Virus record (IMG/VR): IMGVR_UViG_2061766007_000865
DNA: 64,000 nucleotides
Origin: an uncultured virus (IMG/VR IMGVR_UViG_2061766007_000865)
Taxonomy: Duplodnaviria > Heunggongvirae > Uroviricota > Caudoviricetes
Strand: one strand, 5' to 3'
Shown here: positions 1 through 64,000 of the stretch, one piece after another
Layout of the letters: each line of letters starts with the position of its first letter
How positions within the stretch are numbered: the stretch's first letter is position 1
Made by a program: the position numbers and the translations under genes
The notes under the pieces: generated by a model
What the model was told of the DNA's origin: nothing
The model's input: the letters and a program-made list of their open reading frames with translations, nothing else
Database searches by the model: none

Positions 1-47
1 AATATCTATATATCAGAAGAGGATTAATGATTGATGAATAATATATT

Positions 48-404
48 ATGAATATCACTACAATTGAAGAACTCAAAAAACATATCGGAGAATTTCTAGC
101 TTTCGAATCTCATAGCCCAAACGGACATCTTACATATGTCTGGATTCAAAAACTACAAAAAGTAGGCACTAAAGCTATTATCTCATTTGGAAAATCTGAA
201 ATCTACCACCTACCATGCTATAGCCTCTTCTCAGCAGAAGTGTATCCCAATAATGAACCATATAGCGGAATATATTCAGATAGTAAAAACATATATGAAC
301 TGTACCATACAAACGCACAAGACGTAATCAGAACACCTACAAAGGAGGAAATGAAAAAATATATGATGATGTGGAGAAAATATAGAATACTAGGACATTA
401 TTGA
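48..404 (+). CDS. hypothetical phage protein
   Basis: 118-aa ORF; C-terminal VIRTPTKEEM resembles IIRNPTLEEM of 38131..38502. Confidence 0.6.
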   Translation: MNITTIEELKKHIGEFLAFESHSPNGHLTYVWIQKLQKVGTKAIISFGKSEIYHLPCYSLFSAEVYPNNEPYSGIYSDSKNIYELYHTNAQDVIRTPTKEEMKKYMMMWRKYRILGHY

Positions 405-437
405 ATAATGAGAAATAAAATGCGCAACTACATTAAG

Positions 438-2247
438 TTACGCATTTTTTATGCATGATATTAAACTATCTATATTAGTAAACGTATTTTTTTCTGTGTA
501 TATACCATTGAACTTCTCATCATTTAAATAATCAGCACCCTTAGTATTATCTTCGTCAAAATAATATAAAAGCTTAATATTTGCATCTTTACAACATTTA
601 TTAAAATTATAATCACGCTCTATTTGTCCAGAAAGGCTTCCACCATAAGATTCATGAAAAGAATTTGATTCCATAAAATGTTGTTTCCCTTGACATTCTA
701 TCATTACATTATAAGATTTGATGAAAAAGTCACCACGCATTTTTCCAAATATTTTTTCGTTAATATATTCTTTTCTAAACTTAATCCCTTCTTCTGTTAA
801 CCTATTATTTACCTCCTCTTCTAATTTGGATACTGCATGAGCACATTTTGGACATCCACAGCCGTTTCTATCAATCTTTAAATGAGTTGCTGGCATTTGC
901 CAAAATTCTCCATGAATAGGACATATTATGCAAACCTTTGTGTGAAAATCTATATATTCAACCTTAGAATAATCATATTTATCACCATGAAGCTTTTTTG
1001 CTCTTTCTATAAATTTTTCTCTTCCTATCTTTCTTCTTCTTTCTTTTCTTTCTTCTTTTGTTATATGAATCTCATCTAAATTTCCAGTAAATGAATTCAA
1101 AAAAGTATACGGTTTTATTGAGAATATTTCATTATTCGATTCNNNNNNNNNNNNNNNNNNNNNNNNNNNNNNNNNNNNNNNNNNNNNNNNNNNNNNNNNN
1201 NNNNNNNNNNNNNNNNNNNNNNNNNNNNNNNNNNNNNNNNNNNNNNNNNNNNNNNNNNNNNNNNNNNNNNNNNNNNNNNNNNNNNNNNNNNNNNNNNNNN
1301 NNNNNNNNNNNNNNNNNNNNNNNNNNNNNNNNNNNNNNNNNNNNNNNNNNNNNNNNNNNNNNNNNNNNTGTTTATGGCTTTTTTTATAAAATTATTTTCT
1401 TCACACTCTCTTCTTCTTTCTTTTCTTTCTTCTTCTGTTAGTTTAGGTCTAATCTTCTTACTCCTAGTGCTTTCTATATATTGCTTATGGCATTCTTTAC
1501 AACCACCAAACNNNNNNNNNNNNNNNNNNNNNNNNNNNNNNNNNNNNNNNNNNNNNNNNNNNNNNNNNNNNNNNNNNNNNNNNNNNNNNNNNNNNNNNNN
1601 NNNNNTTGTTTTTTGACCTTTCTATAAAATTTTTGGTATTAAAAATAAGGTCATTCGACATTTTTTTCTCTTTAACGCATTTTGGACATCCATTATCTCT
1701 TTTACTTATGGCATCAACTGTTTTAAAAAAAGAGCCATGCTTAGGACAAATTATTTCAACTACCTCTGTNNNNNNNNNNNNNNNNNNTCAATCTTTGAAT
1801 AATCATATTTATCTCCATAATAATACTTGCATTTTTTTATAATTTGCTCAGTGGATAATTGTCTTCTACTACCCCTCTTAAGCCCACTACAACAAAACGG
1901 ACAAAGACCATCCTTAGAATATAAGTGCGTGTACATGTTTACACTGAACTCACCATGCTCCTTACATATCAATGTAACTGGAGTTTGAGAGTCAACATAT
2001 ACCACCTTCGAGTAATCAAACCTATCACCAAATTTTTCCTTCGACTTCTTGATGAAAGCATNNNNNNNNNNNNNNNNNNNNNNNNNNNNNNNNNNNNNNN
2101 NNNNNNNNNNNTTTGGTTTTACTGCTCTTTCTTCCCTTGTATTTTTGTCAATAATTATGACTTCACCATCCCATCCATTATAAACTACTTTTGAATAGTC
2201 ATATCTATCACCATAGATAGCCTTTACTTTACTTATAAATTTTTCTT
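438..2247 (-). CDS. homing-type endonuclease with DUF723-like Zn-finger repeats and C-terminal PD-(D/E)XK/Vsr-like domain (broken by N gaps; start not visible)
   Basis: Repeated FIxxAKxxHGDKYDYSKVxY...CPIHGEF...GCPKC units in 438..1100, 1760..2060 and 2112..2247; C-terminal DFFIKSYNVMIECQGKQH. Confidence 0.7.
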
Positions 2248-2326
2248 NNNNNNNNNNNNNNNNNNNNNNNNNNNNNNNNNNNNNNNNNNNNNNNNNNNNN
2301 NNNNNNNNNNNNNNNNNNNNNNNNNN

Positions 2327-2475
2327 TCCCCATGAGGAAAAAATAAGGGGCCACCCTCTGGAAACGATGAAATTTTTTCCTGGAATTCAGGGAGCAATCT
2401 GTTGCCCCTTTATTTTACTTAAAACCCCACCGCAGGGGGTGGGGTGACATAGGGGCCACCTATGGTGGGGACGCT
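2327..2475. other. GC-rich non-coding island with inverted and direct repeats
   Basis: AAAATAAGGGGC..GCCCCTTTATTTT inverted repeat, CCCCACC-GCAGGG-GGTGGGG hairpin, GGGGCCACC twice, in AT-rich surroundings. Confidence 0.6.
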
Positions 2476-2486
2476 ATCTGCGTATA

Positions 2487-2502
2487 TGTTTCACGTGAAA
2501 CG
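2487..2502. promoter_or_regulatory. parS: parS-like ParB binding site
   Basis: TGTTTCACGTGAAACG, 15/16 match to the chromosomal parS consensus TGTTTCACGTGAAACA; intergenic. Confidence 0.7.
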
Positions 2503-2532
2503 TGTGTAAATATTTTTTACTATATAAAATGT

Positions 2533-2562
2533 AAAAAAAGTGGAGATTTCTCTCCACCTTTC
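2533..2562 (-). terminator. intrinsic terminator of the sigma gene
   Basis: GTGGAGA/TCTCCAC stem followed by a T run on the minus strand. Confidence 0.7.
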
Positions 2563-2576
2563 TTGTAAAGATTTAT

Positions 2577-3290
2577 TTATGCGAGTTTTTTCATTTTCTC
2601 TATTGCAGTCCACTTGATTTGTCTGATTCTCTCTTCTGTGAGGTCGAATTTCTTTGACAAAGTGTACTCGCTTACTTCCTCTGTGCCGAAGCCGAAGATA
2701 CCGCACACAACGGCTTTCTCGGTATCGTTCAGTCCTTGCATCAGTGACAAAAGTTTTACACGCATTTCCTCTACTTCGCTAAAGTTATCTGTGCGCATAT
2801 CAGAAGCGAAAGTGTCGAGTAAGGTTTTTTCTCCATCTTCATCGCTTGCGAGTGGTGCGTCCATGCTTGCTGCAAGGTAAGGATTTTTTCCTTTGACGAG
2901 GTGTGCGCCCATACGGATAGTACGGCTTTCATCAGTCAGAGCGATGTTGATGTACTTGCGAACTTGTTCGAGTGCCCATGTGGAAAATCGGATATTACGT
3001 GCAGTGTCAAAGGTATCAACTGCCTTGCACAAGCCGATTGCGCCACTCTGAAAAATATCCTCGAACTCCATCATTGTGCCGTAACTTGCAGCAATAGACC
3101 ACACAAGTCGAAGATTAGCGTTAACGACCTTTGTACGTGCCATCTGTGAGCCGTTCTGTGCTTGGTTGATAAGGTTCATCATCTCAGTGTGAGTTAGTGG
3201 CTTGTAGCGGTTAATCTCAACACGAAGAGCCTCGATGATGTTATTTCTTACCACATTTCCATTTGTCTTGAAATTCTTACTCTGTGCCAT
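2577..3290 (-). CDS. RNA polymerase sigma-70 family factor (RpoD/RpoS-like)
   Basis: Region 2 VNANLRLVWSIA..EDIFQSGAIGLCKAVDTFD..RFSTWA; region 3 SMDAPL; region 4 LTEERIRQI. Confidence 0.92.
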   Translation of the reverse strand: MAQSKNFKTNGNVVRNNIIEALRVEINRYKPLTHTEMMNLINQAQNGSQMARTKVVNANLRLVWSIAASYGTMMEFEDIFQSGAIGLCKAVDTFDTARNIRFSTWALEQVRKYINIALTDESRTIRMGAHLVKGKNPYLAASMDAPLASDEDGEKTLLDTFASDMRTDNFSEVEEMRVKLLSLMQGLNDTEKAVVCGIFGFGTEEVSEYTLSKKFDLTEERIRQIKWTAIEKMKKLA

Positions 3291-3337
3291 AATCTTCAAT
3301 ATTTAATTATTATTATACTGATTTCTTGTTTTCTTGG

Positions 3338-3371
3338 TGCAAAGGTAGTGACTTTTTTCGAGATAGCCAAA
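3338..3371 (-). promoter_or_regulatory. Bacteroidetes-type promoter of the sigma gene
   Basis: TTTGG..TACCTTTGCA on the minus strand. Confidence 0.75.
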
Positions 3372-3725
3372 TATTTTTGCGTTTTTTAAGAATTTAGTGC
3401 ATTTTTGTTTGAAGATGGGCGAGAATTCAATGTTTGTTAACAAATCGCAAGGAATATTTCAATAGTGATGTATGGATTGTAATAATTTGTTAAAAGTCCT
3501 CTCTAAGGCTTTATTTAGTGTTTGGCTTATAGTTATTCAGCTAAGAAGTAGAAACGTCTTAGAATGGCTTAAAATGCTTTTTATGGTGATTGTCTATAAT
3601 ATAGTATTATATAGGTAGTAATCTGTATGAAGTGGGCAATTTTGGGGTAAAAATGGGAAAATCCTGTAAACGAAAGTTAAATGAGGGTTTAAATGGTTAA
3701 CGAATGTTTAAAAATGGGGTAAAAA

Positions 3726-3759
3726 TTTGGTAGTTTGGAGATAATTTCGTACCTTTGCA
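3726..3759 (+). promoter_or_regulatory. Bacteroidetes-type promoter
   Basis: TTTGG-TAGTTTGGAGATAATTTCG-TACCTTTGCA. Confidence 0.8.
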
Positions 3760-3844
3760 TTGTGATTCAGAAATCACACTTATCTTTGACATTTTGAGAC
3801 AAAAATCGGCAATATTGCCACAAAACAATTAAACTTTTAAGAAA

Positions 3845-4477
3845 ATGAAGAAGAGTAATCTTTCTGTAAGTGAGTTGTTAAATGTAGTACTAGATTTCTT
3901 CGACACCATCGAGGGATGCAAGGAGTTAGCAAGTTGCAAATTTGGCTACGGCTTCATAGCTCGTTCTACGCCAAATTTCAGAGCGCCAAAGGCAACATCA
4001 AGAGAGTGGTTTGGTCTGTTCGGCAAGGAGATGCCAGCCATTATCAAGATAACCAAAGTGACCAATGCTAAGGCATACGACTACGCAAAGGCAATCAATC
4101 GTCAGTTGGATAGACAAGGCTCTAACGCAGAGTTCAAGTCTGACGCAATGAGTGGTTACGAGTGGATAGTCCCAAACATCATCAAGAGGGCAACAGAGAG
4201 TGGTAGCTTGCAGTTGTGTGTTACTTTCAAGAACAGCGACAAGACCAAGTTTGAATCATTCTACATCGTAGCAGACAACACCCCACATTTCGCAACGAGT
4301 GCTGAATTAGACTTTATTAAGTCTCACTTGTACGAAGCCCCAAGCAAATCTGTTAAGCAGAGTGGGTTGGGTATCGCTGAAGATGACATCTTGATGGTAC
4401 GCAACTACAAGTTCTCTAACATCATTGCAATTGACAAGACACCTCGGATTGAGAAATTATGGAAAATGGTAGAGTAA
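3845..4477 (+). CDS. hypothetical phage protein
   Basis: 210-aa ORF with its own promoter and terminator. Confidence 0.8.
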   Translation: MKKSNLSVSELLNVVLDFFDTIEGCKELASCKFGYGFIARSTPNFRAPKATSREWFGLFGKEMPAIIKITKVTNAKAYDYAKAINRQLDRQGSNAEFKSDAMSGYEWIVPNIIKRATESGSLQLCVTFKNSDKTKFESFYIVADNTPHFATSAELDFIKSHLYEAPSKSVKQSGLGIAEDDILMVRNYKFSNIIAIDKTPRIEKLWKMVE

Positions 4478-4485
4478 GTAAGATT

Positions 4486-4517
4486 AAAGGGTGGGCAGTG
4501 ATGTTCACCCTTTTTTT
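4486..4517 (+). terminator. intrinsic terminator
   Basis: AAAGGGTGGGCA-GTGA-TGTTCACCCTTT plus T run. Confidence 0.85.
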
Positions 4518-4775
4518 GTATGTGTACTTAATTAAGTCTTATATATACAATATATGTGCTGACTATTCTCTCGAACAATCAGCACTCAATCGTTTATAAC
4601 AAAAAAATATGAAAGATTTTTATTGGTGGTGCAAAGTTACAAAAAATAATTGAATTGACAAAGGAAAATTGGGATTTTAAGATTTAATTAACCAAGATAT
4701 ATTATTTTCTTAATAAAGGTTAAGGAATTTGGTTATTTCACTGGAATTTCGTATCTTTGCATTGTAAAAACAAAG

Positions 4776-5486
4776 ATGATTATGAAACAAGTAGCAAAAG
4801 ATTTCGCAAAGAAGTTAGGTAAGTATGAATACCAAGAGTTAGCAAATAGCTTGCTTGGTGTGAAGTTTATGCAAGCCTTTAAGGATTTGAACGGATATAA
4901 TCTTGATGAGGGTGAGGGTTTCTTCGACTGCAATTACAAAGATATATCACTGACAATCTGGCGCACCAAGTTTGGCGGTTGTGAGCTGAATCCATCGTTT
5001 GATGTATGGCACGGAGAAATACCATCTCCAATATGTGATAACGTAACAATAGACGATTAATATGGCACAGATTAGATTCCAATATCAAGTAAAGAAAACA
5101 GAGTATTTCCTTGGTAATACTCATAGGGATTCATGGGAGTTGAAAGAACTGATGCACACATGTGACCCTAACAAGTCAGATAGGGAAAACCTTGATGATG
5201 CTTTCTGCAAGGCTTGTGAGTTAGGTTGTGACCCTAACAAGCAAGTTAGATGGAATTTTATTAATTAAGAGATAATATTATGGCACAGAATGACCCTATT
5301 GGTCGTTTGGCTGAACAATTCAGCAATGACCCCAAGATTAAAGCGTGTAAGACCTATAAAGAGGTATATGACGTTATTTGTGATGTTCTCGCTGCTCACT
5401 ATCATTCACCACGTAAGTATGTTGAGCCATATGCTGATGATATTGCAGAGAGTGTATGTTTAAAACTGAATATACCGCAAGATTAG
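4776..5486 (+). CDS. operon of three small hypothetical genes (4776..5060, 5062..5268, 5280..5486)
   Basis: Tightly packed ORFs behind a + strand promoter at ~4728-4761. Confidence 0.75.
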
Positions 5487-5562
5487 CTTTGTACTTATTT
5501 AAGTCTTATATAATATGGAAAAGGTATTTGGTGAGGTACGAAAGAATGGTGAATAAAACAAG

Positions 5563-5594
5563 AAAGGGATAGGTTATTAGCCTATCCCCTTTTT
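5563..5594. terminator. bidirectional terminator between convergent genes
   Basis: GGGATAGG/CCTATCCC stem with flanking A and T runs. Confidence 0.75.
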
Positions 5595-5657
5595 GTAGAC
5601 CATTGAAGATGGGCTTCAATGGCAACAACGTTGCCGTTGTACTTATTTAAGTCTATA

Positions 5658-6983
5658 TTATTCAGTCCAACCATTCTTGATACCAAGCACTCTGAAAACA
5701 TATATCATATCTTTGTTAAGATTGCGAGTATCCTTATCATGCGCTTTAAGGGCTTTTGCAACCGCTACAGCGAGTTCTGCATCCTCTTGTGCATCGAAGC
5801 CAAGGGAAGGGATTTTCAAGTCCTCTGTGGCTTTTGTGAAGTAGTATTTAATTTTACCATCTTCATAAGCAATTTGAACGTTAGCGTTCTTTGTATCAAC
5901 TTTTGCCATATTATAAATCTATTTTAATCCATCCAACTTTAATGCACATATCAAGCAATTCGTTTTTCGCCTCAACACCATAATAGAATTGATTAACAAG
6001 CAATTTAATGGTTTTAATATCATCATCGTCATTGCTGCTTGCCATTGCAGGTGCCCAACCACAATTACCTCCCATTTTACGGAGATTATCAATTGCTATA
6101 TTATATGCTTCATTCCTAAGAGTTCGTCTTTGTTCTAAATCCATATTATTATAAATCTATTAATTGTTCTGATGCAAAGATACGAAAAAAAATTGGAATA
6201 ACCAAAGATTATTCAACTCCTATTTTCTGTTTAAATTCGTCTTGTTGAATGGAGTATATGTAATTATAAAAATCCACCATCACATCAACTTGTTCTTTAT
6301 CCCCAAGTTGAGCAAACATTTTTTTCAGCTCTTCTATCATAATTAGAATGTTTTGTTATATTCCTTATCACATTGTGTTTGCAGAATGTCACGATTCTCC
6401 TTTGTATCAAGTAGGAAATCATCAAGGTCTTTGATGCGTAATCGAATCTTGATGCCCTCACTTTCAACGATAACCTTATCTTCCCCTTTATCAACAGAGA
6501 GTATTGTGCATTGCGTCACCACATGATGGCATTGCATATCCAAACCCAATGACACCACTTTACAAGGCAAATTAACTAATTGACTATTAATCGTAACCAT
6601 AATTAGAATGTTCTGTTATATTCCTTTGTATATTCCCCTGGTTGCCACACTCCCATACCTATTGAGACCACATTATCTTTATATCCTACATACAATGCAG
6701 AGTTAAGAAATGCATTGGCATCAAGTTTGGGGTTCTTTGGTACTAATTTAACTGCCACTTTATTATCTGGCTCTATATTTTTTTCTACTCTAAGCCATTT
6801 TGATATTTCATCCCACAGAGAGTTAAGCCACTCGTCAAATGGGGAACGTCCGTCTCTGTCTGATTCAACAATGCGGAGATATACGACTGATGTATATGGA
6901 TAATACTCAACAATATCGAATCTATCTAATGTCAACGTATCTTGCAATGAAAATCCTCTTATTTCTCTTCTTAGTCTCTCCAT
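5658..6983 (-). CDS. hypothetical genes 5658..5909, 5911..6144, 6209..6340, 6343..6600, 6603..6983
   Basis: Packed minus-strand ORFs behind promoters at 6173 and 7012. Confidence 0.7.
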
Positions 6984-7064
6984 AATCTTTTCTTTTTAAT
7001 TGTTTCTACGATGCAAAGATACGAAAAANNNNNNNNNNTTAACAATTATTTAAAGAGAATCAGA

Positions 7065-8046
7065 TTATGCCCAACATCTTGCTCTTGCCTTGGGCGACAT
7101 GTGCGCCCCCTCATTCATAACATCTACACCATCATCAGCGATTTTATTGAGCGTACCGATTACGTCTTCAATCTCTGAGATAGCCTTGAATGTTCTACCC
7201 ATAAGTGTTGCAAGTCCAAGTCTACGACCAGTGCCATTGATGCACTCATGGTTCTTGTGCTGCTGAATCACACCACTTGTATTCACACCCTTGGAAATGT
7301 TGTTGATGTCTGTCTTGATGTCATCAAGTTTCCAAGCCATCTTCTCAACATACTGATAGGCGGCTCTCTCGTTCTTCTTAGCCATCTTTTGTATATCGTC
7401 CAAGAGTCTTTCAAGTTCACGTACCTTGACACGATAGAACACGAAATGAGGNNNNNNNNNNNNNNNNNNNNNNNNNNNNNNNNNNNNNNNNNNNNNNNNN
7501 NNNNNNNNNNNNNNNNNNNNNNNNNNNNNNNNNNNNNNNNNNNNNNNNNNNNNNNNNNNNNNNNNNNNNNNNNNNNNNNNNNNNNNNNNNNNNNNNNNNN
7601 NNNNNNNNNNNNNNNNNNNNNNNNNNNNNNNNNNNNNNNNNNNNNNNNNNNNNNNNNNNNNNNNNNNNNNNNNNNNNNNNNNNNNNNNNNNNNNNNNNNN
7701 NNNNNNNNNNNNNNNNNNNNNNNNNNNNNNNNNNNNNNNNNNNNNNNNNNNNNNNNNNNNNCTCCAAGGCAATCTCTTTTTTCTCCTTGTCAGTAATCAA
7801 CTGCCACAGCATAGTACGGAGAGCCGTAGAATTGAGTTCGTTAATGTTATGAACTTCGTAGTTCTCATCAACACAGAAGATTGAGTTGCCCTTCTTGAAA
7901 AGCTCTTTAAATACACGCTTTTCAGTATGTTTGAAGATGCCAACTTCCAATGTTGTCTCCACACGTTTCTTTAGCTTCACCTTGCCATTGGCACGTGCAT
8001 CTACTTTCTCCTTTATTCGTTTTAAAGTTTCTATTTTTGAAATCAT
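7065..8046 (-). CDS. two hypothetical genes interrupted by an N gap; the missing part appears inverted at 9383..9765
   Basis: Gap-flanking peptides EIALE and PHFVFYRVKVRELERL recur at the two ends of 9383..9765. Confidence 0.65.
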
Positions 8047-8137
8047 AATGTAATTCTCCTTTTATTTATTATTGATGGTGCAAAGTTACGAAAAAAACGT
8101 GAAACCACCAAAGATTTCACGTTAATTTTTCTTTATT

Positions 8138-8749
8138 TCAATTATTCTCTACCAAGAATACATCGGCATAAGCATAAACGCCTAATTTTGGGGTTAGCTT
8201 CTTTCTATTTTTGAAATCTTCTTCTGCTTCTTTCTTGTCATTAAAGAAGTTCATATTTTGATAAGCAACTAATCCATTATCATAGTGTACCAATGTAGGT
8301 GTGCCAAAACGTGTTTCTTCACGATAGCCACTATCATTACATATCTTAGTGTAACATACACAAAACTTATGGTCTTTGAAAAAACCATCAAACACTAATG
8401 ATTTGTCACAAAGTGGCGTGTAATAGTGATTATCCACATCGAAGGATATTCGCCTACCTTCAGTTGTTGTTGCCTCCCTTATTCTCATAATCTTTAATTG
8501 TTATTTTGTTTTACTTGCGTTTTCAAACACGTTCATTAACTCTTCTTTGGTGATTGCTTCAAGTGGTTTGCCACTTTTCTCAATATACTTCAAAACCGCT
8601 TTCTTACCACGTTTGTAGCCATTGATAGCGTCTCTCGTAGATTTCGTACAAGCACTTGTGTAAAGCATTTCCTCGTGATACCTAATATCATTTGTTTCAT
8701 AGAAATGATTGAAAATAGGTGCAACTTTTAATTTAATTTCGTAATCCAT
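8138..8749 (-). CDS. hypothetical genes 8138..8488 and 8501..8749
   Basis: ORFs behind the promoter at 8774. Confidence 0.7.
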
Positions 8750-8855
8750 AATCTTTAATCTTTTTATTTGTGGTGCAAAGTTACGAAATTATTTTGAATT
8801 TACCAAAGAAATTAGTAGAAATTAACAAAAAATAATTTAGTCTCAATGGTGCAAG

Positions 8856-10087
8856 TTACGATAGTATTTTACTTTTTTGTTTGATATATCTTTCTCTTCT
8901 TTTTTGTTTATTATATTTTTCTCTTCTTTTTTTATTTATTTCATCCTTATGCATCTTATAGTATTCTTTTTTTTCCTCTAATATTTTTTCTCCATGTTCT
9001 TTACGATATTTTCTTTTTTGCATTAATATCTTTTCTCTATTTTCTTCACGATATTTTTTCTGTTTATTCAATATTTCTTCCCTATGTTTTTCACGATATT
9101 TTTTTCTTTGGGTTAATATCTTTTCTCTATTTTCTTCACGATATGCTTTTTGTCTTGCTAATCTTTTCTTTTTACGTATTATTTTTTTTTCTTCTTCTGT
9201 CAATTGCACGATTGGTTTCCTATTTTTATAGTAGCGAATTTTTTCTTTTTCTTTAAGTTCTTCTTTNNNNNNNNNNNNNNNNNNNNNNNNNNNNNNNNNN
9301 NNNNNNNNNNNNNNNNNNNNNNNNNNNNNNNNNNNNNNNNNNNNNNNNNNNNNNNNNNNNNNNNNNNNNNNNNNNNNNNNNNGGAGATTGCCTTGGAACA
9401 TCTTTATGCAACAATGTCGTACCTAAAAGAACTATGATTATGGGATACTTTATCGAGATTAATGGGGTCAAAATGACCGAAAAGCAATACAAGGAGTATC
9501 GCAAACAGAAGTTGGCTGCAAAACCAAAGAAAAATAAAAAAGTCAAGAAGCAGCCAAAGGACATCAACACCAAGGAGATTAGTGCTGTGGTTTTGCAGAT
9601 TGAGAGGATGCTAAAACCACTCACAACCCTTAAGTCGTTCTCAGCCTACTATGACCATGCGTATCGCCAGTGGGGTACGATTGCAAGAGATATTCTCAAT
9701 CTAAAAGAAATCCGTCCTCATTTCGTGTTCTATCGTGTCAAGGTACGTGAACTTGAAAGACTCTTNNNNNNNNNNTGTTAAACTCGTCTTTTGTTGACCA
9801 ATTTGACCACCACATGATTTATTTAAAACTACACAACTAGTATTATTTCTATAATAATCTATCCAGTATTTTTCACGTTCAACGCCTTCTTCAATTGTTA
9901 AATCATTCTCGATTATAACCATTTTTGGATGTTCAACATGATGTTCACTACTGAATTGATAGGTTTTTTCACTTTTTCTGTGCTTGTGGGCATAGTGTCT
10001 TCCTTTTGGGTTTATTGTTCTCCCTACATAAATAGTATTAAATTCTTCCCACACATAGACATAAATGTTATCAACTCTTTTCTCCAT
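8856..10087 (-). CDS. GIY-YIG homing endonuclease with basic repeat tail (split by gaps and a misplaced contig)
   Basis: IYVYVW..IYVGRT..R..E..E..LN motif; tail of KKYREENREKIL repeats at 8856..9266. Confidence 0.75.
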
Positions 10088-10147
10088 AATATTATATTCT
10101 TTTATATAAATATAACACCATAAAAGAAAAAGTCAACAATTATCACC

Positions 10148-10193
10148 AAAAAAGTCATGGGGAAGAAACCGAATTGTTTCTTCCCCTTACGAC
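10148..10193 (-). terminator. terminator closing the tRNA-like RNA operon
   Basis: GGGGAAGAAAC/GTTTCTTCCCC 11-bp stem followed by GACTTTTTT. Confidence 0.8.
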
Positions 10194-10274
10194 AAGAATC
10201 AGTAAAAAAAGTAACAATTGTTACTTTCGTAATCCCTATTCGCTAATAGGCTAATAACAATTAAAAAGATTAGA

Positions 10275-10374
10275 TGGTTAGTAAGCACGGAATCGAACCG
10301 CTAAAGATGTTCCTATAGTCCCATTTATAGATGGGGTAGAAACTAGTACAAGCCATTACTACAATTACTTACTA
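10275..10374 (-). ncRNA. degenerate tRNA-like RNA C with encoded CCA
   Basis: TAGTAAG/CTTACTA acceptor, A-CCA end, GCGG-TTCGATT-CCGT T-arm, CCCAT/ATGGG stem with 6-nt loop. Confidence 0.65.
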
Positions 10375-10379
10375 ATTTG

Positions 10380-10491
10380 TTGAGGAAGCTAGATTTGCAC
10401 TAGCGAAGACTCCGAAGAGTCACATCAATCACGAAATTGATGCCGATTTGTCTACATCTGAATTACTTCAGTTCTCCTCTCGTATTCCTCA
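10380..10491 (-). ncRNA. tRNA-like RNA A with hairpin inserted in the D-loop
   Basis: Cloverleaf with acceptor TGAGGAA/TTCCTCA, T-arm GCTAG-TGCAAAT-CTAGC, V-arm GACTC-TTCG-GAGTC. Confidence 0.8.
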
Positions 10492-10528
10492 AATATTATT
10501 GTGCTTAAAAACACTTGACTGATACTCG

Positions 10529-10640
10529 TTGAGAGAGTGGGATTTGCACGCCACGAAGCTACCTAAGTAGCACAACATTTACCATGTTGCCCATTTGTCT
10601 ACATCTACCCTTGCGGATAGTTCTCCTCTGGTATCTCTCA
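10529..10640 (-). ncRNA. tRNA-like RNA B, paralog of A
   Basis: Same architecture and length (112 nt) with compensatory changes in the stems. Confidence 0.8.
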
Positions 10641-10848
10641 AATATATTTCTTTAAAAACAAGGTGTTCTCCACTGAGAAGCTTTTTTATGGCGTTCTCGT
10701 CTTATGTCTAATGCCCTCACATCTTGAACTATTCAGAGGGGTTTGTTCTCCATTTAAACCTTGTCTTATGTCTATCGTCTCATTGACAATGCAAAGATAT
10801 ATCTGTTTTTTTAAAATCCCAAATCTTTCTTCATATTTTAACACTTTT

Positions 10849-11757
10849 TTACATTTCCATATTCTCAATCATATCGTATACGTGAGTGAACACAACCGCA
10901 GCGAGTGTGGGTTTAAGCTGAACAACCTTGTTCCAATTAAGGAAGAACTGATTTTCGTTTTTGTCAATGAACCACAACTGCACACGCAGCACATCATCGT
11001 TGGGGTCAACACGGAGTGACAACAAGTCGCCAACCTTGTTACCTATCTTAATGTTCTCACAGAATGGAGTTGGTAACTTTGGATAGTTAACAAAACAAAC
11101 TCCGTCAAACTCACCTGTGGCAATAATATAAAATGCCATCAATGCTTCAGCGCCTATTGTAATTTCCTTATTCATCTTGCTTTTGTTTTTGACAGAGTAT
11201 ACTTTTGCAAATTCTTGTTGAAATCTGCTTTAACTTGTTTCATTGTTTTCCTCTCAATTGGTTTATACTGAGGATGCCACCAAGGGTATCTATCTTCACC
11301 CATAATCTTATTATATTAATCTTCCTTTACTGATACAACTCTTTCACATATTCCAATTTCCTCTGCTTGAAATTTCTTACGTACCTCTTCTGCTGATTCA
11401 GCATATCTGTGAACACTTTGCTCCAATCCTGCTGCATAGGTGTTCTTTTCGATGTAGGTAATTAAGAATCGTTTCATAACCTTATTATATTATTGTGATT
11501 CTACAATTTCCTACTTGATGATGTGTCACCTTATTATATTTAAGTGTGACCTTATTGATGTCTCGGTCTTTGAAAGCAATCTCAAAGCACAAGCAGCCAC
11601 GCAGCCATTGTAGTGGGGTCTTGCAGTCAATAGACCTCTCAACGAAGTCATATTTGGCTACACTTTCGCCATCGTACATCAGTTCAATGCTATCACCGCA
11701 TTTAAGCTGCTTATCAATCTTTTTAATTTCTTGTTCTAATTTCTTTTGCATAATCAT
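10849..11757 (-). CDS. hypothetical genes (10849..11175, 11485..11757 and small ORFs between)
   Basis: ORF track; promoter at 11772. Confidence 0.6.
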
Positions 11758-11848
11758 TATTGTTTTGTTGGTGCAAAGTTACGAAATTAATTTGAAATAG
11801 CCAAGAAAAAAGGGAAGAATTTTCATTCTCCCCTTAAATTTTAACATT

Positions 11849-12160
11849 TTAATATCTTCTAAACAAGTTAGATGCTTCGTTGTTCAATATATTACCATCA
11901 TGGTGGCAAATGCGAGTATAATATTTACCTGTGGTAGTTTCGAAATCATAATGCTTACAGAAATGGTCGTAAACAATGTGGGACACTGTAAGCTGCACCT
12001 TATCGAACCAACCACAATTACCATGCAAGAATACTTGTGGGTGCTTATGGCTCTTTGTAGGCTTGGTAGATAGAATGTGACCACTCTTACGATTTCTTAT
12101 TCTGCCCTTGTTCGATACCTCATAGTTAGGATTGAACGTTATAACTTTCCACTCTTCCAT
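11849..12160 (-). CDS. NUMOD4 + HNH endonuclease
   Basis: MEEWKVI..NYEVSNKGRIRN (NUMOD4) and HHDGNILNNEASNL (HNH). Confidence 0.85.
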   Translation of the reverse strand: MEEWKVITFNPNYEVSNKGRIRNRKSGHILSTKPTKSHKHPQVFLHGNCGWFDKVQLTVSHIVYDHFCKHYDFETTTGKYYTRICHHDGNILNNEASNLFRRY

Positions 12161-12164
12161 ATTA

Positions 12165-14360
12165 TTACTTCTTTTTTCGTTTATTTCTTGCTGCTTCAAT
12201 CTCATTGTAATAGAACAATTCAATCTTGTAATGCTCCTTAATCATCTTGCAGAGCATATCACATTGTCGTAATGTTACCTCATAATAGTCACGAATGTAA
12301 TCAGAGAAATACTCATAAGGGCTACCATTGCCACTTGGCATATACTCTATCTTCCACTTCTCACCAAACTTCTTAATAAGGTCATCGAAGATGTCCTTTG
12401 TTGGTCTAACTTGTTTACTTATCCATCCCATAGTTTTTCTGTTTTATGCCCAACGTCTCCAATATGGTTCTGCACCTCTAAATCCAAAGTACTCACGAAC
12501 ACGATGTTCTGTCGCATCACAATCAGCAACATAGAATGTGGCTCTCATATCCCACTTTCCACGCTTCTCAACTCCATTGTTATATACCTCACCTACAAGG
12601 TTTTCCTTTGGAGTTTTCCAAATGACGAGTAATGCCCCATCATCTTCTCTTTTAAACATTGAAATCTTAACCATATCTAATCTCTTTTTATTTGTTTATT
12701 TCTTTGACATAATGCAAGTAAACTCGTCTTGACTGTCAACCCCATATAGAGTAGCACTTCCACTTGTTCGCTGATAAGCAGCAAAAGCGTCTTGATAGCA
12801 CTCATAGTTGTTTACTCCAAACTCTTTCGCCAACTGATAATAATCATACTTCCTTGCCATAATCTCTTATCTTTAATTGTTCTTATTTCTATGGTGCAAA
12901 GGTACGAAAAAAAATTGGATTAACCAAATGATTAACCCAATTTCTTCCTGATATTATAGTTTTTTAACTCTTTGACAAGTCATAGTGGCGATTGACAGAT
13001 TTAATCTGCATCTTCAACTCACGTAGGTCTTTCTGATAGCCACGAACTTTCTCACGACCCTCGATAAGAGCCTTTGTGAGTTTGTTGAACTCCTCGGTAC
13101 GTTTCTCCTTTTCGGCAGTCCAAATAGGAGTAATCTTCTCACGGATAGCCTTGTTAGCTTCCTCACGATGGTTCAGAGATTTACGAATCTCAACCTGCTT
13201 GGTGCGTATGGTACGCATCGTAGTCAAATCATTTGCCATATACTTTACCTTTATTATTTGTTACTTATTCGTTTTCAGCGTCAACAACTTCATGTGTCAC
13301 ATAATGACTGAAATCCGATGTGTAGTCATAAGGATTCTTACCAATCATGTTGTCCACCTTACTCATTGCATCATCCTCATTCTCAGCCTCAACACGAACT
13401 GACTTTGACATTGTGATGTCAACATTTACATAAAAAACTGCCATATCTATTCTCCTTTTTATTTGTTATTTGATGGTGCAAAGATACGAAATTCCCTTGA
13501 ATTAGCCAAGCGAATTAACATTTTTAACATCCAATGAGTGGTGTTTCCTCAATGCCAAACTCATAGTTCTTCATGCTTGCATACTTATAATGCACAATGG
13601 AACTTGCAATCTCATTTGAATGTATGGAAGCCATAGAATTACTTCCAAATACAGACTTTATTTCATTGCTAATCGCCACCTTCACACTTGGGTCACGCAT
13701 ATCCTTATCAGACGGAATAGCACACAAACACCCCTTCGTATTATCCTCAGTGTCCACATAATAGACTACCTTAATATTCTTACTCATATTTCTTCTTTGA
13801 CTTCAAGTTTTGTATAACAGAAACTAATACCACCTTTTGCGAATGGCGGCCTTTTCTTGAACTTCTTCAATGCCTCGTCAGCATTTTCAGCCTCTATTAT
13901 CTTCCACCCACCTTTGTTACATTTCTCTGGTTGGGTGATTTCCACCTCGTATGTGACACGATATTTACTCATACCAATCGTTTGCCACATCATCAGTTTC
14001 AAAAATACACTCTGCAATTAACTGATTGCGCTCTGCTTCATCAGTTACGTTATCAAGAATACCACCATAAGGGGAAAGATACTTACCAATTGCGTCTGCG
14101 TCATACTCAGTCACATCTGTTTCACTCTGATACCAATCAGCGATTGTGGTGCGGTCATTCAGAACTGAAAGCAAATGCTTGTTGCCCAAGTGGAATGTCT
14201 CAACGAATTTCTTCAAATCCTCATTCTTTAACTGAATGTACTCAAACTCCGTGTCGCTAATCTTACGGCAGAACTGACATTCATCTGGGTCTGTGCATAC
14301 CCACTCTTCCACATCAAAGTGAATCGTGTTGTCCTTGTTGAATTTGTTGTTAAACCACAT
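12165..14360 (-). CDS. hypothetical genes 12165..12431, 12444..12674, 12964..13239, 13524..13787, ~13784..13970, 13965..14360
   Basis: ORF track with promoters at 12895, 13476, 14391. Confidence 0.65.
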
Positions 14361-14451
14361 AATCTAATCTCCTTTTCTTTTTAATTGTGGTGCAAAGATA
14401 CGAAAAAATCTCGAAACCGCCAAACGATTTCGAGATTTTAACACTTGTTAA

Positions 14452-14862
14452 TTATGCTGTCATTTCAACAAATTTCTTTCTAAATTCAAATGGGTTTTCA
14501 ATACAACCAATTACCTCTTTACTTCCACCAGTTCCAGTGACAATCACACTACCCATGCCAAGCATTCTACTAAAGACACCTTGTGTTACTTGTACACTCT
14601 CAATTTTTCCGATATTCTGTTCAAATGTATGCTTACCAATAACACCATGCTTTGCGATAATACGTTTGTTGGTAATAACCAACTCAATGTTTTTGAGAAC
14701 AAAATAGTACCACACAAGCACAAGAATTGTGCCAATAAAGTAAGTGAATAATCCTACGATAAGTGCAAGGATAACTGGGGCAATCCAAGCAGCCCAATGT
14801 ACCTTAGCCTCATAAACAACACTCTCATCCTTAACCAAATTAGAATTTACAAAATTTCCCAT
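14452..14862 (-). CDS. membrane protein with bacterial PH (bPH_2) domain
   Basis: Two TM segments, then ELVITNKRII.KHG..IESVQV.Q....RMLGMGSVIV.GTG. Confidence 0.85.
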   Translation of the reverse strand: MGNFVNSNLVKDESVVYEAKVHWAAWIAPVILALIVGLFTYFIGTILVLVWYYFVLKNIELVITNKRIIAKHGVIGKHTFEQNIGKIESVQVTQGVFSRMLGMGSVIVTGTGGSKEVIGCIENPFEFRKKFVEMTA

Positions 14863-14894
14863 ACTTTTTAATGTTTTATAATGTTACTTTGTTT

Positions 14895-15266
14895 TTAATT
14901 TCTGCAATCAATCATTATTGTTCCAGCTTGGCAACGATATACTTTATTTACTTTATAGTTATTTTTATAATGCGTTTCCAAATCTTTCCTTAGTTTTTCA
15001 TATTCTTCATCAGTTGCATAACGTTCAATTCTAACGTTTACCAATCTACCAATAGGGAACACTTTGTACTCCATATCTTTAGTGTACTTTGTGTATTCCA
15101 CGCCACCCAAGATACCATAGCTTGTATAAGTGCCATACAAACTATTAACAACATTGTCTGTGATTTCAAAAAGTTCTTTGTGCTTAACTTCATTGATTTG
15201 GTCACAACTTGCGACCCCAACAACCATTGTCATAAGGCAGACAATCACCATAATAAACTTCTTCAT
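14895..15266 (-). CDS. putative lipoprotein
   Basis: MKKFIMVIVCLMTMVVGVASC lipobox signal. Confidence 0.75.
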   Translation of the reverse strand: MKKFIMVIVCLMTMVVGVASCDQINEVKHKELFEITDNVVNSLYGTYTSYGILGGVEYTKYTKDMEYKVFPIGRLVNVRIERYATDEEYEKLRKDLETHYKNNYKVNKVYRCQAGTIMIDCRN

Positions 15267-15346
15267 AATCTTCATCTTTTTAATTGTGATGCAAAGGTAC
15301 GAAAAAATCTCGAAACCACCAAATGATTTCGAGATTTTAACACTTG

Positions 15347-15511
15347 TTAAGTTGACAAGAGGATATAATTCAAGATAAACCCACAAAGGGCGCACCACAA
15401 ATACGTTTTAGGGTTATCGACCTTATCTTTCTGTACAAAGTAACAGATAACTCCCACAATGGGAATCAAGAATGAAAATACGCAACCAAAAACTCCAACT
15501 TTCTTTTTCAT
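15347..15511 (-). CDS. small two-TM membrane protein (54 aa, absent from the ORF track)
   Basis: MKKKVGVFGCVFSFLIPIVGVICYF..YLWCALCGFILNYILLST. Confidence 0.65.
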   Translation of the reverse strand: MKKKVGVFGCVFSFLIPIVGVICYFVQKDKVDNPKTYLWCALCGFILNYILLST

Positions 15512-15871
15512 TATTTTTAATTTATATTAATTACTTCTTTAAAAGCCTTTTCATACTTTGGAAGGTCTTGAATGGGGATATATGCCCAACCTTGAACATA
15601 TTCCCTATAACGTTGTGCCATTGCTCTCTTATTGCTCATAATAAAACCTTATCAGTTGGTGAACGAGCCACGAAATAAAGATTGCCCATTGTAACACACC
15701 TATGCCCAAGGCATCTGTGATTGCTTGACCACTTATAGATGTGAACTCTAATTGTCCATTGGTCTAATCTATGTCTGAGAGTGTCCAACACATCACCCCA
15801 AATTGCAATGTCATTGATATGCTTTGGGTCTGAGTTGTTATACTCAATTGTCATACTATATGTCATATTAC

Positions 15872-16246
15872 TTATACTATTGGTTTGACTTCAAATTTGC
15901 ACCAATGATGCGATTGCACTTTTGACACACCTTTCTCCCTTGCTTCCTCTGGAGTATCAAACGCTGACCAAGAGTATGCACCAATTTCACCTCGCACACC
16001 ATACCAAGGCTTTACATAGCCTATCAGTTGAACCTTCTTACCCTTGAAAAGTATTGGGTTGACTTCAATTGGGTTGACTTCAAATTTGCACCACTTACGT
16101 GATTGCACCTTTGACACGCCTTCCTCCCTCGCTTCCTCTCGACTATCAAACGTTAACCGAGCGTATGGCACAATCTCACCTGGCGCACCATACCGAGGCT
16201 TTACATAGCCTACTAATTGAACCTTCTCACTACTTTTCTTAGCCAT
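15872..16246 (-). CDS. hypothetical protein made of two tandem ~55-aa repeats
   Basis: KVQL(V/I)GYVKP.YG..GEI..Y....FD..EEARE.GVSKVQS..WCKFEV.PI twice. Confidence 0.8.
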   Translation of the reverse strand: MAKKSSEKVQLVGYVKPRYGAPGEIVPYARLTFDSREEAREEGVSKVQSRKWCKFEVNPIEVNPILFKGKKVQLIGYVKPWYGVRGEIGAYSWSAFDTPEEAREKGVSKVQSHHWCKFEVKPIV

Positions 16247-16391
16247 ATCCCCTATCTTTCTAATTATGGTGCAAAGATACGAAATTATTTTCAATTGACA
16301 AAGAAATAAGTGTTAATAAAACTAAACTGGGTGATGCCTCTCAACACCACCCAATCAAACATTCACATACTTAATTTCAAAGGTGCTAGAG

Positions 16392-17284
16392 TTACCATTC
16401 TTCACAGAATTTCACTTCCACAGATGTATCTTTAATTCCTTGACTTAAAAGGTAATCACTAATCGTCTTATTCAAGCCATCTTCCAACTTCTTGGGGTCT
16501 TTAATTGCCTTGCGCATTGTGTGAGTATATATCTCAAACTTCTCACGAAACTTACATTCCTTTGCAGCAAGTTCCTCATAGTTATTATAATCACCACTTG
16601 AAAGCAGCCCAGCCCACGAATGGAAATTCGCATCTACCAACCTATCCTCAAGCAGTAGCTTAATCTTCTTTGAAGCCTTTTGGTGTTCTCGCATCACCCT
16701 AATAAGAGAATCATAGCCATAAGCCCACTCACACTTGCGATTTGGGGCATGGACATACTTCTCACGTTCCGCATCTGAAAAATAGATGGAATCATCAGCA
16801 ATATAGTTGTCGATGCACTTCTTAATATCATCAACGCTCTTAACATGAGGATATGGAGTGTATGCCTTGCTTGGGCAATTTTCATCACCCTCCTTGCAAA
16901 ATTCAAGGTATGACTCCCTCTTTGTCTCATACTGACGAGACATCATATAACGATTGTCCCACTTGTCATACCAATGATGAACTGCCAACACATAAATGAT
17001 GGAGAAACCTTTGTAACTCCCTTTCTTGTGTCTGCTTTTTGTAATTCCGTCTGACTTGCTCATAATATAATCTCCTTTTAAATTATTTTCCAATCCCTGT
17101 AAATATGCTCATATTCCTTTTCGTTATCTGCTTCTTTAAGCAAAGATAACGTCTTGTTATATTCACGTTTGCCAACCTTATTAAACCCATTAAGCCCATA
17201 GTCTAAGAAAGACTTACAATGTTCTATTAACCCAAAAATTATGAGTTTTCTTTCGTTTTTAGTAAAAGCACTAAATCTATCCAT
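16392..17284 (-). CDS. hypothetical genes 16392..17063 and 17078..17284
   Basis: ORFs with AGGAGATT leaders. Confidence 0.7.
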
Positions 17285-17367
17285 AATCTAATCTCCTATA
17301 CTTTTTAATTGTGATGCAAATATACGAAATTATTTTCAATCTACCAAATTTTTTAATATAAAAATTA

Positions 17368-17700
17368 CCTCATCCGTTACGATTTAACTCTCGTTAACAG
17401 ATGAGGCTAGAAAGGAGATTGACCGAATGATATACCAAAAGGTAAGACATGGGGGGTTTGTTTGAGGCGAACCTTATCCCCTCTTTGCGATGGATGCCTA
17501 TCCCCATCTTTCAACACATTCTTACCTTATATTTTAAAATGTGGGAAAGATGATGCAATTTGAAAACTATCGTACAGGACGTATTATCGTCAAATTTTCT
17601 TTGCTTAGTGCAGCCGCAGGGACTATTAGCCATCTTCTTGTTGCACCACCATCACCAATCTGCGCAGAACCTTGATGATGTTTTGACCCACGATTTTGTT
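17368..17700 (-). ncRNA. candidate structured non-coding RNA(s)
   Basis: No long ORF behind promoter 17749; stems AAGGTAAGA/TCTTACCTT, GTGGG/CCCAC, CCTCATC/GATGAGG. Confidence 0.4.
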
Positions 17701-17795
17701 TTTACCAAATAAATTTCTTCATAATGCTATTGTTATTTTGTTTTACGATGCAAAGATACGAAATTATTTTTAATTAGCCAAGGAAATTAACGTAT

Positions 17796-20700
17796 TTAAC
17801 ATTTCCTTATTTCGTGTACCAAGTCATTATTGAATTTGCCTTGCACAAAGTCGCAAGAACTGAATGACATGGAATAAGGTATGTGATATATACAAATCCT
17901 ATCATTCACATACTTTCTATTCAGTTTCTTTGCTGCATTGATGGCACACCCTAACCTAATATAAGCCTTAGTATCGTTGAAGTAACACCAAGCCATCTTA
18001 TTATTGGTTTGTAGGAAATGTGGTATACCATTATACCATAATACTATTATATAACACTTATTCATATTAATCAATCATATAATCAACAATGCCATTTCTT
18101 TTAGCATATTCCTTTGCCCTTTTATCTGTTGGGAAATAGCGCAACTCAATTGTTACGCCATCACTCCAATAGATATGCAATGTTACCTTACTAGCCATGA
18201 TGTTCCATGTTTAATAGTCTCTCAATCTCTCTCTCGCAAGTTTCCATTGATGTCCAATTATTTGAACCACCACGATAATCCTTTTCATTTGCAGCCGTTC
18301 TGCAAAGCATAGGACAAAGTGCCCCATAATCATATATGCTTCGTGCTTTCAACTCAACGTGTGTGCGATTGCCACAATTGCTATAACTGAAATACACATA
18401 TCTGTCGTCTCGCTTGATAAAGCCACTCATATCATAGTGACCATAAGACTGATTGACCAACTCACCACCCAATGATTTTGCTATCTTACGCATAGCGTTG
18501 AAGAAAGCCACTTGAAATGAATGAAACTCCTTTGATACGTAGCAACCATCGTCCTCTAAAGTACGACCATTCCACTTTCTGATAAATGCTTGAATATTTG
18601 CTGCCATAATTTTTAATTGTTATTTGTTGATGCAAAGATACGAAATTCCCAGCACATAGCCAAATTTATTAACGCTTTTTAACAAAAAAGCGGTGGCTAG
18701 GCTTTGATTGATTACCTAGTCACCACGTCAAAACAAAAAGATTACGACTATGAGTATTTTTCTATTAACTCCACAAACGCAAGAGGATACGTTCCTTTCT
18801 TAGATGCTTCATTTGTCATCTTATCCAAGTTCTTTTCAACGAACTCAGCAAGAATGTCATGCACTTTCTTCTCATACTTGAACTGAGGAATAGTGATGGT
18901 TGCGTTTGTCTTGCCCCTAACGCTATTTAAAGCCCTATGGATTAGTTTCTCTTGCCACGGCTGATTATACTTCGCCTTAAGGATTTTCTCCACGATACCG
19001 AGGATAGAAAGACCGCTATCCTTATAATATGCCTTGCACATCTGAAAGTTCAAGAGCAAGTCAGCCTTTTTCTTATAGGCTGCAAGCAACTTCTCATTTC
19101 TACTCTGTGCTTCTAACTGCTTTCTTACTTTTGAATTGCTCATATTCTTAATCTTTTTTTGTTTAACAATGCAAAGGTACGAAATTAATTTGAATTGACC
19201 AAATATTTTTGGAAGTTTTTTTTTTAAAAATTCTTCAACCTCTTATTAATCAAGTCAAATATTCGGCAGCACTCTGCAAAATCAGACCAACCAAACTCGC
19301 CACTATTATCTTCATCATAGATTGGCAAGAACTTTGGGTTACTTGGGTCATAGTCACGTTGGTGGCAATAGCCTGGTACATCTTTTCCGTTATGGTTTAC
19401 AACATAGAACCAATGATTACCAATATGTATCGGCTTTGCTGCAATACACTTAATATTACTTGTAACACCTACAATTATATTGTGCTTAACCTCATTGAAG
19501 TTATTCAAAGCGTTTGCATATGTGTTGGTATATCTCTCCACAATCCTTAATGCTTTTAGTAAATAAATGTATATGTTGCTACCTCAACGTCAATACCATT
19601 TTCCTTAATGTAAGTATCTTCGATACTCATTTCGATATTCCAATAGTCTCCCTTAAAGTTCTTTTCGAATTTATCGAATATCCAGTGTTTAACATCATAA
19701 ATGTCATCACGCACATTACCCCACTCGTGGTTTCCCTTTACAGTCAAAACCATTTTGGTTTTCTTCTCTCCGTATCCGTTGGTGATAGTCTTCTTCAAGA
19801 CTTTCTTCACCTCAACAGAACCATAACCTGCGAAATGTTTTACTCTCATAATCTGAATCTCCTTTTATTTATTATTGTTGGTGCAAAGTTACGAAATTAT
19901 TTTCAATCTACAAAGCAAATTAACGTTTTTAACATATATGAAGAATAAGAAAGGGTTTGGTTACTCCCCAATAACCAAACCCACATGATTTAAAAAGGTT
20001 ATCTCCTTAAAAATGGTTTGAAACCTCCCTCTAAAGTTTCAAGCCATATATAAATATCTATTTACTCATCTTTTTGCATGACAATTGCCATTTTCTTCAT
20101 TGACATTAACTCATCATCGTCAACTTGTGGGTCATACTTCAAATCTATTTTCATCTTCTGATATTTCAAGTGCATGGCATATAACTGCTCATACTCTGCC
20201 TTGACCTTTGGGTATTGCACATTTGCTTCCCACCAAAGATAGAACTTAATCTCATCGAGAATCTTTTTCAAGTCAGAGATGAACAAATCTTCAAGTTCAA
20301 TCTTCTCAACAGAACGTCCAGTCAATCGGTTATAATAGATTGGGAACTTCTTAATCACTGGGCCATACTCTGTGTTATCCTCATTGTTGGTGTACTGAAC
20401 AAAGCAACTCACATAGAGATACTTCTTTGTTATAACACTATAAGGTCTTTCGCCAACACCAATCTTTGGGTGTACCTTATTGCAATATGCGTCAGAGAAA
20501 ATAAACTTCCTACCACCAACAATCTTTCTGATGTCAGCGAGTAACTTATCTTGCTTTTCCTTTAACTCAATGTTTTTGCCGAATACCATAATCTTACTTG
20601 TTTGAAAGTTCTTTTTCAATTTTTGCAATCTCACAACGTAGCCATTCAGCAGTACCCTCTTCGTGGTCTTTATCAGTCAGCATTTCTTTAAGCATCGCTT

Positions 20701-21406
20701 GATACTTATTGAGTTTTTTAATCAACTCGTCTCTCATTAATTCCTTGTACATAACCTTATCTTTTTAATTGTGTTGCAAAGTTACGAAAAAAATCTGAAT
20801 TAACCAAATAATCCAGATTTTTTTAATATATTTTAAGAACTACTTCTTGGTGATATTGAAATGCTCTACTATGTCAGCCAAATCTCTTTCCTCGATATAG
20901 ACACCGCAAGTCTCCTTAATCTGTGTCTGCAAATCGACCACATTCTTAGCCTTTTCACTTGGTTTGAACGTTACGTAGTTCATAAAGATAACCTTATCAT
21001 CTTTGGCAGTGAAATTGCCATAATTGCAGTTATTATTCCAAAAGTTAAGATTGGTAGCATTGAAACCATAACGTCTGTAAACGTAATGCCCCATATCCTT
21101 GTCATCATTCTTTCTGTTTACCAATCCAAGCTTGGTGAAACCAACCTCACTCATTGGAATGTAAAGAGAATAAACACCACCCTTATGTCTAATGGCAAAT
21201 ACTTCATTGCGAGTGTAATTAACCTTGTTGCGGAAATTAAAGTCACAATTAACTCGCATATCGAACTGCACACTATCAGTAAGGTCACAACGCACTACAT
21301 TACCCTTTTCATTGTAGAAAAAGATGTCTCCGTGCTTTAAGGTCAATCTCTGCATATCTATGTATGCAAAGTAGCCAATGTGCCAACGAATCCAAATGTT
21401 CATCAT
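17796..21406 (-). CDS. hypothetical genes 17796..18074, 18191..18607, 18748..19143, 19224..19541, 19556..19849, 20062..~20590, 20840..21406
   Basis: ORF track; most have their own promoter. Confidence 0.7.
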
Positions 21407-21540
21407 AATCTAATCTCCTATATTTGTTTGTGGTGCAAAGTTACGAAAAAAAACTGAATCTACCAAAAAAAATAGTGGAAAATGTCAGGATTGAAACAAT
21501 CTTTAACACTTTCCACTTGAAAAGGAGATTAAAATTAATG

Positions 21541-21620
21541 TACCCTAGGTCAGATTCGAACTGACAGACATAGACGTAGAATTTTAAGTCCCACCGATAT
21601 ACCAAATTCTCTACTAGGGC
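21541..21620 (-). tRNA. tRNA-Leu(TAA)
   Basis: GCCCTAG/CTAGGGT acceptor, A73, loop CTTAAAA, GTCAG-TTCGAAT-CTGAC T-arm, 11-nt variable region; CCA not encoded. Confidence 0.85.
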
Positions 21621-22310
21621 ATTAAAAAACCTCTCCTTATCTTTCACAGACGAGAGAGAGGTTGGATTTTAATACAAATAATAATTAAAAAATGTTTATT
21701 GAAATTATAATAACAAAAAAATTCGATTTTGTTTCTATTCAATGCCACAGAAAACCATAGCCTTTGTAATCTTATTGGTTGATAGTCTCCATGTTACAAC
21801 TCCCTCAGTGTGATAGTCATTCCAAGTTAATGATAACTTGTCATGCAAATCATCAATCCTTGTTAATTCTACCTTTTCGACCTTTGGAAGCACACACATA
21901 TTATCACTACCCTTAACACCAATGTTAAGAGCATTAAGCACACTTTCTGAATTCCGACCAATCGTCGTATTTCTGAAATTATTGTTTATCGCTTGTTTAA
22001 AGCACTCTCCAATCGTTTTCATAATGCAAAGATATAGATAAATATTGATAATTCCAAATTATTTGCGTTTTTTCTGATACCCTTTGAGTTTCTTTCTCTT
22101 TGGGTGAAATTCAGCACCCCCAATATAAGGATAAATATCCCTATAATCGGTAATCATTTCCAATTTCATTCGATATAGCATTTCAATATACTCCATAGTC
22201 AATCCTCTTCCAATTCTTTCATTTTGGTGGTGTAGTGTGGGTCACTTACAATGTCCCACACCATAACCACTATACAGAATAATATGAATAGTCCAAAGCA
22301 GTTCATAACC

Positions 22311-23141
22311 TTAATCCTTTTTAATTTCTTCGACAATACCCTTTGATGGGTCATAGTTATAGCCAAGTGCCTTTAACAGCACTGGACGAATCACCTCATC
22401 AAAGAATCCACGATAGCGACCATCGGTGTTTGCCTTGCCAAGGTCATTGTAGCACTCACAAGTCCAAGTGAGGAATCGTGGGAAGATGTCACTCCAAAAG
22501 GCAATGATTGTGCCCTTGATGTCCTCATCGTTGAAAGAGAGAATCTTGCCATCGTTGAGGTTGTGCCAAGATACGTAACGAATACCACGAGAAGCCATAG
22601 AATGTACCTTTGCCCATTCAGAGGGACACATCGACTTACGAAGGTCGAAAACATCACAATCACTCTTAAGGTCATAGATGTAGGAATCAGCGCCATATAT
22701 TGCGGCCTCTTCAATGAAGTCATTCCATAATGCAACCAACTGCGGAATGGTACACTTTTTCAGCGTTGAAAGAAGAGTGTTCCTCTCCAATGGATTGTAA
22801 CTATTGATGGTATGCTGACGAAGAAAACCCTCAACATTGTAGCCATTCTTAACAATGTACTCACGCATTTCCTCATCACTTGGTTTATCTGCCCAAGAAT
22901 ACTTGTCAATCTCTGCCTTGAAATCAACAAATGGGTCACGGAATACACCATCTTTGGTCTCGTAATCACTCATAAAATCGTTGAGGTCATAGACACATTC
23001 GTCACCGCCACAATCAGCGATATATTCAGCAATCTTTTCGTCAGAGGGATATTCCAAGCCCTTCTTACGACATTCCTCACGAATATACTTGCGGAATGTA
23101 AGAACCTTGTTCGCTTTCTCAATAATGTTTAAATCTGCCAT
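22311..23141 (-). CDS. hypothetical protein
   Basis: 276-aa ORF with promoter at 23178; internal PSDE..EYI repeat. Confidence 0.8.
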   Translation of the reverse strand: MADLNIIEKANKVLTFRKYIREECRKKGLEYPSDEKIAEYIADCGGDECVYDLNDFMSDYETKDGVFRDPFVDFKAEIDKYSWADKPSDEEMREYIVKNGYNVEGFLRQHTINSYNPLERNTLLSTLKKCTIPQLVALWNDFIEEAAIYGADSYIYDLKSDCDVFDLRKSMCPSEWAKVHSMASRGIRYVSWHNLNDGKILSFNDEDIKGTIIAFWSDIFPRFLTWTCECYNDLGKANTDGRYRGFFDEVIRPVLLKALGYNYDPSKGIVEEIKKD

Positions 23142-23215
23142 AATATAATCTCCTTATTAATTTATTTTGTTTGATGGTGCAAAGATACGAAATTATTTTC
23201 ACACCACCAAACCTT

Positions 23216-23614
23216 TTAACGTTTTTTATTTGGCTTTTTAACAACTTTTATCATTACCTTGCTTTTCTTAAAGTTCTGCTGAGATGGGTGCTGCAATATG
23301 TCAATGTAGTGGTTAAATCGCTCATTCATGGTGTCTCTCACCTCATAATAACCATGACCCTCGATGTGAATGATGCTACCCAAGGGGATGCACCAAAGCA
23401 AATCTCTGCTAACTGCTGCATACTTCAATTTGCCACTCTTGAGTTTCTTCAAGTCAATCTTTGTACCATCAGCAGTAATCAATGGTGTATCATCACACTG
23501 ACTTTTAACTGCATTGTACGTCGTTAATGTCACATGGGTAATAAACGGCTTATCCTCAGCATGGCAGATAGATGCCACCAATGCCATCATAAGGATAATA
23601 GATAATCTCTTCAT
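23216..23614 (-). CDS. secreted 3D-domain (MltA-like) protein
   Basis: Signal peptide; TTYN..TADG..AAVSRD..IPLGS.I.IEG..Y.VRDT..IDI. Confidence 0.85.
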   Translation of the reverse strand: MKRLSIILMMALVASICHAEDKPFITHVTLTTYNAVKSQCDDTPLITADGTKIDLKKLKSGKLKYAAVSRDLLWCIPLGSIIHIEGHGYYEVRDTMNERFNHYIDILQHPSQQNFKKSKVMIKVVKKPNKKR

Positions 23615-24031
23615 AGTCTTTCCTTTTTTAATCGTTAAATGTACAAACTAAGTTAAGACCACATAGTCACCAATGTTCTGTGAAATGCAGTTAGCCATCT
23701 GATAGCCGCATACCCAACCTGCCAACTTACTGCCATCTCGCAACCCTTCCCATGCTTGGTGAAGTTCGTTACATTCATCGTCAGATGACATTAGCACCAT
23801 CTTTTTGCCATTGCCCAACTCTTGTTGTTCCTTGCACATCCTTGCAAGTTCGTCAATTGTAATTCCTTCCATAATCTTTTCTTTTTAATTGTTTCTACGA
23901 TGCAAAGATACGAAAAAATAACGAACCAGCCAAGAAAAAAATGTTAAAAAAACACAATTGGGACATGTTTCACAACATATCCCAATGCAACTAAAAAACC
24001 TAAAATTCAAACTTATGGAAAAACGAGCATT

Positions 24032-24840
24032 TTGTGCCCTATACTGAATCGAATCAATCTTTCACACAATCATTGAACGCTTTAATTGTGCAACGTATGT
24101 CAGTCTTGAGAGGGCATTACTATAGATTATCCCAATCTTAACCACATCATAGGGCGTGTTAAAAATGTGAGAGGGAGATTGCAGCCATTTTCTATTGGGG
24201 CGGCACTTCCTACCCCTCTCACTCTGTTTGGGGCGGTGGTGGTGCGAACTCTGTTTGTTGCATCCCAAATGCCCCATGTTAAAATGAACGATTTATAACC
24301 TTTTGGCACGTCCCTCAGATATGTGCGCACGTTTTGGGGGGCACTGGCTTAACTTCCATCGTTCTAATAAGTCACCTACGCTTCTAACGGACAGCCATGA
24401 ATCGCAGCCTTTTAGCAATTTGGCAGCGTATAATCGGCAAATAAGCACGCCCAAGGAAAATCGGCACTCTCTCGTATTTGGTGCGGATTGGGGGCAAAAC
24501 ATAAGCGTTAGGGGGCTTAAAGTTTTTGTTTCTCGATTATGTCTTATTACTTTTGGTCGAATGACCTTGCCAAGCCATGCACATTGACATGGGTAGAGGC
24601 GGTAATAAATTCTTACTTAGGGTCGGTCTCTAATCATTACTCCTATTTAAATTGCAAACTATATTATAAGAATTCAAATATATACTAATATGCTAAAACT
24701 AATCAGCCACTTAGGGCGGAGGTCTCTCCATGCTACTTCTCGCTTTGATTGGTTAGACATTGATTGAAAGCGGCAATCGGCTTGGGGGAGGTGCGGACTA
24801 TCTCCTGACCTAACTACCCCCTTTGAGCCACGATTAAGCC
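24032..24840 (-). ncRNA. candidate large structured RNA or ncRNA cluster with tRNA-like 3' domain
   Basis: ~800 nt with raised GC, many nested stems and no convincing ORF. Confidence 0.6.
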
Positions 24841-24841
24841 G

Positions 24842-24955
24842 TTATTTCATTTTCTTAATCTCGTAGAGTTGAGTGTCCTCTATTTTCTTCGTGGGGATTG
24901 CAACCACTCGTTTGTTTCTTACTGCTTTGTCCAAGCGTCTCTGTCCACTACCCAT
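24842..24955 (-). CDS. 37-aa basic peptide ahead of the RNA region
   Basis: MGSGQRRLDKAVRNKRVVAIPTKKIEDTQLYEIKKMK directly behind promoter 24999. Confidence 0.5.
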   Translation of the reverse strand: MGSGQRRLDKAVRNKRVVAIPTKKIEDTQLYEIKKMK

Positions 24956-25066
24956 TTTGCTTTACTTTATTAATTAATGTTTTGTTATCGTTTCACGATG
25001 CAAAGATACGAAGATTTTCTGTAACTACCAAATTTTTTTGTAGGAATTTGCACTCATTAACGTTTG

Positions 25067-28000
25067 TTAGCAGTATTCCTTCTGATAGGCTAAGAAATCC
25101 TCTACTTCTTCCGCCTCACGGATGTCTGCTTCGAGTGCATCATCATCAATATCTTCGTTCTCGTCACGATAGTCTTCGAGGGTCTTGCCATCGAGTGTAC
25201 AAATGACATTATCGTCCTCTGTGACTTCCAAACCACCAAGGGTCTCTCTTACGATGTAACCCAACTCTGTTTCGTATGTGCCCATAACTACTTCACTTCT
25301 TCTTTCTTCTGTCCAAAGTGAGTGACGATGTGTGGAATTGCAACCAAAACACCAATCACAACCACAAGGGACACAATCTGTAATACTGAAATATCCATAA
25401 CTCTTTTGCTTTAACGATGTAAAGATACGAAATTAATTTGGATTGACCAAGAAAAATCTCACTTTTNNNNNNNNNNTTCTTAATTCTTAAGCAATGTAAA
25501 GATACGAAATTAATTTGGATTGACCAAGAAAAATCTCACTTTTTTTTCAGAAAAGTTGGTGGGGATTATTTCACCCCACCCAACTTATATTACTCCGCAG
25601 CAGCCATAGCCATCTCCATTTCCTCAGCATTGGCAGTTTTGGCGATGCCAAGGGTCTCGACAGACATCTTAGCGTTCTTCACGTCAATGTTTGGATTGGA
25701 TGGGGATGCAGCGAGTGCAGCCTTGAAATCCTTTGTCTTGGTGCTATACTTGTCGTAGAAGCGACACAGAGCATGAGCCACGTTAGGATTGCGGAACAAC
25801 TTCTCGTTCTTGTGGTACTTCGCAAAGAGTTTCAGCCATGAGAAAATGGTCTCAGCCTTTTTCTCGTCAAACTTAGTGTAGCCACTAAGGAAAGTAGGTA
25901 CACGATGGGCGTTCTTACCCACTGCAAAGTATACGAGGTATGTAATGGGATAGTTGCCATGCTTGTTCGACAACTCAGTAAGGTGCTTACATACGGCAAT
26001 GTGGAGGTTGCGCTTGTCTCTATTCTGAGGTAACGTGAACCACTTGGGCATACCTACACCCTTGCCACTACCACTCTCTGCAATAGCACGTACACGTGCA
26101 TCAATCGTTGTTTTCTTTGTCTCTTTTGCCATTTTCTTAATCTCCTATAAATTTAATGTTGTTAATAATGTTGTTTTCTTTAACGATGCAAAGATACGAA
26201 CTTTTTTTGAATTGACCAAATTTTATCTGGCTTTTTTAACCTGCTTTAACAATTATCTCCTTTTCAAGTATCTTTATATCCTCATAATAATCATCGCATG
26301 GGTCATTGATATAGAAAGATGTATCACTTTCCTCAATCTCAAACTCTGCAATATCATCGTCAGTGTTATTAACCTTACCAAAATGGTAGCTCTCATTCAA
26401 GATAAGTTCCTTTTCATCTGATAGAACTTTCTTTGCAATCTCCAACGTCTTGCATGGTGTTGGATTTATAATCAACTCACCATCAACATTGCTTTCTTGT
26501 AATACGATATAAACCTTATCCATAGTTTTTTAACTTTGTATTACTTCAATCGTTGTAAAATCCTTTGCTTCATAGACGTTATCTGCATCGTCACCATCTT
26601 CAAAACTACCACTATCCAACCACTCTGAAAGTGTGATATTGGTAAGATGCTTACCATCGAAATATGCCCAAAGTTCATAGGTCTTTTCCTCTATTGAGAA
26701 GAAAGCGAGATAGCCGCCACTACCCTCATGGTCGAAATAATGTCTATCTACCTTAATATCAAGCACTTTCTTTGTCTTTAAGTGTTCTTCACCCTCGCCA
26801 AGTATCACCTCAGTATCAATAGCGATGGTTGCATATACTCCACAAGGGGCAATAGTGTCTTTTGGTCTTTTATCATAGTCATGGATAAGAATATCCTCAA
26901 CTACTTTCTTGACCATTGTAGAGCCGTAGAATGGGTTTTTACTACCATCTCTATTCTCTATCATTTCAACTCTTAACTTCGCTTCTACCATAGTTTAAAA
27001 ACCAAATGAGAACACATAATAGTCATCTAAATCTTCAAAAGGCATTTCGGCTTCAATAGCTTCCTCTGCACTTGCATAAGAGTTTGCATCAATCTTAACG
27101 ATTGTGTAGCTATCATCGTAGTCCTCTTCGGCTACCCATTCCTCTAAATCCTTTTCGGTGAGGTTTTCTACTTGCTCCTTGCGATAATGTTGCTTATCGA
27201 GTAGGAATACTTTTTTGTCTCTATCCATAACTCTTACTTATTAAGATTCTTATAAATGAACATTGCCACATCATAGACTTCATTCCAATCAATGCGGTCA
27301 ATACCTAACTCGTCACAATCTTCTGTCTGCAAGTAGATAGCATCGTTCTCATTGAGAAAGATTCCCTCAACCATTGAGAAAGCATTACTATCGTACTCTG
27401 GGTGTCTGCCACCATCATAAGTGACACTAATCATGTTTTCACATTCTGTTATATCAACTGAATTACCATGCTTCTTTAAGTAATTCTTGATAAATCTTTC
27501 ACTCTCTTTTCTGATTTCCTCTTGGGTATCACGAATTGATAAAAATAATGAAATTGCTTTTTTCATATCTCTAATCCTTTAATTGTTATTTCTTGGTGCA
27601 AAGGTACGAAATCTTTTTGAATTGGCAAAACAAATTGTGGAAAATCTCTGGGATTTTAACCCTTTTTAACGAAAAATGGGGTCAATGACCATAAAAGTCA
27701 TCAACCCCTCATGTTAAAAGTTTATTTTTAAAACCAAGTAGTTAATATATGTCCTCCCTAGCTATTATCTGTGATTCACCTTGCCCATAGATAACAAACT
27801 CTCTATTATCAGCATCTTCTGCCATGTTGGTAGCTTTTTCTAGGGCTTCTCCCTCATCATTTGCCATCACTTCTACCTCATAAGATGCATTGAAATTACA
27901 TCGTATTCTAAACTTTACCATAATTATGCAACCTCCTTAGATTCAGGGAAAATCTCAACACCATCGCATTTCAATGTGTTGAATGTGATTAAACAATGAA

Positions 28001-28594
28001 TAACACCAATCTCATCAACTGATTCAAGTTTCTTATCACTTATCTCGTTGATGTAATTGAAAATGGTCGTAGCCATTTCCTCACTCTCCTTAACCGCTTT
28101 CAATGTGGGATATTCCATATCGTATCTGTGACCCTTATAGTTCTCACAATACGCATAGCCATCGTAAATCTCGAATGGTATCTGATTCTTAAAACCCTCT
28201 ATGGAAAGTTTCTCAGTACCAATCTTCTTACCTAAATGCTTTTCCCAAATTTTACTTTCGTTTTCTACCATTTTTACTATTAATTTATTACTTTGGCAAA
28301 GATATAAAAAAAAAGTGAGATTCCAAAGAACCTCACCTTAAAATATGTTAAGGACACCAATGTATCGCCCAAGAACCACTAATAATTAGTAATATCATTA
28401 ATATATAATAGATACTCTCTATCACTTTATCACTCATATTTCTATACGAATTGGAATGTTTCTGCTTCCACTGCGGTAACTTCTACCACATCATCACCAC
28501 TCTCAAGCAATGTGTCCCAATCAATGTGATTAACCACATCATCAACTGACTGCAAATCAGTGTTTACCTCTAAATTTAATACTACTTGTACCAT
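25067..28594 (-). CDS. hypothetical genes 25067..25285, 25590..26132, 26236..26523, 26530..26991, 26995..27228, 27234..27566, 27924..28271, 28442..28594 (many acidic)
   Basis: ORF track; promoters interspersed. Confidence 0.7.
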
Positions 28595-28692
28595 GTTCAA
28601 TCTCCTTATTTGTTTATTGTGATGCAAATATACGAAATTATTTTGAATTAACCAAATTATTTTCAATTTATTTCAAATGGATTGTGAGTTAT

Positions 28693-29595
28693 TTACCACT
28701 CACAATCCTTATCATCGACACTAATCACAAATGGACTTTTTGGTATTCCCTTGAAATGGTGCTTTCCGTTAGTCACTTCAAAGTCATTCTTTCCAACCTT
28801 ATAGATAAGTCCCACAATCTGTTTTCCAACTTGTAGCTTATCCCAAACTCGATAATCGTAATCATCACCCACAAGAACCTCATAACCCTTCCATTTCTTA
28901 GGCAACTCACTTGTCTTTGTCACACCAAAGACCACAGCAACGTTATTACCTCTTTTCAGCCACTCTAAGCATTCTTGCTCATTTTCAGCAGACCCATCAC
29001 GGCTGAATGTCAAATAATAATTACTATAACGCTCTGCTATCTTCCAATAGTTCTTAACCTTTGTATAGTCATAGAAAGATACATTTGGATATAATTCCAA
29101 GATGTTCTTACCATCAACGTTAAAAGCCAAAGGTGATATGTCACTCGTGCAGTTAAGACGTATTGAAAACTCAATATTAAGCCTTTTAGCCTTATTCCTT
29201 GCACGTTCTATTTCCATCATAAGCAACTTCATGAATAATGGCTTATTGGCAAAGAAAAGGCGAGTTTTGGTAATTCTCGAATCAATCACCTTTGTGTTAC
29301 CGCTAAGCGCATCAATCTTTGCATAACCGCTACCAACAAGGCAACTCTCACGACACATTGAACTCTTTGGGCATACGTTGATATTAGACGCATCAGCAGA
29401 AGCCAAATATATACCATAGGTAAGCATATTCAAATGCTCATTGTGCATTAACTTAGTAGAGTGATTGCAGTTGCCTATATAGGATATGCCAATCTCCTTT
29501 AAGGTCTTATCAAAGCCCTTATAAGTGATTTTGCTCAATCTGTTCATTTCAAATTGAAAACCTCTGTAAGCAACCAAATCCTTTATTCTTTTCAT
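28693..29595 (-). CDS. GP88-like phage protein
   Basis: NVCP...C..SCL, IRLNCTSD, FYDYTK, YLTFS, NVAVVF, GD..DYR, IVGL.YK motifs. Confidence 0.75.
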   Translation of the reverse strand: MKRIKDLVAYRGFQFEMNRLSKITYKGFDKTLKEIGISYIGNCNHSTKLMHNEHLNMLTYGIYLASADASNINVCPKSSMCRESCLVGSGYAKIDALSGNTKVIDSRITKTRLFFANKPLFMKLLMMEIERARNKAKRLNIEFSIRLNCTSDISPLAFNVDGKNILELYPNVSFYDYTKVKNYWKIAERYSNYYLTFSRDGSAENEQECLEWLKRGNNVAVVFGVTKTSELPKKWKGYEVLVGDDYDYRVWDKLQVGKQIVGLIYKVGKNDFEVTNGKHHFKGIPKSPFVISVDDKDCEW

Positions 29596-30852
29596 AATCT
29601 TATCCTTTTAATTGTTTCGTGGTGCAAAGATACGAAATTATTTCGAACTGGCCAAACAAAAATCGAATTATTTTCAATCTATAATAATATTTTTCCGCTT
29701 TATTTACAAAAATGGGGATTTACCATTACAGATAAATCCCCACATCACATATTTCGGTGAATATGACTTTGTTCTCAATCCAATACAATCATTCTCTTTA
29801 TATATGGACAACTTCTTTATGACTATTTGCGCCCAAAAAAAACTCCTTATGGAGAAACCTACCCATAATAATAGGCTCGCCGCTATAAGCCCAATCCATG
29901 TCCATAAGCGTATCACCACTTTCAGTTTCAAGAACTGCGAAGATGCCAATCAAACGATTTCCATTCATATCCAATAATTTCTGCAAATCTTTGGATATAT
30001 AGATTTTTCCGTTATCATCATCGTCTAAAAGAAACTCTTTTGCTCTCTCTTTGTCCATGACTTAATCCAATATAAATTCAACATCAGCCATTTGTGTGCC
30101 GCAATCTTTCCTATTACAAAGGATATTATAGCCACTCAATAGATTTTCATCATATATGGTTAATATCATATCATCATTAATCCTCTCACCACAATTTGGA
30201 CAAGTGATAATGAAATCCTCATAGTTATCCAATGGGAAATATGTAATCCCAAGGGAAATGAGCAATTTCAATACCTTGCTACTGCAATAGCCATCATAGA
30301 TTGCAATGATACCATTCATGCCATCATAACTATTATTCAGTCTGAAAACATGGGCATCAACCGCATCATTCATAATTAACCCAATTTCCTCTGTGGGAAT
30401 ATATACCCTTATATGATATTGCTTAGCCATAATCTAAATCTTTAACAATGCAAAGATACGAAATTATTTTGAATCTACCAAAATTTTTCTTATAATAGTT
30501 TCATATCTAAACAGATTTTAACTAAATACTATGTAACTATTACTGAATATCTCTCTAATACGGCATCAATGCTCGTTAAACTATATAACTCATCCTCAGT
30601 ATCACATCCTAACTCAGCACATGACTTCACAAACTCATTATAGGCTGCTTGCAACTTACTTTCAGCCAGTTGTATCCTTTTACATACGTCTGGCTTACTT
30701 TCAGCAGCATTAAATAGATTATACTGAAAATTTTCTTTAAATAACCTTTTCTTCATATTACTACCTTTTTTCTAACCACAATGCAAAGATACGAAATTAT
30801 TTTGAAATAACCAAGAAAAATCCCCACTTTTTTAAGGTGGGGATTAATTTTC

Positions 30853-31950
30853 TCATGCTGCTGCGAGACAAAGGTCAAATGTCTTCTGCACCTTTTTGTA
30901 GATGTTACCATCTAAGATGCTATCGAACTTGATTTCCTCGCTGCGCTCTGTAGCTTCGTTCTGAAAGTAAGAGGTCATTCCGTTCATCAGCCACATAGCA
31001 GTACCACGCTCTTGACCCTCTTGTCCTACACCACTCTCCAAGCACTCCTTAACACCTAAGAAGATGTTGCGTCCACGAGTCTTGATGTTGTCGCTAAAGA
31101 TGTCGTGATTCTCCAAGAAATCCTTTGCAGCATCTGGAGCCAAGACAACTTGGGCGATGATGTTATCGAGGTCTCTCTCAGCCAACTTGATGTTGCGCAA
31201 ATGCTCGAAACTCTGTGCGAGTGAGTTAGAGTAGGTCTCAGCAACATTCAGTGCCTTATAAGCGAACTCTGCGTTCTCAGCGTTGAGCAAATCGAGACGT
31301 GACATAACTTTCGAAGAGTGACGGAAAGCGATACGTCCGATATTGTTCTGCATAGCCCAATTAAGGGTGTTATTACATACCACACGTACTGGAGTTACCA
31401 TACAACGTACTGAGCCAGTGCCATCGTGAGAAGTGGTAAATACCACATACATATCCACAAGGTCATCACGCTTTGCGTCCAACACAATGCTCTTTGGGAA
31501 CTTTGCAGTGACAAATACACGCTCACCCTTACCAAGCACACCACAAGTCTCAATCACTGGGGTATTGTCTCTATCGGCAAACTTACCGCTACAGAACATA
31601 TCCACGAACTTGAAGGCATCCTCGTTCTGGACTATACCATACTTGTCACTTACAATACCAAGTGACTTGTTACTATCGAGACGCATTGTAGCCATAGTAT
31701 TGTCCACAAGCAACTCTTTCAGCATTGCAGCGTTGATAAACTCGCCATTGTCCATAGCATTACGTAACTCGTCACTCAGAGCAATCACTGGTTGCAAACC
31801 CACATTGTAATCAGCATGACAGAGTTTCAATGCATCTTTAACGAACATTGGTTCATCTACCACTTGTCCAAGTCCATGCCAAGCACGCTCTCTACGTCCG
31901 TTCTCTGCAAAACTTGCACCCCTCTCTGTAATCTCAATCATTGCACTCAT
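30853..31950 (-). CDS. DUF932 / TIGR03299-like phage protein
   Basis: AWHGLG, LGIVSDKY..VQN..AF.F.D, TSHDGTGS, TPVRVVCNNTL, RHS. Confidence 0.9.
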   Translation of the reverse strand: MSAMIEITERGASFAENGRRERAWHGLGQVVDEPMFVKDALKLCHADYNVGLQPVIALSDELRNAMDNGEFINAAMLKELLVDNTMATMRLDSNKSLGIVSDKYGIVQNEDAFKFVDMFCSGKFADRDNTPVIETCGVLGKGERVFVTAKFPKSIVLDAKRDDLVDMYVVFTTSHDGTGSVRCMVTPVRVVCNNTLNWAMQNNIGRIAFRHSSKVMSRLDLLNAENAEFAYKALNVAETYSNSLAQSFEHLRNIKLAERDLDNIIAQVVLAPDAAKDFLENHDIFSDNIKTRGRNIFLGVKECLESGVGQEGQERGTAMWLMNGMTSYFQNEATERSEEIKFDSILDGNIYKKVQKTFDLCLAAA

Positions 31951-32354
31951 AAATCCAATCTCCTTTTCTTTTAAATTGTTAATAACTGATTTAATTGTTT
32001 CACGATGCAAAGATACGAAATTATTTTCAATCTACCAAATAAAAAACAAATTATTTTCAATTTATAATAATATTTTTCTGAATTATATACAAAAAAAGGG
32101 ATAATCAACTTAGATTACCCCAATATTCTGAAATATGTTATCTTTGATACATTTCTGCCGTTCTTTTTAGTTCTGTGCAAGTGGAGTTGTAAACTCTCTG
32201 TTTCTTGCCGAAATCAGACTTTATCCTATCTTTGATTTCTTTGATAGTCCAATACTTACAACGAAGACCACCATTGTCTTCGTAATATTTGATAATATCT
32301 TTCTGTTTCATACCTTATTGTTTAAATGTTAAATCTTCAATTCATTAATGATTT

Positions 32355-33040
32355 TTAATAAGGATAATCGATTTCCTTAAAATAATCAATAATCTTCTTT
32401 GAGGTCTCTGCTGCATACTTGTTTCTTGGGTCAAACCAACCATTCTCGCAATTATCAGCCAACTTCTTAATATATTCCAAACATACCTTGAACATCTCAT
32501 TCTGCAAATATCTATGCTCACGGCACATTAGACTTGCAACCTTTTTCTTATCATGGCACTTCCCATTAACGAAATTGCCAAAGAAACGTGCAAACACATC
32601 ATCGTTATCTTCGCCACGACGAGGACAAAGGTCATAGGTGAATTTCTCAATTACCTTATTCTTAAGGTACTCCTTATCCTCTTCTGATGTGCTATCAGAA
32701 TTGATAAGGTAAATGAGGTCACTATTACTTAAGTCGTAACTCTCATATTCTCTTCCGTTGATTGTAAACTTCATAACCCTATTAATCTAAATCAATTGAT
32801 AAGTAATTACCACCACGCTGACCAGTGCGACGATTGTAGATGTCCTTAATGCAAGCATTGGTGTAACCATGCTCACGACAATACTTCGCCAAATCTTCAG
32901 CGTAACTACGACAATAGCTTGTGGTGTAAACCATGATGTGACGTTCACCACGCTTAATCTGTCTCTCAATCTCGTCAATGTGTTCCTTGTTAGGAACGAA
33001 AGGCTTAACGTATGCCTTTGCTTGTTCTGCTGTCATCATA
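32355..33040 (-). CDS. hypothetical genes 32355..32774 and 32782..~33040
   Basis: ORFs behind the promoter at 33064. Confidence 0.65.
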
Positions 33041-33259
33041 TCTCCTTGAATTTTTATTTGCGATGCAAAGATACGAAAAATCCCTAATATGACCAAGAAA
33101 AAACCAAAAAAATACGCTCAGATAATAATAATTTTCCACTTTCTTGACAAATCACTATATATACCTTATTATATTATTATATAAGGAAAAAAAAAATAAT
33201 TCCTATTTTATTTGGTTATTCCAACTTTTTTTTGTATCTTTGCACCAAAATTCAGTAAT

Positions 33260-34068
33260 ATGAACAATAGCATAGAGTTAAAGAAAGCAAGACTGCAACT
33301 CTATAAGCCAAATGTAACGGCATTCAAACTCGTTGCACAATTGGCTGATTCAATTATGTCTCGCTTCGAAAACAAAAACATTACATTCGATAAGAATAGT
33401 CTGAAAATAGACAGTTTGTATGTCAGAATGATTGAGGTCAATCCAAATGACATCGCATATGTTATGGTACACTGGTATCCTGACCATAACATCTCAAACC
33501 AAACTGACCCATTCTGCTCAGCATACACACTCGAAGAGTGGGAAATTAACAAAATTATTAATGCAATAGAAACACTTTGAAAGCAAAAGTAACTATCTAC
33601 TTTGCAAAGTGTTACCCATGCACAAAAGGAAATTTTTCAAAGCGTAAGTAAATCGATTGATTTACCTTACATTCTGATACCATGGATAGATATTAGACTA
33701 TAATAAAAGCATAGATGTACTTATTTAAGTACAATATATCTAAATAATCGTTAAATTATTTGGTTATTCAAGATATTTTTGATATCTTTGCATAGTTATA
33801 TTCTAAGATTTTATGAATATAAAGGAAAATAATTATAACATTTAATATCATGGCGTATTTCAGAATTGATGAACCTAATCAACCCACTAAATGGATTAAA
33901 AACATTGATAGGGTAAACGGTATCCTAACGTTCCAAGATAAGACATTAGGAGCATTCTCCGAAAGTAGCGGATTCTATGCAGACTCAGAACTTGACTACC
34001 TCAAGTTCCATTTTAAGGAAAAGTATCCAGAACTAGAATACCTAACAGTAGACACAAGCGGATACTAG
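33260..34068 (+). CDS. two + strand hypothetical genes (33260..33580, 33850..34068), each with a TAnnTTTG promoter
   Basis: Promoter cores TATCTTTGCA at ~33235 and ~33783. Confidence 0.7.
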
Positions 34069-34496
34069 AAAAACATAATCCAATCATATATGTTACAATA
34101 ACGTCAATAAATAAACATTATTGACACTAGATAACTATGACATGTACTTATTTAAGTACATATAAAAAACCTATACGTAAAATGGGAAAATAACCACTTC
34201 TAGAATATTTATACCTATACAACATTCTAGACTACTAGATATAAATAAAAGGAAAGGATGAGTATTTCACAATACCCATCCCCTTTTTTTTACTAAAATG
34301 AAAAACACAAATCTTTTAGTAAAATACGCAGATTACGTGTCTCACGACAGATAATCCTTAAACTACTACTATGAAAAACTTTTTTGCTTTTCCACTTCCC
34401 TACACCTAGGAAAGAATATGCTTCATCTATAAATATGAAATAATATCAAAAAAAGAATATTCATATCATACCCCCACTTGTACTTATTTAAGTACA
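33716..34496. repeat. three copies of TGTACTTATTTAAGTACA at 33716, 34143, 34479
   Basis: Identical 18-mers with 8-bp inverted arms. Confidence 0.9.
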
Positions 34497-34503
34497 AATA
34501 ACG

Positions 34504-35540
34504 TCAACCATACCACATACCATCCTCACTCCATCTGCTCTCATGTTCATAACCCATACTAGAAAACTGAACATTACCCATAGGAATAGAATGCGTAACC
34601 TCATCCTCAAAATACTTACGCAAATCCATGTAAGTGCTCTTGATAATAAGCTCCTTCACACCCTTCTTGCAAGATACATAACTGTACTTCATATGAGTTA
34701 ATATATCACGCTGCCAATAAGCTAGGTATATCCGAGAATCATTCAAAAACTTCTCAAACGCAGCCAAAGTGTAAAATGTCCTAGGTGTTCTATAAGGGTC
34801 TGACCATTCGTAGAAAAATATGTTGACCATACCACTCGTACTACCATAACCATTAGAATATACCAATGAACTAACCCTAGAAGATTCCTCAGCCTTACGC
34901 CTTAAAGTAGCGAAAAATAACTTCTTTAATTCCTTACTTAAATTAGACATCCCTCTATATAATTTTCCTTTCAATAAACTCACTGACTTAACTCTTGAAC
35001 AGGTACTGCCGCATATACCATATCACCATATGACTCCTCAGCAATAACCTTCATGATACCATCCTCCCTTAACGATGGGTCTAAACATGCATGGCTTATC
35101 CTTCTGTACATAATGGACGTGGCAACATCAGAATCAACTTGATAACCTTCATTGTCACAGAACTCATTAAACTCACTCATACTAGTGAACTCAATCCTAC
35201 TGCCCTTGTCAGCATAATCCCAATAAAACCATATCTCCTTGCCGTCATCAATGCCATCACAGTCATACTCGTCACCCTTGACCTTTTCCATAACTCCTTT
35301 GGCTCTATCATACTCTCCCCAAAACTCCTCGAAGATATTCATTATCTTGTCCTTACCATTACGAGTTTCCTTAGTAGGAGGCCATATGCAATCATAGTCA
35401 ATATGCTCACCATATAACTCCTCGTAGTAACTCTCATATAAGTCCATCTCGTAATTATACTCATCCTCAAGATGCTCGTGAAATAAATCATGAAGAGCAC
35501 CCCTCTTATTAACCAAAGGTATCTTTATCTTCTTCGACAT
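34504..35540 (-). CDS. hypothetical genes 34504..34983 and 34980..35540
   Basis: Overlapping stop/start; both contain an I.FY..Y/S..D....F.S/T...F..F motif. Confidence 0.7.
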
Positions 35541-35710
35541 CTCTTATATCCTATTCTTATTTCTGCAAAGATATACAAAAAATATCATATTTCCAAATAT
35601 TAATGACTACTTTATCCACTCTCAATATCATATCCATCATGATTCCACATGCATACTCTCTACATAATTTCTAAACTCCTGAATGTAATAAAAAGAGAAC
35701 AGTTTTTTTA

Positions 35711-35795
35711 TTCACATTTTTCCCTCACATTCCCTCGTATTCCCTCACATTTTCATACATTTTTTATTCACATTCCATTGTATTTTCCCTCGTAA
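35711..35795. repeat. 10-bp pyrimidine-rich tandem repeats
   Basis: TCCCTCACAT TCCCTCGTAT TCCCTCACAT plus degenerate copies. Confidence 0.7.
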
Positions 35796-36026
35796 TATTC
35801 TCATTATATTTTTCATAGTTCTTAATTTTCCTCTATACTCTTTTATTGGTTTTCCATCCCTTTCTTCTATCCTTGTTTCCTACGTTTCCCCATGAGAATT
35901 CTCAGCAGAACATGCACTAAGGATATACTTAGAACACGCCAAAGAAATACTAGTGTTGATACGTGATATACACTACTGATTTTCAACTAGTTACAATGGT
36001 TTTACATGAAGATTTCGAGTAATTGT

Positions 36027-39000
36027 TTATCTTTGCGGTACGTTAGGTTGTGATTCTTCTTTTGTATTTATTTTTCCTATAATATTTTTAATTGCCTTAG
36101 TTGTAGCGTCTAGAGTCATGCATCCGTATTTTTTAAGATAGTTTTCAGCATTAAGTTTGATATTAGCAGCTTCATTTTCCTCGCATTTATATTTTTCCAT
36201 TATTGTTGTAATGGGGTTAAGCAAGTCTCCTAGCAGAAGTGATATATTATTATAGTTTTTAAGTATTGAGAGCAATCTATTTTTATCATTTTGTTTCATT
36301 CAAGTAATGTATTAAATTGTTTAAGTAGGTACATAAGATATTGATATGAGAAATAGTGAGTTAATAATCTTTTTTTTCTTTTTTGTCCTAGGAATATTTC
36401 ATTTATTTTTTGTTTAATGATATTTTTATCTTTTGTTATTAACAGATTTATGTGTGTATCATCTATTGTTTCTATGAATGTTTTATTATTTTTCTCCAAG
36501 TCATCTATGGTGAATGAGAGGTATTGTGGAAGATGGTGTTGAAGGAAGGAGTTCATTTCGTGGTACACTACTAGGTACATTGATTTTTCTATGTGGTTGA
36601 CTTTACATATTCTGATTTCTTTTATAGATGGTGTAAAGTCTCTATGGTAAAGTAGTAGGTAGAAGTTTTCTCCTTGTTTGAGTGTATGTTGGTTAATTAT
36701 CATTTCAGTTTTCTTATTTTTTGTTTAAAGAGGTTGAGTTCTTGTAGTGTCATTATATTGGTATTATTATTTCTAGGTCTTCTTTATTATTTGCTTTTGT
36801 ATAATGTGTCATGAATTTTCTATAGAGTTTGGTTTGGTTTGTTTTTGTGTTGAATGTAGTTCTTTTAAGGAGTTTAGTTAGTGTTTGGAATGAGTCACAG
36901 AAGAAGTTTTCTGTAGATGCTGCACGATAGTCATCGGCGGCAAAGGTTGTAACGAATGGACTTTGTTTATTTGNNNNNNNNNNNNNNNNNNNNNNNNNNN
37001 NNNNNNNNNNNNNATTGATTCTAGAGTACAGTATTTCGTACTCTTGTGATGATGTATTTAGTTTACGTACATGTTGGACGTAGACTTTTCTGAAGATGAA
37101 TTTATAGAAGTTAGGGTTATTAAAATGTCTTATGCCCAAGTAGTAGAGCGTTATTCCCTTTTTCAGTGTTTCTTCGTTTATTGGTTCAGAGGTTCCAGTC
37201 ATAGTCTATTTTAAGTATTTCTATTAATTTATCTTTGACTATATTTTCTTGAAGGTTATCTATGAAGTTTGTTTTAATTAGTTTTGTAATGAAGAATTTT
37301 TCCTTCTCGAAGTCATAGTATCCTTTTGCCACAGTTTTTTTCTTATAGGTGAGTCTACAGAATATTTTATTGCCNNNNNNNNNNNNNNNNNNNNNNNNNN
37401 NNNNTTATTCATTATTATTATTCGAGTGGTTCTAGTGCTAGGTTAAGTTCTTCATTGATATTGATTGTTTTCCCTATGGTATATGTTTTAGTTTCGTGTT
37501 CGCATGGTTTGACATTATTTTGTTTTGTTAGTTTTTTGATTTGTTTTATTTGCTCTTCCGTAGCGTTTTGTATGTCTGTGTGGTGTATATTAAATCGTTT
37601 TCCGTTAGTTACGTCTACCACGCAGTGAGAGCCATCCTCGTACATATACTCATAGATGGCTAAGAATTGTGTTCCGTTCCATTTCTTGCAGTTGACGGAA
37701 TCTCCTTTTGTAAAAATGTTATTCATCANNNNNNNNNNNNNNNNNNNNNNNNNNNNNNNNNNNNNNNNNNACAAAGATATGCAAAAAAGTTGAGATAACC
37801 AAATATTATCCCAACTTTTTAACATTTATTGTTTAAGGGCGATGAGTTTAACCTTATCGCCATCTTTGAATCCCATTTTCTTTAAGTCTCCATAAGTATA
37901 GATTTCCAGATGTGTTGAGCTGCATATTGCATGTGGGTCATCCTCAAGCTCAAGGATTTCAGCATCAATGGTTTGTGATGGAAAGTTTTTATCGAACTCT
38001 ATGGCATCCTTACATTTCACACGGATGTTGTTAAGAAAGTCATTGGCACGTTCATCATTGAATATTGCGTATTTCTCGCACATTTCCATGATGGACTCCA
38101 CGGTTGTTTTAAATGGGTTATAAGATTCTTTCATTGTTTTATGAGTTTATTTGTTTTTCTATTAAATGTAACGTTATTTCTTTTAAGAGAGCTGTTAATC
38201 CATTGCATTTCCTCAAGGGTTGGATTGCGGATGATATCACCACTAGCGAAAGAGAAATAATATCTGCCAATTGGTTGACTAAATAGGTCATACATCCAAG
38301 TGTTATTGCTACTACTAAAGCAAGCGAGTTTCCTATATACTAAGGATTTAAAATCGATATATTCCCATAAGGTAATCCAAAGAGTGTCATTAAGTTCTAT
38401 GATTTGGATTGGGAAGTGTTTTAATCCTTCGAAATTATCTAGGGCATTAATCTTCAGCTTTCCAGAAGAATCCTTAGTTATCTTTATTGAAGTATCATTC
38501 ATGGATGAATTTCACTTGATTAAGAATTGGTATGAATTTGAATTTGTGCCTTTGCATGAGTCTTTTAACGAGTTGGTATTGTTCATGCGTTGGGTAATAG
38601 AGATTAAGACCATAGTTGAGAGCGCTCCCCCAACACCTTCCATTAGTTGTATTGATAATATAGAGAGAGTTACTATTCAAGTGGTAGGAAAAATGACGAT
38701 ATATTATCAAGTCGTTATCTCTTTTTTCTACTGAGCTTATGAGTATAAGCCAACGTCCACCGTTACGAGTCTCACCATATACTAGTACGCCTTTTGTATT
38801 TTCTGTTATGTTAAATGGTTTCATGGTTCGTCAGTTGTGTTATTAAATTCTTCGCCAAATGACATTGATTCCTCAAGAATGAACTCCAAGTTCAGTTTAT
38901 CTTCGTTCAGTGTTGCACGGAATCCTCCAGTTTCTGCCATATAGTAATCCTCTTCGCCATAGTATGCTGCACATGTTTGTAGGAGGTCTTCTCCCACTTT

Positions 39001-39581
39001 AATCAATTGGTATAGGGTTGGGACTTCTTCTTTTCCACGACCGTTTACCCATTTCCATCCGATGTGTGCCATGACGTTACGCACTTTCATGAAATCGAAG
39101 TCATTCATGACTTGTGCTATCATTTTCTTAATTAATTTCTCTTTTTCCATATTGTTCTAGCTTTGGTGTAATATATTTTTTCATACCAATCATCATACTA
39201 TTCGTTTTTTAGAATTATTACTTTAATTTTATCACCAATGTCATATCCGTTTATTCTCTCATGTATGGCTGGTATTCTTGCCTTGTCTGGGTCTTTACCG
39301 TAAGTCCAATCATTAACGACTATGGTATTGATGGCTTTATTTATCAGTTTATTTAACAGCCAATTAGCACCAGCTTTGAAAGCTTGTCTTTTACCATATA
39401 CCGATGAACCCTCGTCAACCTCTGGAGCATGACCTATGTAAGCATTAATAGCTTTTTCCAAATCTTCAAACAACTTGTCAATCTCATTCTCACACTCTTT
39501 GGCTATGGTGTCTGCTATTATCTTCAGCTCTCGTTCTGAAAGGAAGTTATCATTGTTTGTAGTATACATTTCACTCATAAT
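36027..39581 (-). CDS. hypothetical genes 36027..36299, 36296..36703, 36753..37202, 37418..37726, 37826..38134, 38131..38502, 38495..38824, 38821..39150, 39198..~39580
   Basis: Packed ORFs with ATGA overlaps. Confidence 0.65.
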
Positions 39582-39725
39582 TCTCCTGTTTTTATAATGA
39601 ATAATGGTAGAGAACATTAGTACCGCTGTAGCATACTCGTTCACCTTATTGCAAAGATATTAAAAATAATGGGAACTACCAAATATTTATTGTTAAAATA
39701 TAATAAAACATTTGAGGTTTTTTTT

Positions 39726-40880
39726 ATGAAGAAGGTACATATAAAGGAAAGTAAGTTAAACGAGATGCGTAGCATGAAATACTATCAAGCTGGAACTGAC
39801 CATCCATACTATGAGAATGAGGAAACTGGAGAAGTATATTCTGCTGATTGGAGTAGCGATTATGGTTTCCCATTTGGTTTCTGGCCTATAGACTATAATG
39901 GCACTATGGGGTTTGAAATTGGTGATGATTACTCCACACATGTTGTCCCTTGCGGTAAATGTGCAGAGCAGTATTTCAATGATTCAATTAGTGAGCAGAT
40001 AGATGATGAGGCTTATCAGCTTTCAGATGCTATGGAAGGTTTCGTATCTAACTTCCAAGAATACGGATACCAATACAATGAAGAAGATGATGTGTGGGTA
40101 TCGGAATATGACTCAAAAGACTTGTATGATTTCATAGAGGAAATAAGAGACCAAGTTAGTGGACCAGTTGACATCTATGAATATGTTAGGGAGTTCGTAG
40201 AGAATGTTACCCAAGGCAACACAAACGTCCCAAGTAGCAGTGAGATATATGAATATTTAAGCAATAATCTTGCAGGGGGTTATGATTTCAGTGATAGAGA
40301 CGGAATCGATGAAGCAATGCGACAAATTGGAATGGATTTCGATGAGTATTTTGAGAGTGGTGAACTTGAAGGTAGGATATGGCCAGATAAGAGGATGATT
40401 GGTTTCTATGAATCAGAGCAGCCTATTCCAATGAAGCTGATGGAAGTATTACACCTTCTTCAAGAGAAGAGTGGAATCAAGGTTAGTGATGTCTTAGGAT
40501 ATAACATGGTGTTTGAGGACTGGAGGAATGATGGGACTGTCACAGCTTGCACTGTACAAGATTACATCACTGGCAACTACGGACCAAGCGAAGACGATGA
40601 GGATGAAGAAGATGGATATGGCGAAGAAAGGCAAGTCCAATACAACAATGGTGAGAAGACTGTGTTTGTTCCCCATCTAGCCAATCAGCAAGACAAGTTC
40701 AACTATTATAAGAATTTCAGAAACACAAGGGATAGGGCTGTATATACGCCTCAAGAGCATGCTGCTGGTAACTTGGCAGCTTATCATGCAATGCGTTATC
40801 CGTATGGCGAATCTGAGAATAAGATTGGTAGGATATTAAGGGAGGTTATTGAGGATATGATTAAAAGGGAAGGCAAATAG
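39726..40880 (+). CDS. acidic hypothetical protein, possibly late or virion-packaged
   Basis: 384 aa, D/E/Y-rich; lone + strand gene followed by a hairpin and T run. Confidence 0.75.
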   Translation: MKKVHIKESKLNEMRSMKYYQAGTDHPYYENEETGEVYSADWSSDYGFPFGFWPIDYNGTMGFEIGDDYSTHVVPCGKCAEQYFNDSISEQIDDEAYQLSDAMEGFVSNFQEYGYQYNEEDDVWVSEYDSKDLYDFIEEIRDQVSGPVDIYEYVREFVENVTQGNTNVPSSSEIYEYLSNNLAGGYDFSDRDGIDEAMRQIGMDFDEYFESGELEGRIWPDKRMIGFYESEQPIPMKLMEVLHLLQEKSGIKVSDVLGYNMVFEDWRNDGTVTACTVQDYITGNYGPSEDDEDEEDGYGEERQVQYNNGEKTVFVPHLANQQDKFNYYKNFRNTRDRAVYTPQEHAAGNLAAYHAMRYPYGESENKIGRILREVIEDMIKREGK

Positions 40881-42878
40881 TCTCCCCTTTTTTGTTATTG
40901 TATTTTTTTTTCTTAAATGTATTTTCTTCAATGCTTATTGTTCAAAAACTAAAACCTTAACTATATCGCCTTCCTTTGCAAGCGGTCTATTCTCTTCGTA
41001 ATTCCATAACTCTATATTAGAGATGTATGGGCATCCACTTTCATCGTTTTTAACGAGTGCATTCGTTGCTTTACTTTCAGCATGAAGTATTCCTATGCAG
41101 AAACCTAACGCAAAAAGCAAACAATACAATAAAACTAATACTATTATTATCATAACTATTCCTCAATCTAACCGTTAAATTTGCCATCCCACTTGTCTAA
41201 ATTGTGAAACTTAGCATATTCATCACTTCTATCCATCGTATGCCCAATTTGTTTATGTGCAAGTTGTAAATCCTCCCACAACTGTTCAATAACCAGAGTA
41301 AGGTCTATATCATCATCTTCTATATTAGCAAGTATTTCTTCGACTTGCTTAATTCTTTGGTTTAGATACCTATTAATAAGATGGTGACGTTTTGTAATAC
41401 TATCTTCTTCATGTATCTGTTTAAGCAATCTTTCAGTCCACAGTTGCTCATACTTACCATTAATTTTTGCCATATACTATTCTCCTTTCATATAGTTTTT
41501 AAATTGTTCATAATATAGACGTGACTTATCTTGTTGATTTGAAGATAATAAATTATCCTCAATAAACTCCCAAGCCTTCTCGATAAAGGTATCTTTAGAG
41601 TTTATCTCTTTCGCTTCCAGTGTGTCGAGGAAAGAAAGTAATTCATNNNNNNNNNNNNNNNNNNNNNNNNNNNNNNNNNNNNNNNNNNNNNNNNNTATAC
41701 TTTGCCATAATCAATAGTTCTTTAATCAGTCATCGGAAAATCCTTTGCCTTCATCATTCTATCCCTGAGTTTGGCATCGTATTCCTTTTGTTTCCTTTCA
41801 ATGCGTTTATCTATCTCTGCAACCTCTTCCCTGCTATGAACCGAGAAGAAGTCCACTACTTTCTTGTTGTTCATACGCTCAGTCCTCCTTAACTTCAAGG
41901 GTGTCAAGTTTGCCTTTCAGTGCATATAAAGCACCGTTATTACCATCACGAAAAGCACAATCACACTCTTCGTGGTATCTACCTTTATCTAAAAGGCTCT
42001 CTATCTCCGCCAATACAGCATCTAACGGTATATACTTTGCCATAACTTATTCTTCTATTACCAATTCAAATGCAACCATACCTTGACCATCACAACAAAT
42101 AGGACGGAAATCCTCAAGNNNNNNNNNNNNNNNNNNNNNNNNNNNNNNNCAATGCGGTCAACGTCTGCCCAAGAGGGTGTTTTTTCAATAATATCATTAA
42201 TTCTATCTCTTAATTCTATTAGTTTCATACCTTACTCTCCTTTCATATAGTTTATAAAATTATCAATTGCCGTTTCAAAATTAATACTAACTACCCCTCC
42301 TGCTAAGACTGAAACATCTTTAATGAATTGGTTTTTTAAATAGTTTTCTACCTTCTCAATAAAGGCATCAGTACGGATATACTCAGTACAAGTTGGATAA
42401 TCTTGTCGTTTTGTGTCAACAGTTGTACTAATGTTTCCCCCAATAGCATTGGAATCAACAAAAATCTTCTCTGGTGCTTCGTTTGGTTTCATAACTTTAT
42501 TCTTTTATGATGGCTAACATTGATAATAAATGCAGAAATACTCGTCATCCTTATATGTCGGTAAGAGCAAGAATCCGCTGTAATCGTCACCCATCATGCC
42601 ACACGTTTGCCAACATCCGTAATTGTCAGAGGGTTGCCACGTTGCCGTCTTTTTTTCGTTTTTTGGCGTCATGAAGTCAAGCAATATCTCTTGCTTTGCA
42701 TTGATGCGCTTAGTCACCTTGACGTAACCTTCAAACCTATTGAGGTCGTTGTAGGCTACAGCTTCAATGATTCGCTGCTTGTCGCCTACTGCCTTGTCGG
42801 TGATGTACTGCCAGAACTCGGTCCAGAACTTGTTTTCAGCACGTAGTTCTTCTATCGTATAATCTTTCAGTTCCATAC

Positions 42879-44844
42879 TCATTCCTCCCTAAGTTTCCTT
42901 AAGTTTTGCCTTAAATTATCTAATCTAAGCTCTGTTTCATAGTCTCTTTCTGAACAGATAGCAATAGCATCATCAAGTGCCTCCATCTGTTCATCACTCG
43001 GCTTCCATTGTGACTGAAGTCGTAGCTTTTTGTAGAGAGATTCAAGCCATTCTATANNNNNNNNNNNNNNNNNNNNNNNNNNCATCTTTTTCGAAATACT
43101 TTTTTGCACTTTTAAGATAGAAAATAGAATCTCTTATACTTCTTTCGTCTTCTTCACTCCACTCTTGCTCTGGCTGTACTCTTTCTTTGAGGAATTTGAG
43201 CCTATTTTTGAGCCATCCAGCAGTTTCATTATAACCATATAGTTCACAAACATTAATTGCATCAATTAGCCAATTTTCATCCTCTTCACTCCAAGCATTG
43301 TTTTGTATAGTATTTATAAGTTCTTGTATATGAGCATCAACATATTCTATTATATCTCCGTTGGTTGGTACACCTTCTTTAATGTACCTAAATTTTTGAA
43401 ATAATTCTAATAGTTTGTCTTTAAATGCAGATGACTCAATATTATCAGCATGCTTTTGTTCACCTTGCTCAAAGCATTTGGCAACAGCAATATCCATAGC
43501 CTCTTGTGGAGTTAAGTCATCAATAGATTTTTGCTCAATGGCGCAAGATACATAAGTCTTAAAATCTTCCCACCAAGAATTTTTATCACAATCAGTAAGC
43601 TTATATNNNNNNNNNNNNNNNNNTCTAACGCTTTAATGAACATTTCTTTAGCATTATTATCGTTTGTAAATACTCTACCTTTTACATGACCATCTACAAG
43701 AATTTCAACGCCGCCATCTCTTGCACACATACCCCAAGTATGTCCATTGTATTCAAATGATGTACCACTATAAGGATTAGGCTTCTGCTCTGTTTCTCTT
43801 AGTTCTCCATTCTCGCAATTAATACAACCCTTACGATTAATACATCCATCACAAGGATTAGGCTTCTGCTCACCTTGCTTTTCTTTAAGTTCACTATCCT
43901 TTGCACTAAATGGAATTTCGACATCAAGAGCAGGCTTCTTCTCGCCTTGCTTTTTAAGCCAATCTATACACTCTACGGCATTCTCATAACCTTGTTTTGC
44001 GAAATCTTTAAGAAAAGCAATAGTAGTCTTTCTTAATCTTTCATCATCTTTATTGCTCATACTATTTATATGTTTTTTTTAAAACTTTTTGTGTATATTT
44101 AACCTTATATTCTCCAAGTTCTTTTATGAGTTTGTCTTTCTCACCTTGTTTTTCAAGCCAAGCAAGAATATTATCAGTTGGTATTCCATTAAATGTTTCA
44201 GCCCCAATAGTGCCTACTTCTTTATAACCTTTGAAATATCCGACCAATACCTTCCTTATCTTCTCGTCCTCGCTTTCATTAAGCTTAGGTTCAGCATTAT
44301 CAACAGGTTTCTGTTCATTAAAACATTTTTCAACGGCAATATCCATTGCTTCTTGCGGAGTTAGGTTATCTATTGATTTTTGCTTGCCTTGCTTTTCAAT
44401 ATACTTACAGTAATATCTGTGCAGTCTATCCCACATGGCATTATGGAAAGCGTTTTCTATATCTTCACACTCTCCATTTGACACACACATCTTACCTTCG
44501 TATTGATGTGCATCAAGATAGTTAATAAATGACATGGCACAGCTTGTAAGTACACCTTTAGCAAATCTGTTTTGTTCTTCTTCACTTAACTTTGCTGGTG
44601 TACCTTGCTTTTCGAGCCAAGCACGAACCTCTCTATTACTAAATTCATTGAGTAATTGACCATCGGAATTCCACCTGAAATAATCAGTTAGTGCTTTCCT
44701 TATCCTATCATCCTCACTTTCTTTAAATTCAGGGAAGATTTCATCAATAACTCTATTAGCAAAAGTAGGTATTTTATCAACGTTTGGGGTATTGCGCCAT
44801 TTCTCANNNNNNNNNNNNNNNNNNNNNNNNNNNNNNNNNNNCAT
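42879..44844 (-). CDS. repeat-modular protein (ESED.RIRK...WLEKQG and WSEEDE units), fragmented by gaps and one frameshift
   Basis: Four ORF-track pieces share motifs and join across N gaps; SID(N/D)LTPQEAMDIAV occurs twice. Confidence 0.65.
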
Positions 44845-45009
44845 AATTCAAAACTTTATTTCTTTGTAATTTTCTTCTCCGCACCTTGGGCAAACATAAG
44901 ACCATCCCATTGATTCTTTATCTTCCCACTGATACAAATCTTCAACTTTACTATCGTGCAAATGAGCACCACAATGCTGACATATAAAATATCCCATAAT
45001 CACAACATT

Positions 45010-45240
45010 TTACGTTCTTTGATTCCAATTCTTAATTGCAACTTCTTCAAGCCATTCTATTGTATGCCCATGATTATTAAGAATTGCGTCTGTTCTTTCT
45101 ATACGGCATTTGGGGCATTTAACAACAATCTTTTGTGATTTGGTGTATTCGTTGCCAACCCTATGCCATATCGGTTTCTCCCCACAGAACGGACAAGGTA
45201 ATAACTTACTATTTGTACTTTCGTAATTTTGTACTTCCAT
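45010..45240 (-). CDS. Lar-like restriction alleviation Zn-finger protein
   Basis: LLPCPFCG..CPKC..AIKNWNQR. Confidence 0.75.
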   Translation of the reverse strand: MEVQNYESTNSKLLPCPFCGEKPIWHRVGNEYTKSQKIVVKCPKCRIERTDAILNNHGHTIEWLEEVAIKNWNQRT

Positions 45241-45242
45241 AA

Positions 45243-48200
45243 TCACAACAAATTTAATTCGTTCAATTTCTCAATCATAGCCACGCAAGCGTCAACAGGG
45301 TTGTCTGCTGATGTAACACAATTATTCAAGCCATTGGTTTCATCTTCATAGTCAACAAACCAACTATTTGTGTATTCAAGAGTTGATATTCTATAACCGC
45401 CTTTTGAAAGATTCGTACTTATGTTTTCGTTATTAGGTAAAACACTAAGCAAACTTGCAAGGCTCCAGCAAGAAAGCCCCATTCCACTATATTTATCATC
45501 TTTGAAATGAACCTTTTTGTTAGGCCATTCATAATACATATCAGCACTTTCAAACGGTAAGAACTTTGCTAACTTCTTTGATTGTTCTAAATCTGTATAA
45601 CTTTTCATAACCAATTATTTTCTTTTAACCAACAAATCATTTGGAATGCAGCATCAATTAAATTTTCTTTTTCTCCTGTATTAATCATATCATGCCAAGA
45701 ACCACTTAAACCTCGGTTATTACCATAGGCAATTTGATAGAGTGTAGTATCATCACCTCCATCATGTTTGCGGATATCAATTTGGTAATGACATTCAAAC
45801 CTATTATCAGTAATAATCTCATTAGGTAATAGATTAAGCAATGCTGCAAGACTCCAACAAGGACAAAATATTCGTTTGTCATCAAAAGCAATATATTTAC
45901 CTCTTACTTTAGGTGTATCTCCATATTCCCATTCTTTAGGATTAATTATGCTTTGATGTCCTATAAAGTACATATCTGCACTTTCAAGCGGAAGTATCTC
46001 TGCCAACTTCTTTGACTGAGAAATGTCAGTAAATGATTTAATTGTTACCATAGTTATACTTGCTTTAATATTCCATTATCATTCTTACAAGGACATTCAT
46101 CAAGTATACATTTTCCATTATTTAGAAAATATTCACAATCCTTACAAATTTTATCATTAGTTTTGGCAGGAATTTCTATGTAATCTATTCCATTTAAATT
46201 TATTATATTTGCCATAATTAATTCTTATTTTGTATTATACATTCCTTCAGGTGCTTCAAGTGCAAGACCAAGTTGAATCATTGTTTTCCACTTTCCATCC
46301 TTATCTTTTATTGCACGATGGTCAACATGAATCGAATCAAGATATCTTGTAACACAACTGCAAAAAGTNNNNNNNNNNAATTAAAGAATGATATTCTTTC
46401 ATTTCTTCCTCAGTCATACTTGACATTGGACGGAGATATGGTTTAACTCTTTCAGGTTCAAAAGCAAATACAAAACAATATGGTTTCCTACCGTTTCCAT
46501 TTTTGGTGTTTATGTGAGACAATTCAATGGGTGTTTTATAATCTGCAACTTGAACTTTTACTCCATAAGGCAACCTTGCACAAAGGTCTACCAGTAATAG
46601 TTGTTTTTCTGCAATTGACAGTTCTTTCATAATGCATGTTCTTTAATTAATTGTTTCTTTTCTTCTTCGGTGTAGTCAGAGTCGTCAAGTCTATTGACCA
46701 TCCCATCCCATATTTCTCCAGTAACATCAAGTGTTGCAGAGTTCCAATAAGAACCAATTCCAAACCATCCACCTTGTTTTGTTCTTACATACACGCCAAG
46801 CTCATCATTTTCTCCCTTATATGTTATAATGAATTTATCACTATGTGTGGAATATAACCAGTAATGACCTTTTACGGCTTCACGATATAGCTCAAACTCA
46901 TTAGGATATTTTTTCCTAAACTGTTGATGCCCAAGAACTTCATCAACTTGAATAACAAAATGACGTGAAAATGTTATCTTCCCATCATCAAAGCAATGAT
47001 ACTTTTTTCCTACTTCAGGAATAGGTTCCAGATGCTTTTTATGACTATATAATACAGTTCTTGTTGGTAAGGGATATTTATTTTTCTTCATAATCACAGC
47101 ATTTTAAGTTCATTGAGTTTAATAATTCTCTAATTACGTAATAGTTCTATTTCAGAAGGACAAAGAGCATAAGGTATATTTTCACATGAATGTCCTTTTT
47201 CACATACAAGTTTACCATAATAACTCCCATCATCATCTTTGCATACAATAAGGTCATACCCATAACAATTATGCACAATGTCACCAACTTTTAACGCCTT
47301 TCCATTTTTATCTTTCATAATCACAACTTTTTAAGTTCGTGTAATTTCTCAATCATAGCAACACAAGCATCAACAGGATTATCATAACATTCGGTAGTTA
47401 AATTATTTGGGAAATTATAGCACCAATAGGCTATAATATCTTTATTTTCATTTGAACTACTTTTGCATAAATCAGTATGTTTAGGAATGACATCAAGCAA
47501 TGCTGCAAGACTCCAACAATAAAGCCAATGCTTTTTTTCATAATTAAGAATTATTTTCCTATTTTCTGCTTGATAATATTTTTGTCTACCATCATCACAA
47601 GATACCCAAGACATATCCNNNNNNNNNNNNNNNNNNNNNNNNNNCTGCTGTAAGTCTGTAAATGATTTAATTACTGCCATAGTTATTCCTCCTTTAATTT
47701 ATCAATTAACGCATTAGTTATATGTGTCTCATATTTTTCCAAGTCACAGTTGTCAGTTATTAGATTCCTATGAGAACATCCCCATTTGTCACATTGAGAG
47801 CATCTTGTTTTAGATTGCTCGTTACTTGTTTTTTGTTTATNNNNNNNNNNNNNNNNGGAATATAATCTACACCAACTTTTATCACAGACATCTTCAAATA
47901 TACACTTTCCCATAATCACAACAAATTTAATTCGTGTAATTTCTCAATCATAGCAACACAAGCATCAACTGGATTATCATAAGCATCAGTAGTATAAACA
48001 TGACTATCAACTATCCATTTATTTATAGCCACATTATATGACAATCTAGGTTTGGCTTTTTGATAACCCTTTCTTTCAAGTATAGGTAGAATGCTAATCA
48101 ACGCAGCAAGAGACCAACAAGGAACTATATTATATCCACAATCAGGTTCCTCATATCCATCTTTAACAAATGGAACTCTTCCAACCATTGAGTTGTCTTC

Positions 48201-50227
48201 CTTCAAGAACATAAACTCCATATCCGCACTTTCATGTGGAAGTATCTCTGCCAACTTCTTTGACTGCTCTAAATCTGTAAATGATTTTTCTTTCATAATT
48301 TATTCATTAGTCCATTAAGACATTTTTCTGCATCTTCACTATTACTAAAAACACAATTAACAGTACAATCTCCAGGTATGGCTAAATCAGGATGAGGCGC
48401 TTCAGGTCCCCAATAAGTAACAGTTGTCCAAAATAAAGGAAATCCAAATAAAAGATTTTCTTGAACTTTATAAATAAGTTTGTTATTCTTATATTTACCT
48501 ACAATTCTATACTTCATAATCACAACATTTATATTCTTATTTATACATACCCTCTAGAGCTGCAAGTGCAAGACCTTTCTCAATTAGACCTCTATAGTCA
48601 AAATGATGCTTGTTGAGCCAATCAATTGCATCCATTGAGAATACTGATGGATATTTAATGCCATTTTCATCGTCAGTATATACATTATCGATTTCAATGC
48701 AATACGAAGTGCTTATGTGCCCTTCCCAATCTTCCTCACAATATCTTTTAACTAATAATTTGCTGAATTCAATTCGTTCTTCCTCAGTCATTGAAGACAT
48801 TTGACGGAGATATGGCTTACATGGTTTATCTACAGCAATATATTCCCAAACTCTTGTTGATGCACCAAGTTTAAGACGTGGTAAATTTTCATCTACATAT
48901 ACTATTGGGTCATAAGGCAACCTTGCACAAAGGTCTGTCAATAGTAATTCTTTATCTTCTTGTGTCATAACCACAACATTTTAAGTTCATATAATTAATG
49001 ATTAAAACAACCGCATTCTTTCATGTTCCAAAGTGTGTCGATTGCCCTTGATAAAAAGTATTTATCTTGAGAACTATAAGTATGTTCTTTGGCGTTCTCT
49101 AAAAAACTAATTACTTTTTTTACCTCCATAATCACAACCTTTTAAGTTCGTGTAACTTCAATATCATTTCATAGCAAGCATCAATTGGGTTGTCTGCAAG
49201 GGTTTCTTCGCCGTCTTGCATGCCAGTTGTATCCCAATAGAGGGCACACCATTTATCTTTAGGTTTGCCAAGAATTAGATTAGTTTCATGGTCTTTTACT
49301 GGATAATATTTTTTAGGTAGAACATCAAGCAATGCCGAAAGTGACCAGCAAGGAACACCAATCCAACTTGCAAATCTATGTGGACATAAAGTTGCTTGAT
49401 AATCAGATATTCCACCTTCTTCTCTATGTGGTCGGTAACTCATATCAGCACTTTCAGTCGGCAGTATCTCTGATAGCTTACGACTTTGTTCTAAATCTGT
49501 ATAACTTTTCATAACAAATTATTTTCTTTTAATTTCAGTATCATCTCGTAGCAAGCATTAACTGGACTATCTGCTTCCACTTCGTGATACAGTTTATCTT
49601 TGCTAAAACATCCACAAAACCAATATGTAGGTTTGTCACCTTGAAAACATCTTGGTTTTTCTAAAATACCAAGCAGTGCTGCAAGACTCCAACAAGGAGA
49701 CACACTTTGAATGTCATCAGGCTCATTAACACTATCTCTTGCAACGATGATACCATTAGCAAACCACATATCTGCACTCTCAAGTGGTAAGATTTCTGCC
49801 AACTTCTTGCTTTGTTCCAAATCTGTATATGTTTTCATAACTTATTGTTTTCTTTTAACCAAATTATCATTTCAAATGCCGCATCTAACAATGATGAAAA
49901 CCATATTTTGCAATGTCTGCTTGGTATATCAATATTGTACTGACATTCATTATTGCGTTCTGAAGATTTTATAATAAAATCTTGTTTAGCAAGAACATTT
50001 AATAATGCGGAAAGACTCCAACAAGGAATGTCTGCTGGTCTTGGTGTTCCATCACTAAGCCAGTCCGCGATTTCTTCATATACACCACTACCAAAGCATA
50101 TATCATCCTTATCTCCAGAGATATAATACATATCCGCACTTTCTAGTGGCAAGATTTCTGCTAACTTCTTTGACTGAGAAATGTCAGTAAATGATTTAAT
50201 TGTTACCATAATTTTATTCATTTTCAT
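45243..50227 (-). CDS. seven paralogs of a KSYTDLEQSKKLAEILP..CWSLAALL family (45243, 45605, 47321, 47916, 49132, 49509, 49835)
   Basis: Three conserved blocks visible in all seven translations. Confidence 0.9.
46225..46630 (-). CDS. hypothetical protein, DLCARLPY..KPYLR.MSSMTEEE family, copy 1
   Basis: Continues past the N gap to GLALEAPEGMYNTK. Confidence 0.75.
47130..47318 (-). CDS. small YopX-like protein
   Basis: KDKNGK.L..GDIV motif. Confidence 0.5.
   Translation of the reverse strand: MKDKNGKALKVGDIVHNCYGYDLIVCKDDDGSYYGKLVCEKGHSCENIPYALCPSEIELLRN
48537..48968 (-). CDS. hypothetical protein, DLCARLPY family, copy 2
   Basis: DLCARLPY..KPYLRQMSSMTEEE..GLALAALEGMYK. Confidence 0.8.
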   Translation of the reverse strand: MTQEDKELLLTDLCARLPYDPIVYVDENLPRLKLGASTRVWEYIAVDKPCKPYLRQMSSMTEEERIEFSKLLVKRYCEEDWEGHISTSYCIEIDNVYTDDENGIKYPSVFSMDAIDWLNKHHFDYRGLIEKGLALAALEGMYK

Positions 50228-52657
50228 TTCTCCATAGAGTATTTTCCATTTTGTCAGAATGAGAAAACTTTATGAGTTCGTCAAGATTGTTGCAATCAAT
50301 ATTTTTCAGAGCTTCTAACCCCATTTTTCCTTGCATAATATCAGCAACTAAGTAAAGTAATGTGCAATATGGAGTTAATAAGTTCCTAAGATGTGCTCCT
50401 AATGTTTCTGTTGCCATAACCTTTTAACTTAAATAATCTATGCTTAGTTATCTCATCATCTGCTTTATAGCCTCTGTCTTCCTGTGACTTCAAGCAATAC
50501 CACATACATATTTGCCATGCAATAGAGCCTTCTTTTGGTTGGAACTTATTGGTCTTTCTGTATTTAGTAAGACCATAATTCCACCTATCAGAGAATGCTG
50601 CCTTTTTAATCTTTCTGGGCAGCTTTGGTTTCTTAATTGTTGCCATAGTTATAAATCATTTTTAATCGCATAATGTTCTATCCATTGTTTCTTTGTACTC
50701 TTTTTTATCCATATGTCTTACAAATTCATAGACATTCTTATTATCAACTGTAGAACAAGATAAATCACAACTTGGAAAATAGCTAGGATAGTCAGGGTCA
50801 CTTAGTGTGTAATACCCTAATTCAATGTTTTCAATAAGATACTCTTCCCCATTAGCTTTTTTCCTTACTACGTCACCTATATTATATTTAATTGTTGCCA
50901 TAGTTATAAGTCATTTTTAATTGCAAACACACAATCAGAATACCTTCTATGTCCTTTGGTAATAATTTTACCATCTTTTAATGCCCTAAACTCATGATGC
51001 CAATAAGTAGAACATTGATTGTGACAAGTCTGCTCTATGTGTTCAATAATATAGCCTTTGTATTTATAGGTTTTTAAAACACATGGTTCAGTCCAAGGTG
51101 TACACTCGAACATATCACCAACTTTAGCTGTTGCCATAGTTATTCACCTTTAAGTTCTATGATTTTACTCAGTATCTTATGCGCTATTACGCATAAAGAA
51201 TCGTCTTTATCATAACAACTCTCTATCTCTTCAAGCACAGCGTTTGCACCTGCTTCGTAAGCCGACAACTTTACGAGTTGCTTTTGCATTTCATTCCAAT
51301 TATTGTTGGCTGGGTGTGGGGCATATTGAATTGCCATTTCTCTAATTTTCTTTGCCATAGTTATTTATTTTCTAAATTAATAATCGCTTGTGACACTCTA
51401 TAAGTAGTAGTCTTTTTCCAAAGTCTAATATACTCTTCTCTTTTAATTGTCTTTGCCATAGTTACTTCTTCTTTAATTTAATCACAAACTCTTCCAATTC
51501 CTTTTGCTTGCGTTCTTTACAGAAACGACAGTTGCCTTTGTGAGAGAATCCTTGTCCAAGACTATATTGTAGATACTCACAGCTATCTATTACAATAGTT
51601 CTTATCATATTACAATCTCTTGTAGGCTCTCCCCAACACCCACCCATCATCAAGGCTGTAAGTACTAATGGTATAAGTTTCTTCATTGCTACCATAGTTA
51701 TTTCTTTTTCTTGTCTGCAATCTTAAATGATAGTTTCATTAACAATATTGTTAATATTGGTCTTAACATATTTATTAGCATAATTATGCGCTTCGAGGCA
51801 TTTTAGAGATAAATCTGTCTTAAACTTTATTTGACTAGACATAAACGGAATTACCCAATCATCATACCCAGGATTAACTTTAGACGAATATTCAAGCAAT
51901 CCATCAAGATATAATTTAGCTTTTTTAATATTTAATTTATCCGTTTCTTCAATCATATTTATCTATTTTAAAATTCATACATTCTCAGATTAAATTTTCT
52001 AAGCAATACTTTATTGCTGTTTCGACAGCTTGCTCATAAGCCAACATCAATGTTAAACAATTGTAATGCTTTCTTGAGTTCACTTACATATTTGATATTA
52101 GTAAGATTTAATTTTTGTCTATCGCATTGTGTATTGTCAGAACCAACACGAATTTCGTCGATGTGAAGATATTCTACTTTACCACCAATATCGAATTGTA
52201 TATTTATTCTATGCTTTTCTGTCTCTAACCAACAATTATGCCAATAAAGATTCTCCTTGAATCCATGTTTTCTCAAGAATTCCTTGGTTAGAACAACTTC
52301 CTCACTTTCATCTTCAATAGCCCATATTTCTTTAGTGATATAGGTTGTTAATCTGTCAACATATTCTTCATCTGTTTCGAGTTGCTTTTTGTTTGCGAAG
52401 AAGTGATTACTATATCCGCTTTCTTGAGATACAGATTCATATCCTTCTTTCTGAAGACTTGTCAACTGTTTAATCATTTTGTTGATAGTTCCAAAGAAAA
52501 GATGACGTTCTAACAGTTTTGGATGATTCGTAATATGTCTTTTCAATATGTAGCCATCACGTTTCTCCAATCTTTTAATAGCTTCGTCTAAGAAAGCCAC
52601 CTCATCAGCTTCCAAACGCCCTTCAATAAGCTTTTTGATATTCTCTTCTATTTTCAT
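50214..52657 (-). CDS. run of small hypothetical genes, many starting MAT/MAK
   Basis: ORF track; shared TAACTATGGC junctions. Confidence 0.7.
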
Positions 52658-52796
52658 GACTTATTAATTATTTCACAATGCAAAGATACGAAATTCTATT
52701 GAATTAACCAAGGAAATAACATTTTTTATTAGAATATGCGTTAACAGTTAATTACCCAAGCTAATGGTCAATTGCATTGGTGTAAAGTGATAAGTT

Positions 52797-53072
52797 TTAC
52801 ATAAAGTCAGAGCCATACGGACTTATAGCACCTCCATATGCCCAGCTTTCCCAAACATCACAGCAAGCTTCTCCACTAGGATGACTTGTATGGTGTAGAT
52901 TCTTCTCCATCAATATTTCCATTCGTTCATGGTAGTGCTTCAACTCATCTTCATTGAATTTGAATTTCACCACATCCATTAACCATGAGATATATGAGGT
53001 GTTGGAATCAATTATATCATGGATTAACTGACCCTTATATTTTCCAAATGGAAGTATTCTCTTTGTTTCCAT
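52797..53072 (-). CDS. small PFGKYKG-motif protein (ExoX C-terminal/DUF3820-like)
   Basis: LPFGKYKGQ.I......SYISWL. Confidence 0.6.
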   Translation of the reverse strand: METKRILPFGKYKGQLIHDIIDSNTSYISWLMDVVKFKFNEDELKHYHERMEILMEKNLHHTSHPSGEACCDVWESWAYGGAISPYGSDFM

Positions 53073-53083
53073 ATTCTTTCCTA

Positions 53084-53608
53084 TTAAGAGTTTTTGATTC
53101 TGTTCATCAACACATCCTTGATGATGCCGCCATTCACAGTGGGATATGTGGCATTAACCAAAGTCTTTATTTTACCCATATCCTTCATTGAAGGTGCGTA
53201 ACCTTCTGTTTGTTCAGAAAGATATGTGTCTATCATGCTGTTAATGAAGTCCTCCAATTCCTTTCCTTCTGGAACATATGGCAAGAACTCCTTAATGAGT
53301 GCTAATTCCTTTGCATCAGCCTCTGCTAGTTCAAGTCTTCCATTCCTTGTGTAGTCCTTGATATTCTGCTTTCTCTTCTCAGCCATATTGGACAGCAAGG
53401 CAATCTCATAATCACTAGAAAGGAGATATACCTTATTGTTCTTGTTCTCCCTTATCAATTCTGATTTAATGAGCACCAAGCTACTAATCTTTGCATTGAG
53501 ATTGTTGTCTTCCTTGTGTTCTCCTAGAAGTTTAATCTTCTCTTCTTTTGCTTCCGCAATTCTAGCCTCTATCTTATAGAGGATTGTTTCTTGTGTTACA
53601 TTTTCCAT
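53084..53608 (-). CDS. GatB/YqeY-domain protein
   Basis: KRKQ.I..Y...GR.ELAE....EL..I.EFLP..MKDMGKI. Confidence 0.85.
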   Translation of the reverse strand: MENVTQETILYKIEARIAEAKEEKIKLLGEHKEDNNLNAKISSLVLIKSELIRENKNNKVYLLSSDYEIALLSNMAEKRKQNIKDYTRNGRLELAEADAKELALIKEFLPYVPEGKELEDFINSMIDTYLSEQTEGYAPSMKDMGKIKTLVNATYPTVNGGIIKDVLMNRIKNS

Positions 53609-54943
53609 ATTTCTTATTGTGTTTTATCCTAAATTGTATTTAATCCTATACTCATAATCGAGTATCATGCTATCGTTTTGAGCAAGCTGCTTATCAATCT
53701 CAGCCACCTCTTTGGTGCTTGAGCATCTTGTTCTTTTCTCTTTGAGCACACCACTATTATATTTCAGTTTAGTGATAGCTTCTCTTAATACACTTTCCTT
53801 TGCCATGCTTAATTTTGGTTATAATTTGCCTAATAATGCAAAGATACAAAAAAAAATCGACAAAACCAATTTTTTTTCAAGGTTTTATCGATTTTTATAG
53901 TTCATTAACTTTTTCTGAAATCATGTCAATCTTCCCATTGACCTCAGTAATAGTGCTTTCGATTTTAGGAATTCGTTGGTTCACGATTTCCTTGAGCTTC
54001 ATATTAAGGTCGTGTAAGCGTTTATTCTCGTTAAATAGCGCTGTATTATCTTCTAGTAGCTTTTTAGCATCAAGCTTATTAGACTTGTATGATGATTCAA
54101 ATTCACCAACCTTGTCTAGTTCTTGTTTAAGGATAAGTCCAACCTCTAATATTAGGGTTTTAGACTTATGCGACTCGGCTAATACATTGAGTTCTGCTAG
54201 TATCTCAATACACCTTCTTAAATCATTTGCACTAATCATTGTATATTCCCATTTGGGTTAAACGTTCTCTTTCAACTCTAAAATAAGCCAACTGTTCCTC
54301 AGTGAGTCCTTTAATCCACTCTTCGCAGTATCTCCCATATTTGTTTCTAACATATGGGTCACTCATAAAACGCCATCTAAGGTATTTCTCCATAATGTTC
54401 AATATATCTAGTCCCAATAGTCTGAACATTGATAGTTATGATTATAATATGATGAATACGTCTTTTTATTCTTATCGATGCAGAATTTTTTCAAGACATC
54501 CTTGGAATTATTTGTAATGGGCTTAATTGTTTCACCATGATACTTGTTGTCTGGGACATAAATCTTCTTGATAATCTCTCCAGTAACCATGTCAACCAAG
54601 GCGAGATTCTCTTCATCCCAAACATAGCCATATTGCTCTAGGATTTCGATTGCATCTGCTTTTTCTGTTGGTGTACAGAGACTAATCCAATTGTCTTCCT
54701 TATCTGTGTCTATCGTCGTTTCACATGCTTGTCCGTTCTTTGGCTCGTCAAGATACGGAACATATTCATAGCCATAACTGTTTGGTTTTTGCATATACTT
54801 CTCTGGGTCATATGCCACTGCCAACGTTAGTTTTTTGGTGTATGTGTTTGATACATCTTTACCCTCGTATATCATAAAGCTGCCTTTTCGGTTGCTTCTT
54901 TTAACAAAGTCTCCTGGCTTAAAAGTTCTACTTGTCTCCATAT

Positions 54944-55549
54944 TTATATATACAGTTTATTGCTTGAAATTATATTAGCGACCTCCTCAGTTACATAGGG
55001 GTACGGATTCATGCCCTTTGACACCATGTTTCTAACCATAGTTGATGAAACGTCCATCTTCTGTATTTCAAGCAAAGTTACTTTCATGTTTGTGCATACA
55101 GCCTCACATTGTACCTTGAATGGTATCGCATCATTAGCAATGGTGCTATCTAGTCCTCTTGTAATCTCTATAAACCCAATCTTATCCTTGATATGGGTTT
55201 CAAAGTTCTTCCAATTAGGAATGCTGTCAATGGTGTCAGTTCCAGCAATGAGGAATATCTCGTCATTTGGATATGTCTTAATTGCCTCATTGATAGGGAT
55301 ATATGAATAAACTGGAGGCTCATATTTCTCCTCAAACCTACACACTTCACACTTATCGCCCAATGGTCTAATGGCTTCCTCAATCATTTNNNNNNNNNNN
55401 NNNNNNGGAGCCTCTTTCTTCCAAGGGTTATGTTTTGCCACAACAAATAGAACCTTATCACAAAGTCCACTTGCCATGACATTTGATGCCATTGCGACAT
55501 GACCAATTGTGATTGGGTTAAAAGAACCAAGTAATATTCCTATCTTCAT
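54944..55549 (-). CDS. nadD: nicotinate/nicotinamide-nucleotide adenylyltransferase
   Basis: GSFNPITIGH, NPWK, G.D....I.NW, VSSTMVR, V..II....LY. Confidence 0.9.
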   Translation of the reverse strand: MKIGILLGSFNPITIGHVAMASNVMASGLCDKVLFVVAKHNPWKKEAXXXXXXXMIEEAIRPLGDKCEVCRFEEKYEPPVYSYIPINEAIKTYPNDEIFLIAGTDTIDSIPNWKNFETHIKDKIGFIEITRGLDSTIANDAIPFKVQCEAVCTNMKVTLLEIQKMDVSSTMVRNMVSKGMNPYPYVTEEVANIISSNKLYI

Positions 55550-58500
55550 GGTTGACATTGTTTACATTGTTTACGGTACTCACACCATAATCTGTTAATA
55601 TGACTCCAATACCGTTGCCCTTGTTTCGTTTTTGACCATATGAATCCACCACCCATAGATACATTTTGTAGTATTACTAGAGGGGGTAGTCCCTTGTAAC
55701 TTGGTTGCTCAGCAAGAACATTGTCTATAAATTGTACCAAACAGTGATGCTGCTTGAGAAACTTATAAAATCTCCTAGTACTTAAACTTATTTCCATTCT
55801 CATTCTTCATCGTCGCAGATTTTGGCAAGATTCTCATCATATTCTTGCAATATAAGTGGATAATAGCAATCGTAGTAATATTGGATTTCATCTAAATCAT
55901 AATCCTTAATCATCTGACGATAGATACACTTGGCTTCGAGATTCATCACCTTCTGAACATGAACCTCTGGAACCTTGCCATCACACCATTCTTCTGCTTT
56001 CTTGTTGAATTGACTGATATACCCAAGATACTCGGCAAAGATAATGAATAGGGGGGTTGGTATTACTGACACTAGGTGTTTCTCCTTGTCGCCATATTCC
56101 TCTAAATCCTTGACATTACCTCCCCACTTCTCTTCCGTAGGTGTCTCCACTTTTGTCTCTTTATTAGTGTCCATTATTATGTAATTTTATGATTCTACCA
56201 ACAATCTACATCGGTTATATCTTTTTCCTTACCGCAATAAGGACATTTGATAGTTACCGAAGTGCCAATCCCAGTTGGAGTAAAAATATATTTGTAGGGA
56301 GCAGACTGCTTAAACGTGTTGTTCACACGTGGTTTAGGTCTACATTTCTTATGCTTCTCTATAAAAGCCTTTGCATCCTTTTCTTCTTGTTCACTTAGTG
56401 TATAACTTGCCATTATCCGTAATATATTTCTGGACATAGAACATTCTGTTCATTGTTCTGTTCGTTAGTTTCTACCTCAACAGTGAAGACTGTTGAGGCT
56501 AGAACGAAATCGTCTTCATTCTGAGCCATTTCCTTTTTACTTTTATTCTATAGTTATTTTAAAATTTCTCTTGCATTTACTTACTATTCCCTTATATCTA
56601 AGGTCTTTTGCAGCATAATTTCTTGAACCAATGCCTTTTGTTGGTTTAGTCTTGCTGTGAGTTAGGGATATCCCCATCTTCTTTAACCCTTTTCTGATAC
56701 AAACAATAATGTTATTATACAACATATTTTCTTTTTTTTTGCAAAGATACCAAATTTTCTTGAAAAAATCAAATTCTCTGTCTTAAAAAAAGTTAATATT
56801 TGCGTTTATTCACAATAAACCTAGCAAGAAGGCTAGTTTTATGCATCTTCTGTGGCTCACTATTATTGGCATTGTCAACTCTCTTGAAATGGATATAATC
56901 ACCGTCGAATGCAAGAATCATAATGTCCATTCTCCCCAATGTAATCACTGGAGGTATATGATACACCTTATTGACCTTAAGGTTTGTGGGATGAATATGT
57001 CCCTTTATCTTATTAAGTTCATCCTTGCAACTCGCTATTGTACGTTTCTCTGCCATGATATTTAAAATTCGTGAAGTTCTGTGATAAATACTGCATCAAG
57101 GTCTGACGGATATATATTACAAGTAGATGAGTATTCACTTTTAGTGGACTCATTAATCTCGTGACAAATGCATATGAAATCTGTTTTGCTTGACACCCTA
57201 ACGACCTTCCTTGATTGGGACATTATCTTTGGAATAACATATGTTTTACCCACCTCTATGTTATCCCATTCAATGCGTCTTGGAAGTTCCTTCATCAATT
57301 CCCTTTTCTCACTATAAGTGAGAAGACTCACATGCTTACTAATCTTTGATGTGCTTGATGTCGATACTTGATTGGGACTTGGCAAAGCCATACATGCACT
57401 AGGTTTGTTCAATGGGCACCAGTTAGGACAAACAATATCTTGAGCTACAGAAAGGTTAAAGCCAATCCTCCTATTCCTTGTCTTTCCCCACGCATCATCA
57501 TAGGGAACAGCACGGCAAGAGGCATCAAAACGATTTGTTTCACTGTGGTCAAACGTTTTCTCTAAGTTGGTACATAAATTACATATTTTACAGTTCATTA
57601 TTTCTTCTTTTTTATTTGGTTGAACTTTATCTATAAACAAATCCTCGTCAAATATACAAGTCTCACAATCTTTGCAGTCCTTACCAGAGCAAGGATGTCC
57701 TTGTACTAATTCAGTCATCATCGTCATCATCATAACTTGCAATGGATGCCAATTGCTCTCGATGGGATTCTAGCCATTTAATGAATTCATCTTGCGATTG
57801 CTGTGGACTCATTCTAAGTGGCGTTCTGTCCCCATGTCTAGGAGGGGGTGGCATCGTTATACCCATCTGTTCGGTATTCATGGGCATGGCTTCTGCTGTT
57901 TTATCTACGAAATTATCGCCGAATAAGCTTTTACAAACCTCAGTAAATACGTCTTCACCAAGTTTTTCGAGTATACTAAAGTCTGTATCGACTGCATATT
58001 CAATGCAAGAGTGTATTAAGCCATTGACCATGTTCATTATCATCATCTGGCACTTGCTGTTGTTTTCTATCTTAAAATTGCCATGCATGCCATGCATCAT
58101 TGCCAAGAGTTCATCCAATGATTTGGCGTTCATATAAAATGCATCAATCTTTGGCAATCTGCTGATTTTACCATATCCGTATAATAGCTTTGATGCAATT
58201 ACATGGTATAGGTCTCTATTTCTATTAGGCAAGTTTACACTGCATCTGAATATGTTATACATGTTGTTCAGTTTGACGTATTTCAAAAATGTCCTCAGTA
58301 TCAGAAACTCTAGTTCATATCCCTTCTTTGTCTCCATCATCTGTATAGTGTTTTTTAGTTTATTCAATCTTGAAATTGTCTTTATCGTCAAATTTATGGC
58401 AACTTGGGCAATATAAATATTCTCTCCATTTTGTTTTNNNNNNNNNNNNNNNNNNNNNNNNAGTCCTTGCATCTTAATAGAAATCTCTTATCAAAACTAT

Positions 58501-60756
58501 TCATAGTCCAAGTAAAAGGGTTTAAATGTCATATTATAATCTTCGTCCAATAAGGAGACATTATATACCTTGGTGTCCCCTAAAAGCTCTTCTTCATGAT
58601 TAGAAGCATGTAAATGACCATGAAGATTCAATGTTGGCTTAGAAGCCTCCAAGAACTTTCTCAGTGATTGGTTTCCAATGTGACTACCATCAGCCCACAA
58701 GCAATCCTTCTGTAAGATTACATCACTAATTCCATAAGGCGCATCATGGGATATAACGATGTCGATATGCCCAATCGCTTTCAAGTGCCTTGCATACTTT
58801 TCATCTTGCTCCTCATAACTAGGCATGAATGCCCATCTACCGAATGGTTTGCACATTGGAGTGCCGTATATTGTCTTTCCCTTGTATTCAAAGGTTTCAC
58901 AGTCCAAGTAAGTAATCTTCTCTTGACCTTTCAACATTAAGCGTACTCTGTCTGGGTGGCGCTCCATAAAATGGTCATGATTACCTGCGATGAATAATAC
59001 TTTCTCACAAGGTAACGCAGTACACCAAGGTATGAATACGTCTCTGAGCCAATTCTCACTTGGGTCTGTGAAATTCTGTATCTTAAGTGGTAGTATGTCA
59101 CCACATATCATCACAATATCACATGGTTCAATCTTAAAATCAAGTTGCCCATGCATGTCCGAAAATGCACATATTCTCATCGTTCCTTAATATATATATC
59201 TTTATATCCTATGGCATTCCACCATCTATTTCTAACACCCAACCAATATGTAAAGTCATGCGTTATCGAGCTATCCCAACGAAACATTACGCCTGATAGA
59301 TATAAGCAGTTTTTCAAAAAATAAGTTGATGTTAGCTGATTTAATACATCATCAACTGTTTCCAAATGTGGATGGCATATCATACAGTCGGTTATTACAT
59401 CGTTGAAACAACCTTCTCGTTTTAGGAATTTGACAATCAACGCCTTTGCTTGTTCCCTAGTAATGCCATTTCCTTTTATTATATCAAACGGATATTTTAA
59501 GTCACTTTTCTGTATTTGCATTTACAAAGATATATATAAAAAATTAAAATTCCAAATGATTGATTGAAAGATATGATATTTTTCCTAAAAAGTTACTCCA
59601 TTCAACACATAGGTCATTCCATAATTTTGAATATGAGTAGCCTTCGACCTTTCCATATATTGCCTTAGACCAATCAAAGGAGCAAGGTTTATTGCATAGG
59701 GTATCAGTTGGTCTTTGCGCTTTTGATACCATTCTATACAATACTTCTTCTCCAGTTAATGGCTCATTACAGAAATTTCTAACCTCTACTACAAATGCAT
59801 ACCATAGTCCTCTCTCAACTAAGAAACTATAAACAAGAATCATTAGTTCTTTAGTTGTTATATGGTGGCGCACTATCCAATTTGATTCGCCCTCGTTACA
59901 ATATTTCTCAAGTAAGTAATCTCTATATGCTTTAGCTTTCATACGTATTCATCAGTATCATGTTTTCTAAAGTATATGCATCCAATTTGGTTTTGCCATT
60001 TGTTATGAATTACAAACCAATCTATGTTTGTGGCTGGTTCCCACCAACTNNNNNNNNNNNNNNNNNNNNCACCTCTTGGAATGATACATCTTCCAAATCA
60101 ACTCTGTTTATGCAGTCATACAACACGTCATTGTATCGCATTGCATCTATTCTCTTACAATCCTCAATTGTCTTACACTCTTTATATCGTGTGTATTTGT
60201 AACGAGTTACAAAGGTATCCAAAAGTTTATTCTCCATTAAGAATTTACCTAATAGATATTTCCCTTGTTTATGTGTTATTATGTCAGGTTCATCCAATAT
60301 AGTATCTACATAAGGTATTATATGTATCATAATAAAAGTTAAGTTTAACCTATATTTGCAAATATATAAAAAAAATGAAATTAACAAATTCTATTCTACA
60401 TATTTTGTGTGGCAATATTTAGAATTCCACTTTCTAGCTATATCTCGCCATTGACTAGCTCTTAAATGTTTATAAGTGAAGTCAAAAGATGATGGGGCAT
60501 GGTAAAAGAAACCACCTATACAATCATTAAATATTCTAAAGCGATGCATAAAATCGACATATACGTTTATGGATTTCTCTAGATATGTTCTGAAATCATC
60601 ACTTCTTGAATAGGTTGTGTTGTATATAAAGTTAACACGTTCTAGCTTGTATTCTAGTGAGTCTTCGTACCATTCCCTATGTATGTTATTCTTTAGTAAA
60701 AATTGATATAACAAGAAAAAAAACTGTTTTCTATTCACTTTTTGCGGTACAATCAT
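55546..60756 (-). CDS. five dispersed paralogs with FL....F...W..W pattern (55546..55803, 59177..59521, 59544..59942, 59939..60330, 60391..60756)
   Basis: Shared (K/S/Q)FL start block and F.W....W......W C-terminal block. Confidence 0.6.
57062..58340 (-). CDS. Cys-rich protein (57062..~57720) and hypothetical protein (57711..58340)
   Basis: CxxC clusters and CPNWCPL in the first. Confidence 0.65.
58497..59180 (-). CDS. calcineurin-like metallophosphoesterase
   Basis: SDMHG, CGD, GNHD, SH..P, GHLH motifs. Confidence 0.92.
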   Translation of the reverse strand: MRICAFSDMHGQLDFKIEPCDIVMICGDILPLKIQNFTDPSENWLRDVFIPWCTALPCEKVLFIAGNHDHFMERHPDRVRLMLKGQEKITYLDCETFEYKGKTIYGTPMCKPFGRWAFMPSYEEQDEKYARHLKAIGHIDIVISHDAPYGISDVILQKDCLWADGSHIGNQSLRKFLEASKPTLNLHGHLHASNHEEELLGDTKVYNVSLLDEDYNMTFKPFYLDYE

Positions 60757-60773
60757 AAAATGAGATTTAATAG

Positions 60774-60855
60774 AGACGAGGGTGGGATTCGAACCCACGT
60801 GCCATAGGCCAAAGCTTTTGCAGAGCTAGGTAATTGACCACTCTACCACCTCGTC
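60774..60855 (-). tRNA. tRNA-Cys(GCA) with 13-nt variable arm
   Basis: GACGAGG/CCTCGTC acceptor, U73, loop CTGCAAA, GTGGG-TTCGAAT-CCCAC. Confidence 0.9.
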
Positions 60856-60932
60856 ATGATATAAAATAAGCCCACCACTATTTTCACAAACGGCAGCAGG
60901 CAAGGCTAGATAATCTACAATTTATTTATTTT

Positions 60933-61559
60933 TTAATTTTCACTTGGAGTTCTTCTAGCAAAGCGTCCGTTTGCTGCACGAAATGGTTGTGGTCTCGTTG
61001 ACTCACGGAACTTTTTCAGCAGCTTGCTAGCAGTCTCTTGAGCTTGAGAAGTTTCCTCGATTGTTTTCTTATTGGGGGTATCATCCTTTTCGCCCTTTGC
61101 CGCCTTTTCCTTTGGTTCATTAACAACCTTTGGAATAATAACAGTCATTGTCTTTGTGATTGGATTATACCTTTCGCTCTTATTCTCCACATCACAATTC
61201 TTAGGGATTGTAACAGTGGTCTTGTTCGAGCGCTCTGTATGTTCGTCCTTGAATGTTACCTCAACGATAAGCTTACCATCCTCAATCTTTGACTCGAACT
61301 TCTCACCAAGAGTTTCATCAAAGGGTACTCTCACCTCAAAATCAGAGATATTGTCCTTCACTTGCTTCATCAGCTCGTTAAACTCACCAAGAAGCTCATT
61401 GCCCTTCTTAAGCAAAGAGTCCTTCACTGTGTTAAGGGACTCAAACTGCTCGTCCCAATCGATAGAATTAATGGTCTCATTCATCTTATCAACAAGGCTC
61501 AAAGCAGCAGATGTGCCATTGTCAATGAGACCTAACAGTCTTTCTTTTAAATTTGCCAT
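60933..61559 (-). CDS. Hsp20/alpha-crystallin-like protein
   Basis: FEV.VP..KIEDGKLIV..VTIPKNCDVE....Y.....MTVIIPK. Confidence 0.55.
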   Translation of the reverse strand: MANLKERLLGLIDNGTSAALSLVDKMNETINSIDWDEQFESLNTVKDSLLKKGNELLGEFNELMKQVKDNISDFEVRVPFDETLGEKFESKIEDGKLIVEVTFKDEHTERSNKTTVTIPKNCDVENKSERYNPITKTMTVIIPKVVNEPKEKAAKGEKDDTPNKKTIEETSQAQETASKLLKKFRESTRPQPFRAANGRFARRTPSEN

Positions 61560-61648
61560 GTCTTTAAAAATTTAATTTATTGTATAAAAATGTACTGCAA
61601 AGATATAAATAAAAAATGAGAAAAACAAGTTTTTTAACAGTATTTAAC

Positions 61649-62335
61649 TTACTCAAGTTCATCCCACATATCTTTAGGAAATCTACTATGAAGCTGTTCT
61701 AGCCACCAAATTGTCTTCACCTTACACATTGGTAGCCTCTGTCCTTTCATGAGCGTAGAACGCTTAATAACCACTCCTTCTTTGATGTTTGGATATTGGC
61801 ATCCATCCTTAGTCCAATTGTTATTCTCGATAGAGTTAACAAAATCCATATCGAGTTTGCCGATATATATCACCTCTGGAGTCAATACCCTATCATCCTT
61901 ACAGAAAAGGTCAACAAACATATTTGGCTCAATATATCCCTTCTTCTTGAGAAACACATCAATCAATGCAAGACGAAGAGTATCTCCCTCTTGATGGAAT
62001 CCAGCAAAGGAATTATCTCCGTACCATTCAAAGAACAATGTAATTTCCTCAACACCATTGAAAATACCTTTCTTACCGCTATTGTTTACAATTATCTCCC
62101 TCAATACATCTTCATAATGTTCTTTGAAGTATCTAACTGCATCGCCAAAGCCCTCAGTATTTTCATCCACATATTGATGACGTGAACCAAACATGGTGAA
62201 TTGCTTTTTTGTTGCTCCCTTTGGAGTATATTTAACTCTAAAGTTCTGCCCATCTAGCTTATTGAAAGCAACGACTTGCTCACCACGAAGTGTACCATCA
62301 TCGAAAAACCTAGGTATGCTTCCGTATTCTTTCAT
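61649..62335 (-). CDS. RNA ligase-like nucleotidyltransferase
   Basis: Motif I KLDGQN, III FFEWYG, IIIa LIDV, IV EGVV, V KVK. Confidence 0.8.
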   Translation of the reverse strand: MKEYGSIPRFFDDGTLRGEQVVAFNKLDGQNFRVKYTPKGATKKQFTMFGSRHQYVDENTEGFGDAVRYFKEHYEDVLREIIVNNSGKKGIFNGVEEITLFFEWYGDNSFAGFHQEGDTLRLALIDVFLKKKGYIEPNMFVDLFCKDDRVLTPEVIYIGKLDMDFVNSIENNNWTKDGCQYPNIKEGVVIKRSTLMKGQRLPMCKVKTIWWLEQLHSRFPKDMWDELE

Positions 62336-62921
62336 TTTTCTGTTTTTCTAAAACCTCTTTTATTTTATGGTAATAACCACTAGGAGTACCAGTTCGGAGT
62401 TTCTTAAAGCAATGAACAACTGAGTTGTATACATCAGTGTCTTCATCCCAAGTACTAGAGAAGCACCTACCATTTTTAGTCATAACATTACACTCAACAT
62501 GATAGATAATCTTATAACTTCTCATATCCATCATAAGTGGCTTTATAGTAATCTTAGCACCTTTCTCCCTCTTTAGTTTGATTAGTTCCTCAGTTGCAGC
62601 ATCAAGGTCAGTGTTGACCTCAAAGAAATAGTCCCTAATTGGCTCTAAATCATGGAGATTATTGAAGTCATCCATGATGGTCTTTCCATCATCAGCAGAT
62701 TGATAAATCCAGCTAACATGGAAATTATATTTCTTGTATTGTGGTTCAAAAGAATAGATTCCGTCACCAGTATTATACCACATATCATTGCTTCCATATG
62801 TACCAAGATTATTTAATCTATTCGTTCTACCGCCAAATGTATATGTGATAAAATAGTTTGTATCAGTATTATCTTGAACTTCCTCTATTTCTCTAAGGTA
62901 TCTGTAGTATTTCATTTCCAA
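62310..62921 (-). CDS. hypothetical protein
   Basis: 203-aa ORF overlapping both neighbours. Confidence 0.7.
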   Translation of the reverse strand: MEMKYYRYLREIEEVQDNTDTNYFITYTFGGRTNRLNNLGTYGSNDMWYNTGDGIYSFEPQYKKYNFHVSWIYQSADDGKTIMDDFNNLHDLEPIRDYFFEVNTDLDAATEELIKLKREKGAKITIKPLMMDMRSYKIIYHVECNVMTKNGRCFSSTWDEDTDVYNSVVHCFKKLRTGTPSGYYHKIKEVLEKQKNERIRKHT

Positions 62922-64000
62922 GTATGAATGTTTTTATAGCTATACTCTATCTTGGTTAGAATAGGTATCAGAGTGTATATCCACCAAGCAGCTATGCCAT
63001 CTAATATATCTTCAAAGAATGAACTAGTATTATCCACAACCTTAAATTGGTAGTGTTTGAAGTCATATATGAACGAGTTGTCATATGTGTCTTCATTGCT
63101 TATATCGTTGCCAATAAGCAATATTGATACAAGTATATCAAGCACGAGTATAATAATCAAAAGTCCAATACTCTGCCCCTTTGTAAGTTCGTTCTTGATA
63201 TAATCGAAATCCTTAAACTCTTTGCGATGCCAAAGATTGATGTGTTTCTCAAGCCAATCTGGATATTTACTCAAATCCATTCTCGGATGTTCCCTGAAAT
63301 ACCTCTTGGTAGCAACCTCCAATTCTGGTTTATCACACCATGAGAATGGATTACACCAATCTATAGTACCTTTCTTGGTATTGTAGCCAAGACAAAGGAT
63401 GAATTCGTTCTTATTTCCACCTTGCCAATAGGATTTCTGTTTCTCAGATATTTCCACTGGTTTGTCTCTGAACACAAGTACATAGATACGGAACTGCTTC
63501 TTAGCACCATATATCGAATTAATATACTTGTATCTCTTATGGACTGTCTTTCCAGCCTTGAAACCAAGAATCACATCTTGGTCATATTCTCTAACCCTTG
63601 GATATCTGAACAGCCCTAATGAGTCAGCATCCTTATCGCTAATCTCCTCGAACTTGAAGATAGAATGAGACGCAAGTATCTTGTTCTGATAAGTTTCTGT
63701 CCATACATATGCCCTCACATGCTGCGGTGTGCCATCGTAATAGTAATCTTGTGCGTCACCATCGATTTTATAGTAGTCTCTATGCATATCTCGGAACACC
63801 ATCTTTGGATGTCCAAGTTCTGCCATAGCTCTGTCAAATTCGCCCTTATTATAGAAATTACGTTCCCACCCATCAGTGCTTACCCTATATGTCCAATGCT
63901 CTGGATGATAGTCTCTGTAGGAACAATCATATTCCTCTTCGTGCGTAATCGCATTTCCGTCTTTGTCGTAACCATCATGCACTGTTCTAGTACATGTTCT
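62912..64000 (-). CDS. membrane protein (5' end outside the window)
   Basis: Frame open to the window edge; hydrophobic TM segment near the C-terminus. Confidence 0.7.
   Translation of the reverse strand, partial: RTCTRTVHDGYDKDGNAITHEEEYDCSYRDYHPEHWTYRVSTDGWERNFYNKGEFDRAMAELGHPKMVFRDMHRDYYKIDGDAQDYYYDGTPQHVRAYVWTETYQNKILASHSIFKFEEISDKDADSLGLFRYPRVREYDQDVILGFKAGKTVHKRYKYINSIYGAKKQFRIYVLVFRDKPVEISEKQKSYWQGGNKNEFILCLGYNTKKGTIDWCNPFSWCDKPELEVATKRYFREHPRMDLSKYPDWLEKHINLWHRKEFKDFDYIKNELTKGQSIGLLIIILVLDILVSILLIGNDISNEDTYDNSFIYDFKHYQFKVVDNTSSFFEDILDGIAAWWIYTLIPILTKIEYSYKNIHTWK

What the first reader, a model, noticed from the sequence alone, without database searches (positions are those of the whole stretch)
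24156..24840. About 700 nt of GC-enriched, multi-stem non-coding sequence behind its own promoter
Seen (minus strand): closing stems AATCG(T)GGCT/AGCCGATT, GAATTCTTA/TAAGAATTT, TTATTAC/GTAATAA (enclosing CCATG/CATGG and GGTC/GACC), CTAACG/CGTTAG, GAACGAT/ATCGTTC, GTGAGAGGG/CCCTCTCAC, plus a repeated GAGACC..CCCTAAGT. The short overlapping ORFs here do not resemble neighbouring genes. Inference: one large ncRNA in the size class of phage GOLLD/ROOL RNAs, or a chain of smaller RNAs. I cannot assign it to a known family by eye.
Basis: partly seen in the sequence, partly recalled or inferred. Interest (0 to 1): 0.75.

Follow-up and report, generated by a model that had tools for sequence, protein, structure and literature searches.

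The report
New large structured jumbo-phage RNA
A giant phage from the cow rumen encodes a previously undescribed folded RNA of about 400 bases, preceded by two tiny proline-ending reading frames and followed by a tRNA-like element, that probably pairs with copies of itself.

Summary
Window 24030-24850 (minus strand) is non-coding, GC-enriched and lies behind an early-type promoter of a ~410 kb rumen jumbo phage.

It is a chain of parts:
- a long hairpin (M1) after a 37-aa gene
- two six-codon ORFs (MERPPP*, MIRDRP*) conserved at peptide level
- a ~410-nt structured RNA
- a 3' hairpin with a U-tract
- a tRNA-like element, where relatives carry real tRNAs

The large RNA belongs to a family with at least seven sequence subtypes. 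I found 30 true matches, one per locus. All share an invariant 8-nt palindrome, GUGCGCAC, displayed in a hairpin loop.

Covariation is strong: helix H7 is 97% paired in 28 distinct sequences, all 7 pairs change on both sides, and 0 of 500 shuffles reach the score. No Rfam family matches, including ROOL, GOLLD, group I, tmRNA and RNase P.

Contigs of four rumen RNA libraries hold the RNA. It is absent from 185,579 prokaryote genomes by motif scan, and from one of five complete relatives, so it is an accessory, cassette-swapped element.

Best reading: a new class of large phage RNA released from a tRNA-linked precursor, probably self-associating through a kissing loop. Its function is unknown.

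The parts
24995..25011 (-). Promoter P1, a copy of the phage's repeated early-type promoter motif
   Evidence: Exact copy of a 17-mer found 29 times (up to 3 mismatches) in the window against 0.19 expected. Its likeness to the Bacteroidota -7 element TAnnTTTG is recalled, not tested.
24842..24955 (-). Small basic protein gene (37 aa here, 57-59 aa in relatives), first gene of the unit
   Evidence: The ORF is conserved in all 6 loci compared; the window copy has an internal in-frame deletion. No Pfam or PHROG family.
24766..24846 (-). Hairpin M1: a long hairpin starting at the stop codon of the small gene, followed by a short U-rich run
   Evidence: Closing stem AACGGC/GCCGYU. Inner stems covary: GGCU/AGCC to GGGG/CCCC, and GGGGG/CCCCC to GGUGG/CCACC. 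MFE z -1.41. An RNA-library contig runs across it, 24516-24942.
24711..24731 (-). Mini-ORF 1: ATG GAG AGA CCT CCG CCC TAA = MERPPP*
   Evidence: 19 of 19 distinct contexts encode MERPPP plus 0-1 residue and a stop. The 4 nucleotide variants are all synonymous third-position changes. In relatives a second promoter, P2, lies about 40 nt upstream.
24617..24637 (-). Mini-ORF 2: ATG ATT AGA GAC CGA CCC TAA = MIRDRP*. It is the constant 5' leader of the cargo RNA.
   Evidence: 31 of 31 distinct contexts have an in-frame ATG and a stop 0-3 codons after Pro. Upstream insertions come in multiples of three. Core variants keep R-D-(R/K)-P: CGA to CGC, CCC to CCT, and GACCGA to GATAAG.
24230..24616 (-). 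Large structured RNA, subtype I. With mini-ORF 2 it spans about 410 nt.
   Evidence: 80-92% identical in relatives whose neighbouring protein is only 63-94% identical, with frameshifting indels. Shares a core with other subtypes. RNA-library contigs 24189-24584 and 24232-24545 match exactly.
24520..24526 (-). AAAACUU motif, candidate 5' strand of a pseudoknot with AAGUU (24351-24355)
   Evidence: Nearly invariant across subtypes. At least 5 contiguous pairs in 25 of 27 rows; in 3 of the 27 rows (L125, L133, L170) my motif finder picked a wrong or no site. Both strands hardly vary, so there is no real covariation test. Inferred.
24286..24364 (-). Core helix H7 (24358-24364 with 24286-24292), enclosing AAGUU, the palindrome hairpin and the junction GGUUAUAA (24293-24300)
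   Evidence: 97.4% of cells paired in 28 distinct sequences. 7 of 7 pairs change on both sides. Partners slid by 1-3 columns pair in only 39-53% of cells. 0 of 500 shuffles reach the covariation score.
24311..24341 (-). Hairpin displaying the 8-nt palindrome GUGCGCAC (24323-24330) in a 15-17 nt loop
   Evidence: The palindrome is invariant in all 30 true model matches and occurs once in the window. The closing stem covaries through at least 8 different sequences. The self-duplex is predicted at -13.7 kcal/mol.
24162..24222 (-). Hairpin D plus U-tract, the 3' hairpin placed just before the tRNA-like element
   Evidence: MFE z -3.71. Found in 14 loci in covarying forms (GUGAGGUGG/CCACCUCAC 7, GUGAGAGGG/CCCUCUCAC 3, and near variants). 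Followed within 0-7 nt of the U-tract by a tRNA start (6), element B (7) or another tRNA-like start (1).
24035..24155 (-). Element B: tRNA-like, with a 7-bp acceptor-type closing stem GCCCUAU/AUAGGGC plus A, a T-arm-like UUCGAU hairpin and a long interior
   Evidence: 91-99% identical in 7 loci and 76% in L170. It sits where relatives have real tRNAs. Not called by ARAGORN or by the Rfam tRNA model. MFE z 0.22. The tRNA-like reading is by eye.
23947..23986 (-). Intrinsic-terminator-like hairpin with T-run, ending the unit. The next promoter copy is at 23913..23897.
   Evidence: 13-pair stem followed by TGTGTTTTTT. Conserved in all relatives. Promoter copy.

Best explanation
The flagged stretch is the untranslated body of one early transcription unit of a ~410 kb rumen jumbo phage, probably of Bacteroidota.

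Its centre is a previously undescribed structured RNA of about 410 nt (24637..24230, minus strand). The proposed mechanism has five steps.

1. Transcription starts at P1. In most relatives it also starts at a second promoter, P2, after hairpin M1. M1 acts as a leaky terminator or processing hairpin behind the small basic-protein gene.

2. Ribosomes translate two six-codon ORFs (MERPPP*, MIRDRP*). Both end in proline followed by a stop. By recalled knowledge these contexts slow elongation and termination. A ribosome therefore dwells on the 5' leader and covers the conserved GACCGACCC. This may shield the 5' end or time the folding of the RNA behind it.

3. The RNA folds into a multi-helix body closed by helix H7, probably with an AACUU/AAGUU pseudoknot. 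It exposes an invariant self-complementary octamer, GUGCGCAC, in a hairpin loop. Two molecules pair loop to loop. This gives a homodimer or, with further contacts, a larger assembly, as in OLE, ROOL and GOLLD.

4. The 3' end is set by hairpin D with its U-tract, and by RNase P cutting at the 5' end of the downstream tRNA or tRNA-like element B.

5. The RNA is an accessory cargo. Its subtypes are exchanged as cassettes between closely related phages, and it can be lost.

What is shown: the non-coding nature, the family, H7 and the palindrome hairpin by covariation, the coding-type constraint on the mini-ORFs, the tRNA linkage, and presence in RNA libraries.

What is inferred: ribosome dwelling, the pseudoknot, self-association, the processing, and any role in the infection.
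For: Non-coding and conserved:
- Relatives differ by 1- and 2-base indels.
- The RNA is 80-93% identical where the neighbouring protein is 63% identical.

The family:
- A model built from subtype I alone finds the other subtypes at the expected places (E 0.002-0.75).
- The second model gives 30 true matches in 54 sources, one per locus and one in the window.
- It gives one match in each of 4 of 5 complete phage records.

Structure:
- Covariation score 0.913 against 0.276 in shuffles (0 of 500). H7 is 97.4% paired and 7 of 7 pairs change on both sides.
- On a MAFFT alignment not fitted to the structure, the palindrome stem shows compensatory changes in 4 of 8 predicted pairs. Two more helices show 2 compensatory pairs out of 10 predicted pairs.
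- The palindrome is invariant in 30 of 30 matches while its stem varies. The self-duplex is predicted at -13.7 kcal/mol.

Mini-ORFs:
- 19 of 19 and 31 of 31 contexts keep frame, start and stop. Only synonymous changes or R-to-K occur.

tRNA linkage:
- 14 of 14 D hairpins are followed by a tRNA or a tRNA-like start.
- In subtype III a tRNA follows the RNA directly.

RNA libraries:
- Contigs of 4 metatranscriptomic runs (4 studies, two of which share contigs) hold 24189-24942. They include exact pieces of 396 and 314 nt.

Precedent:
- ROOL and GOLLD are phage RNAs near tRNA islands. They assemble through kissing loops, some symmetric and palindromic (passages of bioRxiv 10.1101/2024.12.08.627333).
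Against: - No experiment or read-level data show a discrete RNA, its ends or its strand. The RNA evidence is assembled contigs, and DNA carry-over cannot be excluded.
- Self-association is inferred from a palindrome only. A strictly invariant octamer could instead be a protein-binding or target-pairing site, since a kissing loop would tolerate other palindromes.
- Folded on its own, the palindrome hairpin is not unusually stable (z 0.95).
- Alignments A8 and A9 are fitted to the model structure, which inflates pairing counts.
- The outer pairs of the palindrome stem are poorly aligned (74% paired).
- The pseudoknot has no covariation test.
- Within subtype I, RNAalifold prefers other long-range helices that never vary, so the global fold is unsettled.
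- The RNA is dispensable: it is absent in 1 of 5 complete relatives and in loci L123 and L155.
- Ribosome pausing on the mini-ORFs rests on recalled knowledge from other bacteria.
Confidence: 0.55

Rival explanations
1. The whole stretch is a cis-acting leader. Two proline-ending leader ORFs form tandem attenuators that gate read-through into the downstream tRNA or tRNA-like gene. The large folded part is regulatory scaffolding and not a trans-acting RNA.
For: - The leader ORFs are the constant part of the locus. In L123 and L155, mini-ORF 2 is followed almost directly by hairpin D or a tRNA, with no large RNA.
- Other loci (L153, L167, L169) carry unrelated cargo behind the same mini-ORF.
- Hairpin D with its U-tract looks like a terminator placed just before the tRNA.
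- In subtype III, the mini-ORF 2 codons GACCGA are predicted to pair with UCGGUC next to H7.
- Tandem proline-codon leader ORFs are known from the Salmonella mgtCBR leader (recalled).
- EF-P-dependent coupling is described in the abstract of PMC5021804 (search listing).
Against: - The window keeps the full 410-nt RNA but has lost the real tRNA.
- A 410-nt body with an invariant loop and more than 7 subtypes is far more than an attenuator needs.
- The GACCGA/UCGGUC pairing is not available in subtypes I and II.
- The RNA body is what the RNA-library contigs hold at the highest depth figures.
- This reading is compatible with the main one for the leader part.
Confidence: 0.18
2. It is a group-I-like ribozyme or a degenerate group I intron. 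On this reading H7 is P7, the palindrome hairpin is P8, GGUUAUAG is J8/7 and AACUU/AAGUU is P3.
For: - The order of elements matches the P3-P7-P3'-P8-J8/7-P7' topology: 5' strand AACUU, central domain, H7 5' strand, AAGUU, long hairpin, conserved 7-8 nt junction, H7 3' strand.
- The junction resembles the UAUAG of the group I 'S' element (recalled).
- Phage setting next to tRNAs.
Against: - No group I model of Rfam 15 matches at E<=10 in subtypes I, II or III.
- No pair of H7 is invariant, whereas P7 holds a nearly invariant G-C guanosine-binding pair (recalled). The most constant H7 pair is C-G/U-G.
- There are no exons. The upstream mini-ORF ends in a stop, and downstream lies a complete tRNA or a hairpin.
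- No contig shows a joint that removes the RNA (table 5). The single joint listed there is a variant with 69 other letters in between.
Confidence: 0.06
3. It is protein-coding after all, through small proteins or a recoded frame, or it is a DNA-level element such as an origin, a packaging site or a recombination site.
For: - Minus frame 2 is relatively open: 9 stops in 1.1 kb, with ORFs of 69 and 71 aa.
- The locus is a recombination hot spot with mosaic modules.
- The octamer is palindromic, as protein-binding DNA sites often are.
Against: - Frameshifting indels run through both ORFs in relatives.
- The frame is interrupted by TAA, TAG and TGA, so no single stop reassignment opens it.
- The translations are cysteine- and arginine-rich and match nothing.
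- Pairing is strand-specific, with many G-U pairs, and stems covary around an unchanged loop.
- Cumulative GC skew shows no turn here.
- The sequence is held in RNA libraries.
Confidence: 0.04

Closest known systems
ROOL RNA (Rfam RF03087; the accession is recalled)
   Same: A large, many-helix RNA of unknown function, encoded by phages, next to tRNA genes and first seen in rumen metagenomes. It assembles through kissing loops, one of them a symmetric conserved loop (passages of bioRxiv 10.1101/2024.12.08.627333).
   Different: No sequence or structure match at E<=10. About 410 nt instead of about 580 (the ROOL length is recalled). This RNA has translated mini-ORF leaders, many sequence subtypes exchanged as cassettes, and is restricted to one group of ~300-410 kb phages.
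GOLLD RNA (Rfam RF01998; the accession is recalled)
   Same: A phage or prophage RNA near tRNAs, with a conserved 3' part and a variable 5' part. tRNAs are sometimes embedded. It has symmetric palindromic kissing loops, and ribosomes were pulled down with it.
   Different: No model match. This RNA is half the size. Here the variable 5' parts are whole alternative modules.
OLE RNA dimer and the HIV-1 dimerisation initiation site
   Same: A self-complementary stretch flanked by unpaired purines in a hairpin loop drives homodimerisation (OLE; HIV-1 DIS: recalled).
   Different: Here the palindrome is 8 nt and strictly invariant. Dimerisation is untested.
Proline-codon leader ORFs (Salmonella mgtP/mgtL; TnaC, which ends in Arg-Pro-stop); all recalled
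   Same: Very short leader ORFs whose proline codons, or a proline before the stop, make ribosome transit slow. They couple translation to the fate of the downstream RNA.
   Different: Here they precede a non-coding RNA and a tRNA and not a protein gene. There are two of them, of 6-8 codons. The stop codon usually lies in the loop of a CCC/GGG mini-hairpin.
Stable RNAs C and D of the phage T4 tRNA cluster, and tRNA-like 3'-end processing as in MALAT1-mascRNA (both recalled)
   Same: Non-tRNA stable RNAs co-transcribed with phage tRNAs, with a tRNA-like structure used to set an RNA's 3' end through RNase P.
   Different: No sequence relation was tested. The RNA here is far larger than the T4 species.
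Group I intron core
   Same: The same order of a pseudoknot strand, a covarying helix, a long hairpin and a conserved junction.
   Different: It fails the model search and lacks the invariant guanosine-binding pair, exons and any splicing signal.

Membership tests
ROOL RNA | Match to the Rfam covariance model | tested here: not met
   No match at gathering score nor at E<=10 on subtypes I, III and II.
ROOL RNA | Phage-encoded, near tRNA genes | tested here: met
   Phage records of 295-413 kb. A tRNA or tRNA-like element lies directly downstream.
ROOL RNA | Homo-oligomeric assembly | not testable with these tools
   Only an exposed invariant palindrome suggests it.
GOLLD RNA | Match to the Rfam covariance model | tested here: not met
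Group I intron | Match to Rfam group I models | tested here: not met
Group I intron | Invariant G-C guanosine-binding pair in P7 (feature recalled) | tested here: not met
   All 7 pairs of H7 vary. The most constant is C-G/U-G (18 and 9 of 28).
Group I intron | Flanking exons joined after excision | tested here: inconclusive
   No exon-like continuity. No excision joint in RNA contigs, but contigs cannot show absence.
tmRNA | tRNA-like domain plus tag reading frame, as recognised by ARAGORN or Rfam | tested here: not met
   ARAGORN finds only two tRNAs elsewhere in the window. No Rfam tmRNA match.
RNase P RNA | Match to Rfam RNase P models | tested here: not met
Leader-peptide attenuator | Short leader ORF conserved at the peptide level | tested here: met
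   19 of 19 and 31 of 31 contexts; only synonymous or conservative changes.
Leader-peptide attenuator | Mutually exclusive terminator and antiterminator structures overlapping the ORF | tested here: inconclusive
   A GACCGA/UCGGUC long-range helix is predicted in subtype III only. My cross-subtype test crashed before giving numbers.
Leader-peptide attenuator | A regulated gene downstream | tested here: inconclusive
   Relatives have a tRNA downstream. The window has only the tRNA-like element B.
tRNA (for element B) | Cloverleaf recognised by ARAGORN or the Rfam tRNA model | tested here: not met
   Not called. Only an acceptor-type stem and a T-arm-like hairpin are seen, by eye.

The most novel reading that the evidence does not exclude
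A ribosome-tethered, self-assembling phage RNA.

- Two proline-ending mini-ORFs capture and hold host ribosomes on the 5' end of the RNA.
- The RNA dimerises or cages through an invariant palindromic kissing loop.
- It is cut free from a tRNA-like handle by RNase P.
- It serves as an RNA-level weapon or decoy in a conflict over host translation and tRNAs. The same window encodes an RNA ligase and a phosphoesterase of the kind used for tRNA repair.
- Its subtypes are swapped as cassettes between phages under diversifying pressure.

This would be a third kind of phage RNA particle after ROOL and GOLLD, and the first with a built-in translational gate.
Probability: 0.15. Interest if true: 0.9.

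Novelty: new variant of a known kind. Interest (0 to 1): 0.72.

Why it matters
Large, intricately folded bacterial and phage RNAs with no known function are few: OLE, GOLLD, ROOL, raiA and HEARO. Each has proved structurally remarkable. This would add a new class with unusually good comparative material: at least seven divergent subtypes that keep one core.

Three of its features make function testable:
- An invariant palindromic loop, which gives a direct dimerisation test by mutation and compensation.
- Two mini-ORFs under coding constraint at the 5' end, which link it to the ribosome.
- An obligatory tRNA or tRNA-like 3' neighbour, which links it to processing.

It also shows that in giant rumen phages a non-coding locus can behave like an accessory-gene hot spot. 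Whole RNA modules are gained, lost and exchanged between near-identical genomes.

Tried and rejected
Searches that found nothing or were unavailable:
- blastn of the region against 50,697 deposited phage records: no match.
- No whole genome is held for the window.
- The earlier-findings index returned nothing, by place and by sequence.
- A self-comparison of the window found no second copy.
- Motif scan of 185,579 prokaryote genomes: 0 matches. This covers that exact gapped motif only.
- Pfam and PHROGs on the small gene and 7 neighbours: nothing informative. One neighbour matches an unknown-function PHROG.

Tests that ruled something out or misled:
- Alternative stop-codon readings do not open the region.
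- My first motif scan (GAGACC..CCCTAAGT) gave 108 stretches. Only the 3 known relatives were real by blastn, and a second hit in one phage (L083) was chance.
- Model R2 run with filters off on L153, L167 and L169 gave no match at the cargo position. These loci therefore carry other RNAs. My idea that L153 shows a palindrome-to-palindrome change (ACGCGU) rests on an unconfirmed homology.
- MAFFT alignments of all subtypes put helix strands out of register, so H7 had to be counted on model-fitted alignments.
- The cognate versus non-cognate test of the central closing helix crashed before its summary. The partial rows show only 4-7 contiguous pairs.

RNA libraries:
- The four runs gave no cover on 23500-24188 and 25084-25450, the flanking genes.
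- Contig breaks at 24545 and 24637 coincide with mosaic junctions and carry loose ends, so they are not RNA ends.

Literature:
- Searches found no description of such an RNA.
- The IMG/VR survey of candidate structured RNAs (PMC10690425) reports motifs of 29-151 nt only (passages).
- Its supplements held none of five contig numbers. Three files, among them the alignments and models, could not be searched. A sub-element may therefore be listed there.
Full report
SETTING

The window is part of a very large phage genome.
- It holds 29 copies (up to 3 mismatches) of one 17-base promoter-like motif, against 0.19 expected. 26 of them are on the minus strand.
- It holds many small ORFs and two tRNA genes.
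- It encodes a sigma-70-like protein, a cytidylyltransferase-like protein, a metallophosphoesterase, an RNA ligase, a DUF932 protein and a GP88-like protein.
- Its closest relatives are IMG/VR records of 295-413 kb, rated complete.
- All 20 public runs that hold the stretch are bovine gut or rumen metagenomes.
- The motif's TTTG core resembles the Bacteroidota promoter element. That is recalled, not tested.

THE OBSERVATION

Composition and coding:
- The region is GC-enriched and folds modestly better than shuffles (z -2.07).
- It has no credible ORF. The 69- and 71-aa frames are broken by 1- and 2-base indels in relatives.
- All three kinds of stop codon interrupt every minus frame.

It lies inside one transcription unit on the minus strand:
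- promoter 25011..24995
- a 37-aa basic-protein gene at 24955..24842 (57-59 aa in relatives)
- about 800 nt of non-coding sequence
- a terminator-like hairpin at 23986..23957
- the next promoter copy at 23913..23897

A MOSAIC LOCUS

Anchoring on the upstream 72-aa protein gave 5 viral loci and 49 metagenome loci. Comparison shows conserved non-coding modules that are present, absent or replaced from phage to phage.

Phages whose 72-aa protein is 94-97% identical to the window's can lack the large RNA (L006/L127, L123) or carry another subtype (L124/L125). The locus is therefore a recombination hot spot.

THE MINI-ORFS

The repeated GAGACC..CCC motif marks two tiny ORFs.

Mini-ORF 1 (24731..24711):
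- It reads MERPPP plus 0-1 residue in 19 of 19 distinct contexts.
- Its four nucleotide variants differ only at third codon positions.

Mini-ORF 2 (24637..24617):
- It has an in-frame ATG and a stop 0-3 codons after the proline in 31 of 31 contexts.
- Upstream length differences come in multiples of three.
- The core variants keep R-D-(R/K)-P, including one three-base change from GACCGA to GATAAG.

In most cases the stop codon lies in the loop of a short CCC/GGG hairpin.

Two loci have other mini-ORFs at this place: MKKKYY* in L171 and MKTKCRSRP* in L133 (read by eye).

This is coding-type constraint. Yet the 12-base core is almost invariant at the nucleotide level, so an RNA-level role is likely too.

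THE LARGE RNA

Subtypes and shared motifs:
- Behind mini-ORF 2, 24 of 31 distinct sequences share GUGCGCAC 265-370 nt downstream.
- Alignment shows at least five sequence subtypes with common invariant motifs: AAAACUU, AAGUU, AACGUGCGCACA and GGUUAUAG.
- The covariance-model searches added subtypes VI and VII.

Model searches:
- A model built from subtype I alone (7 sequences, 13 pairs) found the other subtypes at the expected places, though weakly (E 0.002-0.75).
- The second-round model gave 31 matches. 30 are true. One is a false positive carried over from training.
- There is one match per locus and one in the window, at 24273-24379 minus.
- There is one copy in each of 4 of 5 complete phage records.

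Covariation:
- On 28 distinct sequences helix H7 is 97.4% paired, with changes on both sides at all 7 pairs.
- The overall covariation score is 0.913 against 0.276 in shuffles (0 of 500).
- Sliding the partner by 1-3 columns drops pairing from 87% to 39-53% (similar).
- These alignments are fitted to the structure.
- Independent of that, RNAalifold on a plain MAFFT alignment recovers the palindrome hairpin with 4 of 8 pairs compensatory.
- It also recovers two further helices in the central domain, with 2 compensatory pairs out of 10 predicted pairs.

What remains unsettled:
- The global fold. Subtype-I-only folding prefers invariant long-range helices.
- The AACUU/AAGUU pseudoknot is consistent in 25 of 27 rows but untestable by covariation.

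THE PALINDROME

GUGCGCAC sits in a 15-17 nt loop. The closing stem takes at least eight different sequences, while the octamer never changes (30 of 30). It occurs once in the 64 kb window.

It cannot pair within itself. Two copies would form an 8-bp duplex, predicted at -13.7 kcal/mol.

OLE, ROOL and GOLLD use such symmetric loops to form dimers and cages. I therefore propose loop-loop self-association. Strict invariance would also fit a protein or target site.

THE 3' SIDE

- Hairpin D (24222..24167, z -3.71) covaries between two main forms.
- In 14 of 14 loci it is followed by a U-tract and then, within a few bases, by a tRNA (6), the tRNA-like element B (7) or another tRNA-like start (1).
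- In subtype III the RNA's own terminal hairpin and U-tract abut a tRNA.
- The window has lost the true tRNA that L006, L007 and L008 carry after B.
- I infer that RNase P cleavage at the tRNA or tRNA-like 5' end releases the RNA.

EXPRESSION

Contigs of four metatranscriptomic runs hold 24189-24942. The runs come from four studies, and two of them share contigs, so I count at least three as independent.
- There are exact pieces of 396 nt (24189-24584) and 314 nt (24232-24545).
- One 427-nt contig joins the small gene, M1, both mini-ORFs and the start of the RNA.
- These are contigs. They show presence in RNA libraries, not ends, strand or level.

KNOWN FAMILIES

- Rfam 15 gives no match at gathering score.
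- It gives only chance-level matches at E<=10 for subtypes I, III and II.
- ARAGORN finds no tmRNA.
- The element order resembles the group I core, but the model search fails. H7 also has no invariant pair, and there are no exons and no excision joints.

DISTRIBUTION

- A gapped motif scan found 11 viral loci, 5 of them in the phage records already held.
- It found none in 185,579 prokaryote genomes.

VERDICT

This is a real, conserved and expressed structured RNA of a new family, embedded in a tRNA-linked, mini-ORF-led cassette locus. It works most like the large phage RNAs ROOL and GOLLD but is not a member of either. Its function is unknown. The mechanism I commit to is given under Best explanation, at 0.55.

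Noticed in passing
L121:4664-4738 (also in L153, L160, L163): The tRNA that follows the RNA in subtype III has an unusual anticodon loop. ARAGORN reports a four-base anticodon (ccaa) and assigns no amino acid. It may be a frameshift-type or decoy tRNA.
   Followed up: no
L006:~4985-5075 and L008:~5750-5840: A tRNA-like sequence with a D-arm and T-arm of normal look but a long insert in the anticodon region. Neither ARAGORN nor Rfam calls it. The window has a clean deletion of it.
   Followed up: partly
L153:~3900-4360; L167:~3700-4050; L169:~820-1200: Behind the same mini-ORF 2 these loci carry other non-coding cargo of 350-450 nt that the core model does not match. L153 has a C-rich stem with a loop holding the palindrome ACGCGU. 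These may be further RNA classes.
   Followed up: partly
L007:5354-5561, L008:5400-5612, L119:4906-5106: Module C is a ~200-nt non-coding block, 83-100% identical between phages. It is inserted between the large RNA and hairpin D, is absent from the window, and contains another CCCUAAGUGGGG hairpin.
   Followed up: no
window 61649-62335, 58497-59180, 54944-55558 (minus): An RNA ligase, a calcineurin-like phosphoesterase and a cytidylyltransferase-like protein (Pfam). The first two are the kind of pair phages use to repair cleaved tRNAs (recalled). This fits a genome invested in tRNA matters.
   Followed up: partly
window, 29 sites (e.g. 7024..7008, 17761..17745, 26199..26183, 32018..32002): A 17-base promoter-like motif, TCGTATCTTTGCATCGT, recurs before most small genes. 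26 of the 29 copies are on the minus strand, which implies one large block of co-regulated, probably early, genes. A phage sigma-70-like gene lies at 2577-3299.
   Followed up: partly
window 24842-24955 (minus): The small basic protein co-transcribed with the RNA is shortened to 37 aa here by an in-frame deletion of the middle part that relatives keep (57-59 aa). It is a candidate RNA-binding partner with no known family.
   Followed up: partly
L171 and L133 (upstream of their core RNA): At the place of mini-ORF 2, L171 has MKKKYY* and L133 has MKTKCRSRP*. A tiny basic ORF is kept even where the RDRP core is not.
   Followed up: no
window 7100-7700, 8900-9300, 43600-44850, 55400, 58450 and others: Several stretches of the window are masked as N. 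They appear as runs of X in ORF translations.
   Followed up: no
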